Below are positions 1 through 32,000 of a DNA stretch of 32,000 nt, piece by piece. The stretch is taken from assembly GCA_016699955.1 (NCBI GenBank), contig CP064993.1:90001-122000 (forward strand). Direction: 5' to 3'. The position numbers and the translations under genes were made by a program. Origin of the DNA: Candidatus Saccharimonadota bacterium. GTDB lineage: Bacteria > Patescibacteriota > Saccharimonadia > Saccharimonadales > UBA4665. Each line of letters begins with the position of its first letter. Within the stretch, counting starts at the first letter, position 1. The notes beneath the pieces are model-generated. The model searched no databases. It saw nothing but the letters and a program-made list of their open reading frames with translations, and was not told where the DNA came from.

Positions 1-679
1 CAATTTTCTCAGCGGTTGCGTGATAAGCGGTAGCGACACTTTGCGGTGTGTCACCAGTTTTGACCGTATAAACAATACCGCTTACTGGAGGTACGACGAG
101 TTTTAAGCCCGCAGTTACGTTGTCGTTGCTCAAACCATTTGACCAGCGGATACTTTCGGACGTAACGCCAAATTTTTGCGCAATAGTGCTTACATTGTCA
201 CCGGCTGCAACGGTATAATCGGTGATGTCTCGCCAACTTTTTTGGCCGGCTGTCACAACTTGCGGTTTCGCTGCAACGCTTGTGTCGCTTGCGCTAACTA
301 CCACCGCGACACGGGCGCTTTGTGCTTGGTTTGTAATGGGTGTTTTTTCTGGCAGATTGACGGTGTGCGCGATATTTGCAGCTACGTCGAATGAGGTTAG
401 CCTGTCGACAGGACTAACCGCAGCGGTTTCTGCAGATGTTTGTGAAGAAACGGTGGCAACAGTATCTGAATGTGCGCTGGTAACAACAAAAACCAACACA
501 GCACTCAACAACAAAAAGTTGGCCGCCACAAGGCTGAAACGTACAAGGCGCTTCTTAACGGCCTTACGTCGTAATGTCTTTTGTAAGCGCCGGCTTGCAA
601 GCTGCCGTCCGCGCTGTAAACGTTGGGACGCTGTTGACCCTGAGTTTGAAATACTAATACGATTCTCCTGGTGCCGCAC
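1..679 (-). CDS. LysM-domain cell-wall-binding protein with N-terminal membrane anchor (C-terminus runs off the left edge)
   Basis: Absent from the ORF track because it is open at the window edge. My reverse-strand translation of 1-679 is stop-free. It reads ...KKRLVRFSLVAANFLLLSAVLVFVV (TM helix), then YTVAAGDNVSTIAQKFGVTSESIRWSNGLSNDNVTAGLKLVVP (LysM 1), then YTVKTGDTPQSVATAYHATAEKI (LysM 2, cut by the edge). The start is placed at GTG 679, the first start codon after an in-frame TAA, and is uncertain. The + ORFs 176..394 and 222..788 are antisense shadows. Confidence 0.75.
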   Translation of the reverse strand, partial: MRHQENRISISNSGSTASQRLQRGRQLASRRLQKTLRRKAVKKRLVRFSLVAANFLLLSAVLVFVVTSAHSDTVATVSSQTSAETAAVSPVDRLTSFDVAANIAHTVNLPEKTPITNQAQSARVAVVVSASDTSVAAKPQVVTAGQKSWRDITDYTVAAGDNVSTIAQKFGVTSESIRWSNGLSNDNVTAGLKLVVPPVSGIVYTVKTGDTPQSVATAYHATAEKI

Positions 680-875
680 TACAGTTGTAGGGCAGGACCG
701 AGACTCTTATACGCTTTTTACGTTACTATGTGGGGACACCGAGACCGATGTCATTGATTTATATCGTTTGCTGCGAATAAAAGTATAACCCTCCATCAGA
801 TTTTGAAGGAATGGTTACTAAGGTATTGTACCAGAAAACTTCGTTCAAGCAACTCTCGTTAACACATTACCCCTG

Positions 876-1937
876 TTATTCTTCGCAGAGTTTGTGGCAA
901 TATTTGGCTGCCAGCGCTTCATGTTCGGCAACCGTCTTTGAGAAGTATGTTGTGCCGTTATCACCACTAACAAAAAATAACCAGTCTGTATTAGCCGGTT
1001 TTGCGACGGCTGCAAGCGAAACTTTGCTTACGTTACTTATGGGAGTAGGCGGTAGCCCCGTGTGCAAGCGTGTGTTGTAGGGTGTGTCGTAGGTGACATC
1101 TTTGCCTTTGCCGGCAAGAACAGAGCCATAGTGAGCCGTAACGTCACTTCCGAGCGGAATGCCACTTTTCAGACGTTTGATAAACACTTGCGCTGCTTGG
1201 GCACGATCTGCTTGGCTGACAACTTCTTTTTCGACTATTGAGGCAATGACAAGACCTTCATAAGTAGTGAGTCCTTGGCTTTTAAGGCCGGCTGTTATTT
1301 CGGGGGTGAGGTTTTTTTGCAGCTGTAAAATTGATTGTTCGACAATATTTTTTGCTGTCGTCGCTGCGGTACGCTGGAAAGTTTCGGGATAGAGATAGCC
1401 CTCAAGATTTGTTCCGGCAGGTTTATCGACAAACGCGGGGTAATTGTCATACTGCTGCGGAACCAATGCCGCGTCGACGTCGGCTTCGGTGAAACCTTGG
1501 TTTATAAGTGATCGCCTGATCTGGTCAAGACGCTGGCCGGGGAGAATAGTGACATAGGTTGTGGCGACCTTTCCGTGGGTAAGTTGCGACACAATTTCGG
1601 GAACGTTTTGGCGTTGGCTTATTTCGTAGGACCCGGCCTGGAGGTAACTGCTGACTTTGTGAATCCGCGCGTAATATTCAAACGTTTTCTCGCTACGTAT
1701 TAGCTCTGCCGATTTCAGTTTTGCAGCAATGCTTTTTACTGAAGCGCCCTGCTCAATAGTGATGGTTTCGGTACGGTTTCCGCCGACAGCTTCTAGCCCA
1801 GCGGTGTAGTCTCGCCAGAAAAAGAAGGCGCCTACACCCAGTAGGGCAATGATCGCAAGAGTGCACACTGCAATGAGTTTACCCCTGCGCCGTTTGTTCT
1901 TGCCTGATGGTGTATAACCTCGTGCTTTATACGTCAT
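876..1937 (-). CDS. mltG: Endolytic murein transglycosylase MltG (YceG family)
   Basis: ORF 876..1958(-). It has a basic N-terminus plus a TM helix (LIAVCTLAIIALLGVGAFFFW). YceG hallmarks follow: LVIASIVEKE, DTPYNTRLHTGLPPTPISN and WLFFVSGDNGTTYFSKT. I place the start at ATG 1937 (MTYKARG), which has AAGGAGGAG 5 nt upstream. The track's GTG at 1958 lacks an SD. The gene overlaps the ruvX stop by 11 nt. Confidence 0.92.
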   Translation of the reverse strand: MTYKARGYTPSGKNKRRRGKLIAVCTLAIIALLGVGAFFFWRDYTAGLEAVGGNRTETITIEQGASVKSIAAKLKSAELIRSEKTFEYYARIHKVSSYLQAGSYEISQRQNVPEIVSQLTHGKVATTYVTILPGQRLDQIRRSLINQGFTEADVDAALVPQQYDNYPAFVDKPAGTNLEGYLYPETFQRTAATTAKNIVEQSILQLQKNLTPEITAGLKSQGLTTYEGLVIASIVEKEVVSQADRAQAAQVFIKRLKSGIPLGSDVTAHYGSVLAGKGKDVTYDTPYNTRLHTGLPPTPISNVSKVSLAAVAKPANTDWLFFVSGDNGTTYFSKTVAEHEALAAKYCHKLCEE

Positions 1938-2349
1938 ATGCTCCTCCTTGTTCTTCACGGTACCGCTCGAGAATCAATGCTGCCGACATTGCGTCAATAT
2001 CCGATTTTGTATATGCCTTACCAATGGCTCGTAGCGCAGCTTCTGCTTCCTCGCTTGAAAGTGTTTCGTCTGTGGTGTACACGGGAACGTTTACAACATC
2101 ACCAAGCCTACGCGCAAATGCTTCGCACTCCTGGCTCTGAGTGCTCTCGCTGCCATCCATATTACGCGGCACACCAACCACAACACTAGAGACGTGTTCT
2201 TTTTCAATCAGTAGCTGAATGTCACTGAGCAGCTGGGGCGTATGGATGAGCGTAGTCAGCGGGCGCGGCAACTGCGCCACCTCGTGCATTAGCGCAACAC
2301 CAACCCGTTTTTCACCATAATCAATCCCGAGAATGTAGTCGGCTGCCAT
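1927..2349 (-). CDS. ruvX: Putative pre-16S rRNA nuclease / Holliday-junction-resolvase-like protein RuvX (YqgF)
   Basis: ORF 1927..2376(-). YqgF signatures are present: ILGIDYGEKRVGVAL near the N-terminus and VVVGVPRNMDGSES mid-protein. The size is about 140 aa. The start is placed at ATG 2349 (MAADYILGIDYG), which lies 1 nt after the TAG of the upstream gene (TAGTATG junction). It has the conserved neighbourhood with mltG. Confidence 0.9.
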   Translation of the reverse strand: MAADYILGIDYGEKRVGVALMHEVAQLPRPLTTLIHTPQLLSDIQLLIEKEHVSSVVVGVPRNMDGSESTQSQECEAFARRLGDVVNVPVYTTDETLSSEEAEAALRAIGKAYTKSDIDAMSAALILERYREEQGGAYDV

Positions 2350-2350
2350 A

Positions 2351-4186
2351 CTAGCGGGCGGTTGTCGGCTTTGCAATAGTGACCGTTATTTTACTTGTAT
2401 CTTTTGGCGCAGATGACACCCAAAACGGACCATAACTTACTTCAACTTCGGTTACACCGGGTAGCGCACTTAGGACTTGCTTTATTTCGTTGGCCTTTTT
2501 CCCCGCAATTTGTTTCTTTAGGTCTTCGACATTCAGCTCCGGCCCAGCGACAGATTCGACCCGCGCACTCACTACAGCACTTGTTGCCGTACCGGGTGTT
2601 TGCTGTGTGAAAACTGTTTTTGCGACGCCATTATCGAGAATTTTTTGCTTTTTTGGGTCAATCTGCTCTTCGACATTGGCAACAACTAACGCCTGCAGGT
2701 CAATTTGCTTAATGCCCAGCATGGTGTACGGTACAACTGATGTCACAGTGATGGTATCTGCCGATTCGCCTGGGCTAGCGCTGGAGCTAACTTGTTGGTC
2801 TCCCGTCAGAAACGTGGAGGTTATGGCCAATAAGCCCTTGGCTTTCAAAGCTGTTTCCATTTCTAGTTTTACTGACGTAGAATCTTGGGCGGCAATTTTT
2901 GATTTTGCAGAGTCAATATCTGCCTGGGCAACAACTTTGACGATGTTGTCGGTTCCGCCCGCAGTAGAGCCTGTACCGCTCGTCCCACCTTGCCTCGTAA
3001 ATGTCGTACCCGATGTCATGTTGTACTCAGCTCCGGCTTTGAGCGCAGTAATATTTACGTTGTTTGTGGTGTATTTTACGCAGCTACCACTTGCTCCGTT
3101 AAATGAATATTCTCCTTTTTCCTGCGTGATAAATGTTTTACCTGCGGCAGTCACGCTTGAGCCAGTTGTAACATCACTGGGCGCGCCGACATCGGGGGCA
3201 CATTTGGTAACGGAAAATTTGACCGTGCCAGTAGCTTTGTCTCCTGTATTTTGCTGGCCGGTGGCCGCAACTTGCTGTGTGTAAGATTTTTGCTGTGTCT
3301 GGGCAGTTGCTGGAATAATTTTATTTTCTTCGTCAAGCTGCTTTGCGGCGGTATCTAGTGTAAGGTTTAAGTTACTTTTGACAACCTGTGAATTTGTCTT
3401 TATGGCAACGCTGGCTTTCGGCAGTAAGGTTGTTGCAACAACCCATCCAACTACGAGAAAGATAACCCCAAAGACGCCAAGAGCAATACGAAGACGAAAC
3501 TTGTCAAAGTTTGGAACGGCCAGCTTCTTATTTTTTTTGACCGGAATGACGTCAAGCTTTTCGTCCGTATTAGCGCCGGCAAGCTCGCTACCATTATCCA
3601 TGATTACTTCTTCGATTGGCGTCTTGCTAGCGGCAATAGGCGGTAAGCCCGCTAGCTCACCGACAGGGATTTCACCGGACGCATCGGGGTCAAATTCGTC
3701 TGCTACCGTGCCGCTGTTGTCGGCAACGGGCAGTGGCTCGTCGACATTTTCTGGTTCGTCACTAGGTAAATCAGGCCGCGGTGGAATGGCTGGTTTGCTG
3801 GAGGGCGTTTCTGCAACATGCATACCGATAAGCCCAGCTAGCGGTAACAAACTAGCCTCCGATGTCACAAGCACAAGGTTTTTGTTGCCAGCTTCGGCCG
3901 CTCGCTTCAGAAGACGCATATTGACTACGCTTTGGAGTACTGTTGCGCGCTTCGGCAAAACGAGCGCAATAATACCACCCTTGGATTTGCCAACCCTTTC
4001 AATAATGGCTGTAATTTCATCATCAACATCGACATAAATGGTTTCTTTGGCAGTTGTGCCCGCCACCGTACTAAGCTTTGGGCTAGCCGCCCGAGACTGC
4101 GTAAGCTTTTTCGGTTTGGCGGGTTTTGGAGATTTTAGTTTCAGTTTACCGGACTTTGCGACTATCATATTTTCATCATCAGACAT
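2351..4186 (-). CDS. Hypothetical bitopic membrane protein (611 aa): cytoplasmic N-domain, one TM helix, large T/S/G/A-rich extracellular domain
   Basis: ORF 2351..4186(-). The lysine-rich N-terminus is followed by a compact domain (IYVDVDDEITAIIERVGKSKGGIIALVLPKRATVLQSVVNMRLLKRAAEAG). An acidic/proline linker comes next, then a TM helix (IALGVFGVIFLVVGWVVATTLL). About 350 aa of beta-rich-looking sequence follows. Its ATG overlaps the stop of the FtsA-like gene (ATGTCTGA, 4179-4186). I recognise no family. Confidence 0.7.
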   Translation of the reverse strand: MSDDENMIVAKSGKLKLKSPKPAKPKKLTQSRAASPKLSTVAGTTAKETIYVDVDDEITAIIERVGKSKGGIIALVLPKRATVLQSVVNMRLLKRAAEAGNKNLVLVTSEASLLPLAGLIGMHVAETPSSKPAIPPRPDLPSDEPENVDEPLPVADNSGTVADEFDPDASGEIPVGELAGLPPIAASKTPIEEVIMDNGSELAGANTDEKLDVIPVKKNKKLAVPNFDKFRLRIALGVFGVIFLVVGWVVATTLLPKASVAIKTNSQVVKSNLNLTLDTAAKQLDEENKIIPATAQTQQKSYTQQVAATGQQNTGDKATGTVKFSVTKCAPDVGAPSDVTTGSSVTAAGKTFITQEKGEYSFNGASGSCVKYTTNNVNITALKAGAEYNMTSGTTFTRQGGTSGTGSTAGGTDNIVKVVAQADIDSAKSKIAAQDSTSVKLEMETALKAKGLLAITSTFLTGDQQVSSSASPGESADTITVTSVVPYTMLGIKQIDLQALVVANVEEQIDPKKQKILDNGVAKTVFTQQTPGTATSAVVSARVESVAGPELNVEDLKKQIAGKKANEIKQVLSALPGVTEVEVSYGPFWVSSAPKDTSKITVTIAKPTTAR

Positions 4187-5489
4187 GGAGTATCCTATCG
4201 AGCTTTTCTTTCATGGTATCGCCAGTGCTACCGGTATATTGTACCGTATCAACCCCCACGCGGAGTAGCCCCATTGCCGTTACGAACGTGTGGTCTTTGA
4301 CTTTCCCGCTCTGGTCAACTATGCCTACGACTTGGTCAGGATGAATATGCTCAATAACTGGTTTACGGGTGAAGGGTAGCTTTGTGTACCAATCGCTATC
4401 GTGCAGACGGTCAACAAGTAGCTGCAAGCTAGAGCCTCCTCCGCAAAGATAAATACGGTGTGGTAAATGGTCAAGTTTTGTAAACTCGCCCAGTGCAAGC
4501 TCGACACCACTAACCCAGACATCGAGCACTTTCGAAAGCGACTTCTCTACTGCTGCGACTTTTTGAGGCGGCAAACTCTGAACCGCTAGCCCAAGTTTCA
4601 TTTGCTCTGCGTCGTCAAACTCGACTCCAAAATCCCGCTCAATAACCCGTGTGTACGCCCTGCCGCCGATGCCGAACATTTTTGTGCCCTGTACGCCACC
4701 ATCGTTGACGACCGCAATATCTGTTGTACCACCGCCTACGTCCATGAGAATGGCGCTCATACTTGCCGACTGGTCGTCGCCTATCACGGCACGTGCTACG
4801 GCAAACGGTTCCGCTGCCACCGCAATCAGGTCAAGGTCGAGCTGCTCGGCCGTCCGTTCAAGCGCACCAATATGTATAAGTGGTGCAAACGCCGTATAAA
4901 GCTGGACAAGAACATCCTTGCCCTGAAACCCAACCGGGTTAGTGACTGGGTAGCCATCTATTTCCATGCCAACAAGCGCACTATTAACCAGTTTGACGCT
5001 GACTTCTTTGCCGCCAAGCTCCCAGGCGAGTTGTTGCTTGGCCTTGGCCTCTGCGCGTTGTTGCACCAGTTTGATAATGCGCTCGACTTCGGGCATATCC
5101 ATTGCCACTTCTGGTGTTTTGCGCACAACTCTCACGGTTGTGGTGGTGCCCTTGACAAGCTCTCCGGCAATACCTATGACCGCGCTTCGAACACTGACAC
5201 CGGCTTGCTGCTCGGCTTCGTTAAGGGCTGCGTCGCAGTTTTCTACCACCCCGCCAATGTCGGCAATTGCCCCAGCCTGCATGTCGCTTAGTTTTTGGCG
5301 GGCTCGCCCAGTACCGATGATATCTATTCCTTCGTCGGTGACGCGGGCAATCAGCGCTTTGACATATTCGGTACCGATATCAAGCGCCACAAGGTGTTTT
5401 TCTGGTGGCTCGGCATTTTTCCTACTTCGAACCCGGCTTTTTGCAACCTGTGAAGCAGTATCTTTAAGACTCTTGAACTTATCAAGCAT
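4179..5489 (-). CDS. ftsA: FtsA-like actin-fold (ASKHA) ATPase
   Basis: ORF 4179..5489(-), 436 aa. The phosphate-1 motif is LVALDIGTEYVKALIARV. This is followed by IIGTGRARQKLSDMQAGAIADIGGVVENCDAALNEAEQQAGV, matching the FtsA pattern G.G...S.G...G.I.DI. Further FtsA-like elements are EIDGYPVTNPVGFQGKDVLVQLYTAF, MDVGGGTTDIAV (phosphate-2) and LCGGGSSL (adenosine motif). There is a short amphipathic-looking C-terminus. No ftsZ is adjacent, so it could be a paralogue. Confidence 0.75.
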   Translation of the reverse strand: MLDKFKSLKDTASQVAKSRVRSRKNAEPPEKHLVALDIGTEYVKALIARVTDEGIDIIGTGRARQKLSDMQAGAIADIGGVVENCDAALNEAEQQAGVSVRSAVIGIAGELVKGTTTTVRVVRKTPEVAMDMPEVERIIKLVQQRAEAKAKQQLAWELGGKEVSVKLVNSALVGMEIDGYPVTNPVGFQGKDVLVQLYTAFAPLIHIGALERTAEQLDLDLIAVAAEPFAVARAVIGDDQSASMSAILMDVGGGTTDIAVVNDGGVQGTKMFGIGGRAYTRVIERDFGVEFDDAEQMKLGLAVQSLPPQKVAAVEKSLSKVLDVWVSGVELALGEFTKLDHLPHRIYLCGGGSSLQLLVDRLHDSDWYTKLPFTRKPVIEHIHPDQVVGIVDQSGKVKDHTFVTAMGLLRVGVDTVQYTGSTGDTMKEKLDRILHV

Positions 5490-5585
5490 ATGGTTTCCAT
5501 TGTAACATAACGCCTCCAGTACGAGTATTTGTATATCTTGGCTTTTATTTTCTTATGATTTAATTATACTGGCGTCCTCGGTGGA

Positions 5586-7481
5586 CTAGACCATGGCGGC
5601 TTTGATACGGCGAATGCCAGCGGAGGAGGCTTCTTCTTTAATGATTTTGTAGGTCTTGCCACTAGGATTGCCCTCGTCATCTTGGGCAAGTTGGCCGGTG
5701 TGGTCAACGTGCGGGCCACCGCAGATTTCAAGACTAACGATATGGTCGTCTGTTCCCATTTGATACACCTTCACCGTTTCGCCGTAGCGTTCCCCAAACG
5801 GACCGATAGCACCCATGTCGAGTGCTTGCAGCGTCGGGTATTCGGTAAATTTCACTGGGTGGTCTTCGGCAATCCACTGGTTTACAAGGTCTTCTGCCTG
5901 TTTAATTTCTTCAGGAGTCATTTTGCGGTCAAGGTTGAAATCAAACCGCAGGCGCTCCTCGGTGATATTGCTACCGTGCTGACGTAACTCTGACCCAAAA
6001 ATTTCACGCAGTGCAGACTGTAACAGGTGGGTACCCGTGTGATACCGCCTATGCTGCATGGTGTGGCCGCCCAAGCCGCCTTTAAAAGTTCCCTTTGCCG
6101 CTGTTTGGCTGCGCGCTCGTTGCTCGGCCATTTTGGTTTCAAATTCTTTTTGCCAAGTGGCGCTCAAATTAAACCCACGAACCCCCGCCTCTTCTGTGCT
6201 TAGCTCGGTCGGAAAACCAAATGTATCATACAAAGTAAAAATGTTTTCACCGGTGAGCCCGTTTTCAGCCATGCGTTCGAGCTGCTGCAGTCCTTTGCGC
6301 AGTGTCTGCCGAAATACTTTTTCCTCCTTGGCCAGAACCGCAATGACGGTTTCGCGGTTGTCTTTGACTTCAGGGAAATCGGCTTCGTAAATGTCGGCGA
6401 TAACCGGCACAACTGCCTCAAGGAAATTCTGCTCAATGCCCAAATCAAACGCATAGCGAATGGCGCGACGCACCAGGCGGCGCATGACGTAGCCCTGCTC
6501 CTTATTGCTCGGTGTGACGCCGTCAACAGCTAGAAACGAGGCGGCCCGAAGATGATCGGCAATCACCCGCATACTTTCGGTGTGACTATCGTACTTTTTG
6601 CCACTGATAGCCTCAAGCTTCTCAATGATTGGCCAAATAACACTTATCTTAAACATGTCTGGCGAGTTCAGCTGTGCGGCAGCAATCCGCTCTAGGCCTG
6701 CGCCAAAGTCGACGTTTTGAGCCGGTAGCTTTTCAAAACCCTTTTCGGTGCGGACATATTCCATGAACACGCTATTGCCGATTTCCATAAACCGGCCGCA
6801 ATCGCAGTTCGGATGACAGTGCTCACCCCATTTCGGGTCATGAGTGATGAAACTGAACTCATAAAAAACTTCACTGTCTGGCCCACCTGGCTCACCGGCA
6901 GGCATGTCGCCAATCTTACCGGCTCGGCACCACCAGTTTTTGCTTGCGTCGTAGAAAAAGATTCGTCCGCCTTGCATACCTTTGGCCGAGCCATCGGCTT
7001 CAGAACCTATTTCGACTGTTTTGGCTTCAATGCCTTGTGACGCAAATAGTTTCTGCCAGATTTCGGCAGACTCAGTGTCACGCGGAATACCCTGCGTGTT
7101 ATCGCCAATGAAGGCCGTTACATATAACTTTTTGGGGTCAAGCCCCACAAAATCAGTGAGAAATTCCCAAAACCATGGCAGTTGCTCAGCTTTAAAATAG
7201 TCGCCAAGCGACCAATTCCCGAGCATCTCAAAAAATGTCGTGTGGCGATTGTTGCCGACTTCTTCAATGTCCTGTGCGCGTAAGCACGTCTGACTGTCGA
7301 CCAACCTCACGCCTTTTGGGTGTTTTTCTCCTAGCAAATACGGCAAAAGCGGCTGCATGCCGCTACCAGTAAAAAGCGTGGTCGGATCGTTGTCTGGCAC
7401 CAGCCGCGCCCTCGGTATTACCTCGTGGCTACGGTCGGCAAAGAATTTCAGGTACGCATTACGGATATCTTGTGCTGTCAT
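5586..7481 (-). CDS. alaS: Alanine--tRNA ligase, short form (631 aa, no C-Ala domain)
   Basis: ORF 5586..7481(-). The N-terminus MTAQDIRNAYLKFFADRSHEVIPRARLVPDNDPTTLFTGSGMQPLLPYLLG is the canonical AlaRS class II catalytic start. FEMLGNWSLGDYFK is present. The editing-domain Zn motifs HTGTHLLQSAL and CGGPHV are present. The protein ends about 35 aa after CGGPHV. Confidence 0.95.
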   Translation of the reverse strand: MTAQDIRNAYLKFFADRSHEVIPRARLVPDNDPTTLFTGSGMQPLLPYLLGEKHPKGVRLVDSQTCLRAQDIEEVGNNRHTTFFEMLGNWSLGDYFKAEQLPWFWEFLTDFVGLDPKKLYVTAFIGDNTQGIPRDTESAEIWQKLFASQGIEAKTVEIGSEADGSAKGMQGGRIFFYDASKNWWCRAGKIGDMPAGEPGGPDSEVFYEFSFITHDPKWGEHCHPNCDCGRFMEIGNSVFMEYVRTEKGFEKLPAQNVDFGAGLERIAAAQLNSPDMFKISVIWPIIEKLEAISGKKYDSHTESMRVIADHLRAASFLAVDGVTPSNKEQGYVMRRLVRRAIRYAFDLGIEQNFLEAVVPVIADIYEADFPEVKDNRETVIAVLAKEEKVFRQTLRKGLQQLERMAENGLTGENIFTLYDTFGFPTELSTEEAGVRGFNLSATWQKEFETKMAEQRARSQTAAKGTFKGGLGGHTMQHRRYHTGTHLLQSALREIFGSELRQHGSNITEERLRFDFNLDRKMTPEEIKQAEDLVNQWIAEDHPVKFTEYPTLQALDMGAIGPFGERYGETVKVYQMGTDDHIVSLEICGGPHVDHTGQLAQDDEGNPSGKTYKIIKEEASSAGIRRIKAAMV

Positions 7482-7519
7482 TCGCCTAGTATAACAGATA
7501 GCTTGCTAGCGGTGGGGTG

Positions 7520-8914
7520 TTATGGTGACAGTTCCAAAAAGGCTCTACCGACTGTATCGCAGACAGCCGCATATGCACGGTTTTTTTTATCGTCTGGGGG
7601 CGCCTGTTCAAATGTAGAATTTGTGAGCAAAACCGCCCACATATCCGTTTCTGGATCAACCATCATTATAACCCCGTTATGGCCAGTATGGCCAAACGTC
7701 TGCGGACTCATGATGCTTGAATATGACCGGTTGGCATTCGTTCTAAACCCGAGTGCATAGCTTTTTTTGTCTGTCGAAGCTGTAGTAAGCGCGGCGACAG
7801 AAGGAGCGTTCAATAAAACTTGTCCTTTATACGTCCCTCTATTGGCAAGCATAGCGGCGAACTTCCCTGCATCTTCGGCTGTACTAAAAACCCCAGCGTG
7901 CCCTGAAGCACCACCGAGCCCCCGCGCCAAACTGTCTTGCTGAACGCAGTTTAATTCTTCTTTCTGGTTGTAGTCCGAAGATGTTGGGGCGCAGTCCGCC
8001 TGAGGATGGTAAGTACTATTTTTCATACCTAGCGGTTGGAAAATATTCTGTGTGATAACCCCTTCCAGCGAACCCCCGACTGCCTTGCCTCCGACCGCCC
8101 ATGCGACAGAAAAACCCACATTCGAATAGGCATAGGTCTTGCCGGGTGTTTCTTTTAGTGGCTGGGATAAAACTTTCTTTTGTACGGCTTGAGGGTTAGG
8201 GCTTGAACCAATGATACTAGCGTACCTTACATCTTTAAGACCCGCTCGGTGACCAAGCAATTGCCGCATAGTCACCGTTGCTTTATTGCCGACGCCGTAC
8301 TCGGGAATAAACCGACCGACTGGATCATCCAATTGCAATTTTCCGGCCTCGACCGCTCTCACGATGGCCGCTGCAGTAAACGGCTTACTGAGTGACGATA
8401 GGTCGTATTTTGTCACCCCCGGGTCAATTGGTTTGCCACCCTCATAGCGTGTGCTTCCGAAACCAACTGACACAATTTGGTTTTCACCGCAGCCCGCCAC
8501 CACGGCAGCACCCGGAGCAAGCCGTGGATCTAGAACAGATGATTTAACAGTTGCTGCTAGGCTATTTCTTAGCTTCTCGGCCGCCTCAGGGTGTTTCAAC
8601 CAACTTCCACAATTTTTTTCCCCTGTACCACCTGTTGCTTGCGCAGAATTATTTTCAGGGGTATTCGGCTGTGGCATTAACGGGGCACTTGATTCAGGCG
8701 TATCCGTGAGTGTAGCACCAACAATTCCTAGCACCAGTTTGCCGCTGGCAGAAAGCTCCTGCCAAGAGCGCTTTTCCATGCCAACAGTAAAATACGGCGC
8801 TTCATCAATTCCATGCACATTGCCACTATGTTGGTTGACATCATACGCGCCGTGAGCACCCACTGCAATAGCCGCCCCCAAAGCTGTAACTGCGCCTATT
8901 CTTAAAATACTCAT
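7520..8914 (-). CDS. Secreted beta-lactamase-fold serine hydrolase (class C beta-lactamase / DD-peptidase-like)
   Basis: ORF 7520..8914(-), 464 aa. It has a signal-like N-terminus (MSILRIGAVTALGAAIAVGAHGAY). The motifs are SxxK (LSSLSKPFTAAAIV), YxN (YAYSNVGF) and HTG in place of KTG (FGHTGHNG). Confidence 0.85.
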   Translation of the reverse strand: MSILRIGAVTALGAAIAVGAHGAYDVNQHSGNVHGIDEAPYFTVGMEKRSWQELSASGKLVLGIVGATLTDTPESSAPLMPQPNTPENNSAQATGGTGEKNCGSWLKHPEAAEKLRNSLAATVKSSVLDPRLAPGAAVVAGCGENQIVSVGFGSTRYEGGKPIDPGVTKYDLSSLSKPFTAAAIVRAVEAGKLQLDDPVGRFIPEYGVGNKATVTMRQLLGHRAGLKDVRYASIIGSSPNPQAVQKKVLSQPLKETPGKTYAYSNVGFSVAWAVGGKAVGGSLEGVITQNIFQPLGMKNSTYHPQADCAPTSSDYNQKEELNCVQQDSLARGLGGASGHAGVFSTAEDAGKFAAMLANRGTYKGQVLLNAPSVAALTTASTDKKSYALGFRTNANRSYSSIMSPQTFGHTGHNGVIMMVDPETDMWAVLLTNSTFEQAPPDDKKNRAYAAVCDTVGRAFLELSP

Positions 8915-9304
8915 TTATAATAGTAAAATACATATTTTTCGCTTTTTTTGCAAGTTCAACTTTCTATACTGCCGTTACGCTTCGTTGCATCGCTGTACAA
9001 AAAAGCATTGTCGTAAAATAACAGCTCAGTTTTTGTTTTGTCAATTATGTGTTTTCGTGATAAAATTAGCGCGGCTTCAGCGTTAAATTAAGCCAGTCAA
9101 AAAAAAGGTTTCAGCCCTAACAATAATTGCTGAATATCAGGTTATTTTAACAGTTTTACCCCACCATATGAGTTAATGGTAACCTCGGCTCGACATAAGT
9201 ACCACCACTGATCCTTAGGCTGCCACCATGATGAGCGAAATCAACCAAACTAGATTATGATGGCCAGTAAAACAAGAGAATGAGACTAACAAGGATGACT
9301 AGCC
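8915..9304. promoter_or_regulatory. 390-bp AT-rich divergent intergenic region (promoters for the serine hydrolase and the amidase presumed)
   Basis: There is no credible ORF. The flanking genes diverge. It contains one copy of the dispersed 19-mer (9180-9198) and the CCTTAGG/CTGCCACC/ATGATG blocks (9213-9233). No promoter boxes were assigned with confidence. Confidence 0.35.
9180..9198 (+). repeat. Dispersed 19-mer, copy 1 (TAACCTCGGCTCGACATAA)
   Basis: It matches 16620-16638 at 16 of 19 positions. It is similar to the reverse complement of 16772-16790. Confidence 0.6.
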
Positions 9305-10237
9305 ATGAGTTTTGAACATTCACGTACAGTGACAGTTGCATTATCTGCAGCACTCTTTATTAGCAGTTGCTCATGGAACAATGTTGACAGTTATCAGCAG
9401 CCGAACCCTGGCGGTGGCGTATCTGCTGGGCAAAAGCCTTCTCCGCAACAGTATCGAGCCGATAGTGGACGCCCCTGGATACTCCTCGACCCAGGGCATA
9501 GCGGAAATTACCGGCAGAAAGATGAACTTACCGGCCTCCCCAGTCCGACCCCTCCCAAAATAGATGCAATTACCGGCCTACCAGATATTCAGTACCGTCC
9601 GGACACACCCGAAATAGATGATGTATTTGACGTAGCCACGCTCTTACGCAGTATGCTCGAAGCAAATGGCTATAAAGTTTGTATGACCAAAAAAACTGCG
9701 AATGATTATGTTTCACACCGTGAACGTGCAAACCTTGCTAACGGTACCGACCCCAAACAAGAGTGCGGATCAAACGGCGCCGCTCTCGCAGTCAGTATCC
9801 ATACTGACCCAACGGCCCCAAAAAGCCGCGCTACGATGTCGCCTCAGTTTGTGGGTGGCTCCCGCGGAGGTGTTGACGGTTACCTATGCAAGAATAAAAA
9901 TCAGTGCAGTGCAACATACCCACGAGTAACTTTTGAAGATGCAACGCTTGCAATGCAGAGTCTGACTGCCACGCAAATCATTGCCGAGGAACGGACAAAA
10001 GCTGAAGGCCGTCTAGTCGTAGTCGAGAATCTTAATTTTAATGGCCGCTTACCTTTGCCACCAGGAAATCTCTCTCTCGTACAACTCTACAGCAACAAGC
10101 CATGGACTTACGCCGAGTATGGCGCAAATGTCAACGGCAGTACGCGCGTGCCTCTGACAGCCACAGAGAAACAAAATTACGCAGCCGGCCTCGCAAACGG
10201 TATATTTCGCACTGTGCGTATCTCGGCTGGTCATTAG
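9305..10237 (+). CDS. N-acetylmuramoyl-L-alanine amidase (Amidase_3 family) lipoprotein
   Basis: ORF 9305..10237(+), 310 aa. It has a lipobox-like signal (ALSAALFISSC). The Amidase_3 Zn-ligand context is present: ILLDPGHSGN and AALAVSIHTD. So is the intervening pattern (DVATLLRSMLEANGYKVCMTKKT...SHRERANLAN). AAGGA lies 11 nt upstream of the ATG. Confidence 0.7.
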   Translation: MSFEHSRTVTVALSAALFISSCSWNNVDSYQQPNPGGGVSAGQKPSPQQYRADSGRPWILLDPGHSGNYRQKDELTGLPSPTPPKIDAITGLPDIQYRPDTPEIDDVFDVATLLRSMLEANGYKVCMTKKTANDYVSHRERANLANGTDPKQECGSNGAALAVSIHTDPTAPKSRATMSPQFVGGSRGGVDGYLCKNKNQCSATYPRVTFEDATLAMQSLTATQIIAEERTKAEGRLVVVENLNFNGRLPLPPGNLSLVQLYSNKPWTYAEYGANVNGSTRVPLTATEKQNYAAGLANGIFRTVRISAGH

Positions 10238-10373
10238 GACACGCCTACCCCACCAGTCAGCCTGCTTGTCGCCAGAGCCGTGATACACTGCTGGCTTGTT
10301 TACTCGATTTACGCAGTAAACACCCGCTACAAAGGTATACCGGGCATTTCCTGCGTTTATCTACGCGTACTTT

Positions 10374-11804
10374 TTAGTTTTGGTCTTCGTCTTCAACAAG
10401 CTCAGCATCAACAGTACCGCCTGTGTCTACAAGATGACCAACCCCGAGCTTAGGTGGCTCGTCATTTTGAATTTCACAGCTTGCAGCGGCCACCAACATA
10501 CCCAACGCTTGCGGATTGGAAAGAAAATTTACTGCCTTATGTAAACCTTCGTTTGCGTACACGGGTACGTAAGGATTCCCTGGAACTCGCACTTCACCGT
10601 CTGGCCCTGCACCTACACCATCAAATCCGCTGTGTGCAGTAATGAGCCTCGTTAAAATCCTGGGATTATGGAGTGTAACAACTTCTTTAACTTCCCACCA
10701 ACCCTTATGCCAATCAACCGGAGACCCAGTTTGTCCGTCGACTGTTACCGCCTGACTGCCAGCAGCTTGGTTTAGACCCGGGACGACAACAACTTCATAG
10801 CTAAGTTTCGGATCTTCACTGTCTTGAATACAAAGGTGCAATTCGACAGGAACCTCCGCTATCGTACCGTCTGCCCTTTGAATTTGTCCCACTTTCGCGA
10901 TGCGCGAATTCAACAGACCAGTGTTAGTTGCCTCTAATTCAAATACATCCACGAGTTTAGCGGCATCGACGTACATACTGCCGTTCGCAGACCAGAAATG
11001 CACTTTTAACCCTTCCTGGCCAGTAGCAATTACGTAGTTGCGGCTAACGCTTGTCATTGCACGCTGTGCGGCGTCCAGAAGAGGTGTATCACCAAAGACA
11101 CGCTCTCTGGCCGCTGCTATTGACTTCACCTTCATTTTTTCTAGTGCATTATTACTTTGAGCGGCCTCGTGATTTGGACGCAAGCCACTTCTTTTGCCCC
11201 AATATCTTGGAGGTTCTACGGTGTCGCCAGAAAGCCCATCAAATGCTGATGTAGCGCTTAAGCCAACCTCCTGCCATATAACACTGGCGACAGGTCCCTG
11301 CGCAATGCTTGGCGACAACCACTCCTGTTGCGCTGATCTGATTGCTTCGATTCCCGCTTGACGACGGACATCACCGAGAAGTAATGGAGTAACTTCTGTT
11401 ACACCTAGTTCTGCGAGCAAAGCTGCCTCACGTTCTTGGAAAAGACTTGGCCTGACCGGCTTACCACTACCGCCATCATTGGAGATTCTGGCCAGTGCAG
11501 TACCGGGAGTGGCAGAGCCTGACTGAAATCCTGCTCTTAAATTAGCCATTGTACCGAGCTTTTCACCAATCCGGTACAGTAAAGGTGGTTCGGTAACTCT
11601 GCCAGTTAAACTAACCTCAGTGCTTGTTGGGGGTTTGCCGGTAGCGGCAGGGTCTTGAGCGGCACCTCCATCAGAAAGGGAGGTCGGCGGCGCTACCGGC
11701 CTTTGAGGCATAGGAATTCCGACGCTTGTAAGGCCAGTACCTGGCGGAGCAACTTCTGGAATACCCCCAGCCGGTGGACGTCCGCCCCAACTAAAATCTC
11801 TCAT
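10374..11804 (-). CDS. Hypothetical protein (476 aa), proline-rich N-terminus, acidic C-terminal tail, no signal peptide or TM
   Basis: ORF 10374..11804(-). It has protein-like composition and no competing ORF of similar length. The N-terminal ~70 aa are P/G/T-rich. The C-terminus is ...DAELVEDEDQN. I recognise no catalytic or binding motif. Confidence 0.7.
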   Translation of the reverse strand: MRDFSWGGRPPAGGIPEVAPPGTGLTSVGIPMPQRPVAPPTSLSDGGAAQDPAATGKPPTSTEVSLTGRVTEPPLLYRIGEKLGTMANLRAGFQSGSATPGTALARISNDGGSGKPVRPSLFQEREAALLAELGVTEVTPLLLGDVRRQAGIEAIRSAQQEWLSPSIAQGPVASVIWQEVGLSATSAFDGLSGDTVEPPRYWGKRSGLRPNHEAAQSNNALEKMKVKSIAAARERVFGDTPLLDAAQRAMTSVSRNYVIATGQEGLKVHFWSANGSMYVDAAKLVDVFELEATNTGLLNSRIAKVGQIQRADGTIAEVPVELHLCIQDSEDPKLSYEVVVVPGLNQAAGSQAVTVDGQTGSPVDWHKGWWEVKEVVTLHNPRILTRLITAHSGFDGVGAGPDGEVRVPGNPYVPVYANEGLHKAVNFLSNPQALGMLVAAASCEIQNDEPPKLGVGHLVDTGGTVDAELVEDEDQN

Positions 11805-12014
11805 AGTGTCTGTAACCCCCTGCCCAATTAGTAAATGAATGAAGGTAGCTAATCATATGCTAGTGTTTGTGTCAAATAGATTTTTTTGTGCACTGGTTCG
11901 GATTGAAACTAGCAAAATGGCAAAAAATGGTTTCAAATCACTTACATTTTACAGCATATAGTCAACTTACGCGAACTGCCTGTCAACGCCTTGTCATATG
12001 GAATAACCTTCTTT

Positions 12015-12028
12015 CCACTGCCGGTTAG
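12015..12028 (+). repeat. Direct repeat copy 1: CCACTGCCGGT-TAG
   Basis: The exact 11-mer CCACTGCCGGT at 12015-12025 recurs at 12136-12146. Confidence 0.6.
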
Positions 12029-12135
12029 AAAATGATTTTTAAAAATACACTTGCATTTCATAAAAAAAAGTAGGAAACTAATTTTCATAGCCTGCGCGGT
12101 TGGGCGGCGTACTCTTTTTTTTCTAAGAGAGACAA

Positions 12136-12148
12136 CCACTGCCGGTAG
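12136..12148 (+). repeat. Direct repeat copy 2: CCACTGCCGGTAG
   Basis: The exact 11-mer is shared with 12015-12025. This copy lies ~110 nt upstream of the 12259 start. Confidence 0.6.
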
Positions 12149-12258
12149 CTATCATGTACCCGTGCTGGCTTGCTGCAGCACTGTTAGTGAGTACTTGCGC
12201 CGGTGTTTAGGCAAGTCACTAGAAAGTCGTTAGACGGTTTGCAGACAATTAATTAACA

Positions 12259-14325
12259 ATGGTTTTTAAAAAGGGTATACACAATATGGGTATAGGTCGA
12301 AAGAAAGAAACGCCTCCATCTCCGTTAGGAGCAGAGTCACTAATGACTCAGGCAGATTTTGGCGATGTTTTAAACCAGCCCATGCCAATTAGCACACTTG
12401 TAGATACGTATGGATACCCGGGCGGAAGCGTACTAGGCTATGTGCCCGCAAGCCCACATAAGGAAGTAGCTCATTTTTTGCCCGATAGCTCGTTGGCACT
12501 TGTGCTAAAATCTCCCAATAAATTGTTGGAAAACGCTGTCAGCGGTCGTATTGCAGATATACTCCTACCTTCCCCAGGTTCGAACCCAAGCTCTCCGCTT
12601 CGCAGACGAACCGAAATACTTGTCAGCAGTCAATGGGGTCCGGGGAGGCTATATTCCGCTGCACAAGAGCTCATCAATCAGGACCGTCAAACACGAAATC
12701 CTTATAAGGATTTTACGGGAGCATATGCAGTGTTTATGGAAACGGATCCAGCCATAAAACCACACCCCTTGGCAGACGGCGAGCTTTACCATGACAAAGG
12801 TGATCTGCAGCTTGTCGGCACAATGACTACTGGTGATGCGTTCCCTTCTGACACATTTTTTGACACGAGAGCTATCTTTTCAGGAAATGAGTCGGGTTGG
12901 CCGGAATATGGTTTTGTAAACCAAGTACTCGAAAACTCGCAGGAGGCAAGAGATTATACTGATAGGTTCGGAGGAGAGCGCCAATTTAGGACTCTCGTTG
13001 ACGGTTTAATCACATTTGGTGGCAATTTGTATGCACAACTAGGGGCTATTGCAGAAAAAAATGCAAAAAATAACAAGAAACGCGATGTCGACCTAGACGA
13101 TTTAATGAAAACCGCGCTAAAGGGGACACCCAGAGGAACGGAGGAACTGCTCAAGGAATTTCTGGCAAACAACGGTAACAATCCGTTCATGCTCCGCGTC
13201 CTCAGCCGAGCTTGGCAGGCGAAAACAGATGCTGAAAATGATTATGATGAAATCCCATTTGGGTTCTTCGGTGGTGCAAAGAAATTGCATTATCAAGCAG
13301 CCGTCGAACAGCGGATAAATGGTATTCGAGCTGAGGTTGTCGAGGCTTTACTGCATGGAAGCTGGGTAAACAAGCTGGGGAAAGTTGTTTTAGCCACAAG
13401 AGCATTGCCCCCTCCAACTCGGCTAAGAGTTGAACTATACGACCATTTTGATGTTTCATTTGCCCAGTTACTTCGCCAGATAAATGTGGGTCAATTTGCC
13501 GCAAGCGCACAATTAGCGGCGAGTAATATGAATGCGCCCAACATATCTGACAGCGGCATTTTGGTAGTCCGGTCATTAGATAGCGCTTACCCTATTTTCA
13601 GCTATGGCTCTCCAACAAATGATGAACAATTTCAAGAAATAAGCAGCTTTCAATACGACGGCAAGGGCGGCATGATTGTGGACAATCCCAATGGTAGTTA
13701 TCCAAGAGAACTGTCCCGTTCAATATTTGACAGAACGACTGGGCACGTTGCAATGCAGGGTATTGTGTCGGTGTCTGACAGCGCGCTTAGACTTCGTAAT
13801 GCATTACTTTACCCGCGCAGAAAAGTCGTGATCGATCTTATGGAGGCTCCTGCCAAAATATTGGAGGCACTAATGGACGCCGGGCACCTCGGGGAAGGCG
13901 CGCGCAAAATTCCTGAAAAAGATACACTATTCCTTAGCGAGATCCTTAGTCGAAAACGTGAAACCGACATCATCGTGGCGTCAATGCTAGGATCCTCGGC
14001 TGTAGTGCATGCGGTCATTAGAGAAGGTGGCGGAATGCAATGGGTTAGCGTTCCCCAAACATCGACTGGTGCGCCAGGAATAATTACAGACACTACTAAA
14101 GTTGCTCGGCTCAGAGGAGAACAAGCAGGTAGACCCGGTCAATCCGGCGACTATGTCATGCAGAGTACTCGGCGTCGGGGGTGGGGAGAAAGGGGCGGCA
14201 CGCACATCGCAGGAGTTGCGTTGAAAGACGGCGTGCCTTTACTGTCAAATAGTATTTATCCAGATGTTAGTACTTGGGTCATGCCTCATTCAAGTTTACT
14301 ATTTGATGGTAGGAGGAAAAGATAA
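12259..14325 (+). CDS. Hypothetical protein (688 aa), soluble, no recognisable domain
   Basis: ORF 12259..14325(+). It is a long uninterrupted frame with ordinary globular composition and no TM or signal. The start is uncertain: ATG 12259 has no SD, while ATG 12344 has AGGAG 11 nt upstream. Its stop overlaps the next gene's start (TAATG at 14323-14327). Confidence 0.7.
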   Translation: MVFKKGIHNMGIGRKKETPPSPLGAESLMTQADFGDVLNQPMPISTLVDTYGYPGGSVLGYVPASPHKEVAHFLPDSSLALVLKSPNKLLENAVSGRIADILLPSPGSNPSSPLRRRTEILVSSQWGPGRLYSAAQELINQDRQTRNPYKDFTGAYAVFMETDPAIKPHPLADGELYHDKGDLQLVGTMTTGDAFPSDTFFDTRAIFSGNESGWPEYGFVNQVLENSQEARDYTDRFGGERQFRTLVDGLITFGGNLYAQLGAIAEKNAKNNKKRDVDLDDLMKTALKGTPRGTEELLKEFLANNGNNPFMLRVLSRAWQAKTDAENDYDEIPFGFFGGAKKLHYQAAVEQRINGIRAEVVEALLHGSWVNKLGKVVLATRALPPPTRLRVELYDHFDVSFAQLLRQINVGQFAASAQLAASNMNAPNISDSGILVVRSLDSAYPIFSYGSPTNDEQFQEISSFQYDGKGGMIVDNPNGSYPRELSRSIFDRTTGHVAMQGIVSVSDSALRLRNALLYPRRKVVIDLMEAPAKILEALMDAGHLGEGARKIPEKDTLFLSEILSRKRETDIIVASMLGSSAVVHAVIREGGGMQWVSVPQTSTGAPGIITDTTKVARLRGEQAGRPGQSGDYVMQSTRRRGWGERGGTHIAGVALKDGVPLLSNSIYPDVSTWVMPHSSLLFDGRRKR

Positions 14326-15479
14326 TGTCGGAATTTGGTGGCATAGCCGTACCAATAGGCGAAGACACTAAACGACCACTGCCGAACGTGAGTAGTGGCT
14401 TAGACGAACCGGAACATCAGCCAGCGACACCCTTAGAAGCACGGACAATTATAATGCCGGTGGGTAGCGATACAGAGGGGCAAGTACTAGCAGTACAAAT
14501 CACATCACTTGGTGTAGATAGCTCAGTTGTCATTGAGAATATAAATGAGCTTCCACCTTACTTTACCCTAGGATCTCGTGGTGAAGTCTCTGACGATGGA
14601 AGTAAACTCGGTGTTGGGCCTGTATTTAACCACCCAGCTCGCTTACCAGACACCATTCCCCAAGCAACAGATCCAGAGACATTAGTTGGATTGTTGCAAA
14701 GAGGTACATTATTACCAGCCGATTTGGGTAAACTAACACCGGTTGAGGGTGTTTCTGCAGCAGACCTGCTGAAAGGCTTGACACAAGCAGAGCGGGAAGC
14801 CAATAACAACGGGCAACCACCCCTCAAAGTTGCTGACTTACTTGAATCGGTTAGCGGGGCAGTATTTTTCTCGACAGATGCTCCTGGTCATGGTCGTGGT
14901 AATACACTACTCGGCGGGGCTCGACCAGGTGGCACCATTGTCGCTCTCAGCCTCACTCCGGAAGGCGCAGTGCAAGTTGAAAAAATACATCCCCTGGATG
15001 ACGGAGGTACCATTCGATATATTGGATCTGTCGCTATTCAAAAAAAAACCGATCAAGCTGGAGAGGGTACGACAGTCATTATATCAGGCCCTGGTGTCAT
15101 ATTAGATAAACGGTTTCCTGAGGGAGTGCATCATTTAGACGTTCATACCGGTTTACCTCCGGGTATTACCAACTTAACGCCTAAGACTCAGCTGCCGCCC
15201 GTAACACTGGATCTCGACACAGTCAACAAAGGCCGGAGAGCGCTCGGCTTACCCCTAGTAGCTACACCTAAAGTTAACCTGGCCTCTCTGACAAGTTTAC
15301 CCCCGCAACCACAAAACGGACATGCTCAAAACAATGGTTCTATTGGTAACCCACCATTATCTGGAGGAGAGGGTACTGAGTCTGGATCTGCTGACAAAGT
15401 TACACAAGCGGGTAGCGCAGAAGAAGTGCCGCTATTTGATGCTCCAGAAAGAAGACCGTTGTGGCCAACTCGGAGGTAA
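14325..15479 (+). CDS. Hypothetical protein (384 aa), P/G/T-rich termini, no recognisable domain
   Basis: ORF 14325..15479(+). A strong SD (AGGAGG, 14311-14316) lies 8 nt before the ATG, which overlaps the upstream stop. This suggests translational coupling. There is no TM or signal. Confidence 0.75.
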   Translation: MSEFGGIAVPIGEDTKRPLPNVSSGLDEPEHQPATPLEARTIIMPVGSDTEGQVLAVQITSLGVDSSVVIENINELPPYFTLGSRGEVSDDGSKLGVGPVFNHPARLPDTIPQATDPETLVGLLQRGTLLPADLGKLTPVEGVSAADLLKGLTQAEREANNNGQPPLKVADLLESVSGAVFFSTDAPGHGRGNTLLGGARPGGTIVALSLTPEGAVQVEKIHPLDDGGTIRYIGSVAIQKKTDQAGEGTTVIISGPGVILDKRFPEGVHHLDVHTGLPPGITNLTPKTQLPPVTLDLDTVNKGRRALGLPLVATPKVNLASLTSLPPQPQNGHAQNNGSIGNPPLSGGEGTESGSADKVTQAGSAEEVPLFDAPERRPLWPTRR

Positions 15480-15543
15480 CTAACGATATGACGTCTTAAA
15501 GCAAGTAAACCGTAATGAATAAGCAATTACAAAGGGAGCAGCT

Positions 15544-16383
15544 ATGCGAGGAAGTAAAAGAATAACATCATACGCAGGGGAAGGAGTTGAAGTGCCCGGG
15601 TTTAGGGACCCGAAGACAACAGGCGATAGTACTACGCACTTTACTGATGGCGGGAAGCTGGGCATTGAGACCCGATGTACTCCTGAGGCTTTCCGCAAAG
15701 CGTACCCTATACCAACCGTTCTTGGCTTTATGCTCAGAAAAGTGCACTGGGTTCCGCGTGCCATAATTAGCCCGGAGCATTTACATGTTGACGATGAATA
15801 TAACGCTAAGCTCAAGAGTGTTGCTGTTGATCGTGCGCATAAACGAGGTAAGCTGGGAAACGTACTAGATCCTTTTAGCCATGGTAAGGTTGTACGGAAA
15901 GAGTCACACGGCCTTGAATACCAGCGCCTTAGGGCAGCCCGTATTGGGCTGGTTGGCCTAGCAGCCACAGCGTTGTTGACCGTCGCGACTGATAACGTAC
16001 CCTTTATAGAAAGGCAGAGTGGCTCCATCGAAGCCATCGATACCTCTCCAAGGGCTGGCAGCTCAATCTTAGACGGTGGAGTAATCGCTGGAACGGGACA
16101 GGAAAAGGCTAATGCAAAAATCTCCTTTTTAGGCGGAGCAATTGTCTGCAATAGTCTGATCCCTTTCAAGCTGTCGCCGGATAATGTCGCAGCCCCAGCC
16201 AACCTGATTGCTGCAATGTCGATCGTAAGTGGCGAAGCCTTTACATCCTTACCGGCTGCTGATCAGACTAGACTTCTGAGCGAGGCAATCGCCAATAAAG
16301 AAGTCAACCCAACCCAAGCAAAACCACCGACCGCAACGAGCCCGTTTTATAGCCCAAGCACCTGCACGGGCAAAGGTCTTTAG
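15544..16383 (+). CDS. Hypothetical protein (279 aa) with one central TM helix
   Basis: ORF 15544..16383(+). GGGAG lies 5 nt upstream of the ATG. The gene is co-directional with the two preceding genes. The TM segment is IGLVGLAATALLTVAT. I prefer it over the antisense ORF 15480..16202(-), whose product is S/C/P/L-rich and has no SD. Confidence 0.6.
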   Translation: MRGSKRITSYAGEGVEVPGFRDPKTTGDSTTHFTDGGKLGIETRCTPEAFRKAYPIPTVLGFMLRKVHWVPRAIISPEHLHVDDEYNAKLKSVAVDRAHKRGKLGNVLDPFSHGKVVRKESHGLEYQRLRAARIGLVGLAATALLTVATDNVPFIERQSGSIEAIDTSPRAGSSILDGGVIAGTGQEKANAKISFLGGAIVCNSLIPFKLSPDNVAAPANLIAAMSIVSGEAFTSLPAADQTRLLSEAIANKEVNPTQAKPPTATSPFYSPSTCTGKGL

Positions 16384-16514
16384 CAAAAACTACACGGCGG
16401 AGCCACACACGCAGGAACACCCAGCCATCATGCTAAGGTGGGCAGTATTTGAGTCGAGTACATAACCCGAACTCGGCCCCTACGCCGAGTTCTAAAGGCA
16501 GGCTCGTCCCCCAA

Positions 16515-16545
16515 AAAAACAACTGAAATAAATCCAGTTGTTTTT
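16515..16545. terminator. Possible bidirectional intrinsic terminator hairpin
   Basis: AAAAACAACTG-aaataaatc-CAGTTGTTTTT forms an 11-bp perfect stem. On the minus strand the stem is followed by TTTTTTT, and on the plus strand the 3' arm ends in TTTTT. It lies 130 nt past the stop of 15544..16383. Confidence 0.4.
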
Positions 16546-16619
16546 AGCTCCCCAACCCTGCACGCATTTAGCACTTTAAAGATCCTGTGCATTTTCCGAA
16601 GCACTGAAGGAACCGTACT

Positions 16620-16638
16620 TAACCTGAGTTCGACATAA
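16620..16638 (+). repeat. Dispersed 19-mer, copy 2 (TAACCTGAGTTCGACATAA)
   Basis: It matches copy 1 at 16/19 positions. It matches the reverse complement of 16772-16790 at 17/19. The flank ACCGTA also recurs, giving a ~30-bp imperfect inverted repeat (16609-16638 vs 16772-16800). Confidence 0.6.
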
Positions 16639-16771
16639 CAGTCGACCTCAGTAGGGTCGGGCTCGCCCGCCCCACTCTTTGTTCGGAATAAATCCGAACA
16701 AAGAGCTGCCCACCCCTAAAGGCGCTGCTGACGCAGCGCTTCTTGCGACGAGCGAGAGGATGCACAGGTTT

Positions 16772-16790
16772 TTATGTCGAACTGGGGTTA
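16772..16790 (-). repeat. Dispersed 19-mer, copy 3 (reverse complement reads TAACCCCAGTTCGACATAA)
   Basis: This is the inverted partner of 16620-16638. The two copies bracket 133 bp. Confidence 0.6.
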
Positions 16791-16880
16791 CTTACGGTAC
16801 GGTTAAGTGGTATCGCAACCGCACAGGAAAGAAAAGTCTTGCTTTTTTTAGTAACCGGCCAAAATGTGGTACGTGGTACT

Positions 16881-17549
16881 TTATCGATTACGACCTGGAG
16901 CTGGAGTTACCGGTATCTGACAGGTAGCGCCTTCAGCGATCGAGTTCAGGCCACATACTGACATACTTCCTCCTGTAGGAGCTTTTCCTGTAAGGTAGTC
17001 GAAAGGACGCGCCGTTGTTGGTGCTGGTACCGGTGCTAGCGCTGCAGCCGGACGAGCAGCTGGTTCATAACAGTTTGTTACCTTATCAGTGATTGCCTTG
17101 CCTAATGCTGCAAGGGTAAGGGGACCGATTGCTTCAGGGCTTACTGCGCCACCTTCTTGCAAAACATTGGGATTGGTTGCACCCAAGTTCCTCTTAAATC
17201 TCAGTGAAGATTCGGTAGTTTTTTCAAGGAAATTACCTGCTGGAACCATATCTGCTGGTGTACACCCCACTGATGCGAGCATGCTTTGCGCTGAGAGTAC
17301 GTCCTGGCCAACCATGCCTTTAACCAAAATTCGTGTCGCCGCTGCAACCTCACCCTGTCCTTGGGGAACGGCAGGCGCAGCAGGACCAGTAGCAGCCGCG
17401 GTAGCAATGCCACCCCAGCCCTCTTTTATTGTCCCTTTTTCACTTCCCTTGACACCACATCCTGCTGTTGCTGCTAAGAAAGCCGCTGCAATACCGGTAG
17501 TTACTATTGTCCTTCGGTTGGAAAGAATACCTTCCATACTAATTCTCAT
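16881..17549 (-). CDS. Lipoprotein with putative peptidoglycan-binding (PG_binding_1-like) domain
   Basis: ORF 16881..17549(-), 222 aa. It has a signal plus lipobox (IAAAFLAATAGC). The PG_binding_1 spacing pattern is present: LVKGMVGQDVLSAQSMLASVG...GNFLEKTTESSLRFKRNLG...GAVSPEAIGPLTLAAL. AAGGAGA lies upstream of the ATG. Confidence 0.65.
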   Translation of the reverse strand: MRISMEGILSNRRTIVTTGIAAAFLAATAGCGVKGSEKGTIKEGWGGIATAAATGPAAPAVPQGQGEVAAATRILVKGMVGQDVLSAQSMLASVGCTPADMVPAGNFLEKTTESSLRFKRNLGATNPNVLQEGGAVSPEAIGPLTLAALGKAITDKVTNCYEPAARPAAALAPVPAPTTARPFDYLTGKAPTGGSMSVCGLNSIAEGATCQIPVTPAPGRNR

Positions 17550-17636
17550 AATAAATATATTCTCCTTATATCACTCATTATAGAGTGTAATAGGGCGTAT
17601 TATACCACTCAAGTGTATTGGCAGCAATTACATTTC

Positions 17637-20276
17637 CTACGAGTCACTGTCAATATTATTAACTCCGGGGTCTTGGTTAACACCTGTAATTTTGGGTACA
17701 CTCGCGGGGTTAGCCACATAGCCTTTTGCGCGGTTTACCACTTCGGTCCAGTACTGAGCAATGGATGGGTACTTACCCCCGCCCTGCCCTCTATTAACAT
17801 CATAGCCTTTGCTTTTCCAACCAGAGCCAGCGTACCAACCCCCAGCAACGTCTTTCCATATAGACTCTTCGTTAGCATCTGGAAACTTGTCGTTTGAAAA
17901 CTTCTTGTAAATATCACCGACTTCCCTTCGCATCTGGTCGTATTGAAATTGCGGTGGAGCATCTCTGGCCGATTTGAATCCGCCCCGCCCGCCCCATGTC
18001 CCTACCATCCAGTTTCCTAAGCCTGCTGCTCCGGAATCTGAGTTGAATGACCGCGGGTTGCCACGGGACTCCTGATAAATGATTGAGTTAACCATGGCCT
18101 CAAGCATCACCTTGTGAGCGGGGGACTTGTTCGTCTCCGCCGGCTTAGATGCGCCCTCAGTAGAAGATGGGGTTGCAGTTTTATCATCATTCAACGGTGT
18201 GATTGTGCCATCTAGTGGAGAGGCGCCTGGTGCTTGAGTAGGGGTTGGAGAAACAACCACGCTAAGCGAGCCCACTCCCGCCAGCGCTGTTTGCCCCATT
18301 TCAAGCGGATTTACTCCAGAGTCGACTTGCTCTGGCTTGTCCACACTATCTGCAACCGGAGTTACTTCGGCTGGCACACCTATGGCCACGGTACCAGGGG
18401 TCAAACCGGCAATAGCCACGCTAGGCTGCTGAGGAGTAAGTAGGCTAAGGGGGTTGCGCGTCGCGGGATTAAATACTGGCTGTGGGGAGGTAGAAGCTTG
18501 TTGTGGCGGTGTAGGTGCCTTCTGTTTTGGCTGGTCTGCCTGTTGTGGGGATACGCCTACGAAGCGCATCCCTACATATGTCAGATCATCGCCCTCCCAC
18601 TTATGAAATGTTTCCTTAAAACGATCTGAGAGATTGCCGTCAAACGACCAGTAGCCTTTACCGTTTGGATCAAATCGAGAGAAACGCCCAACGTGATTAT
18701 CGCCATCATGTCCAGTTTTTTTACTCACTCGATAAAACAGGTAATCACCATATACAATTATGTCGTTCAGCTTTCCATTCCGAAAATCCGCAGCAGTATA
18801 TAGCTTAGAACCCGGTTCATTTTCTATGGCCAGCATCATCTCATATGCACCCACGATTCTTCCACTCGACCATGCGGCTTTAGGCCGATTTGTTGTAAGA
18901 ACATAACCGGCATCTGTGTCTATTTGCCAGGCCGCTCCGGCGCACCACGGCCAGTCACGACCTTCCCTGCCTTCCATAAAAAGTTTTGCTGGCAGACCAT
19001 CATTATTACCGGTTTTTTCCCTAATATTCATTTGGAGGTATGCTTCGGCTTTAATCTCAACAGCCTTTGAATAAGCTTTTCGAGATGGTGTTAATACCGA
19101 TACAGTTTCCGCTGGCTGTAGTGTCGGGGCAGTTGGCGCTTCCGACTGGGATTGATCCAGTGGATTTGGGGCTACCCCAAGTGGTGTAATTACGGTCGCG
19201 AGTGGTGCGGGGGTACCAGGTGCATCTACAATATAATCATCTACGCGTTTGATTCCTGAGAAAAGTGTCGTGGACAAATCTCTTGTGAGTGGGTTGGTTG
19301 CTCCACCCATCCGATCCAGTGGTGTAATTTCGACAGCTGGGACAAGCGCACTCAGCGGTTGTGTCGGCAGTTGTTGGCTGACATTATAAGTCCCTACGAG
19401 CGGTTGACTACCCTGGAGGTCAGGTGTAGTGCCGGGTGCCGAAGCCACAGTGCCACTGGGAAATTGAGCAATCCGAGACAATGCTTCGAACGGTGAAACA
19501 GTAAGCAGTTGTTGAGGTGTGGGGCTACTCACTATTTGGGGCGCAATTGTGACGCTTGCGACAGGTACAGTACGAGGATTTGCTACTTCTGCTGCGTTTA
19601 TACCTAGTCTGGGGCTGGGCTGGGGACTGGCTACTTGAACTGGGGTACCCTGGGACAGCAAGGCAGTTGTTTCGGTTCGGGCTCCTGGGGTGTCTGAAAC
19701 GACGGTAGCTGGGCGTAAGTCGGGTATACCTGCCCAACCTGTGGTAATGCGCCGACTGTCCGGCGTCATGGTCGCTCCAGCAACAATTGCTGTCTGATTC
19801 AGGCTTGTCTCCCCAACCGGCACTACGGTTGCAGGTGTACCCGTGGTCGCAAGTCGACCGAGCGGAGCAGTTGGTGATAATACATTTGTCCGAGACTCGG
19901 TGGATGTTGAACCTATTCCTGCAGCTAAACTTGGTAAACCCTGACCCGTCATTCTCTGGACGATACTTTCAGGAAGAACAATCTTCGGCGGTGCTTCTAG
20001 GATAGTGGGCTCAGTAGAAATACCCCCGATTTGACCGGGTACTAGGGCGGCCCCAACAATCGGGTTCGTAGGCAGTATGCCACCGGACTGTGGCTGCCAG
20101 TTTGCTATCAGTGCCAAGTCGCTCCCACCGGCACCCGACTGTACGGCAAGAGAGAGAAGAACGCCAGCTCCTGCTGCTCTAACAGACCCTGGGGGCATAT
20201 GAGTATCGGCCGTCAAACGCGCAGGCGGTGCGAGCTGCGCGATGTGCCTTGCTAAACTATTGGGGTCATAATACAT
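17637..20276 (-). CDS. Large two-domain peptidoglycan hydrolase: ~400-aa P/T/S/Q-rich region + CHAP-like cysteine amidase/peptidase + C-terminal SLT-type lytic transglycosylase
   Basis: ORF 17637..20276(-), 879 aa. GGAGAAACTC lies before the ATG. The CHAP-like core has DWPWCAGAAWQI (Cys ~445, codon 18942-18944). It continues DIIVYGDYLFYRVSK...DNHVGRFSRF...WSFDGN (His ~528, codon 18693-18695). The SLT motif is IIYQESRGNPRSFNSDSGAAGLGNWM (Glu ~736, codon 18069-18071). Confidence 0.85.
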   Translation of the reverse strand: MYYDPNSLARHIAQLAPPARLTADTHMPPGSVRAAGAGVLLSLAVQSGAGGSDLALIANWQPQSGGILPTNPIVGAALVPGQIGGISTEPTILEAPPKIVLPESIVQRMTGQGLPSLAAGIGSTSTESRTNVLSPTAPLGRLATTGTPATVVPVGETSLNQTAIVAGATMTPDSRRITTGWAGIPDLRPATVVSDTPGARTETTALLSQGTPVQVASPQPSPRLGINAAEVANPRTVPVASVTIAPQIVSSPTPQQLLTVSPFEALSRIAQFPSGTVASAPGTTPDLQGSQPLVGTYNVSQQLPTQPLSALVPAVEITPLDRMGGATNPLTRDLSTTLFSGIKRVDDYIVDAPGTPAPLATVITPLGVAPNPLDQSQSEAPTAPTLQPAETVSVLTPSRKAYSKAVEIKAEAYLQMNIREKTGNNDGLPAKLFMEGREGRDWPWCAGAAWQIDTDAGYVLTTNRPKAAWSSGRIVGAYEMMLAIENEPGSKLYTAADFRNGKLNDIIVYGDYLFYRVSKKTGHDGDNHVGRFSRFDPNGKGYWSFDGNLSDRFKETFHKWEGDDLTYVGMRFVGVSPQQADQPKQKAPTPPQQASTSPQPVFNPATRNPLSLLTPQQPSVAIAGLTPGTVAIGVPAEVTPVADSVDKPEQVDSGVNPLEMGQTALAGVGSLSVVVSPTPTQAPGASPLDGTITPLNDDKTATPSSTEGASKPAETNKSPAHKVMLEAMVNSIIYQESRGNPRSFNSDSGAAGLGNWMVGTWGGRGGFKSARDAPPQFQYDQMRREVGDIYKKFSNDKFPDANEESIWKDVAGGWYAGSGWKSKGYDVNRGQGGGKYPSIAQYWTEVVNRAKGYVANPASVPKITGVNQDPGVNNIDSDS

Positions 20277-20312
20277 GAGTTTCTCCGGCTAGGACGTTTT
20301 TACCCATTTATG

Positions 20313-21173
20313 TTACTGTGCCTCCGTCAGTTGGCATGTAACTATGTGAGGGGTTGCAACAAGCTGTTTAGTGGCTGGGTCGGTCGATTGAACCATAAGA
20401 CCGACATATACATTCGGAACATTCGGACTATCTGGTTTCATTGTGTAGGGCGCAATTGCGTAAGCATTTTCAGCTGTCAAAAGATCTTTGGCCGGTATGT
20501 CGGTACTATCACGAAGAAGCCACCCGGCATGGACCTGAGCCTTTTGCACAACGGCTGCCATGTCATCCCTGCACATCTGTGCCGTCTCTAGTGCACGTTT
20601 TTTTTCTGCCTCACTTGCACCTTTTTTTACCACCGTCATTGAGGCAACAATATCCCCAAGGGTTAGTTTATTGACTTGTTCTGGCGTGACTGGTTTGGCT
20701 AGTCCTGCCTTATCAGTATAAGTAGCGCCGTACGCGTCCGTAAAACCTTCGACACTATATGTAAATGTGGGGAACACGACAATATGCCCGTCTTTCCCCC
20801 GAGCAATTTTTCCGGCGTTCACCGCATAACTACCAAGTACTTGACTATTCGCGCCTTCCCGGCGAAGCGATGCGGGGATTTCACGTGGCTTGGTCTGTAA
20901 TGGTGCGGCCATCCAGCCAGTTGCGCACCAGCCCGAGTCACTTTTTATACAGTAGCTGTTTATGTGACCTAAAAAATCGCTACCCAAATCTCTACCCATA
21001 TAGCCGGCGACACCAAGAACAGTGCCTAAGCCAGCGGCAATCACCTTGCGCCTTGTGATAAACCGATTGCCGGAGCCGCCCAGCACGTAAATCACCGATG
21101 GAGTTCCGCTGCCATAGCCGTTACCATTAGCTGGCAACAGATCGCTCATGTTAAACTTTTTGCCTTTAGCCAT
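20313..21173 (-). CDS. Hypothetical membrane-anchored protein (~286 aa)
   Basis: ORF 20313..21185(-). I place the start at ATG 21173 (MAKGKKF), which has GGAG 7 nt upstream. The track's start at 21185 is a TTG. There is one N-proximal TM helix (VIAAGLGTVLGVAGYM). I recognise no family for the remainder. Confidence 0.7.
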   Translation of the reverse strand: MAKGKKFNMSDLLPANGNGYGSGTPSVIYVLGGSGNRFITRRKVIAAGLGTVLGVAGYMGRDLGSDFLGHINSYCIKSDSGWCATGWMAAPLQTKPREIPASLRREGANSQVLGSYAVNAGKIARGKDGHIVVFPTFTYSVEGFTDAYGATYTDKAGLAKPVTPEQVNKLTLGDIVASMTVVKKGASEAEKKRALETAQMCRDDMAAVVQKAQVHAGWLLRDSTDIPAKDLLTAENAYAIAPYTMKPDSPNVPNVYVGLMVQSTDPATKQLVATPHIVTCQLTEAQ

Positions 21174-21211
21174 CACATACTCCAAACAGATCTATTCTAA
21201 ACTTCATCTTG

Positions 21212-22306
21212 CTAACCCGCCGCCATTAACTTACCAGTTCCGCAACTCACTTTTGTTGGGTTAGCGACAACACTCCACCGTATAGTTGTGTCCTCAAGCC
21301 CTTCGATCTTTGTCGTTGTTCCTGTCATGCTCGCAATACGAGCATTGAGAATTGCTTGGTATTTTTCAACACGTTTTGCATCTGAGGTAATATGTACCCT
21401 AAAGCTGTCGCGGATTGGTTTTTCTTCCGATATTTGTCCCGGTTGTTTTGGCTCCGGATATTGATCAGCAAATGCTTGGGTTATCCTATCCCTGACGACC
21501 TTGTCCGAACCATAGATCTCTAGGAGTCCGCCCAAAGCCACTTTAGCAATTTCACGCTCTACAGCCTGCAGAGACATCCCGCCATTTTGGAGCGCTTCGA
21601 GCGGACATGCTTGGGCATTAACCGAATCGACGATAAGAGCAGCTAAAGCTGTCCTTAGAACTGCCTCGATTTCATCTTTCCCTTCAGTGTCCATATTTGT
21701 TTTAAAAAACCCACCATCATCATTCTTCCAGAGTTGTTCGTTTGCCAGGCCACCCGCCTCCTCTCCAGCTGCCACTCTGGTGGAGCAGACCTCGATAGGC
21801 TCAGTAAAAACTTTTACCTTTACTCTATCTAGTCCATCAGCGACAATTGAGGTCTGGAGCGTTGATTTTGGTGGTATGCCGTTTATGCCTCCCTTGTCTG
21901 CCAGATCGGTACCAAAACAAACTTGATACCTGGCTGTTACTACTTTTTCATTGTTCTTGTTCCAGGTTATATTTGAACCAGGACCCTCCCAAAATCCTTT
22001 CCATTTTTCATTGTCGATCCTGACGTTTGCTTCACCTTTGAGAGTCATGGCGACTTCACCTAAAACATGTTTTTGGATAGTATTGACCGGAAATTCACGT
22101 TCTTTTACCGGGGCTTGCACGGTAGCTGTTACTTCAGTATGACCCGTATCCCAGCCGAAACATTTGCTAATACTACCTGCTGTATTATTTCCAGTTACGA
22201 CCTCGGCCGAGCAATTGACACCATCACGAAAACCAGGCACAAAAGCATATACTGATGCAACTGATGCAAGTCCTACTGCAACGCATCCGGCTGCTACCTT
22301 ACCCAT
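21212..22306 (-). CDS. Hypothetical exported/anchored protein (364 aa)
   Basis: ORF 21212..22306(-). It has an N-terminal hydrophobic signal or anchor (MGKVAAGCVAVGLASVASVYAF). Several Cys residues are spaced through the exported part. No recognisable domain. Confidence 0.7.
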   Translation of the reverse strand: MGKVAAGCVAVGLASVASVYAFVPGFRDGVNCSAEVVTGNNTAGSISKCFGWDTGHTEVTATVQAPVKEREFPVNTIQKHVLGEVAMTLKGEANVRIDNEKWKGFWEGPGSNITWNKNNEKVVTARYQVCFGTDLADKGGINGIPPKSTLQTSIVADGLDRVKVKVFTEPIEVCSTRVAAGEEAGGLANEQLWKNDDGGFFKTNMDTEGKDEIEAVLRTALAALIVDSVNAQACPLEALQNGGMSLQAVEREIAKVALGGLLEIYGSDKVVRDRITQAFADQYPEPKQPGQISEEKPIRDSFRVHITSDAKRVEKYQAILNARIASMTGTTTKIEGLEDTTIRWSVVANPTKVSCGTGKLMAAG

Positions 22307-22361
22307 AATTGACCTACGCTTGATTTATAAACTTGTAATAGTTGTGTGTGTAACATATCGC

Positions 22362-23030
22362 TCAGTCCTTTCTTATACTATGCAAATCACAATTCGTAGC
22401 AGCAGCACCAACCGGAAGTACCTTAAAAGCCACCGGCACGGTTTCGCCTGGAGGAACTACCCCTGTTTTTGCCAACAAATCTTTCGCTAAACGATGAAGT
22501 TTTTCTGCTACTATTCTGCAGGCCTCTAGGTTTGCGGGGTCAGCCAGCGTTCGGGGTGCGTCAGCAAGATTCGTTGCTACCGGCGAAAAAGTTATTTCGC
22601 CATTTGTGGCCTGTTGCGCTTTACTGACGTCAAGGCAGAGTGCCGTCTTAAGCGTAGTCGAAGCGGCCGTTGCTGCAGGGCCATGAATGATAATCTCTTT
22701 ACCCATCTCAGGACAACCGTTAGTGTTATCCGATTTCAACTTTGACAATGCTTGTGCGCCAACTGCAGGCGAGACAAAAATACGTCTTTCAACTGGTTTA
22801 GAACCATTGTTGTCTGTTGGACGAGCAAACGCATCAGGACCGATGACAATAAATTTACCTAAAATGCCTAGTTCAGTTGGCTCTACTCCGGCGATTGCCA
22901 AAAAGGAATCTGCCTCGGGATGATTTATAACAACTTCGCCGCCATGCGCATAAACATCTGCCACTCCCACCGCAAAAGCAGCCCCACAAAAAGCTAAAGA
23001 CCCCGCCACTATTCCATTTAGGGCATTCAT
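22362..23030 (-). CDS. Hypothetical exported protein (~222 aa)
   Basis: ORF 22362..23048(-). The track start is a TTG, and ATG 23030 gives MNALNGIVAGSLAFCGAAFAVGVADVYA, which is signal-peptide-like. No recognisable domain. Confidence 0.65.
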   Translation of the reverse strand: MNALNGIVAGSLAFCGAAFAVGVADVYAHGGEVVINHPEADSFLAIAGVEPTELGILGKFIVIGPDAFARPTDNNGSKPVERRIFVSPAVGAQALSKLKSDNTNGCPEMGKEIIIHGPAATAASTTLKTALCLDVSKAQQATNGEITFSPVATNLADAPRTLADPANLEACRIVAEKLHRLAKDLLAKTGVVPPGETVPVAFKVLPVGAAATNCDLHSIRKD

Positions 23031-23119
23031 AGTAATGTTATATACCAAATTAGAATAATAGTAAACTCTTGTGTAATATATTATTTACAACAGCTGCCTA
23101 ACTCTGCTAAATATTTCTG

Positions 23120-24061
23120 TCACTGACCCATTACTGTTACAAATGAAAACCCCTTCTCCCGATACCAAGAAATAATTCCAGGTAACGCGGCGACGGTATT
23201 ACTCCTGTTGGACGTTAACTCTGACTCCGGTTCCCCACTTGCCTTGTTTGTATGAAAGAGCACTATGGGATTATTGATACCATTTACCTTCGTTGCAGCA
23301 GCATGAATTGCTGCCGTAGACGCTTCGGTCGTACGGCTGGACTGCCGGTAGTCAAGTGTGTCAACTGACCACATAACCACACTCTTACCGAGTTTATTTG
23401 ACGCAGATATCACATTTGTTTGGAACCCACCGGGCGGGCGAAAAAAACAATCCGGCTTGCCGGTTAAGCCGGTCAGCGCATCTTCCGTTTGCTTAAGTTG
23501 ACTTTGGAGAAAGGCTGGTGTCCACCCGCCCATAACTTGCGTGGGATAACGATGATCATAAGAATGGTTAGCCACTTGCATACCCGCTGCTGCAAGTCTG
23601 CTGATTTCATTCGGAAATTTTTTGACATTTTCTCCAGTTACGAAAAAGGTTGCCTTTACACCCTCGCGCTGCAAAACTGTAAGCACATCCATAGTGGCAT
23701 TACCAGGGCCATCATCAAACGTTAGCGCAACGGTCTTGCCCTGACCCGGAGCATACTTTATTGGCTGTTTCACCGGCGGGGGGCACACAAGTTTTGACGG
23801 AGTTGTTGAAACAGGGGTCTGCTGACGATTTGAGGGTGCCGTATCTACTGGTTTCGCTGGTTGCAGATATATCGTTACTGGCGCATCAGCCAGGTTTGGC
23901 GCGCCTGGATACGCCGAGACAGTCGAGCTGCCGCCGTCCCCTTTAACAAAAAAATCATAGGCCGGCGCTGCTCCAACAACGAGCGTCACGCCCAAAGCAA
24001 TTGCTGGCCATCGTCTTTGCTCAACATTATGTTCATTTGTAGGTTTAAAACCTTTCGTCAT
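23120..24061 (-). CDS. Polysaccharide deacetylase (NodB homology domain; PgdA-like peptidoglycan GlcNAc deacetylase), membrane-anchored
   Basis: ORF 23120..24061(-), 313 aa. It has a TM helix (WPAIALGVTLVVGAAPAY). The NodB motifs are VALTFDDGPG, KATFFVTG and VANHSYDH. The SD is GAGGCGAGG immediately upstream of the ATG. Confidence 0.9.
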   Translation of the reverse strand: MTKGFKPTNEHNVEQRRWPAIALGVTLVVGAAPAYDFFVKGDGGSSTVSAYPGAPNLADAPVTIYLQPAKPVDTAPSNRQQTPVSTTPSKLVCPPPVKQPIKYAPGQGKTVALTFDDGPGNATMDVLTVLQREGVKATFFVTGENVKKFPNEISRLAAAGMQVANHSYDHRYPTQVMGGWTPAFLQSQLKQTEDALTGLTGKPDCFFRPPGGFQTNVISASNKLGKSVVMWSVDTLDYRQSSRTTEASTAAIHAAATKVNGINNPIVLFHTNKASGEPESELTSNRSNTVAALPGIISWYREKGFSFVTVMGQ

Positions 24062-24090
24062 CCTCGCCTCACAGCTTTTTAATGGTACAT

Positions 24091-25172
24091 AGCAGCCCTC
24101 CAGGTCCCTTTGAAGTAGGACACTAGCCAGAAAGGCTAGTGCATATGAAACGGTATAGAAAAATCCCTAAAATAAGTCGATCCAAATCTACAATAGTAGC
24201 TATGGGTCAAAAGTATGGTCATTTAAGCTACGAAGATCGAGTAAAGATAGAGCATTGGCACAGGGGCGGCAAAAGTATTCGCTACATAGCGAGCGAGTTG
24301 GGGCGTAGCCCCAATACTATTAGTTATGAATTGAAGAATCTAGCGGTCTCTGGTGAGTATGTTGCTCGTAAAGCCAGTGTCAAGGCATACCAAAAACGCT
24401 ACTGGGCGCGTACATCGAGTAATAAGGTAGCAAAAGATAAGACACTGCGCCAATACGTTGACGACAGTCTCGACAAAGGCTGGTCACCTGGTGAGATCGC
24501 TGGCAGCAGTGACTGTCCTGTTTCAAAACGGACTATCTACCGCTATGTCACACTCTATTCCCTGCAGCACAAGCTGTACTTTAAGGGTAAGCCGAAACGG
24601 AGAAAGGCCATGTACCGACGTGGGCTCATTGGCGAACGTAAATGGATTGAGGAACGGATACTGTGCGACGAAGTTGGTCACTACGAGCTTGACTTCATTG
24701 TCAGCCCAACGAGAAGCGGCAGTAAAGCTGTCCTACTGGTGGCCGTCGACACCCTAAGCAAACGAACCCTTATCGAGCTGCTCCCAAACCGAACCAAAAA
24801 AGAGCTCTCACGAGCTCTGAAGCGGATGTTTGACGGCATTGTCGTCAAGACCATACTGACCGACAATGACATCGCCTTCACCTACTGGAAACATTTCGAG
24901 CAGCTGCTCGGAGCACCGTTCTTTTTCACCCATCCCTACCATAGCTGGGAGAAGGGCTTAGTCGAGAATACGAACAAATGGATACGTCACTTCATACCGA
25001 AAAAAACAGACCTGAGCACGGTTACCAAAGAAACCATCGCTACAGTACTAGCGTACCTAAACGAACGCCCAAGACAAGTCTTGGGCTACAGAACTGCGAA
25101 TGAAGTATACTTAGAGAGATTAACAATACAGGTTTAGTGTCCTACTTGGGGGTATCCTGTACGAGCCCTAGC
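24091..25172 (+). mobile_element. IS30-family insertion sequence, apparently intact (ends +/- ~40 bp)
   Basis: It carries a single transposase ORF. The terminal inverted repeats have a perfect 13-bp core: AAGTAGGACACTA at 24113-24125 versus TAGTGTCCTACTT at 25135-25147. Imperfect extension runs outward (CAGG...; GC.AG..CTC) to about 24091 and 25172. The transposase stop codon lies inside the right IR. Confidence 0.8.
24145..25137 (+). CDS. IS30 family transposase
   Basis: ORF 24139..25137(+). I start at ATG 24145 (MKRYRK). The N-terminal HTH reads HLSYEDRVKIEHWHRGGKSIRYIASELGRSPNTISYELK. The DDE core has ELDFIV, ILTDNDIAF and PYHSWEKGLVENTNKWIRHFIPKKTDLS, which is the classic IS30 C-terminal signature. 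Confidence 0.92.
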   Translation: MKRYRKIPKISRSKSTIVAMGQKYGHLSYEDRVKIEHWHRGGKSIRYIASELGRSPNTISYELKNLAVSGEYVARKASVKAYQKRYWARTSSNKVAKDKTLRQYVDDSLDKGWSPGEIAGSSDCPVSKRTIYRYVTLYSLQHKLYFKGKPKRRKAMYRRGLIGERKWIEERILCDEVGHYELDFIVSPTRSGSKAVLLVAVDTLSKRTLIELLPNRTKKELSRALKRMFDGIVVKTILTDNDIAFTYWKHFEQLLGAPFFFTHPYHSWEKGLVENTNKWIRHFIPKKTDLSTVTKETIATVLAYLNERPRQVLGYRTANEVYLERLTIQV

Positions 25173-25351
25173 ATCATAAAATAATAGTACCATAAATGAT
25201 TATGTGCAAATAAATGATCTAATCAGCTTGTTGCTGGCACCGCGCTGGGGTCATTTCTGCCACGGCATACGCCTGATAACTTCATAGCTCGATCATGAAT
25301 ATCTGAAGATATTTTGGTATTTTATAAATATGTAGTATAAATACTATACTT

Positions 25352-27625
25352 ATGGGATTTCGCAAATTCGTGGCCGTGGCAACCTTGGGTAGTGTTTTAG
25401 CCGGTTATGCGGGCTACAAAGGCCTCATCGAGCCAAATCAAATACCTGAAGATTTCGGCATCAGCAGCGTTGACTTTCCCATACCTCAGAAATTAGGGCA
25501 AACAGGCATAGCTGGGGGCGAAACAGGTTTAATCTGCGCTGCAGACACAAACCCCTGCACTAAAGCAAATGCACTTGGTGTCATGGCTACTGCTACGACT
25601 ACCGTGAAGACGGCGTATCAAGATATCAGTAATAAATTTGTTTCATCCCTAATTGCGGTTGAAGACAAAAACTTTCTTGCCAATGATGGATGCGATATAC
25701 AAGCAATTCTGAGAGCTGCAAGGGATTTTGGGCTAAGCGGTGGTTCGCGAGTACAAGGAGCCTCCGGTATTACTCGGCAGCTCGTCAGTAAAATCGACGC
25801 ATCACCTCGGCCACAAGATAAAAAAACACTCGATGCTATTGGTGCTGAAGGCGTCGAATGCCTTCAGGCTCGATACGTAGAGAAAGAACTACAAGCTAAG
25901 CTTGGCAGCAAGCAAGCTGCTAAAGACGTAGTCATTGAAGCGTTTTCAAACATTATCTCTTACGGTCGAGATGCGTATGGTATTGAAGCGGCTTCTAGGC
26001 AGTATTTTGGCAAATCTGCCAATAACCTTTCTTTGCCGGAAAGCCTTTTGCTAGTTGGCGTGATTAACGAACCTTCAAACTTTGACGTAAATTTTACCGC
26101 AGATTCGATTACACCCGAACGGTCAAGAATTTACGCAGATTTTAGTGCGTCGATAGCTTCGCAGCTCTCCAGCGATAATTCAACCAGTCAGCGCCGAAAC
26201 ATCACATACAGAGCACTCGCCACAGCTGTTGCTGATGGCACAATGAAACAGGATGTGGCAGATCAGATCAAAACCTACGCAGGGTACGTGTATGAGTCAC
26301 AGCGCTTAAGATACCGCTACGAAACAGTCGTCAACATTGCGGCCGATAACAATCCTAACCTGATAAGCCCAGACATGCGGGACTCATTGCTCAGAGCAGA
26401 AAATTTTCCGCTCATCATACCATATAAGCCAGTTGTACCTATGGGAATTAGTTTTAAGGGCGCAGAAAACATAAACGCTCAGCATTTCACTGATTTTGTT
26501 ATTAATAATTCGGCCGAGCTCTTGTCGGAAAAACTTGGCCGACCAGTCAACACACAAGAAGTTATGAGTGGGCGGTATACCATACAAACATCGCTTATAA
26601 CAGCCGACCAAGTCGCCATGAACAATGCTATCCAAAGCTACCCCCGTACTAAGTCGATAAACGGAGCCGGAGTAAGCCTCGACGAAAAGGGCAACATTGT
26701 AGCTATGGTCGGCAGTAAAAACTACGGACAGGTACAAACAAACATCGCCGTCGGCAAACTGGGTGGGGGTGGCGGACGCGATACAGGTTCAGGAAATAAA
26801 CACATTGCCTACGCCGTCTCGCTCGAAAATGGGGTTGATCCAAATGCACAAATCACTGTGCCTAACTCGGTTACAATAGAGCAACCGGGTCAACAGCCAT
26901 GGGTTGTAACTGGTCACACTGGTTGTAGCGCGCTGAAACTGCCCACACCTTGCAACATGACACCTTCCCAAGCACTAGCTACGTCATCAAATACGTGGGC
27001 AGCGGCCACTGTTAATAAATACGGCATACGCCAAATTGTCGACAAAATGAACGCGTTTGGCATGGTTGTCCCAGAGCCTTATGTACCCTCAATCATACTC
27101 GGTGCAACTGCAATGTCTCCGCTCCAAGAAGCAGTGGGCATGCGGGGCATCCTATCAAACGAGGGTACGGCGTTATTCTACGGCAAAACAGCCTGGTCGG
27201 CCATTAAAAAAATAACAGATAATACAGCGGACGGTAAAACGGTGTACGAACAGCCTGCGCCAACAAAAAAGGTTGTTTTTTCCACAGCAATCGCACTGGC
27301 AACAACCCAAGCACTAAAAACAGCCGTTAACCAACCCTACGGAACGGCATATGGCCAAATAAACTCTCCGTCTGGACCTGAAAGTGTTGCCGGCAAAACC
27401 GGCACGGCTGGTACGACGGCCGGCGAAAAAGATATTTGGTTTAGCGGTGGCGTACGAGACGCCGACAAAACACTGACGAGGTATTTTTCGTTTTGGGGCG
27501 GCCACGCAGATGCGGAACGTAGCATCGGCACAACCCTTGCTGGTGCCGATATGGCAGCCGTAGCCGGGCGGTACATTACAGGACGGCCTCACACTACTAC
27601 CCCTGCCGATATAGCCGCCAAATAG
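25352..27625 (+). CDS. Class A penicillin-binding protein (GT51 transglycosylase + transpeptidase), divergent
   Basis: ORF 25352..27625(+), 757 aa. It has an N-terminal signal anchor (FVAVATLGSVLAGYAGY). The GT51 motifs are IAVEDKNFLANDG, GASGITRQLV and VIEAFSNIISYGRDAYGIEAASRQYFGKSANNLSLPESLLLVGVINEPSNF. The transpeptidase part has SxxK-like GSGNKH, SSN and KTG (AGKTGTAGT). Confidence 0.85.
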   Translation: MGFRKFVAVATLGSVLAGYAGYKGLIEPNQIPEDFGISSVDFPIPQKLGQTGIAGGETGLICAADTNPCTKANALGVMATATTTVKTAYQDISNKFVSSLIAVEDKNFLANDGCDIQAILRAARDFGLSGGSRVQGASGITRQLVSKIDASPRPQDKKTLDAIGAEGVECLQARYVEKELQAKLGSKQAAKDVVIEAFSNIISYGRDAYGIEAASRQYFGKSANNLSLPESLLLVGVINEPSNFDVNFTADSITPERSRIYADFSASIASQLSSDNSTSQRRNITYRALATAVADGTMKQDVADQIKTYAGYVYESQRLRYRYETVVNIAADNNPNLISPDMRDSLLRAENFPLIIPYKPVVPMGISFKGAENINAQHFTDFVINNSAELLSEKLGRPVNTQEVMSGRYTIQTSLITADQVAMNNAIQSYPRTKSINGAGVSLDEKGNIVAMVGSKNYGQVQTNIAVGKLGGGGGRDTGSGNKHIAYAVSLENGVDPNAQITVPNSVTIEQPGQQPWVVTGHTGCSALKLPTPCNMTPSQALATSSNTWAAATVNKYGIRQIVDKMNAFGMVVPEPYVPSIILGATAMSPLQEAVGMRGILSNEGTALFYGKTAWSAIKKITDNTADGKTVYEQPAPTKKVVFSTAIALATTQALKTAVNQPYGTAYGQINSPSGPESVAGKTGTAGTTAGEKDIWFSGGVRDADKTLTRYFSFWGGHADAERSIGTTLAGADMAAVAGRYITGRPHTTTPADIAAK

Positions 27626-28162
27626 CTAAACCGCTTCTACCTTACACCTGCACCATCAGTTCGATATTACAAAGTATTCGCAGGGCTAGCCGAGCGGGGG
27701 CATAATTCCGAAGGTTAGTTCTTCGGATTTAAGCTTCATATTGTCGTCAATGACAACGGCGAACTGCTTGCTGTACGTATGACACCAGGTAATGTGTCTG
27801 ATGCCAATACCCCGTCGTCACAGGACTTACCAAAGGTCTGACTGGCAGGCTATTTGCTGACAAGGGCTATATTTCAAAGAACTTGTTCGCGAAGCTATGG
27901 AGACGAGGCTTACAGCTTGTCACAAACATCCGGAAGAATATGCAGAACAAATTAATTGATTCAAGCCAAGTTACTACTAAGGAAGCGGTTCATCATAGAA
28001 ACCATCAACGATCACCTGAAAAACAACGAACAGATTGAGCATACGCGGCATCGAAGCTTCGCAAACTTTACTGTAAACGTTATTGTTGGGCTTATCGCCT
28101 ACCAGCTTCAGCCAAAGAAACCAAGTATACGAGTTCCTAAGGTGATATTGTTGGGGGCTTAG
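27626..28162 (+). pseudogene. IS982-family transposase relic (5'-truncated, one in-frame stop, two frameshifts)
   Basis: Three frames must be joined. The first reads ...YKVFAGLAERGHNSEG*FFGFKLHIVVNDNGELLAVRMTPGNVSDANTP, with TAG at 27716-27718 where the family has Trp. A shift occurs near 27838 to LTGRLFADKGYISKNLFAKLWRRGLQLVTNIRKNMQNKL. A second shift occurs near 27956 to [53 protein letters not shown]. The pattern matches the C-terminal two-thirds of IS982-type DDE transposases as I remember them. The relic starts directly after the PBP stop codon. Confidence 0.75.
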
Positions 28163-28174
28163 GTCGGGTTGGGG

Positions 28175-28519
28175 TTAATGAGTCTTACGTCTGTATAATA
28201 ATGACCCGAGAGCCAGCCCAACTAGAGCGTCAGTTCCTAGGAGAGCGGTGCCTAACGGAGTTGCCTCGCGCAATTCCGCACGCGGTTGCCCAGACACCCC
28301 GCTCCTCACGGTCTCTAACGTAGTGACCACAGGTGATAGAAAATATTCACCTGTATCCCATTGATCGCCCAGCCAGTGCTGTACCGCCGAGGGTGGAGAT
28401 TGGATACGCCCTCTTAAATCATCCGCCACAGCGTAGGTTTCTGTAGCTGCCACTAAACACCCGAGTGCAAGAACCATCCTAACACCCGCCTCTACCACAT
28501 TCAAACCTCGTTCTGCCAT
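28175..28519 (-). CDS. Hypothetical small exported protein (114 aa) with C-terminal hydrophobic segment + basic tail
   Basis: ORF 28175..28519(-). GAGGGAGA lies upstream of the ATG. It has an N-terminal signal-like helix (VRMVLALGCLVAATETYA). The C-terminus is ...REATPLGTALLGTDALVGLALGSLLYRRKTH. Confidence 0.6.
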   Translation of the reverse strand: MAERGLNVVEAGVRMVLALGCLVAATETYAVADDLRGRIQSPPSAVQHWLGDQWDTGEYFLSPVVTTLETVRSGVSGQPRAELREATPLGTALLGTDALVGLALGSLLYRRKTH

Positions 28520-28676
28520 ATTCCGTCTCCCTCTTTAGTTTTGTATTCACTCATATATACACCCGCCTGTAGATAATGCAAGCTATATGTCGCTTATTTG
28601 TAAATATTACAATCTTATTATCTGCCGAGCGCTTGCCGGCAAACCGTTCATACTGTGGAAAAACCCCTACAGCGAG

Positions 28677-29201
28677 CTACCCTGTGACGAGGCATTGGGC
28701 GGTCAGTGCAGCATAATTGCGTTTACCATCTTGTGTGGCAGCAATTTCTACGATGTGTTTAGGATCCAGCGGTAGTTGTGCAATTTGACCTTTACCGGGA
28801 ACAAAATTAAAATTTGTAGTGATTTCAGGCACTGCAGGCACCGTTGCGCTATCAAAAAACCCCGCAGTTATTAGTTTTCCTTCCTCGGCCTTTGGCACAA
28901 CTCTGCTTCGCATAGCCTGTAGGCCGGCGAGAGGTATGCTACCGTCATATACACTTGCTGCGACGGCTATACGAGCGACAGACTTACCTCCTGCGAGATA
29001 AACGTTAAATTCAGCAAACGGACGGGCAGGATCAACTTTACCTTCAGGAATTCTTTTACTCAGCTCCGTCCTGCATGTAAGCGTTCGTGTTTCATATGAC
29101 TGATTATTTGAATCTGCTAGATACCATCCTGTCAATGCAGCTGTTACAACGAGCCCACTCCAAAAATTTCTCTTAGCTCTGCTTGTATGTCTTTCCGCCA
29201 T
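28677..29201 (-). CDS. Hypothetical membrane-anchored protein (174 aa)
   Basis: ORF 28677..29201(-). AAGGGAGAA lies upstream of the ATG. There is an N-proximal TM helix (FWSGLVVTAALTGWYLA). No recognisable domain. Confidence 0.65.
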   Translation of the reverse strand: MAERHTSRAKRNFWSGLVVTAALTGWYLADSNNQSYETRTLTCRTELSKRIPEGKVDPARPFAEFNVYLAGGKSVARIAVAASVYDGSIPLAGLQAMRSRVVPKAEEGKLITAGFFDSATVPAVPEITTNFNFVPGKGQIAQLPLDPKHIVEIAATQDGKRNYAALTAQCLVTG

Positions 29202-29216
29202 GGTCTATTTTCTCCC

Positions 29217-29774
29217 TTACTTATCTACGGTTGCGCGAAACTCAAATATTCGAGACCCGGCTGGAGACTCGCCCTGTGCTGTTGGCACGATGTGAAGTGT
29301 AATTCCACCTCTTAAAGGAACAGGATTGTCCTTGCCAGCGGTCGTCGACGAAATATTGGATTGCGCGTCGCAGCCGACAGCAAATACTTCGTCTGGCGTT
29401 TGCAACGTTGTTGCTGCTTCAACTGGTAAAGGTTTAGCCTGACACACCTGCACCCCGTCTTGACCAGCTCGTACCGCAACGGGGGTAGCACGGGCACCAC
29501 CAGGCAGCATAACAAGAACAGCTTGACTCGCCGCATCACCACCAAGAGCGAGTCTGGTTGCATGGTTCGCACCAGGGACTACGGGTTGAAAGTATGTAGT
29601 ATCCGCACTTTTGTCTGAAAAAAAGTAGTTACCACCCACAATTGCGGTTGCCGCAAGGGCACTCAAGAAAAATAAACGCCTAGGATTGAGCTGTCTCATA
29701 CCTAGTATTCCGTCCTCACCGCTAGCCGCATGGTGTTCTATTGCCATAGCTGTTTTCCATTCTTGTTTAGTCAA
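29217..29774 (-). CDS. Hypothetical membrane-anchored protein (185 aa)
   Basis: ORF 29217..29774(-). It has a TM helix (LFFLSALAATAIVGGNYFF). It lies 15 nt upstream of the next gene in the same direction. No recognisable domain. Confidence 0.65.
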   Translation of the reverse strand: MTKQEWKTAMAIEHHAASGEDGILGMRQLNPRRLFFLSALAATAIVGGNYFFSDKSADTTYFQPVVPGANHATRLALGGDAASQAVLVMLPGGARATPVAVRAGQDGVQVCQAKPLPVEAATTLQTPDEVFAVGCDAQSNISSTTAGKDNPVPLRGGITLHIVPTAQGESPAGSRIFEFRATVDK

Positions 29775-29916
29775 TCCAACGATTGCTATTGCCTAGTATA
29801 GTACAGCTATGTTGCGTGGCATGCAAGTACATTGCTACGCCAAAAAATATCGTCTCGCCCGAAATCTCATCAGACCGCCCCAGCATGTTTAATCCGATGC
29901 AATGCAACCTGTGATG

Positions 29917-32000
29917 CTAACGGTGGATGCTGTAAGTTGGGCGGCGAAGATGCAGTTTAAGGATGGGGAGTGCCACGAGCATAAGTACCAGGAGTGCCGA
30001 GCTGGCGCCAATGCGAAAATCAACGAGTGATAGTAACGGAGTGGCGTTAGAAACTTCGGTACTTGCGCCGGCCACTGCCTGCCGCTCTGCGACAATACGG
30101 TACAATGCGCCGTCGCGGGCGTAATAGAGATCGCCCATGCTATTGATTGCAACCTGTGAACCGCTTGCAATCACGGTGTCATGAAAGTCACTAAGACGTA
30201 TTTGCATGATTTTACCGCTCACAGAGGCGTAAAGCTCGCCTTGGTGGAAAACAAGGTTTCCCGGAGCAGCGGTGTCATAAAATGCTTTCGTCTGAACCAC
30301 GGTTTTTGTTACCGTGTCTAGCTCAAACAAAGTGTTACCGGCAACGCCGTACAAATGTCCGTTTGGCCCAACGGCAAGGCTTGAGATACTTTTTGCTTTA
30401 GGCACTGGCGTTAGGCGCGCAGTGACGCTGCGGCTGTTTATGTCAAACGCAACGAGCGTCGCCCCACCTGAACTAGTTTCTTTCGCTTGTGGCACTGAGC
30501 CACCAGCGTAAACCGTTCCGCCCAAAAACACAGCACTTGCAAGCACCTGATCGGTCAGTATTGGCTGAGCCGAGACTTCGACTCTGTTTGTGGAGGTGTT
30601 GTATAGCCCTAGCGCTGCACTTGGCGTTTGACCCACTTGGCTGAGACCAAACGCAACCAGCTTGTTCCCTGCCTGCACCAGTGTTGTCACACTCCCAGCG
30701 CCTACTGATACGCTGTTTTCAAACCTGGGCGTACTCGTTTCATGACTTGGATCATACCGGGCAATGGTGCCCTCGCTCGTACCGGCGTAAACACCTGCTC
30801 CTGACGGCAGTAGAGCGGTTGTAGCACCACGGGAACTCGCAATCATTTTCCGGAGTGTTGTTTTGTCACGGTCAAGCTGAAGCGTCGTTGCACGAGTCGT
30901 ACTCGCGGCGGCGTACACCGTGTCGTCCGGCGCGACTACCAACGCCGAAACCGGCTGATAGCCCCCTACTAGTGGCGAAGGTGTTGCCACCTCAACCTTA
31001 CGGGTCGTAGACCGAGCAATGCCTAGTCTGCCTTCTGGACTGTAGACTACGCAGCGCGTAGCGTCTATCCAGCAGTTTCCGCTAACTGGTTGCAAAGCAT
31101 GGTCAGTGCCAAAACTGGTGGTCGACTTCACAGCCGCGTCATACTGCTTGAGCGCTCCGTAGTAGATGTGTGACGGCACAACTTCGGGCACAACCGCTAC
31201 AGTTGGCTGGGTTTGGGTTGCCTGGGCTGGCACCGCGTTCGCTGGCGCTGGAGTCGTTTGTGACGGTGCATCCGGTTTTGTCTCTGCCGTACGTGTACTG
31301 TTTTGGTTGCCGTTCTGGGTAGTAACGGTACCCGTTTGAGACTGCGTAGGCGGTTGGTTGGCGGTAGGTTCGGTTTGGGGCACTTGTTGCGGCGTGATTT
31401 GTTCCGGCTGCGCTACGGGTTTTTCCGATACTACTGGCGCTGGTGCTGGCTTTGGTAGCGGAAATGGTAGCGATACTCGTCCAAAAACGGGTTGGCTGTC
31501 TACTAGCTGCAACGTTTTAAGGTTATAGGCCAATGTTTGGGCGCTCACTCCGGTTGCTGTGACGTAAAGATACTCTCCGGAGATGGCATCTACTTTTAAG
31601 CTGGTTGTACCGGTAGGTAAACCCGCTAGACTCAGCTGTTGCCCGGAACCGCCAGATGCCGCAAATACCGATATCGATGGGCTAGCGCTGCTGCCAGTAA
31701 AGAGCTTGTTGTCGTAGTAGGCTAAACCGCTGGCTTGCGGCACCTGACCAACTTGACGCCAGTCCGCCGTGACGGGGTTAAATCCATATATGTACTCACC
31801 GCCAGTTGCCCTAGCGGTAACATACACCGTGGTTGGGTCGCCTCCTGTAGTAGCAGTGCCAAAGGAAAGGCCGCTAACCGCTGGTACAGTTTGTTCGATG
31901 ACGGTCAGCTTGTCTGGATCTACATCGTAAACAAACCCCGTCGACGTGCCAATAAAGACATGTCGATTTGGCAGAGTTGCGTAGGCTTCGGCGCTGACGT
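29917..32000 (-). CDS. Large beta-propeller-like repeat surface protein with P/T/Q-rich linker and C-terminal membrane anchor (N-terminus beyond the right edge)
   Basis: The track lists 29917..31827, but its start is an internal GTG. My translation of 31828-32000(-) stays open (...VSAEAYATLPNRHVFIGTSTGFVYDVDPDKLTVIEQTVPAVSGLSFGTATTGGDPTTVYVTARATGGEY). Recurrent blade-like strands are seen: VYAGGS, LYGVAGN, LYASVSG, LYYARDGALYRI, VYAGTSEGTIARY. There is a ~95-aa PAPAP/TQ-rich linker (DNA ~31190-31470). The C-terminus is ...ALLVLMLVALPILKLHLRRPTYSIHR. Confidence 0.75.
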   Translation of the reverse strand, partial: VSAEAYATLPNRHVFIGTSTGFVYDVDPDKLTVIEQTVPAVSGLSFGTATTGGDPTTVYVTARATGGEYIYGFNPVTADWRQVGQVPQASGLAYYDNKLFTGSSASPSISVFAASGGSGQQLSLAGLPTGTTSLKVDAISGEYLYVTATGVSAQTLAYNLKTLQLVDSQPVFGRVSLPFPLPKPAPAPVVSEKPVAQPEQITPQQVPQTEPTANQPPTQSQTGTVTTQNGNQNSTRTAETKPDAPSQTTPAPANAVPAQATQTQPTVAVVPEVVPSHIYYGALKQYDAAVKSTTSFGTDHALQPVSGNCWIDATRCVVYSPEGRLGIARSTTRKVEVATPSPLVGGYQPVSALVVAPDDTVYAAASTTRATTLQLDRDKTTLRKMIASSRGATTALLPSGAGVYAGTSEGTIARYDPSHETSTPRFENSVSVGAGSVTTLVQAGNKLVAFGLSQVGQTPSAALGLYNTSTNRVEVSAQPILTDQVLASAVFLGGTVYAGGSVPQAKETSSGGATLVAFDINSRSVTARLTPVPKAKSISSLAVGPNGHLYGVAGNTLFELDTVTKTVVQTKAFYDTAAPGNLVFHQGELYASVSGKIMQIRLSDFHDTVIASGSQVAINSMGDLYYARDGALYRIVAERQAVAGASTEVSNATPLLSLVDFRIGASSALLVLMLVALPILKLHLRRPTYSIHR

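Follow-up and report, generated by a model that had tools for sequence, protein, structure and literature searches.

A rare, conserved four-gene module, probably the inner half of a peptidoglycan-remodelling apparatus, in Saccharimonadales-like bacteria

Introduction

In FtsEX-type control (FtsEX-EnvC/PcsB/RipC/CwlO), cytoplasmic and membrane parts are encoded beside an extracytoplasmic M23/CHAP/SLT-type hydrolase, their presumed target. The locus described here has a similar layout, in which a bitopic protein, D279, would by analogy link two cytoplasmic proteins to a set of hydrolase genes. In contrast to FtsEX, however, the cluster has no ABC ATPase (FtsE), no four-TM FtsX, no Walker A motif and no Pfam or NCBIfam match, and the two are analogous in layout without the cluster being a member of that system. 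RodZ-like bitopic adaptors share with D279 and its homologues a cytoplasmic N-domain, one TM segment and a small extracytoplasmic domain, and the D family is likewise set among genes for wall synthesis and hydrolysis, although D279 carries neither an HTH nor DUF4115 and has no similarity to any Pfam or PDB entry.

Gram-positive and Patescibacterial T4SS (MPF-FATA, with the VirB1-like hydrolases PrgK, TraG of pIP501 and CwlT) also include a large M23 and/or SLT hydrolase, and the hydrolase beside our cluster similarly adjoins several small membrane-anchored proteins and cytoplasmic proteins that lack Sec signals. Saccharibacteria are known to need an atypical T4SS (PMC10633639, PMC12102498). 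The described Saccharibacterial T4SS cluster has VirB4, VirB6-like proteins, PrgI/VirB3 and pilins but no coupling protein or relaxase, whereas the present cluster has no VirB4 ATPase, VirB6-like polytopic proteins, PrgI/VirB3, T4SS pilins or coupling protein.

Results

We analysed a window of 32,000 nucleotides (positions 90,001 to 122,000 of contig CP064993.1, assembly GCA_016699955.1), in which one minus-strand gene diverges from three plus-strand genes:

10374-11804, minus strand: A476, 476-aa ORF
12259-14325, plus strand: B688, 688-aa ORF, the largest protein
14325-15479, plus strand: C384, 384-aa ORF
15544-16383, plus strand: D279, 279-aa ORF

All four are genuine, constrained genes. With stop codons at about 5% of random codons, as inferred from composition, chance could hardly produce open frames of 279-688 codons. 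Per-codon log-odds relative to the window's conserved genes are +0.11 to +0.16 in the annotated frames of A, B, C and D and negative in the other five frames of each ORF. The same measure led us to judge an antisense 240-aa ORF opposite D (15480-16202) as not coding.

None of the four proteins has a recognisable domain. Searches of Pfam, NCBIfam, PHROGs and PADLOC gave no matches, even at E <= 0.1-1, as did PDB sequence searches. Walker A and HExxH motifs are absent from the cluster proteins, and no ATPase, T4SS, T7SS, toxin, defence or phage signatures were found for the cluster. By prediction A, B and C have neither a signal peptide nor a TM segment. A sequence-only reading of this DNA had reported the four ORFs, a 454-bp spacer, a TAATG overlap with AGGAGG 8 nt upstream, a single TM segment in D, no known domain in any of the four proteins and no signal peptide in A-C, all of which we recover. 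It had also described P/G/T-rich, probably disordered termini in three proteins; low-complexity regions lie at the A N-terminus, the C C-terminus and a stretch of B near residue 591. Short conserved terminal motifs of a docking type occur next to the low-complexity linkers in A, B and C.

The divergent arrangement frames a putative regulatory region:

11805-12258, no strand assigned: divergent control region of A versus the B-C-D operon, 454 bp, from sequence

The database gene call for B688 begins at Met10 (12286, 679 aa), with AAGGG ~12 nt upstream of that start and no SD before 12259. The true B start is therefore probably 12286, giving 679 aa, and the spacer may be 481 bp. CCACTGCCGGT occurs in the spacer as two exact copies (12015-12025 and 12136-12146, 121 bp apart); allowing <=1 mismatch, the word occurs four times in the window against 0.61 expected, both exact copies being within the spacer. 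It was not seen in the spacers of relatives, and 11805-12258 has no match to the sigma-70 consensus.

B688 belongs to an extremely rare family. An exhaustive phmmer/HMMER search recovered 10 distant relatives among 1.84 billion representatives (E 4e-51 to 2e-4; 581-728 aa, 23-33% identity to B688), so that the family comprises 11 clusters at 50% identity, B688 included. The description of the cluster as "orphan" thus fails in the sense of singletons but holds in the sense of very rare, fast-diverging families without a known domain. The family aligns over its full length, and 6 columns are invariant and 11 near-invariant. An AlphaFold (AF2) model built from this alignment has pLDDT 62.5 and pTM 0.70, with residues roughly 130-430 mostly at pLDDT 70-96 and 223 residues below pLDDT 50, and it predicts three long helices (240-271, 309-331, 339-380) with alpha/beta regions on either side. 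Foldseek of the model against PDB and BFVD gave no match at E <= 0.001; since the model is of moderate quality and the fold search was confined to these two databases, a distant known fold could have escaped.

B and C are joined by a candidate coupling signal:

14311-14327, plus strand: AGGAGG SD and TAATG stop/start overlap, a B-C translational coupling signal as read from sequence

AGGAGG (14311-14316) lies inside the end of B, 8 nt before the C ATG, and TAATG spans 14323-14327. Overlaps of 1-11 nt occur in 7/10 C-carrying loci, with gaps of 11-20 nt in the other three, a conserved pattern that supports the coupled translation proposed earlier. C384 is predicted to be cytoplasmic; its C-terminal third is of low complexity and ends in a basic Trp motif, RRPLWPTRR. 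A homologue is detectable in L081/L093 (27% identity, E 1e-9), the basic/Trp C-terminal motif recurs in L093 and L089, and a positional equivalent of 346-400 aa lies directly 3' of B in 9 further loci. Against the more distant C proteins hhalign gives E 0.2, which is not significant, and homology is not demonstrable. The L092 locus has no C.

D279 is predicted to be bitopic, with a basic 130-aa cytoplasmic N-domain, a single TM segment (131-149) and a 130-aa ectodomain that contains two conserved Cys and ends in CTGKGL. Its net charge is +8 on the N-side and -2 on the C-side, and 4/5 D homologues show the same pattern with N-sides of +11 to +16 (in L093_D the hydrophobicity scan chose a different segment). 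The topology fits N-in. Homologues occur in L093 (29% identity, E 8e-17) and L092 (E 2e-4), and the Cys pair and C-T-G motif are conserved in the alignment.

A476 has a P/G/T-rich, probably disordered N-terminal region of ~120-190 aa and a conserved C-terminal domain, and is cytoplasmic by prediction. Its C-terminus carries the acidic motif VDAELVEDEDQN, and a C-terminal motif [IV][VI]D-x-E-[IL] is common to A476 and the L093, L089 and L083 equivalents. By word-index search A476 is a singleton; against a profile of positional equivalents (L089, L083, L092) hhalign gives 94.5% probability and E 8e-8 over 389 columns, and against L093_A as a pair alone E 0.23, below significance.

The four genes keep a fixed arrangement as a module in which A diverges from B-C-D. 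We compared layout by DNA in nine relatives and by gene table only in the tenth. All 10 have a divergent minus-strand gene followed by B-C-D as in the window (C missing in L092), A-D lie together in each related lineage whose contig is long enough, and all homologues of the cluster genes are intact ORFs. Neither dispersal nor pseudogenisation in relatives was therefore seen, and profile searches, PDB and Foldseek of the B model gave no match to a housekeeping family.

The module sits within a longer syntenic block, whose other members in the window are:

7520-8914, minus strand: Beta-lactamase-family (DD-peptidase-like) gene, by Pfam
9305-10237, plus strand: Amidase_3 gene, by Pfam
16881-17549, minus strand: E222, putative lipoprotein; N-terminal hydrophobic segment plus Cys, signal peptide ending ...ATAGC
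17637-20276, minus strand: F879, a large, P/T-rich peptidoglycan hydrolase whose C-terminal domain is an SLT-type lytic transglycosylase; converges on D
20313-23048, minus strand: G290, H364 and I228, with N-terminal hydrophobic segments, membrane-anchored or secreted
23120-24061, minus strand: polysaccharide (peptidoglycan) deacetylase, Pfam Polysacc_deac_1 E 5e-31, in the same position in L081/L093
25352-27625, plus strand: class A penicillin-binding protein (PBP), Pfam Transgly and Transpeptidase, at the end of the block

The closest relative of B688 is WAW63_00165, a "hypothetical protein" of a Ca. Saccharimonadales MAG (MFZ2512855.1; GCA_049299135.1; 31% identity, E 4e-59). Its locus (L093) is collinear with window positions 7520-27625, about 20 kb, with homologues of C, D, F, G, H, I, the deacetylase, the PBP, the amidase and the beta-lactamase-family gene. 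The run there reads Amidase_3, Beta-lactamase, A, B, C, D, PG_binding_1, SLT, G, H, I, deacetylase, PBP, and differs from the window in a swapped amidase/beta-lactamase order and the absence of IS30. Because WAW63_00165 is unannotated, it adds conservation and no function.

The wall genes around the module are themselves conserved. The Beta-lactamase-family and Amidase_3 genes make up one end of the block, and their homologues adjoin A in L093/L094 (42% and 33% identity). The E222 position is held in relatives by a PG_binding_1 lipoprotein (E 3e-8 in L093), E222 itself being below the PG_binding_1 threshold (hhalign E 0.03). F879 is 34% identical to L093 F871 (E 5e-73), with 47% in the C-terminal domain; L093 F exceeds the Pfam SLT cut-off (27.1 vs 21.3 bits), and F879 has a weak PHROG transglycosylase match. 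Equivalents of F occur in L091 (M23 plus transglycosylase-like) and L092 (M23, E 3e-30). G290, H364 and I228 have no known domain but keep their order with F, at 33%, 33% and 37% identity to their L093 equivalents, and a G homologue adjoins F in L091 too (E 5e-6).

Where a contig continues past D, an M23 or SLT peptidoglycan hydrolase is usually convergent, as in the window, L093, L091 and L092, whose B proteins are 21-31% identical to one another. A LysM+CHAP gene lies upstream in L092, and LytR_cpsA_psr adjoins A in L083 and L089. L089 departs from the convergent pattern, D being followed there by a same-strand gene without a Pfam match. The association with wall-breaching enzymes that was suggested from sequence is thus real and conserved among relatives, with the Beta-lactamase-family and Amidase_3 genes flanking the cluster and the deacetylase and class A PBP further downstream. 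The earlier idea of a dedicated multi-protein system gains support from the conserved module, which is nevertheless not self-contained, being one arm of the ~20 kb block.

Discussion

By the sequence comparisons above, A-D found four previously undescribed protein families, confined, in the sequences sampled, to a small set of Saccharimonadales-like bacteria from the environment. Since these rare families recur as a fixed module beside wall-cutting enzymes in ~10 lineages, they are probably the cytoplasmic/membrane inner half of an undescribed peptidoglycan-remodelling apparatus. Our best, though tentative, reading is that a cytoplasmic complex of B and C, docked on N-in D and partnered by A, controls or positions the neighbouring wall hydrolases; the physical complex, the direction of control and the biological role are the parts that we infer. 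Adjacency to hydrolase genes is no proof of functional coupling, as wall genes cluster for many reasons.

A different possibility, which we consider unlikely, is that A, B and/or C are effectors of non-Sec export (e.g., through a Patescibacterial T4SS encoded elsewhere), with D as membrane adaptor or receptor and the hydrolases opening the wall for delivery to a host; the effector/chaperone/anchor set suggested earlier is possible. A, B and C have no Sec signals yet lie among exported wall enzymes, and their disordered termini with short conserved C-terminal motifs (acidic [IV][VI]D-x-E-[IL] in A, a basic Trp tail in C) are the kind of feature that secretion signals have. Saccharibacteria do have an essential T4SS whose cargo is unknown (PMC10633639). 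As a rule, however, the parts of a T4SS are encoded no more than about 20 CDS from virB4 (PMC12102498), and the window has no VirB4-like ATPase, polytopic VirB6-like protein, PrgI or other secretion machinery gene. Orthologues are collinear and full-length, with no swapped effector domains. Fast divergence would fit host-interface proteins (about 27-31% identity to the closest relative for A-C versus 62% for the PBP over its first 215 residues, those available), but the amidase, the deacetylase and G-I diverge equally fast (28-37%), which means that the rate does not set A-C apart. Of similarly low probability is a lineage-specific cytoplasmic scaffold or regulator of wall synthesis whose target would be the adjacent class A PBP instead of hydrolases, with B as long helical scaffolding and D as a RodZ/GpsB-like adaptor. 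The block does end in that PBP and holds DD-peptidase-like, amidase and deacetylase genes, the B model predicts three long helices, D matches bitopic morphogenetic adaptors in topology, and LytR_cpsA_psr adjoins A in two lineages. PBP adjacency, though, is confined to the window and the closest relative, while distant loci keep a hydrolase instead; core morphogenesis factors are usually common across a phylum, yet this family numbers 11 clusters in 1.84 billion representatives, and the PBP of a cultured Saccharibacterium has an unrelated neighbourhood.

Two further readings appear very improbable. The toxin-immunity module once suggested for the cluster, or a polymorphic-toxin or anti-phage defence module, would suit the fast divergence, the narrow, lineage-restricted distribution and the presence of an IS30 element at a distance of 7.7 kb, but PADLOC gave no match for ten cluster and neighbour proteins, there is no toxin domain, no toxin, nuclease or NTPase motif and no immunity-sized small partner gene, orthologues are collinear over their full length without variable C-terminal toxin cassettes, and the closest relative keeps the module at the same chromosomal place next to these wall genes. 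Gram-positive conjugation systems and phage tails typically have M23+SLT multidomain hydrolases, the block holds the IS30 element, and synteny with other Saccharibacteria ends right after AlaRS; on this last reading A-D would be element-specific genes of a prophage, ICE or mobile-element remnant, with the M23/SLT hydrolase as a tail lysin or a VirB1-like conjugation hydrolase (VirB1-type hydrolases are discussed in PMC12102498). Such an origin is hard to reconcile with the flat GC across the region and the native codon usage of A-D, with the absence of PHROG matches for A-D, of tblastn matches in 50,697 phage records (A, B, C) and 72,556 plasmids (B), and of relatives on IMG/VR contigs, or with a window that has no integrase, relaxase, terminase, capsid or VirB4. 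The IS30 element is a separate insertion that carries perfect 13-bp inverted repeats of its own and is absent from the relative, and no flanking direct repeats or tRNA were found.

Under the preferred reading of an inner half that controls or positions wall hydrolases, B and C would be made in coupled fashion and assemble into a cytoplasmic complex that docks on the basic N-terminal cytoplasmic domain of D, whose small Cys-containing ectodomain would touch the wall-side proteins, namely the PG-binding lipoprotein E, the M23/SLT hydrolase F and the membrane-anchored G, H and I. The shared spacer would co-regulate A, which would engage the complex via its conserved C-terminal domain and acidic terminal peptide. 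Since the cluster encodes neither an ATPase nor another energy source, active control would lack an evident motor, and the assembly would position or gate wall cleavage from the cell inside by an FtsEX-type or RodZ/divisome-type logic with no recognisable ATPase. It may serve the cell's own wall growth and division, or the opening of a host wall at the attachment site.

Gene structure and coding potential

The sequence-only reading had described a cluster of four orphan genes, which together with their linked neighbours comprise the following features of the window:

10374-11804, minus strand: A476, 476 aa, transcribed divergently from the other three
12259-14325, plus strand: B688, 688 aa
14325-15479, plus strand: C384, 384 aa
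15544-16383, plus strand: D279, 279 aa
16881-17549, minus strand: E222, putative lipoprotein
17637-20276, minus strand: F879, SLT-type hydrolase
20313-23048, minus strand: G290, H364, and I228

The coordinates first read for the four ORFs are exact, and so are the accompanying details: the 454-bp spacer separating the divergent A476 and B688, the TAATG at 14323-14327 that B688 and C384 have in common with AGGAGG 8 nt upstream, the single hydrophobic segment of D279 (residues 131-149), and the lack of a signal peptide or transmembrane (TM) segment in A476, B688, and C384. Under a codon log-odds model trained on the conserved genes of the window, each ORF shows coding signal in its annotated frame only. 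A 240-aa antisense ORF lying wholly within D279 (15480-16202, minus strand) has non-coding codon statistics, indicating a shadow ORF that should not be annotated. GC content is flat across the region, and no paralogy was found among the window's proteins of no known family. The database gene call for B688 starts at the tenth codon (679 aa), where the ribosome-binding context is better.

Two exact copies of CCACTGCCGGT occur in the A/B divergent spacer (12015-12025 and 12136-12146, 121 bp apart), with no further exact copy elsewhere in the window and none seen in the relatives' spacers; they are a candidate operator pair. The non-coding stretch directly after the cluster (16384-16880, between the convergent D279 and E222) had been read as structured, and it folds strongly on both strands (z-scores -6.8 and -6.5). 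There, a 27-nt long-range inverted repeat (16612-16638/16772-16798) encloses several perfect hairpins, two of which have the loop AATAAATCC in common, and the stretch has no match to Rfam, tRNA, or tmRNA.

A rare, fast-diverging family with a conserved architecture

Nothing was found that links A-D to any described family. Scans against Pfam, NCBIfam, PHROGs, and PADLOC returned zero matches for all four proteins even at permissive thresholds, in agreement with the initial statement that they carry no recognisable domains. Searches of the four proteins against all PDB sequences with phmmer gave nothing meaningful, profiles of the A, B, and D families likewise found nothing among them, and scans of single family members (Pfam, PHROGs, NCBIfam) produced no recurrent match, with single-member noise only for the B family in PHROGs. 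A-D lack Walker A and HExxH motifs, and Walker A is absent throughout A-I.

A word-indexed search of 5.8 billion proteins with A and B returned the window's own A and B only, suggesting singletons, and one with the B-family alignment likewise returned only the window's own proteins. This suggestion was overturned by an exhaustive HMMER scan of 1.84 billion cluster representatives, which recovered 10 relatives of B (581-728 aa, 23-33% identity, E 4e-51 to 2e-4). The label "orphan" therefore does not hold: B belongs to a rare, fast-diverging family. Its alignment is full length, with invariant G129, P170, D248, A402, G501, and L527 and a near-invariant set of Asp, Arg, and Glu residues. The 90% clusters of the relatives are tiny (1-5 members), the sole named relative is a "hypothetical protein" of a Candidatus Saccharimonadales metagenome-assembled genome, and the taxonomy of the more distant contigs is drawn from weak best hits only. 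Scans of metagenome contigs with a 3-sequence alignment and with P0018 alone yielded no confirmed locus. Four loci from different samples (L081, L093, L094, and L095, from ENA, twice from NCBI, and from Logan) differ by 0-1 nucleotides over ~10 kb, which argues that they represent one widely sampled population. The gene call for G is 211 aa in L093 versus 291 aa in L081 and 281 aa in L095, probably a start-site or assembly difference.

The earlier reading had proposed conservation of the gene neighbourhood as a check, and the layout of the cluster does recur in related loci as far as each contig reaches. A divergent gene lies upstream of B on every relative's contig, as far as the contig extends, and the two genes directly 3′ of B, on its strand, encode 346-400 aa and 187-318 aa, in that order. 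Overlap between B and the next gene (1-11 nt) is present in 7/10 loci, and translational coupling of B and C is thus conserved. Defined as a divergent A, a B that usually overlaps a C-sized gene (346-400 aa), and an N-in bitopic D, the module is found in the window and in the loci of 10 relatives, as far as contigs extend; the C gene is absent in one of these loci (L092).

Sequence comparison ties the individual genes together to differing degrees. A476 aligns with a profile built from the proteins encoded upstream of B in L089, L083, and L092 over 389 columns (hhalign probability 94.5%, E 8e-8); paired with the A protein of the closest relative (L093, GCA_049299135.1) alone, it is collinear at a nonsignificant E of 0.23, and the two have the terminal motif VDAE[LI][VL]ED in common. 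C384 has 27% identity to its nearest relative (E 1e-9) and no statistical link to distant C proteins (E 0.2), while D279 matches its L093 counterpart at 29% over 280 aa (E 8e-17) and the L092 protein at E 2e-4. Each family also has characteristic termini: a C-terminal peptide [IV][VI]D-x-E-[IL] in A, a VM[PR]xE motif near the end of B, and a basic, Trp-containing tail in C. In D, the cytoplasmic N-side is basic, with a net charge of +8 for the window protein and of +11 to +16 for four homologues; a single TM segment follows, and the ectodomain carries two conserved Cys and closes with C-T-G-x-G-L. The A-D genes are thus genuine, have stayed intact over deep divergence, and make up a module of fixed layout, A|B-C-D, in which the coupling of B to C is conserved. 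Within it, D is bitopic with its N-terminus inside, and no export signal is present in A, B, or C.

Structure prediction and a fold search had been suggested for the 688-aa protein. The AlphaFold2 model of B688, from an 11-sequence alignment, has a mean pLDDT of 62.5 and a pTM of 0.70; it is mostly at pLDDT 70-96 over about residues 130-430 and of low confidence at residues 1-78 and 589-688. It comprises an alpha/beta N-region, three long helices (240-271, 309-331, and 339-380), and a mixed C-region. The best Foldseek hit among 350,542 PDB chains was at E 0.17 (TM < 0.2) and the best in BFVD at E 0.04, so neither set held a match at E ≤ 0.001. Weak hits to proteasome-beta/Anbu proteins (E 0.2-0.9, TM ≤ 0.15) and to a Cry toxin (E 0.43) were rejected as noise. 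The single-sequence model of A476 (pLDDT 33.5) is unusable.

Linkage to cell-wall hydrolases

The cell-wall context reported at the outset stands and extends into a larger syntenic block with Amidase_3, Beta-lactamase family, SLT hydrolase, deacetylase, and class A penicillin-binding protein (PBP) genes. In L093 the order is Amidase_3, Beta-lactamase family, A (506 aa), B (669 aa), C (400 aa), and D (290 aa), followed by a PG_binding_1 lipoprotein, an 871-aa SLT hydrolase, three membrane-anchored proteins without known domain, a polysaccharide deacetylase, and the PBP. This run is collinear with window positions 7520-27625, except that the amidase and beta-lactamase are swapped and that an IS30 element is present in the window only. 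Judged by protein identity, fast evolution is a property of the whole wall block except the PBP, not of A-D alone.

Identity of window proteins to their equivalents in L093
PBP (first 215 residues only): 62%
Beta-lactamase family: 42%
I: 37%
F: 34%
Amidase_3, G, and H: 33% each
B: 31%
D: 29%
Deacetylase: 28%
C: 27%

The IS30-family element is complete (24113-25147, in the deacetylase-PBP spacer), with a transposase of HTH_38 and rve domains (24139-25137) and perfect 13-bp terminal inverted repeats AAGTAGGACACTA/TAGTGTCCTACTT; the corresponding L093 spacer is 97 bp and lacks it.

In more divergent loci, the gene convergent on D again encodes a large hydrolase: an M23 plus transglycosylase-like protein, with a G homologue after it (L091), or an M23 hydrolase, with a LysM+CHAP gene upstream (L092). 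A LytR_cpsA_psr gene lies beside A in L083 and L089, and the L089 gene that follows D has the orientation of D and no assignment. The module keeps company with M23/SLT hydrolases; all its functional links are by gene neighbourhood.

Genomic position among Saccharibacteria

The source contig is 1.21 Mb long. The truncated AlaRS (5586-7481) has ≤71% identity to anything in one-genome-per-species GTDB, and its best 25 matches are nearly all labelled Saccharibacteria or Saccharimonadales. Synteny with other Saccharibacteria on the AlaRS side (YceG/MltG, RuvX, a 611-aa protein, FtsA-like, and AlaRS) ends right after AlaRS (7481-7520), and nothing from window position 7520 onward occurs within 10 kb of AlaRS in 80 related GTDB genomes. 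The cluster is thus not at this position in other sampled Saccharibacteria, a comparison that covers this chromosomal position only. Transfer of Tn-seq data from the cultured Saccharibacterium S. epibionticum was rejected, its PBP neighbourhood being unrelated.

Two further large proteins lie outside the block. The 611-aa protein (2351-4186, minus strand) has no Pfam match, one strong TM segment, and a PGTSAQ-rich middle, and its tblastn matches adjoin AlaRS in 43/80 related loci. SEML1_0655 of S. epibionticum, matched to it by gene context alone (the same MltG-RuvX context), is annotated "baseplate J/gp47 family protein" (PMC10633639 supplement). A 636-aa protein (29917-31827, minus strand) has a long PGTSAQ-rich N-half, a sub-threshold Kelch_6 match, and a C-terminal hydrophobic anchor (598-629), and is another surface-type protein without assignment; neither the GTDB loci anchored on AlaRS (L001-L080) nor L081-L088 contain a counterpart.

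Comparison with known systems and alternative explanations

A type IV secretion system (T4SS), a reading prompted by the PrgK-like architecture of the hydrolase, was rejected because the window lacks VirB4, VirB6, and PrgI. A VirB4-family ATPase is the hallmark of all T4SSs and is encoded within ~20 CDS (PMC12102498). Among 20 proteins of the 32-kb window there is no P-loop or VirB4/DUF87/AAA_10 Pfam match, nor any PrgI or TrbL/VirB6 match that would mark VirB3/PrgI or a polytopic VirB6-like channel, and A-I have at most one hydrophobic segment each. The saccharibacterial T4SS, unlike the window, has VirB4, VirB6, and PrgI (PMC12102498, PMC10633639). The window does encode a VirB1-like cell-wall hydrolase, F879 being homologous to the L093 protein F871, which passes the Pfam SLT cut-off, but this feature is not specific to T4SSs and its equivalents in L091 and L092 contain M23. 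D279, G290, H364, and I228 have the topology that VirB8-like (NTF2-fold) bitopic proteins would show. For type VII secretion (ESX/Ess), there is no Pfam match to an FtsK/SpoIIIE-type EssC/EccC ATPase or to WXG100 substrates, and no Walker A; a W-x-G at residue 6 of A476 is incidental. For FtsEX, there are no ABC_tran or FtsX matches, and D has one TM segment versus the four of FtsX.

We tentatively favour a module that acts from within the cell to control or position the cleavage of the wall. B and C would form a cytoplasmic complex that docks on the cytoplasmic domain of D, the ectodomain of D would communicate with the hydrolase set, and A would be a co-regulated partner. The layout is analogous to FtsEX-hydrolase or RodZ-type systems, but the module is without an ATPase. 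Two other readings strike us as rather improbable: that A-C are non-Sec effectors with the conserved terminal peptides as their signals, and, at similar odds, that the module is a PBP-directed morphogenetic scaffold. The toxin-immunity-type module first proposed, or a defence module, is very unlikely given direct tests: A-D contain no toxin domain and have no small ORF paired with them, orthologue alignments of the cluster proteins are collinear end to end without a variable C-terminal cassette, and neither A-D nor six neighbours matched any PADLOC-DB v2 family at E ≤ 1. Direct tests speak equally strongly against a mobile-element remnant, with no PHROGs match for A-D, no structural similarity in BFVD beyond E 0.04 for B, no match in IMG/VR, and no tblastn match for A, B, or C in 50,697 phage records or for B in 72,556 plasmids.

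Beyond control of cleavage from inside, A-D, E-I, and the M23/SLT hydrolase could conceivably form an undescribed envelope-spanning apparatus of novel folds without an ATPase, with which environmental Saccharimonadales of one small clade would open peptidoglycan, the host's or their own, at the point of attachment. We consider this a long shot; if true, the apparatus would add a new type of cell-cell junction or feeding machine to T4SS, type IV pili (T4P), and T7SS, and be distinct from all three.

Significance

Surprise is tempered by how common hypothetical gene clusters are in Patescibacteria. The module is set above the ordinary by its conserved architecture, extreme rarity, repeated pairing with wall hydrolases, and a moderately confident model without structural match. 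Since its four families fall outside known kinds by every library searched, it is new in protein families and gene architecture; no new mechanism is demonstrated.

Patescibacteria such as Saccharibacteria live attached to other bacteria, and to our knowledge little has been described of how they breach or remodel the two walls where the cells meet. The module offers four concrete, conserved, and so far unclassifiable families that, in several divergent lineages, are physically linked to large wall hydrolases of the M23/SLT kind. For one of these families or more, a moderately confident predicted structure has no match among solved structures. Even if the module were no more than an accessory to wall growth in this lineage, dark matter of ~6 kb would leave the "orphan" bin, with a gene-neighbourhood signature defined for finding further members. 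If hydrolases are indeed controlled from inside out, the module would represent a new regulation of wall cleavage without an ABC-type motor and a candidate host-interface apparatus.

What the first reader, a model, noticed from the sequence alone, without database searches (positions are those of the whole stretch)
16384..16880. Tandem hairpin modules with compensatory stems in a 497-bp convergent gap: candidate undescribed structured RNA or element
- **Gap size.** The gap between two convergent stop codons is 497 bp. The other convergent gap in the window (10238-10373) is 136 bp.
- **Stem-loops.** The gap is almost entirely stem-loops:
  - 16469-16492: GAACTCGGC/GCCGAGTTC.
  - 16515-16545: 11-bp stem.
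  - 16624-16651: CTGAG-T-TCGAC/GTCGA-C-CTCAG.
  - 16675-16705: 12-bp stem.
  - 16722-16739: GCGCTGC/GCAGCGC.
- **Two modules.** Modules at ~16469-16560 and ~16624-16718 share one architecture. The order is hairpin, then linker TA..GG..GGCTCGYCC.CCCC, then a hairpin with loop AATAAAT(C), then AGCTSCCCAMCCCT.
- **Compensatory stems.** Loops and linkers are conserved. The stem sequences are unrelated yet each is perfectly self-complementary. That pattern is expected when structure is selected rather than sequence.
- **Long-range pairings.** GGTGGGCAG (16437-45) pairs with CTGCCCACC (16706-14). Segment 16619-38 pairs with 16772-90 over 19 positions (1 mismatch, 1 G-U). CCTGTGCAT (16584-92) pairs with ATGCACAGG (16760-68). 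These pairings cross one another, implying pseudoknots or alternative conformers.
- **Strand hints.** On the + strand the unpaired linkers contain five runs of four or more C. This is reminiscent of the C-rich seeds of Gram-positive sRNAs that pair with SD sequences. A T-run at 16843-16849 could mark a + strand 3' end.
- **Known families.** I could not fit any family I know (see rejected items).
Basis: seen in the sequence. Interest (0 to 1): 0.8.

Follow-up and report, generated by a model that had tools for sequence, protein, structure and literature searches.

The report
IS982-derived MITE copies, not RNA gene
The hairpin-rich 497-bp gap in this Saccharibacteria genome holds one complete and one truncated copy of a small non-coding transposon (a MITE) that carries the end sequences of IS982 insertion sequences, so it is mobile-DNA debris with unusually well-kept internal hairpins, not a new RNA gene.

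Summary
The gap folds far better than shuffles (z -6.8 on +, -6.5 on -). Rfam and ARAGORN find nothing.

The interpretation changes.
- **Ends.** The boxes that start each module and, inverted, close the second one are IS982-family terminal inverted repeats. They are 19/19 identical to the left end of an intact IS982 element (L034) and 17/20 to another (L032).
- **Complete copy.** Module B is a 167-bp MITE (16622-16788) with AC...GT ends and 17/24 matching TIRs. It is flanked by a perfect TACTTA direct repeat.
- **Partial copy.** Module A (16465 to about 16567) is a 5' fragment.
- **Other relics.** A solo end lies at 9182-9198. A decayed IS982 transposase gene lies at 27666-28175.
- **Relatives.** Related copies sit at unrelated loci in other Saccharibacteria MAGs. 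At one of these loci close relatives lack the element.

One oddity remains. The internal hairpins covary strongly (85% paired against 41-50% in slid controls; 11 of 20 pairs change on both sides). Loops and linkers stay 77-86% identical in comparisons among the four closer copies, against 21-62% for H3 stem columns. G-U pairs are almost absent.

Verdict: a new member of a known kind (MITE). A minority possibility is that the internal module is exapted.

The parts
16465..16567 (+). Module A: 5'-partial MITE copy. It has a diverged left end (ACCCGAACTCGGCC), H1 16469-16492, a degenerate H2 16497-16512, H3 16515-16545 and the tail AGCTCCCCAACCCT 16546-16559. It has no right end.
   Evidence: Aligns with L003 761-876 (blastn) and with module B. 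CM R1 scores 65.6 bits, E 2e-14. Coordinates.
16616..16621 (.). Left copy of the direct repeat TACTTA (target-site duplication).
   Evidence: the 6/6 identical repeat flanks the AC...GT ends. The reconstructed empty site is ACCGTACTTACGGT.
16622..16788 (+). Module B: complete 167-bp MITE. Left TIR 16622-16638 (ACCTGAGTTCGACATAA), H1 16624-16651, H2 16654-16673, H3 16675-16705 (loop AATAAAT), C-rich tail 16706-16722, H4 16722-16739, right TIR 16772-16788 (TTATGTCGAACTGGGGT).
   Evidence: TIRs match at 17/24. Colinear with the 165-bp L003 copy, 68% identity, E 2e-16. The TIR is 19/19 identical to the left end of an IS982 element in L034-36 and 17/20 to the L032 IS982 TIR.
16789..16794 (.). Right copy of the direct repeat TACTTA.
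16384..16464 (.). Ordinary spacer downstream of the + strand gene. It is not homologous to the MITE family.
   Evidence: No CM or box hit. It holds only a weak terminator-like site on the - strand at 16409-16391, within the number expected from shuffles.
16795..16880 (.). Spacer downstream of the - strand gene, with an A/T-only hairpin and a T-run (about 16826-16851).
   Evidence: Sequence and the predicted local hairpin. No family homology.
9182..9198 (+). Solo IS982-type end (ACCTCGGCTCGACATAA) in the 390-bp divergent gap 8915-9304.
   Evidence: One of only six hits to the TIR pattern at up to 4 substitutions in 328 kb of held DNA. Aligned in A8.
27666..28175 (+). Decayed IS982-family element. 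The transposase gene is 5'-truncated and frameshifted (homologous to profile positions 111-242 of 243). A right-end remnant GGTCGGGTTGGGGT (28162-28175) lies next to the stop codon.
   Evidence: Pfam DDE_Tnp_1_3, 4e-46. NCBIfam transpos_IS982, 135.9 bits against a cutoff of 130. Frames. The end aligns with the MITE ends in A8.

Best explanation
The gap is a small nest of non-autonomous transposon copies. A 165-167-bp MITE family carries the terminal inverted repeats of IS982-family insertion sequences and is therefore mobilised in trans by an IS982 DDE transposase. Such a transposase was once resident in this genome: a dead copy lies 11 kb away.

One copy (16622-16788) is complete and still shows its target-site duplication. 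A second copy immediately upstream (16465 to about 16567) has lost its 3' part.

The hairpins H1-H4 are internal features of the MITE. H1 is the left TIR folding back on an adjacent inverted copy of itself. The 27-nt 'long-range helix' is the two TIRs plus a palindromic target.

- **Shown:** TIR identity with IS982 ends, the direct repeat, lack of coding capacity, dispersal to unrelated loci in other Saccharibacteria, presence or absence among relatives, and covariation of the stems.
- **Inferred:** trans-mobilisation by IS982 transposase. Also inferred is that stem complementarity is kept largely by DNA-level processes in palindromes (template switching or arm flipping), and/or by selection for a hairpin that must form on both strands. 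One such role would be to insulate or terminate transcription in the 3' gene ends where the copies sit.
For: 1. **TIR match to IS982.**
   - L032 was found only through transposase similarity (51% aa identity). It has 21-nt TIRs TAACGTGAGTTCGACGAAATT, 17/20 identical to the module B left box.
   - Scanning IMG/VR for the box found three loci carrying TAACCTGAGTTCGACATAA, identical to module B over 19/19. In L034 the box lies just upstream of a transposase gene 44% identical to the window's fragment.
   - In 328 kb of held DNA the box (up to 4 substitutions) hits only MITE ends, the solo end and the L032 IS ends.
2. **Ends and direct repeat.** The ends are AC...GT and the 6-bp direct repeat TACTTA flanks them. 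This fits the published IS982 features: 5'-AC ends, IR of 11-32 bp, DR of 2-10 bp (PMC7335449).
3. **Resident IS982 remnant.** It lies at 27666-28175 and has a matching right end.
4. **Dispersal.** The same element fills a different convergent gap in L003 (165 bp). It also follows a MacB/FtsX permease gene in L002.
5. **Presence or absence.** At that permease site the element is absent in L007, L025, L016, L017/18 and L028. A diverged version is present in L012-15.
6. **No coding capacity and no known RNA.** No conserved ORF and no Rfam or ARAGORN hit.
7. **Precedent.** IS982-derived MITEs are known, for example MITECca01 (PMC9769881).
8. **Base-pair type.** Pairs are almost purely Watson-Crick, with 2 G-U among 115 cells. 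As read from the sequences, the H1 arms of module A and L003 look like flipped versions of module B's (GAGTTC against GAACTC). Both points suggest DNA-level symmetry, not a single-strand RNA.
Against: - **Copy number unknown.** The source genome (1.21-Mb contig) could not be scanned. Only 1 complete copy, 1 partial copy and 1 solo end are seen in 32 kb. CM R1 found no further copies in about 277 kb of other Saccharibacteria DNA.
- **Copies are not near-identical.** Module A against module B is no closer than module B against copies in other species, so there is no sign of a recent burst.
- **Loops outlast stems.** Unpaired loops and linkers are much better conserved (77-86% in comparisons among the four closer copies) than the H3 stem columns (21-62%), which nevertheless stay complementary. 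Neutral decay of a dead MITE would not produce this pattern.
- **TIR-less copies.** The L002 and L012 copies lack both TIRs but keep H2, H3 and the tail, starting right after the same stop codon. This hints at retention by selection.
- **Weak L003 duplication.** The L003 copy shows only a 2-bp (TA) flank repeat.
- **No full-length parent.** No full-length Saccharibacteria IS982 with this interior was found, so the origin of the interior is unknown.
Confidence: 0.85

Rival explanations
1. The MITE carries, or has become, a functional cis-acting RNA module. On this reading H2, H3 and the tail (with H1 and H4) are selected as transcript structures at gene 3' ends, for example as a bidirectional terminator, an insulator or a 3'-end stabiliser. 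The module has been exapted in some lineages after loss of the TIRs. This extends the MITE explanation; it does not replace it.
For: - Strong covariation: 85% of cells paired against 41-50% in slid controls, 11/20 pairs change on both sides, and 0/500 shuffles reach the score.
- Loops and linkers are more conserved than stems.
- All independent loci place the element directly after the stop codon of a co-oriented gene, and three of four contexts are convergent gaps that it fills completely.
- TIR-less modules persist at the same site in L002 and L012. Their permease genes are saturated at third codon positions (53% identity), yet unpaired columns of the element remain 27/35 identical.
- Watson-Crick-only pairing is expected if both strands must fold, as in a bidirectional terminator.
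Against: - No U-tract follows H2 or H3 except in module A, so these are not canonical intrinsic terminators.
- The element is absent from sister lineages at the same site (L007, L025), so it is dispensable there.
- L002's copy resembles module B and L003 more than it resembles L012's copy at the orthologous site. That fits independent insertions better than long vertical retention.
- Co-orientation in 3 independent loci is not significant (p about 0.25).
- There is no expression data.
Confidence: 0.25
2. A free-standing, trans-acting structured ncRNA gene on the + strand, with C-rich seed regions that pair to Shine-Dalgarno sequences and with pseudoknotted long-range helices.
For: - Highly stable fold.
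- Conserved unpaired C-rich linkers.
- Covarying stems.
- No Rfam match.
Against: - There is no conserved synteny: the family sits at unrelated loci.
- Copies include fragments: a 5' half in module A, and TIR-less cores in L002 and L012.
- The 'closing helix' is a pair of IS982 TIRs with a target duplication.
- In L003 the local H1 hairpin replaces the long-range pairing.
- The other two long-range pairings are at chance level.
- No promoter or terminator is conserved.
- G-U pairs are nearly absent and wobble evidence does not pick a strand.
Confidence: 0.05
3. Single-stranded-DNA recombination substrates of another system. Candidates are integron attC sites, REP/BIME elements served by a RAYT, or IS200/IS605-type palindrome-associated elements, all of which are recognised by hairpin structure.
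For: - Structure is conserved while stem sequence varies, and pairs are Watson-Crick only.
- ACTTAAC (16617-23) and GTTAAGT (16802-08) fit the attC R''/R' consensus as I recall it (not tested against a model).
Against: - The R''/R' match is absent in L003 (read from the sequence).
- The ORFs of at least 150 aa scanned with Pfam show no integron integrase, RAYT or TnpA(Y1)/TnpB. This is not an exhaustive search of the window.
- The ends instead match a DDE (IS982) element, with a TSD that HUH elements do not make.
- The modules are separated by 160 bp with no cassette ORF.
Confidence: 0.03

Closest known systems
MITECca01/02, IS982-derived MITEs of the Cardinium endosymbiont (PMC9769881)
   Same: Short (about 240 bp against 165-167 bp here) and non-coding. 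Terminal inverted repeats are taken from an IS982-family element. Found in a reduced, host-associated genome that also holds decaying IS982 copies.
   Different: - Different host phylum (Saccharibacteria/CPR).
- Different interior.
- Few, diverged copies instead of many near-identical ones.
- The interior is a series of covarying hairpins with conserved loops.
- No intact parental IS was seen in the source window.
IS982 insertion-sequence family (review PMC7335449; intact examples L032 and L034 here)
   Same: TIR sequence TAAC[C/G]TGAGTTCGAC... with 5'-AC ends. The direct repeat lies within the reported 2-10 bp range. DDE transposase family confirmed for the resident remnant (NCBIfam, above cutoff).
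   Different: No transposase gene lies between the ends. The interior shares nothing detectable with the 5' or 3' untranslated parts of L032 or L034.
Structured bacterial intergenic repeats: Correia/NEMIS (Neisseria), BOX and RUP (Streptococcus pneumoniae), ERIC (enterobacteria). From my own knowledge, not tested here.
   Same: Small TIR-bounded or modular repeats. They lie in intergenic regions or at gene 3' ends and fold into stable hairpins when transcribed. Modules can be duplicated or missing, as in BOX A-B(n)-C.
   Different: Those families have many near-identical copies per genome. Here the copies are few and the stems are highly diverged but complementary.
Rfam RF02713 MCS4 (Mycoplasma sRNA)
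   Same: The best Rfam match: two hairpins, the second followed by a T-run, on the - strand at 16512-16649.
   Different: 28.7 bits against a gathering score of 56, E = 0.06. The match straddles the junction of the two MITE copies. No hit in the homologous L003 copy. Not a member.

Membership tests
MITE (non-autonomous DNA transposon) | Small size (under about 300-500 bp) and no coding capacity | tested here: met
   167 bp (window) and 165 bp (L003). Only short, non-conserved ORFs; the stems differ between copies.
MITE (non-autonomous DNA transposon) | Terminal inverted repeats | tested here: met
   17/24 identical between the ends of the window copy. The box recurs at both ends of L003.
MITE (non-autonomous DNA transposon) | Target-site duplication flanking the ends | tested here: met
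   TACTTA at 16616-21 and 16789-94, 6/6. If the conserved TA is counted as part of the ends, this is a 2-bp CT duplication. L003 shows only TA, so the evidence there is weak.
MITE (non-autonomous DNA transposon) | TIRs shared with an autonomous IS family that can supply transposase | tested here: met
   19/19 identical to the left end of the L034-36 IS982-type elements. 17/20 to the L032 IS982 TIR. IS982 remnant in the window.
MITE (non-autonomous DNA transposon) | Multiple dispersed copies, and occupied against empty sites among relatives | tested here: inconclusive
   - In the window: 1 complete copy, 1 partial copy, 1 solo end.
- Copies at unrelated loci in L002, L003 and L012-15.
- The site after the permease gene is empty in L007, L025, L016, L017 and L028.
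- The genome-wide copy number in the source MAG could not be scanned. No empty site is available for the window insertion, because the flanking genes are orphans.
MITE (non-autonomous DNA transposon) | Mobilisation by the cognate transposase | not testable with these tools
   Needs a transposition or binding assay.
IS982 family (for the remnant at 27666-28175) | Transposase matches the family model above the curated cutoff | tested here: met
   NCBIfam NF033520 transpos_IS982, 135.9 bits against cutoff 130, covering profile positions 111-242 of 243. Pfam DDE_Tnp_1_3, 4e-46.
IS982 family (for the remnant at 27666-28175) | Intact element with two IRs and an uninterrupted transposase | tested here: not met
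   The 5' third is missing and there are frameshifts and stops. Only a right-end remnant remains. It is a relic.
Any Rfam RNA family (tmRNA, RNase P, SRP, 6S and others) | Covariance-model score at or above the family gathering threshold | tested here: not met
   0 hits at gathering threshold in the window. The best sub-threshold hit is MCS4 at 28.7/56 bits. L003 gives no hit at E up to 1. ARAGORN finds none.
Integron attC site | R''(RYYYAAC)...R'(GTTRRRY) boundaries conserved across copies, and an integrase or cassette array nearby | tested here: not met
   The motif pair is present by eye only in the window flanks, which are the palindromic target and not the element. It is absent in L003. 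No integrase domain was found in the window ORFs scanned. There is no cassette ORF between the modules.
Canonical intrinsic terminator | GC-rich hairpin followed directly by a U-tract | tested here: not met
   The scan finds 2 weak sites in 16000-17300 against 1.5 expected, and neither is a family hairpin. Only module A's AT-rich H3 is followed by T-runs.

The most novel reading that the evidence does not exclude
The internal H2-H3-tail module (GGGGNGGG-CUCG-CCCNCCCC, then a variable 12-14-bp stem with the loop AAUAAAU, then GAGCUCCCCACCCCUAAAGG) may be a functional structured nucleic-acid domain under purifying selection. It would ride on an IS982-type MITE and would have been exapted, after loss of the TIRs, as a 3'-end element of genes in some Saccharibacteria. 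Possible roles are a U-tract-independent bidirectional terminator or insulator, or a protein-binding RNA. That would be a MITE acting as a vehicle that spreads a regulatory RNA module in ultra-small CPR genomes.
Probability: 0.2. Interest if true: 0.55.

Novelty: new member of a known kind. Interest (0 to 1): 0.3.

Why it matters
- **Annotation.** It removes a false lead: a 497-bp 'structured RNA' candidate is transposon debris. It also gives an annotatable repeat family for Saccharibacteria. My literature search found no paper that holds both 'Saccharibacteria' and 'miniature inverted-repeat'.
- **Method.** Strong covariation statistics can arise inside a mobile element built of palindromes. 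Checking for TIRs, target duplications and IS ends should therefore precede any ncRNA claim.
- **Residual curiosity.** Loops and linkers are conserved, stems are hypervariable but perfectly Watson-Crick, and TIR-less cores survive right after a stop codon in streamlined genomes. If this reflects selection, it would be an example of MITE exaptation in CPR bacteria.

Tried and rejected
- **Known RNA families.** Rfam at gathering and E-value thresholds on the window, the gap and L003 gave nothing above threshold. ARAGORN gave nothing.
- **Phage origin.** blastn against phage records found no match. PHROGs gave no hit for the flanking proteins.
- **Orthologous loci.** Both flanking proteins tested (222 aa and 879 aa) have no homologue other than themselves among 5.8 billion proteins. 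No comparative locus exists for the window insertion.
- **Source contig.** Look-ups of the source contig by exact protein failed.
- **Collection scans with the internal pattern.** Viral contigs gave 0 hits. The metagenome scan gave 3 hits, all chance, with no hairpins. One genome hit, L001, is also chance.
- **CM R1 and nhmmer.** On about 277 kb of other Saccharibacteria DNA they found no copies beyond those already known.
- **IS30 as parent.** The IS30 element at 24.1-25.1 kb has unrelated TIRs, AAGTAGGACACTA. Rejected.
- **A left IS982 end at 27650.** A box-like sequence there lies inside the transposase reading frame, homologous to coding sequence in L032. It is a chance resemblance. Rejected.
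- **dif/Xer site, tRNA-like T-arm, small conserved ORFs, SD-like start sites.** I inspected the sequences by eye and found no consistent support in L003 or L002.
- **Alternative pairing of the H2 5' arm with the C-rich tail.** It is not conserved across copies.
- **Strand assignment from G-U against A-C.** The evidence is balanced, with a few cases each way. Undecided.
- **Module A as an older copy split by insertion of module B.** The sequence right of 16794 does not carry a convincing right end. Not supported.

Full report
**1. Where we are**

The window is chromosomal DNA of a Candidatus Saccharibacteria (CPR) MAG.
- The 222-aa ORF at 16881-17549 (-) is identical to NCBI protein IPL85_00555, from a 1.21-Mb contig.
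- Housekeeping genes are present: alaS, mltG/yceG, PBP1, ftsA-like.
- The two genes flanking the gap and their neighbours from 12.2 to 22.3 kb have no Pfam or PHROG hit. The two I searched have no homologue other than themselves in 5.8 billion proteins.

**2.

- The gap 16384-16880 lies between convergent stops.
- The region folds much better than dinucleotide shuffles on both strands (z -6.76 and -6.49).
- Rfam has nothing at gathering threshold. The only sub-threshold match is MCS4 (28.7 of 56 bits, E 0.06). ARAGORN finds no tRNA or tmRNA.
- Of the long-range pairings, only the 27-nt inverted repeat 16612-38 / 16772-98 is beyond chance. About 0.8 perfect inverted 9-mers are expected in a region this size (my estimate).

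**3. The element recurs elsewhere**

A pattern built from the conserved linkers and loop was scanned over one genome per GTDB species.
- It hit two other Saccharibacteria MAGs, plus one chance hit.
- In L003 a 165-bp copy fills a different convergent gap. It is colinear with window 16620-16790 (68% identity, E 2e-16).
- In L002 a core of about 100 nt follows the stop codon of a MacB/FtsX permease gene.
- The metagenome hits were chance and the viral collection had none.

The common architecture on the C-rich strand is:
- left box;
- H1;
- H2 (GGGGNGGG-CTCG-CCCNCCCC);
- H3 (variable 12-14-bp stem, loop AATAAAT);
- tail GAGCTCCCCACCCCTAAAGG;
- H4;
- right box TTTATGTCGAACTGRGGTTA, the inverted left box.

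**4. The boxes are IS982 ends**

I noticed a box-like sequence next to a transposase-like stretch and analysed 27.6-28.2 kb.
- It is a frameshifted, 5'-truncated IS982-family transposase gene: Pfam DDE_Tnp_1_3 4e-46, NCBIfam transpos_IS982 135.9 bits against a cutoff of 130.
- A box-like right end, GGTCGGGTTGGGGT, lies next to its stop codon.
- An intact relative was fetched purely by transposase similarity (L032, 51% aa identity). It has 21-nt TIRs TAACGTGAGTTCGACGAAATT, 17/20 identical to the module B left box TTAACCTGAGTTCGACATAA.
- Searching IMG/VR for the box returned three loci with TAACCTGAGTTCGACATAA, identical to module B over 19/19. In L034 the box lies just upstream of an IS982 transposase gene.
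- In 328 kb of held DNA the box, allowing 4 substitutions, occurs only at MITE ends, at a solo end (window 9182-9198) and at the L032 IS ends.

With ends defined by this homology, module B is a 167-bp element (16622-16788).
- It has AC...GT termini and 17/24 matching TIRs.
- It is flanked by a perfect direct repeat TACTTA. The inferred empty site is the near-palindrome ACCGTACTTACGGT.
- That palindrome explains why the inverted repeat seems to extend to 27 nt.
- These properties match the IS982 family as reviewed: 5'-AC ends, IR of 11-32 bp, DR of 2-10 bp (PMC7335449).
- IS982-derived MITEs have a precedent in Cardinium (PMC9769881).

Module A (16465 to about 16567) has a diverged left end, H1, a degenerate H2, H3 and the tail, but no right end. 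It is a truncated copy.

**5. Behaviour at an orthologous site**

Downstream of the permease gene I compared seven lineages.
- The element is present in L002.
- A strongly diverged form is present in L012-15 (H2 GGAGGGG-CACG-CCCCTCC, loop AATTAAT, CCCCTAAAGCC).
- It is absent in L007 (15-bp gap), L025, L016, L017/18 and L028.
- By permease identity, L007 and L012 are sisters (91%), then L025, then L002. The distribution therefore needs either two gains or one gain and two losses.
- L002's copy is more like module B and L003 than like L012's copy, which favours independent insertions.
- Against that, both copies lack TIRs and start at the same point after the stop codon, which would fit one old, trimmed and retained insertion. 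I cannot decide between these.

**6. The part that remains odd**

On a CM-guided alignment of six sequences (the alignment leans toward the model's structure):
- 85% of cells pair, against 41-50% when partners are slid by 1 to 3 columns.
- 11 of 20 pairs show changes on both sides, 9 of them among the 12 pairs of H3.
- No shuffle reaches the covariation score.
- Among the four closer copies (module A, module B, L002, L003), unpaired columns are 77-86% identical, while H3 stem columns are 21-62%. Comparisons with the diverged L012/L014 copies are lower: 54-77% for unpaired columns and 30-43% for H3 columns.
- H1 also shows compensated differences between module A (GAACTCGGC/GCCGAGTTC) and L003 (GAACCCGACG/CGTCGGGTTC).
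- G-U pairs are almost absent (2 of 115 cells). The few wobble-or-mismatch cases split evenly between strands.
- Some arms look like flipped versions of each other. A 10-mer, CTCTCGCTCG, appears inverted between L003 and the window.

My reading (inference) is that much of the 'compensation' comes from DNA-level events in palindromes, namely template switching and arm flipping. Such events change both arms at once. Selection for a hairpin that works on both strands may also contribute. The better conservation of loops than stems is not explained by neutral decay. It keeps open the possibility that the module has a function, in transposition or as an RNA element at gene 3' ends.

**7. Verdict**

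The finding is a real, previously unannotated repeat, but it is not a new structured RNA gene. It is a nest of IS982-type MITE copies: a new member of a known kind. A modest residual possibility (about 0.2) is that its hairpin core is functional or exapted.

Noticed in passing
window 27666-28175: Relic of an IS982-family insertion sequence. The transposase gene is 5'-truncated and frameshifted, and a right-end remnant lies next to the stop codon. It sits in a 1-kb 'intergenic' gap (27626-28676) that also holds a 114-aa ORF on the - strand (28175-28519).
   Followed up: yes
window 24112-25147: Apparently intact IS30-family element. The 332-aa transposase at 24139-25137 has HTH_38 and rve domains. 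The 13-bp perfect terminal inverted repeats are AAGTAGGACACTA (24113-24125 / 25135-25147). They are unrelated to the MITE ends.
   Followed up: partly
window 9182-9198 (gap 8915-9304): A solo IS982-type end (ACCTCGGCTCGACATAA, preceded by GGTA) with no adjacent hairpin module. It lies in a 390-bp divergent intergenic region that also holds the best sigma-70-like promoter matches of the window.
   Followed up: partly
window 12259-22306: A block of eight ORFs of 222-879 aa with no Pfam hit; six of them were also scanned with PHROGs and gave no hit. The two searched (222 aa, 879 aa) have no homologue other than themselves among 5.8 billion proteins. The MITE nest sits in the middle of this lineage-specific block.
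   Followed up: partly
window 5586-7481: The alanyl-tRNA synthetase ORF is only 631 aa. It has the catalytic domain and the tRNA_SAD domain, and is shorter than the roughly 870 aa usual for bacterial AlaRS (my recollection). It may lack the C-terminal domain.
   Followed up: no
L012 7338-7440, and L013-L015: A diverged, TIR-less version of the hairpin module fills the whole 103-bp convergent gap between the permease and PGI genes. Its H3 pairs slightly better on the - strand: one G-U there is a C-A mismatch on the + strand. The close strain L014 carries uncompensated changes in the H3 5' arm, in the H3 loop and in the H2 loop.
   Followed up: partly
L002 5058-5084: Directly after the TIR-less module there is an extended -10-like TGTATACTT, about 10 nt upstream of the DnaJ-like gene start. 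The module may abut that gene's promoter.
   Followed up: no
L034 about 689-957 (- strand); L035, L036: IS982-type elements in IMG/VR contigs share a 5' leader in which AAAGCCTT near the left end can pair with AAGGCTTT just before the transposase start codon. This could be a translational control hairpin. It is unrelated in sequence to the MITE interior.
   Followed up: no

Follow-up and report, generated by a model that had tools for sequence, protein, structure and literature searches.

A conserved five-gene cluster beside a PBP1a gene encodes a putative tethered, two-headed wall hydrolase in a Saccharimonadales bacterium

Five genes, here called G2 to G6, were found in the same order beside a divergent gene for the class A penicillin-binding protein PBP1a in a 32,000-nucleotide stretch of DNA, which we refer to as the window, and in two further lineages, A and B. 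The best explanation that we can offer, put forward tentatively and with somewhat less than even confidence, is that G2 to G6 form the core of a clade-specific peptidoglycan-cleaving module of a small Saccharibacteria branch that would act with PBP1a on the cell's own wall. We infer the own-wall target, the co-transcription of the genes, and the physical interaction of their products from the observations presented below. The organism is a Saccharimonadales (Saccharibacteria/CPR) bacterium, and the suggestion of a CPR source in an earlier reading made from the sequence alone (the sequence-only reading) agrees with the assignment of the closest syntenic relative, lineage A, to Candidatus Saccharimonadales. 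Saccharibacteria are ultra-small and parasitic, and the Saccharimonadales are known as obligate epibionts. The features of the locus are listed in Table 1.

Table 1. Features of the cluster and its surroundings, with positions counted from the first nucleotide of the window
Feature	Position (nt)	Strand	Basis or remarks
G1, membrane-anchored NodB/CE4 polysaccharide deacetylase, 313 aa	23120..24061	-	domain nt 23384-23746; Pfam PF01522
G2, exported protein, 228 aa, 4 conserved Cys	22362..23048	-	hydrophobic N-terminus
G3, exported protein, 364 aa, conserved Cys	21212..22306	-	N-terminal hydrophobic segment
G4, putative type II membrane protein, 290 aa, 4 invariant Cys	20313..21185	-	ectodomain ~220 aa
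G5, membrane-anchored two-headed wall hydrolase, 879 aa	17637..20276	-	anchor, tether, CHAP-type head, linker, SLT-type head
G5 aa 1-397, anchor and tether	19086..20276	-	composition, hydropathy
G5 aa 398-575, papain-like CHAP-type cysteine peptidase domain	18552..19085	-	transitive homology, AF2, Foldseek
G5 catalytic residues Cys445; His528; Asp546	18942-18944; 18693-18695; 18639-18641	-	conserved in orthologues
G5 aa 576-719, Pro-rich disordered inter-domain linker	18120..18551	-	pLDDT 30-40, composition
G5 aa 720-865, SLT/goose-lysozyme-like lytic transglycosylase domain	17682..18119	-	orthologue Pfam, AF2, Foldseek
G5 catalytic Glu736-Ser737	18066-18071	-	Glu-Ser motif
G6, lipoprotein, 222 aa, diverged PG_binding_1-like domain	16881..17549	-	domain aa 74-123, nt 17181-17330
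IS30-family insertion sequence	24113..25147	+	HTH_38 and rve domains; 51 nt upstream of G1 start codon; terminal inverted repeats 24113-24125 and 25135-25147
Class A penicillin-binding protein PBP1a (transglycosylase and transpeptidase)	25352..27625	+	divergent; Pfam Transgly E=3e-31, Transpeptidase E=3e-11

In the window, the core is preceded by a gene for a NodB-type deacetylase, G1, and the 6 co-directional minus-strand genes span positions 16881 to 24061, with gaps of 71, 55, 26, 36, and 87 nt from G1 to G6 in the ORF list, exactly as given in the sequence-only reading. All 6 genes had host-like codon usage, in frame 0 only. No terminator-like site was found on the minus strand inside any of the 5 intergenic gaps, so that the cluster combines the co-directionality, short gaps, and lack of internal terminators by which operons are recognized. 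The numbers of promoters (17, compared with 10.7±3.2 in shuffled sequences) and of terminators (15, compared with 10.9±3.1) were not clearly in excess. A single native transcript over all 6 genes appears doubtful because an IS30 element lies 51 nt upstream of the NodB gene, and G1 to G6 may or may not still be transcribed as one unit. A second feature that speaks against assuming one unit is the AT-rich gap of 71 nt between G1 and G2, which lies where the ancestral promoter region would be expected. Genes for wall enzymes are abundant in the neighbourhood, including PBP1a, an amidase_3 protein, a beta-lactamase-fold protein, and MltG.

The order G2-G3-G4-G5-G6 beside the divergent PBP1a gene was shared by the window, lineage A (a Candidatus Saccharimonadales MAG), and lineage B. 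The gaps within G2 to G6 ranged from 34 to 71 nt in lineage A and from -4 to 143 nt in lineage B, in which G4 and G5 overlap by 4 nt, and the PBP1a gene directly adjoins the G2 orthologue in the relatives. The PBP1a proteins of lineages A and B were 62% and 44% identical to that of the window, respectively, and the G2 to G5 proteins were only 28% to 35% identical between lineages. In lineage C, a G4-like fragment (E=2e-4) was located upstream of the hydrolase gene, so that at least the G4-G5 junction has been kept; the position of G4 was always directly upstream of the hydrolase gene. In the co-occurrence test proposed in the sequence-only reading, the three exported proteins, the hydrolase, and the lipoprotein (G2 to G6) were kept together in relatives with identities of only 28% to 36%, but the NodB gene was not. 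It was also noted that the whole neighbourhood of about 20 kb is collinear in lineages A and B, and that the uncharacterized neighbouring genes o279, o384, o688, and o476 evolve as fast as the cluster genes. Because of this collinearity, the conserved order does not by itself single out G2 to G6.

The domain content of the hydrolase differed between the lineages. A CHAP+SLT protein was encoded in the window and in lineage A, the hydrolase of lineage B contained CHAP only and was accompanied by an added gene for a GH73 glucosaminidase after the G6 orthologue, and the hydrolase of lineage C was of the VanY+SLT type. The catalytic heads have been exchanged among the lineages: where one has CHAP another has VanY, and a separate GH73 gene stands in for SLT. 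Proteins of the G5 type were found in 3 to 4 lineages among 1.84 billion representatives, the exhaustive search of which provided the G5 orthologues, and gave one match among 185,579 GTDB species genomes. The true orthologues were missed both by a word-indexed search with G5, which was swamped by low-complexity words, and by a profile search, which returned two fragments only. Nothing was found in scans of JGI metagenomes with the G3 and CHAP-like alignments, nor in a scan of the genome collection with PBP1a as the query.

The G5 protein is predicted to start with a short cytoplasmic stretch, followed by a weak Gly/Ala-rich anchor at approximately residues 35 to 57 and by a low-complexity tether of about 340 to 350 residues, rich in Pro, Thr, Ala, Ser, and Val, in which no tandem repeat was found. 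The N-terminal composition and hydropathy were comparable in 4/4 lineages. A PDB match of G5 to a SAKe Kelch design was rejected as a repeat artefact, since no single stretch was significant.

The two enzymatic heads proposed for this protein in the sequence-only reading were recovered by way of the orthologues and of AF2 and Foldseek. The CHAP-type domain (CHAP, PF05257) matched neither Pfam nor NCBIfam, even at E≤10 with the isolated domain, and had no sequence match in the PDB. A phmmer search linked G5 to the protein P0089 at E=7e-4, which in turn matches Pfam CHAP at 32.1 bits, and also to P0021 and P0028, which have CHAP domains (51 bits) and the same CHAP-then-SLT order; the match to these CHAP proteins is confined to the surroundings of the catalytic Cys, in the N-terminal third of the domain. 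Both P0021 and P0028 are encoded by chromosomal CHAP+SLT genes that stand alone, and the genomic context of another long SLT-bearing match, P0041, was uninformative. The candidate P0093 was rejected as an analogue of G5, as it is a T7-like phage internal virion protein. The CHAP-type domain was modeled with pLDDT values of 80 to 92, and in the model (fragment numbering) helix 50-61 begins at Cys445, the sole Cys in the 879 residues, strand 133-141 begins at His528, and the next strand, 147-152, ends at Asp546, an arrangement that agrees with a papain-like fold. Foldseek matched this head to the papain-like Alr0975 with a probability of about 0.9 and to a viral "CHAP domain containing protein" with a probability of 0.99 and a TM-score of 0.48, the TM-scores for this head being modest.

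The SLT domain (PF01464) scored 12 to 15 bits in G5 itself, below the Pfam cutoff of 21.3, and 28.4 bits, above the cutoff, in the orthologue P0004; most of the approximately 90 phmmer homologues of G5 contained SLT/PF06737 domains. This head was modeled with pLDDT values of 90 to 97, with Glu736-Ser737 at the end of helix 325-343 (fragment numbering), and was matched with a Foldseek probability of 1.0 to phiKZ gp144, Cj0843 Slt, MltF, MltE, and g-type lysozymes. The residues Cys445, His528, and Asp546 were invariant among the G5 orthologues and the QES motif with its Glu-Ser pair was conserved in the window and in lineages A and C, so that the inactivating substitutions considered earlier were not seen. 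From sequence and model, both heads look catalytically intact.

The cysteine-rich products of G2, G3, and G4 had no direct match in Pfam, NCBIfam, or PHROG, and are not paralogues of each other or of other proteins encoded in the window. The N-terminal signals or anchors attributed to them in the sequence-only reading were supported, being hydrophobic in G2 and G3 and of a weaker, Gly/Ala-rich kind in G4; the weak segments of G4 and G5 were conserved in the orthologues. The G2 orthologues, of 211 aa in lineage A and 254 aa in lineage B, were 28% to 32% identical, and their profile matched G2 at E=8.7e-21; an ATG located 18 nt downstream of the TTG given in the ORF list may be the true start of G2. 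The corresponding lengths and profile E-values were 365 and 358 aa and 2.9e-52 for G3, and 290 and 286 aa and 2.1e-29 for G4. G4 is probably a type II membrane protein, as suggested by an RRK sequence followed by the Gly/Ala-rich hydrophobic segment. For G3, a low-confidence AF2 model (pLDDT 37) suggests that the N-terminal half is rich in beta structure and the C-terminal half helical; the model is unusable for structural comparison, and its Foldseek matches (probability ≤0.16) are meaningless. In a word-indexed homologue search of 5.8 billion entries, the sole match to G3 was G3 itself. No relative of G3 or G4 was found by PDB profile searches, and PDB sequence and profile searches with G3, G4, G5, and G6 gave chance-level matches only. 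As judged by these searches, G2 to G4 lack detectable relatives beyond this clade. An assignment of the small exported proteins to the Pam pilus operon of Mycosynbacter was rejected, since that operon is described as adjoining ATP synthase genes (10.64898/2026.03.03.709456) and no such gene was found in the window.

The last gene of the cluster, G6, encodes a protein with a lipobox (LAATAG|C31) after a hydrophobic segment, with Cys31 at nt 17457-17459, and the equivalent Cys was present in the G6 orthologues. No direct Pfam match to PG_binding_1 (PF01471) was obtained at E≤10, and no match to NCBIfam or PHROG. Two positional orthologues of G6 contained PG_binding_1 domains at 38.1 and 26.2 bits (cutoff 23), and a profile of the G6 orthologues matched G6 at E=8.9e-4 in a proteome of 1,200 proteins, which upholds its earlier description as a peptidoglycan-binding lipoprotein.

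For G1, the identification as a NodB deacetylase was confirmed by a direct match to PF01522 (107.7 bits, cutoff 23.1, E=4.8e-31) and by all 5 CE4 motifs (TFDDG at 114, HSYDH at 166, RPPGG at 208, DTLDY at 234, and LFH at 268); its N-terminus is a hydrophobic segment. The protein thus resembles PgdA/PdaA-type NodB peptidoglycan deacetylases in having an extracytoplasmic CE4 domain that is anchored in the membrane and retains every catalytic motif, but unlike these it scored far below all NCBIfam equivalog cutoffs and is not conserved with the cluster. The NodB gene was missing from the cluster in lineages A and B, both of the relatives with a readable upstream region. The conserved unit therefore consists of 5 genes rather than 6, and the most parsimonious reading of the gene content is that G1 was gained in the lineage of the window and lies outside the conserved core. 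For the same reason, the idea that deacetylation protects the cell's own wall loses support as a feature of the module. The IS30 element, bounded by perfect terminal inverted repeats of 13 bp, sits between the cluster and the PBP1a gene and was not found at the syntenic loci of lineages A and B.

If the module acts on the cell's own wall, G5 would be held in the cytoplasmic membrane by its weak N-terminal anchor and would bear two peptidoglycan-cutting heads on a flexible Pro/Thr-rich tether, the CHAP-type head acting as a cysteine peptidase or amidase on the peptide part and the other as a lytic transglycosylase on the sugar part. The G2 to G4 proteins and G6 may position or restrain G5, as membrane regulators do for hydrolases of the RipA/PcsB type. 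The module would thereby open the wall in a controlled manner, coordinated with the synthetic activity of the adjacent PBP1a, during growth, daughter-cell separation, or the passage of surface structures. The NodB gene would have been added upstream in the lineage of the window, and the IS30 element would later have entered its promoter region. The rarity of G5 is odd for a housekeeping function in division, and an accessory role fits better.

A precedent is provided by mycobacteria, whose endopeptidase RipA, lytic transglycosylase RpfB, and class A PBP, PBP1, function jointly (PMC2912383), and for which membrane regulators of RipA, such as SteAB, are known (PMC12977500). The RipA/RpfB/PBP1 (PonA1) system likewise combines a papain-like (NlpC/P60) peptidase with a lytic transglycosylase on the own wall, is linked to a class A PBP, and is controlled by membrane proteins. 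It differs in that G5 unites both activities in a single polypeptide, which is tethered to the membrane and has a very long low-complexity spacer, that the link of the module to PBP1a is one of gene adjacency alone, and that G2 to G4 have no detectable similarity to any known regulator.

Alternatively, the tethered G5 protein could reach past the envelope of its own cell and digest host peptidoglycan at the attachment site, giving rise to a conduit or to nutrient uptake, a view that we consider rather unlikely. With about the same low likelihood, G2 to G4 and G6 could then be docking or gating parts, with NodB recruited secondarily to protect the own wall. That G2 to G6 constitute a previously unrecognized host-wall-breaching device, with interchangeable heads matched to the host peptidoglycan of each lineage, seems less likely still. 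The organism belongs to a group of obligate epibionts, the flexible tether of about 340 residues is present in all lineages, and the exchange of CHAP for VanY and of SLT for GH73 recalls phage lysins, which track the wall chemistry of their hosts. Lysins of phage tails, tape-measure proteins, and internal virions are among the closest relatives of the two heads in structure and sequence, and the G5-type proteins are rare and fast-evolving. Head swapping and a long tether would also be expected if the enzyme acted on a foreign wall that varies. Cryo-ET of a related activated-sludge species has shown a conduit that crosses both the parasite's and the host's wall (PMC11880426), and peptidase and lysozyme genes were reported to be essential for epibiotic growth in another Saccharibacterium (10.1101/2025.01.22.634366). 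However, self-protection is not built in, as the relatives lack NodB, no secretion or attachment machinery is encoded nearby in the 32-kb window, the conserved partner is the cell's own PBP1a, and modular shuffling and linkers are also seen in ordinary autolysins.

It is similarly improbable that there is no dedicated machine at all, and that independent envelope genes simply lie in a collinear region, with G5 as an ordinary autolysin and G2 to G4 as unrelated surface proteins. Such a view would account for the conservation of gene order over the 20 kb in lineages A and B, which extends to unrelated genes of unknown role and to housekeeping enzymes, and for the lack of relationship of G2, G3, and G4 to each other or to any known family; promoter-like sequences within the cluster are also possible. 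Against this, the gaps are tight, and the start-stop overlap of G4 and G5 in lineage B suggests translational coupling. The adjacency of G4 to the hydrolase gene persists in lineage C even with the peptidase head replaced. Furthermore, the glycosidase gene entered the cluster of lineage B exactly where the hydrolase had lost its SLT head, which argues for selection on the unit.

The hint of a type IV secretion system in the sequence-only reading received no support from the gene context. It is very improbable that G5 is a VirB1-like accessory of a monoderm (MPF-FATA-like) T4SS or conjugative element, with G2 to G4 as its VirB8/PrgL-like channel parts. The VirB1-like hydrolases of Gram-positive T4SSs open the wall locally, and PrgK (pCF10), TraG (pIP501), TcpG, and CwlT share with G5 an N-terminal anchor and SLT- and CHAP/NlpC-P60-type domains (PMC11323569; 10.1101/2025.01.22.634366); the layout of G4, with an N-terminal transmembrane segment followed by an ectodomain, is also VirB8-like in general. 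However, Pfam and NCBIfam searches identified no VirB4, VirD4/T4CP, VirB6, VirB3, or relaxase, either in the 32-kb window or in the ±10-kb flanks of the relatives' loci, and tblastn gave no match in 72,556 plasmids. Unlike the loci of these proteins, that of G5 is chromosomal, and its synteny at 44% to 62% PBP1a identity speaks against a mobile element. The tether of about 340 residues and the inter-domain linker of about 145 residues also set G5 apart, as does its domain order, CHAP then SLT, which is the reverse of that given for monoderm VirB1 proteins in a preprint (10.1101/2025.01.22.634366).

An origin as a prophage or as a phage-derived lysis or tail-lysin remnant is refuted for practical purposes: phage tail, tape-measure, and internal-virion lysins (LT_GEWL/SLT, CHAP) are the nearest neighbours of the SLT-like head, of the QESGGN ... 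GGKYPSI type, and are like G5 modular with exchange of catalytic heads, but G5 is membrane-anchored in a conserved cellular cluster with host-like codon usage and chromosomal synteny, the neighbouring genes gave no PHROG structural, lysis, or replication match (a weak transglycosylase match on G5 being the only one), and no match was found in IMG/VR or, by tblastn, in 50,697 phage genomes.

It is still an open question by what means Saccharibacteria and other CPR epibionts cross the thick host wall and, with so few genes, modify the wall of their own cells. The impact of the present locus is limited by the presence of the module in very few known lineages, all apparently uncultured, and by its being known from sequence alone. 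Within these bounds, it is a concrete and unusually modular candidate, in which one tethered enzyme would carry two wall-cutting heads. The heads change from lineage to lineage while the accessory genes, among them three partner families without relatives outside the clade, remain in place. If it serves to remodel the cell's own wall, it would represent a compact, fused RipA/Rpf-like system with new regulators; if it is instead targeted at the host, it would, if true, be a new type of contact-dependent wall-opening device.

The six co-directional minus-strand genes of the cluster, encoding a NodB deacetylase (G1), three exported uncharacterised proteins (G2, G3, and G4), a wall hydrolase (G5) and a PG-binding lipoprotein (G6), were located in the ORF table exactly where the sequence-only reading had placed them, with gaps of 71, 55, 26, 36, and 87 nt from G1 to G6. 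All 6 genes matched the confident genes of the window in codon usage, in frame 0 only, which was not the case for the antisense ORFs overlapping them. The starts of G2 and G4 were TTG codons in a mechanical list, and an ATG codon a few residues downstream is equally possible. A consensus scan identified no minus-strand terminator-like hairpins in any of the 5 gaps, and the totals of promoters and terminators were not clearly higher than in shuffled sequence.

Coordinates of the cluster genes and of other features in the window and in the loci of relatives (L numbers)
Feature	Location	Strand	Remarks
G1	window 23120-24061	-	ORF table
G2	window 22362-23048	-	ORF table
G3	window 21212-22306	-	ORF table
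G4	window 20313-21185	-	ORF table
G5	window 17637-20276	-	ORF table
G6	window 16881-17549	-	ORF table
IS30-family element (HTH_38 + rve)	window 24113-25147		perfect 13-bp terminal inverted repeats AAGTAGGACACTA at 24113-24125 and 25135-25147
IS30 terminal-repeat copy	window 12068-12080		one mismatch (AAGTAGGAAACTA); intergenic, upstream of the 688-aa ORF
o476, o688, o384, o279	window 10374-16383; L001 12658-18821; L007 13222-19252		convergent to or beside the cluster
GH73 glucosaminidase gene, 381 aa	L007 11992-13137; L008 11225-12370		PF01832, E=1.6e-17; 5 nt after the G6 orthologue
Lineage C VanY+SLT hydrolase	L012 567-2973 (GCA_035459365.1)		3-kb contig
Genes for 114, 174, and 185 aa	window 28175-29774; L001 1320-3065		beyond PBP1a
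FtsA/PilM-like actin-fold protein and 611-aa membrane protein	window 2351-5489		Pfam FtsA 7e-13, PilM_2 5e-7 (actin-fold protein)
Alanyl-tRNA synthetase, 631 aa	window 5586-7481		catalytic core + SAD editing-domain motif
636-aa protein	window 29917-31827		weak Kelch-like match; Pro/Thr/Gln-rich centre; C-terminal hydrophobic anchor
923-aa protein with G5-type SLT-like domain	L014 10001-12772		T7-like phage internal virion/ejection-type protein

Relatives with a G5-like hydrolase were assigned to lineages A, B, and C. In lineage A (Candidatus Saccharimonadales bacterium MAG_MBR_AS.65), the class A PBP gene (PBP1a), on the minus strand, was followed by genes for proteins of 211, 365, 290, 910, and 204 amino acids, the last with a PG_binding_1 domain, and further downstream by orthologues of the window ORFs o279, o384, o688, and o476 and by genes for a beta-lactamase-fold protein and an amidase_3 protein. 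The order in lineage B, recovered from Logan assemblies, was PBP1a (minus strand), 254, 358, 286, 788, 208 (PG_binding_1), and 381 amino acids, the last being a GH73 glucosaminidase, after which the downstream neighbours were those of lineage A. The gaps within the cluster were 34 to 71 nt in lineage A and -4 to 143 nt in lineage B, including a 4-nt overlap of G4 and G5. The orthology of G2, G3, and G4 was confirmed by BLASTP and profiles at 28% to 34% identity (E from 1e-13 to 1e-52). Thus, of the six-gene unit proposed earlier, the order G2 to G6 was retained in lineages A and B, with NodB falling outside, and the conserved unit is G2-G6.

The two catalytic heads assigned to G5, a CHAP-type cysteine peptidase (residues 398 to 575) and an SLT-like domain (residues 720 to 865), gave no CHAP match and only a sub-threshold SLT match in the standard domain libraries, even when the isolated domains were used as queries, and both assignments were borne out indirectly. 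When G5 residues 395 to 879 were compared exhaustively by HMMER with 1.84 billion representatives, 2 clear orthologues and 1 partial analogue were recovered, namely P0004 (910 amino acids, E=1e-55) with the architecture of G5, P0005 (788 amino acids, E=8e-25), which matched the peptidase part only, and P0008 (802 amino acids), which combined VanY with an SLT-like domain of the G5 type. About 90 proteins contained the C-terminal domain of G5, most of them with Pfam SLT or Transglycosylase-like domains, and 4 genuine Pfam CHAP proteins (P0089, P0094, P0021, and P0028) matched G5 around the PWCAG motif, with CHAP followed by SLT as in G5 in P0021 and P0028.

An AlphaFold2 model built from a 33-row alignment predicted both globular parts confidently, with pLDDT values of 80 to 92 for the peptidase and 90 to 97 for the SLT-like domain, separated by a disordered linker (30 to 40). 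In Foldseek, lytic transglycosylases and goose-type lysozymes were the structural neighbours of the C-terminal domain (prob 1.0). The peptidase domain resembled papain-like enzymes, with Alr0975 at prob about 0.9, and viral CHAP proteins at prob 0.99; TM-scores for this domain were modest. The model placed Cys445, the sole cysteine among the 879 residues, at a helix start, His528 and Asp546 on consecutive strands, and Glu736-Ser737 at a helix end. Substitutions at the Cys, His, or Glu positions in orthologues had been named as a sign of an inactive hydrolase, and all of these predicted catalytic residues were retained in the orthologues.

The N-terminal part of G5 was laid out alike in all four lineages, with a short stretch before a weakly hydrophobic segment of Gly/Ala-rich composition (about residues 35 to 65) and then 300 to 400 repeat-free residues enriched in Pro, Thr, Ala, Ser, and Val, an arrangement that we infer to be a membrane anchor and a flexible tether. 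G5 varies the architecture of known bifunctional wall hydrolases in a new way. It was also noted that a T7-like phage internal virion protein contained a G5-type SLT-like domain, and that its gene was flanked by head-tail connector, capsid, tube, nozzle, and tail fibre genes, which reveals the phage affinity of this lysozyme-like subfamily.

The PG_binding_1 domain assigned to G6 (lipobox cysteine C31) was likewise not detected in standard libraries, even with the isolated domain as query. However, both positional orthologues aligned with G6 and contained PG_binding_1 above the cutoff, and their profile identified G6 at E=9e-4, which upholds the assignment. The N-termini of G2 and G3 were signal-like, and in G4 an RRK motif preceded a hydrophobic segment rich in Gly and Ala and an ectodomain of about 220 residues. 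Four cysteines in G2, 4 in G4, and at least 5 in G3 were invariant, as would fit extracytoplasmic, disulfide-stabilised proteins. The total per protein was 4 to 7 in G2-G4 and G6, mostly conserved, compared with 1 in G5. The 3 proteins had no similarity to each other or to other proteins of the window. An affiliation with unrelated known families, which had been considered, was not borne out, as G2-G4 had no relatives in Pfam, NCBIfam, or PHROG, a profile search of PDB sequences identified nothing related to them, and the only database match to G3 was G3 itself. The predicted structure of G3 was poor (pLDDT 37, from 10 rows in three lineages), which made a fold search meaningless. G2-G4 represent three new, uncharacterised families.

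The assignment of G1 to NodB was solid (PF01522, E=4.8e-31), with all 5 CE4 motifs present. In the two relatives with a readable upstream region, lineages A and B, neither NodB nor IS30 was found between PBP1a and G2 or elsewhere in the fetched ±10 kb. PBP1a of the window was 62% identical to that of lineage A and 44% to that of lineage B, and the identities of 62%, 44%, and 47% placed the window and lineage A as sisters relative to B, so that NodB was most parsimoniously gained once, in the lineage of the window. The IS30 element lay upstream of NodB, at 51 nt from the start codon. It occupied the presumed former promoter region between the divergent PBP1a and cluster genes and may either disrupt the cluster promoter or provide one. 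The module therefore has no built-in self-protection by deacetylation of the kind suggested previously, and it is uncertain whether the six genes natively form one transcript. Terminal-repeat matches with at most 2 mismatches numbered 4 versus 0.5 expected; two were the element's own ends, one was inside it, and the remaining one, ahead of the 688-aa ORF, may have arisen by chance or represent a solo IS end.

The order of o476, o688, o384, and o279 was kept in lineages A and B at identities of 22% to 34% or undetectable, and the start of o384 overlapped the stop of o688. None of the 4 matched Pfam, NCBIfam, or PHROG, and most were missing export signals. The 3 small genes beyond PBP1a were retained in relatives (33% to 50% identity) and belonged to no known family; two of their products (114 and 185 aa) showed hydrophobic N-terminal segments, and an additional gene of 62 to 68 amino acids in one relative resembled the C-terminus of the 174-aa protein. 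Elsewhere in the window, the FtsA/PilM-like gene overlapped by 8 nt the gene for a 611-aa single-pass membrane protein of no known family, a pair that could belong to either a division or a pilus system. The alanyl-tRNA synthetase apparently lacked the usual C-terminal part, and the 636-aa protein is possibly another surface protein.

The best-supported reading, to which we give somewhat less than even weight, is that of a clade-specific peptidoglycan-cleaving module that would act at the envelope of the epibiont itself, beside the class A PBP encoded next to it, with G2-G4 and G6 as putative partners that would position or restrain the hydrolase. Such a module would be analogous to the mycobacterial RipA-RpfB-PBP1 system and its membrane regulators (PMC2912383, PMC12977500). 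The leading alternative is a role in breaching the host wall, which we consider unlikely but worth weighing: the tether of G5, the swapping of catalytic heads among lineages, their phage-lysin affinities, the rarity of the hydrolase (3 to 4 lineages in 1.84 billion representatives, one match among 185,579 species genomes), and the wall-crossing conduit known in a related parasite (PMC11880426) would all fit. The sequence decides for neither of the two.

Unrelated neighbours, that is, cluster genes without a common function, are a slightly less probable explanation still. The whole 20-kb neighbourhood was collinear across three lineages and included further clade-specific uncharacterised genes evolving at the pace of the cluster, and conserved order alone is therefore weak functional evidence. 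The strongest argument for selection on a unit of peptide-cutting and glycan-cutting activities with accessory proteins comes from the head replacements. The hydrolase of lineage B had no SLT head, and the GH73 gene added at the end of that cluster looks like a non-orthologous replacement of the glycan-cutting activity. In lineage C, VanY, a LAS metallopeptidase, replaced the cysteine peptidase, while the G5-type anchor, tether, and SLT-like C-terminus were retained, as was a G4-like gene fragment directly upstream (E=2e-4). The function of the module would thus be kept while its parts change.

Secretion-system and phage readings of the cluster have next to no probability, since no VirB4, VirD4, or VirB6-type proteins, relaxases, or phage proteins were present in the window or the relatives' flanks, tblastn against 72,556 plasmids and 50,697 phage genomes gave no match to the catalytic half of G5, and its peptidase domain had none in IMG/VR. 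The T4SS of Patescibacteria has been described as MPF-FATA-like, with virB1-like hydrolases rarely located beside virB4, and a peptidase and a lysozyme encoded downstream of virB4 are reported to be essential in Southlakia (10.1101/2025.01.22.634366); no link between this system and G2-G6 was found in the window and the relatives' flanks.

No description of G2-G6 as a unit was found in the literature searched. Narrow in distribution and supported by sequence evidence only, the cluster merits attention as a candidate in studies of CPR wall biology.
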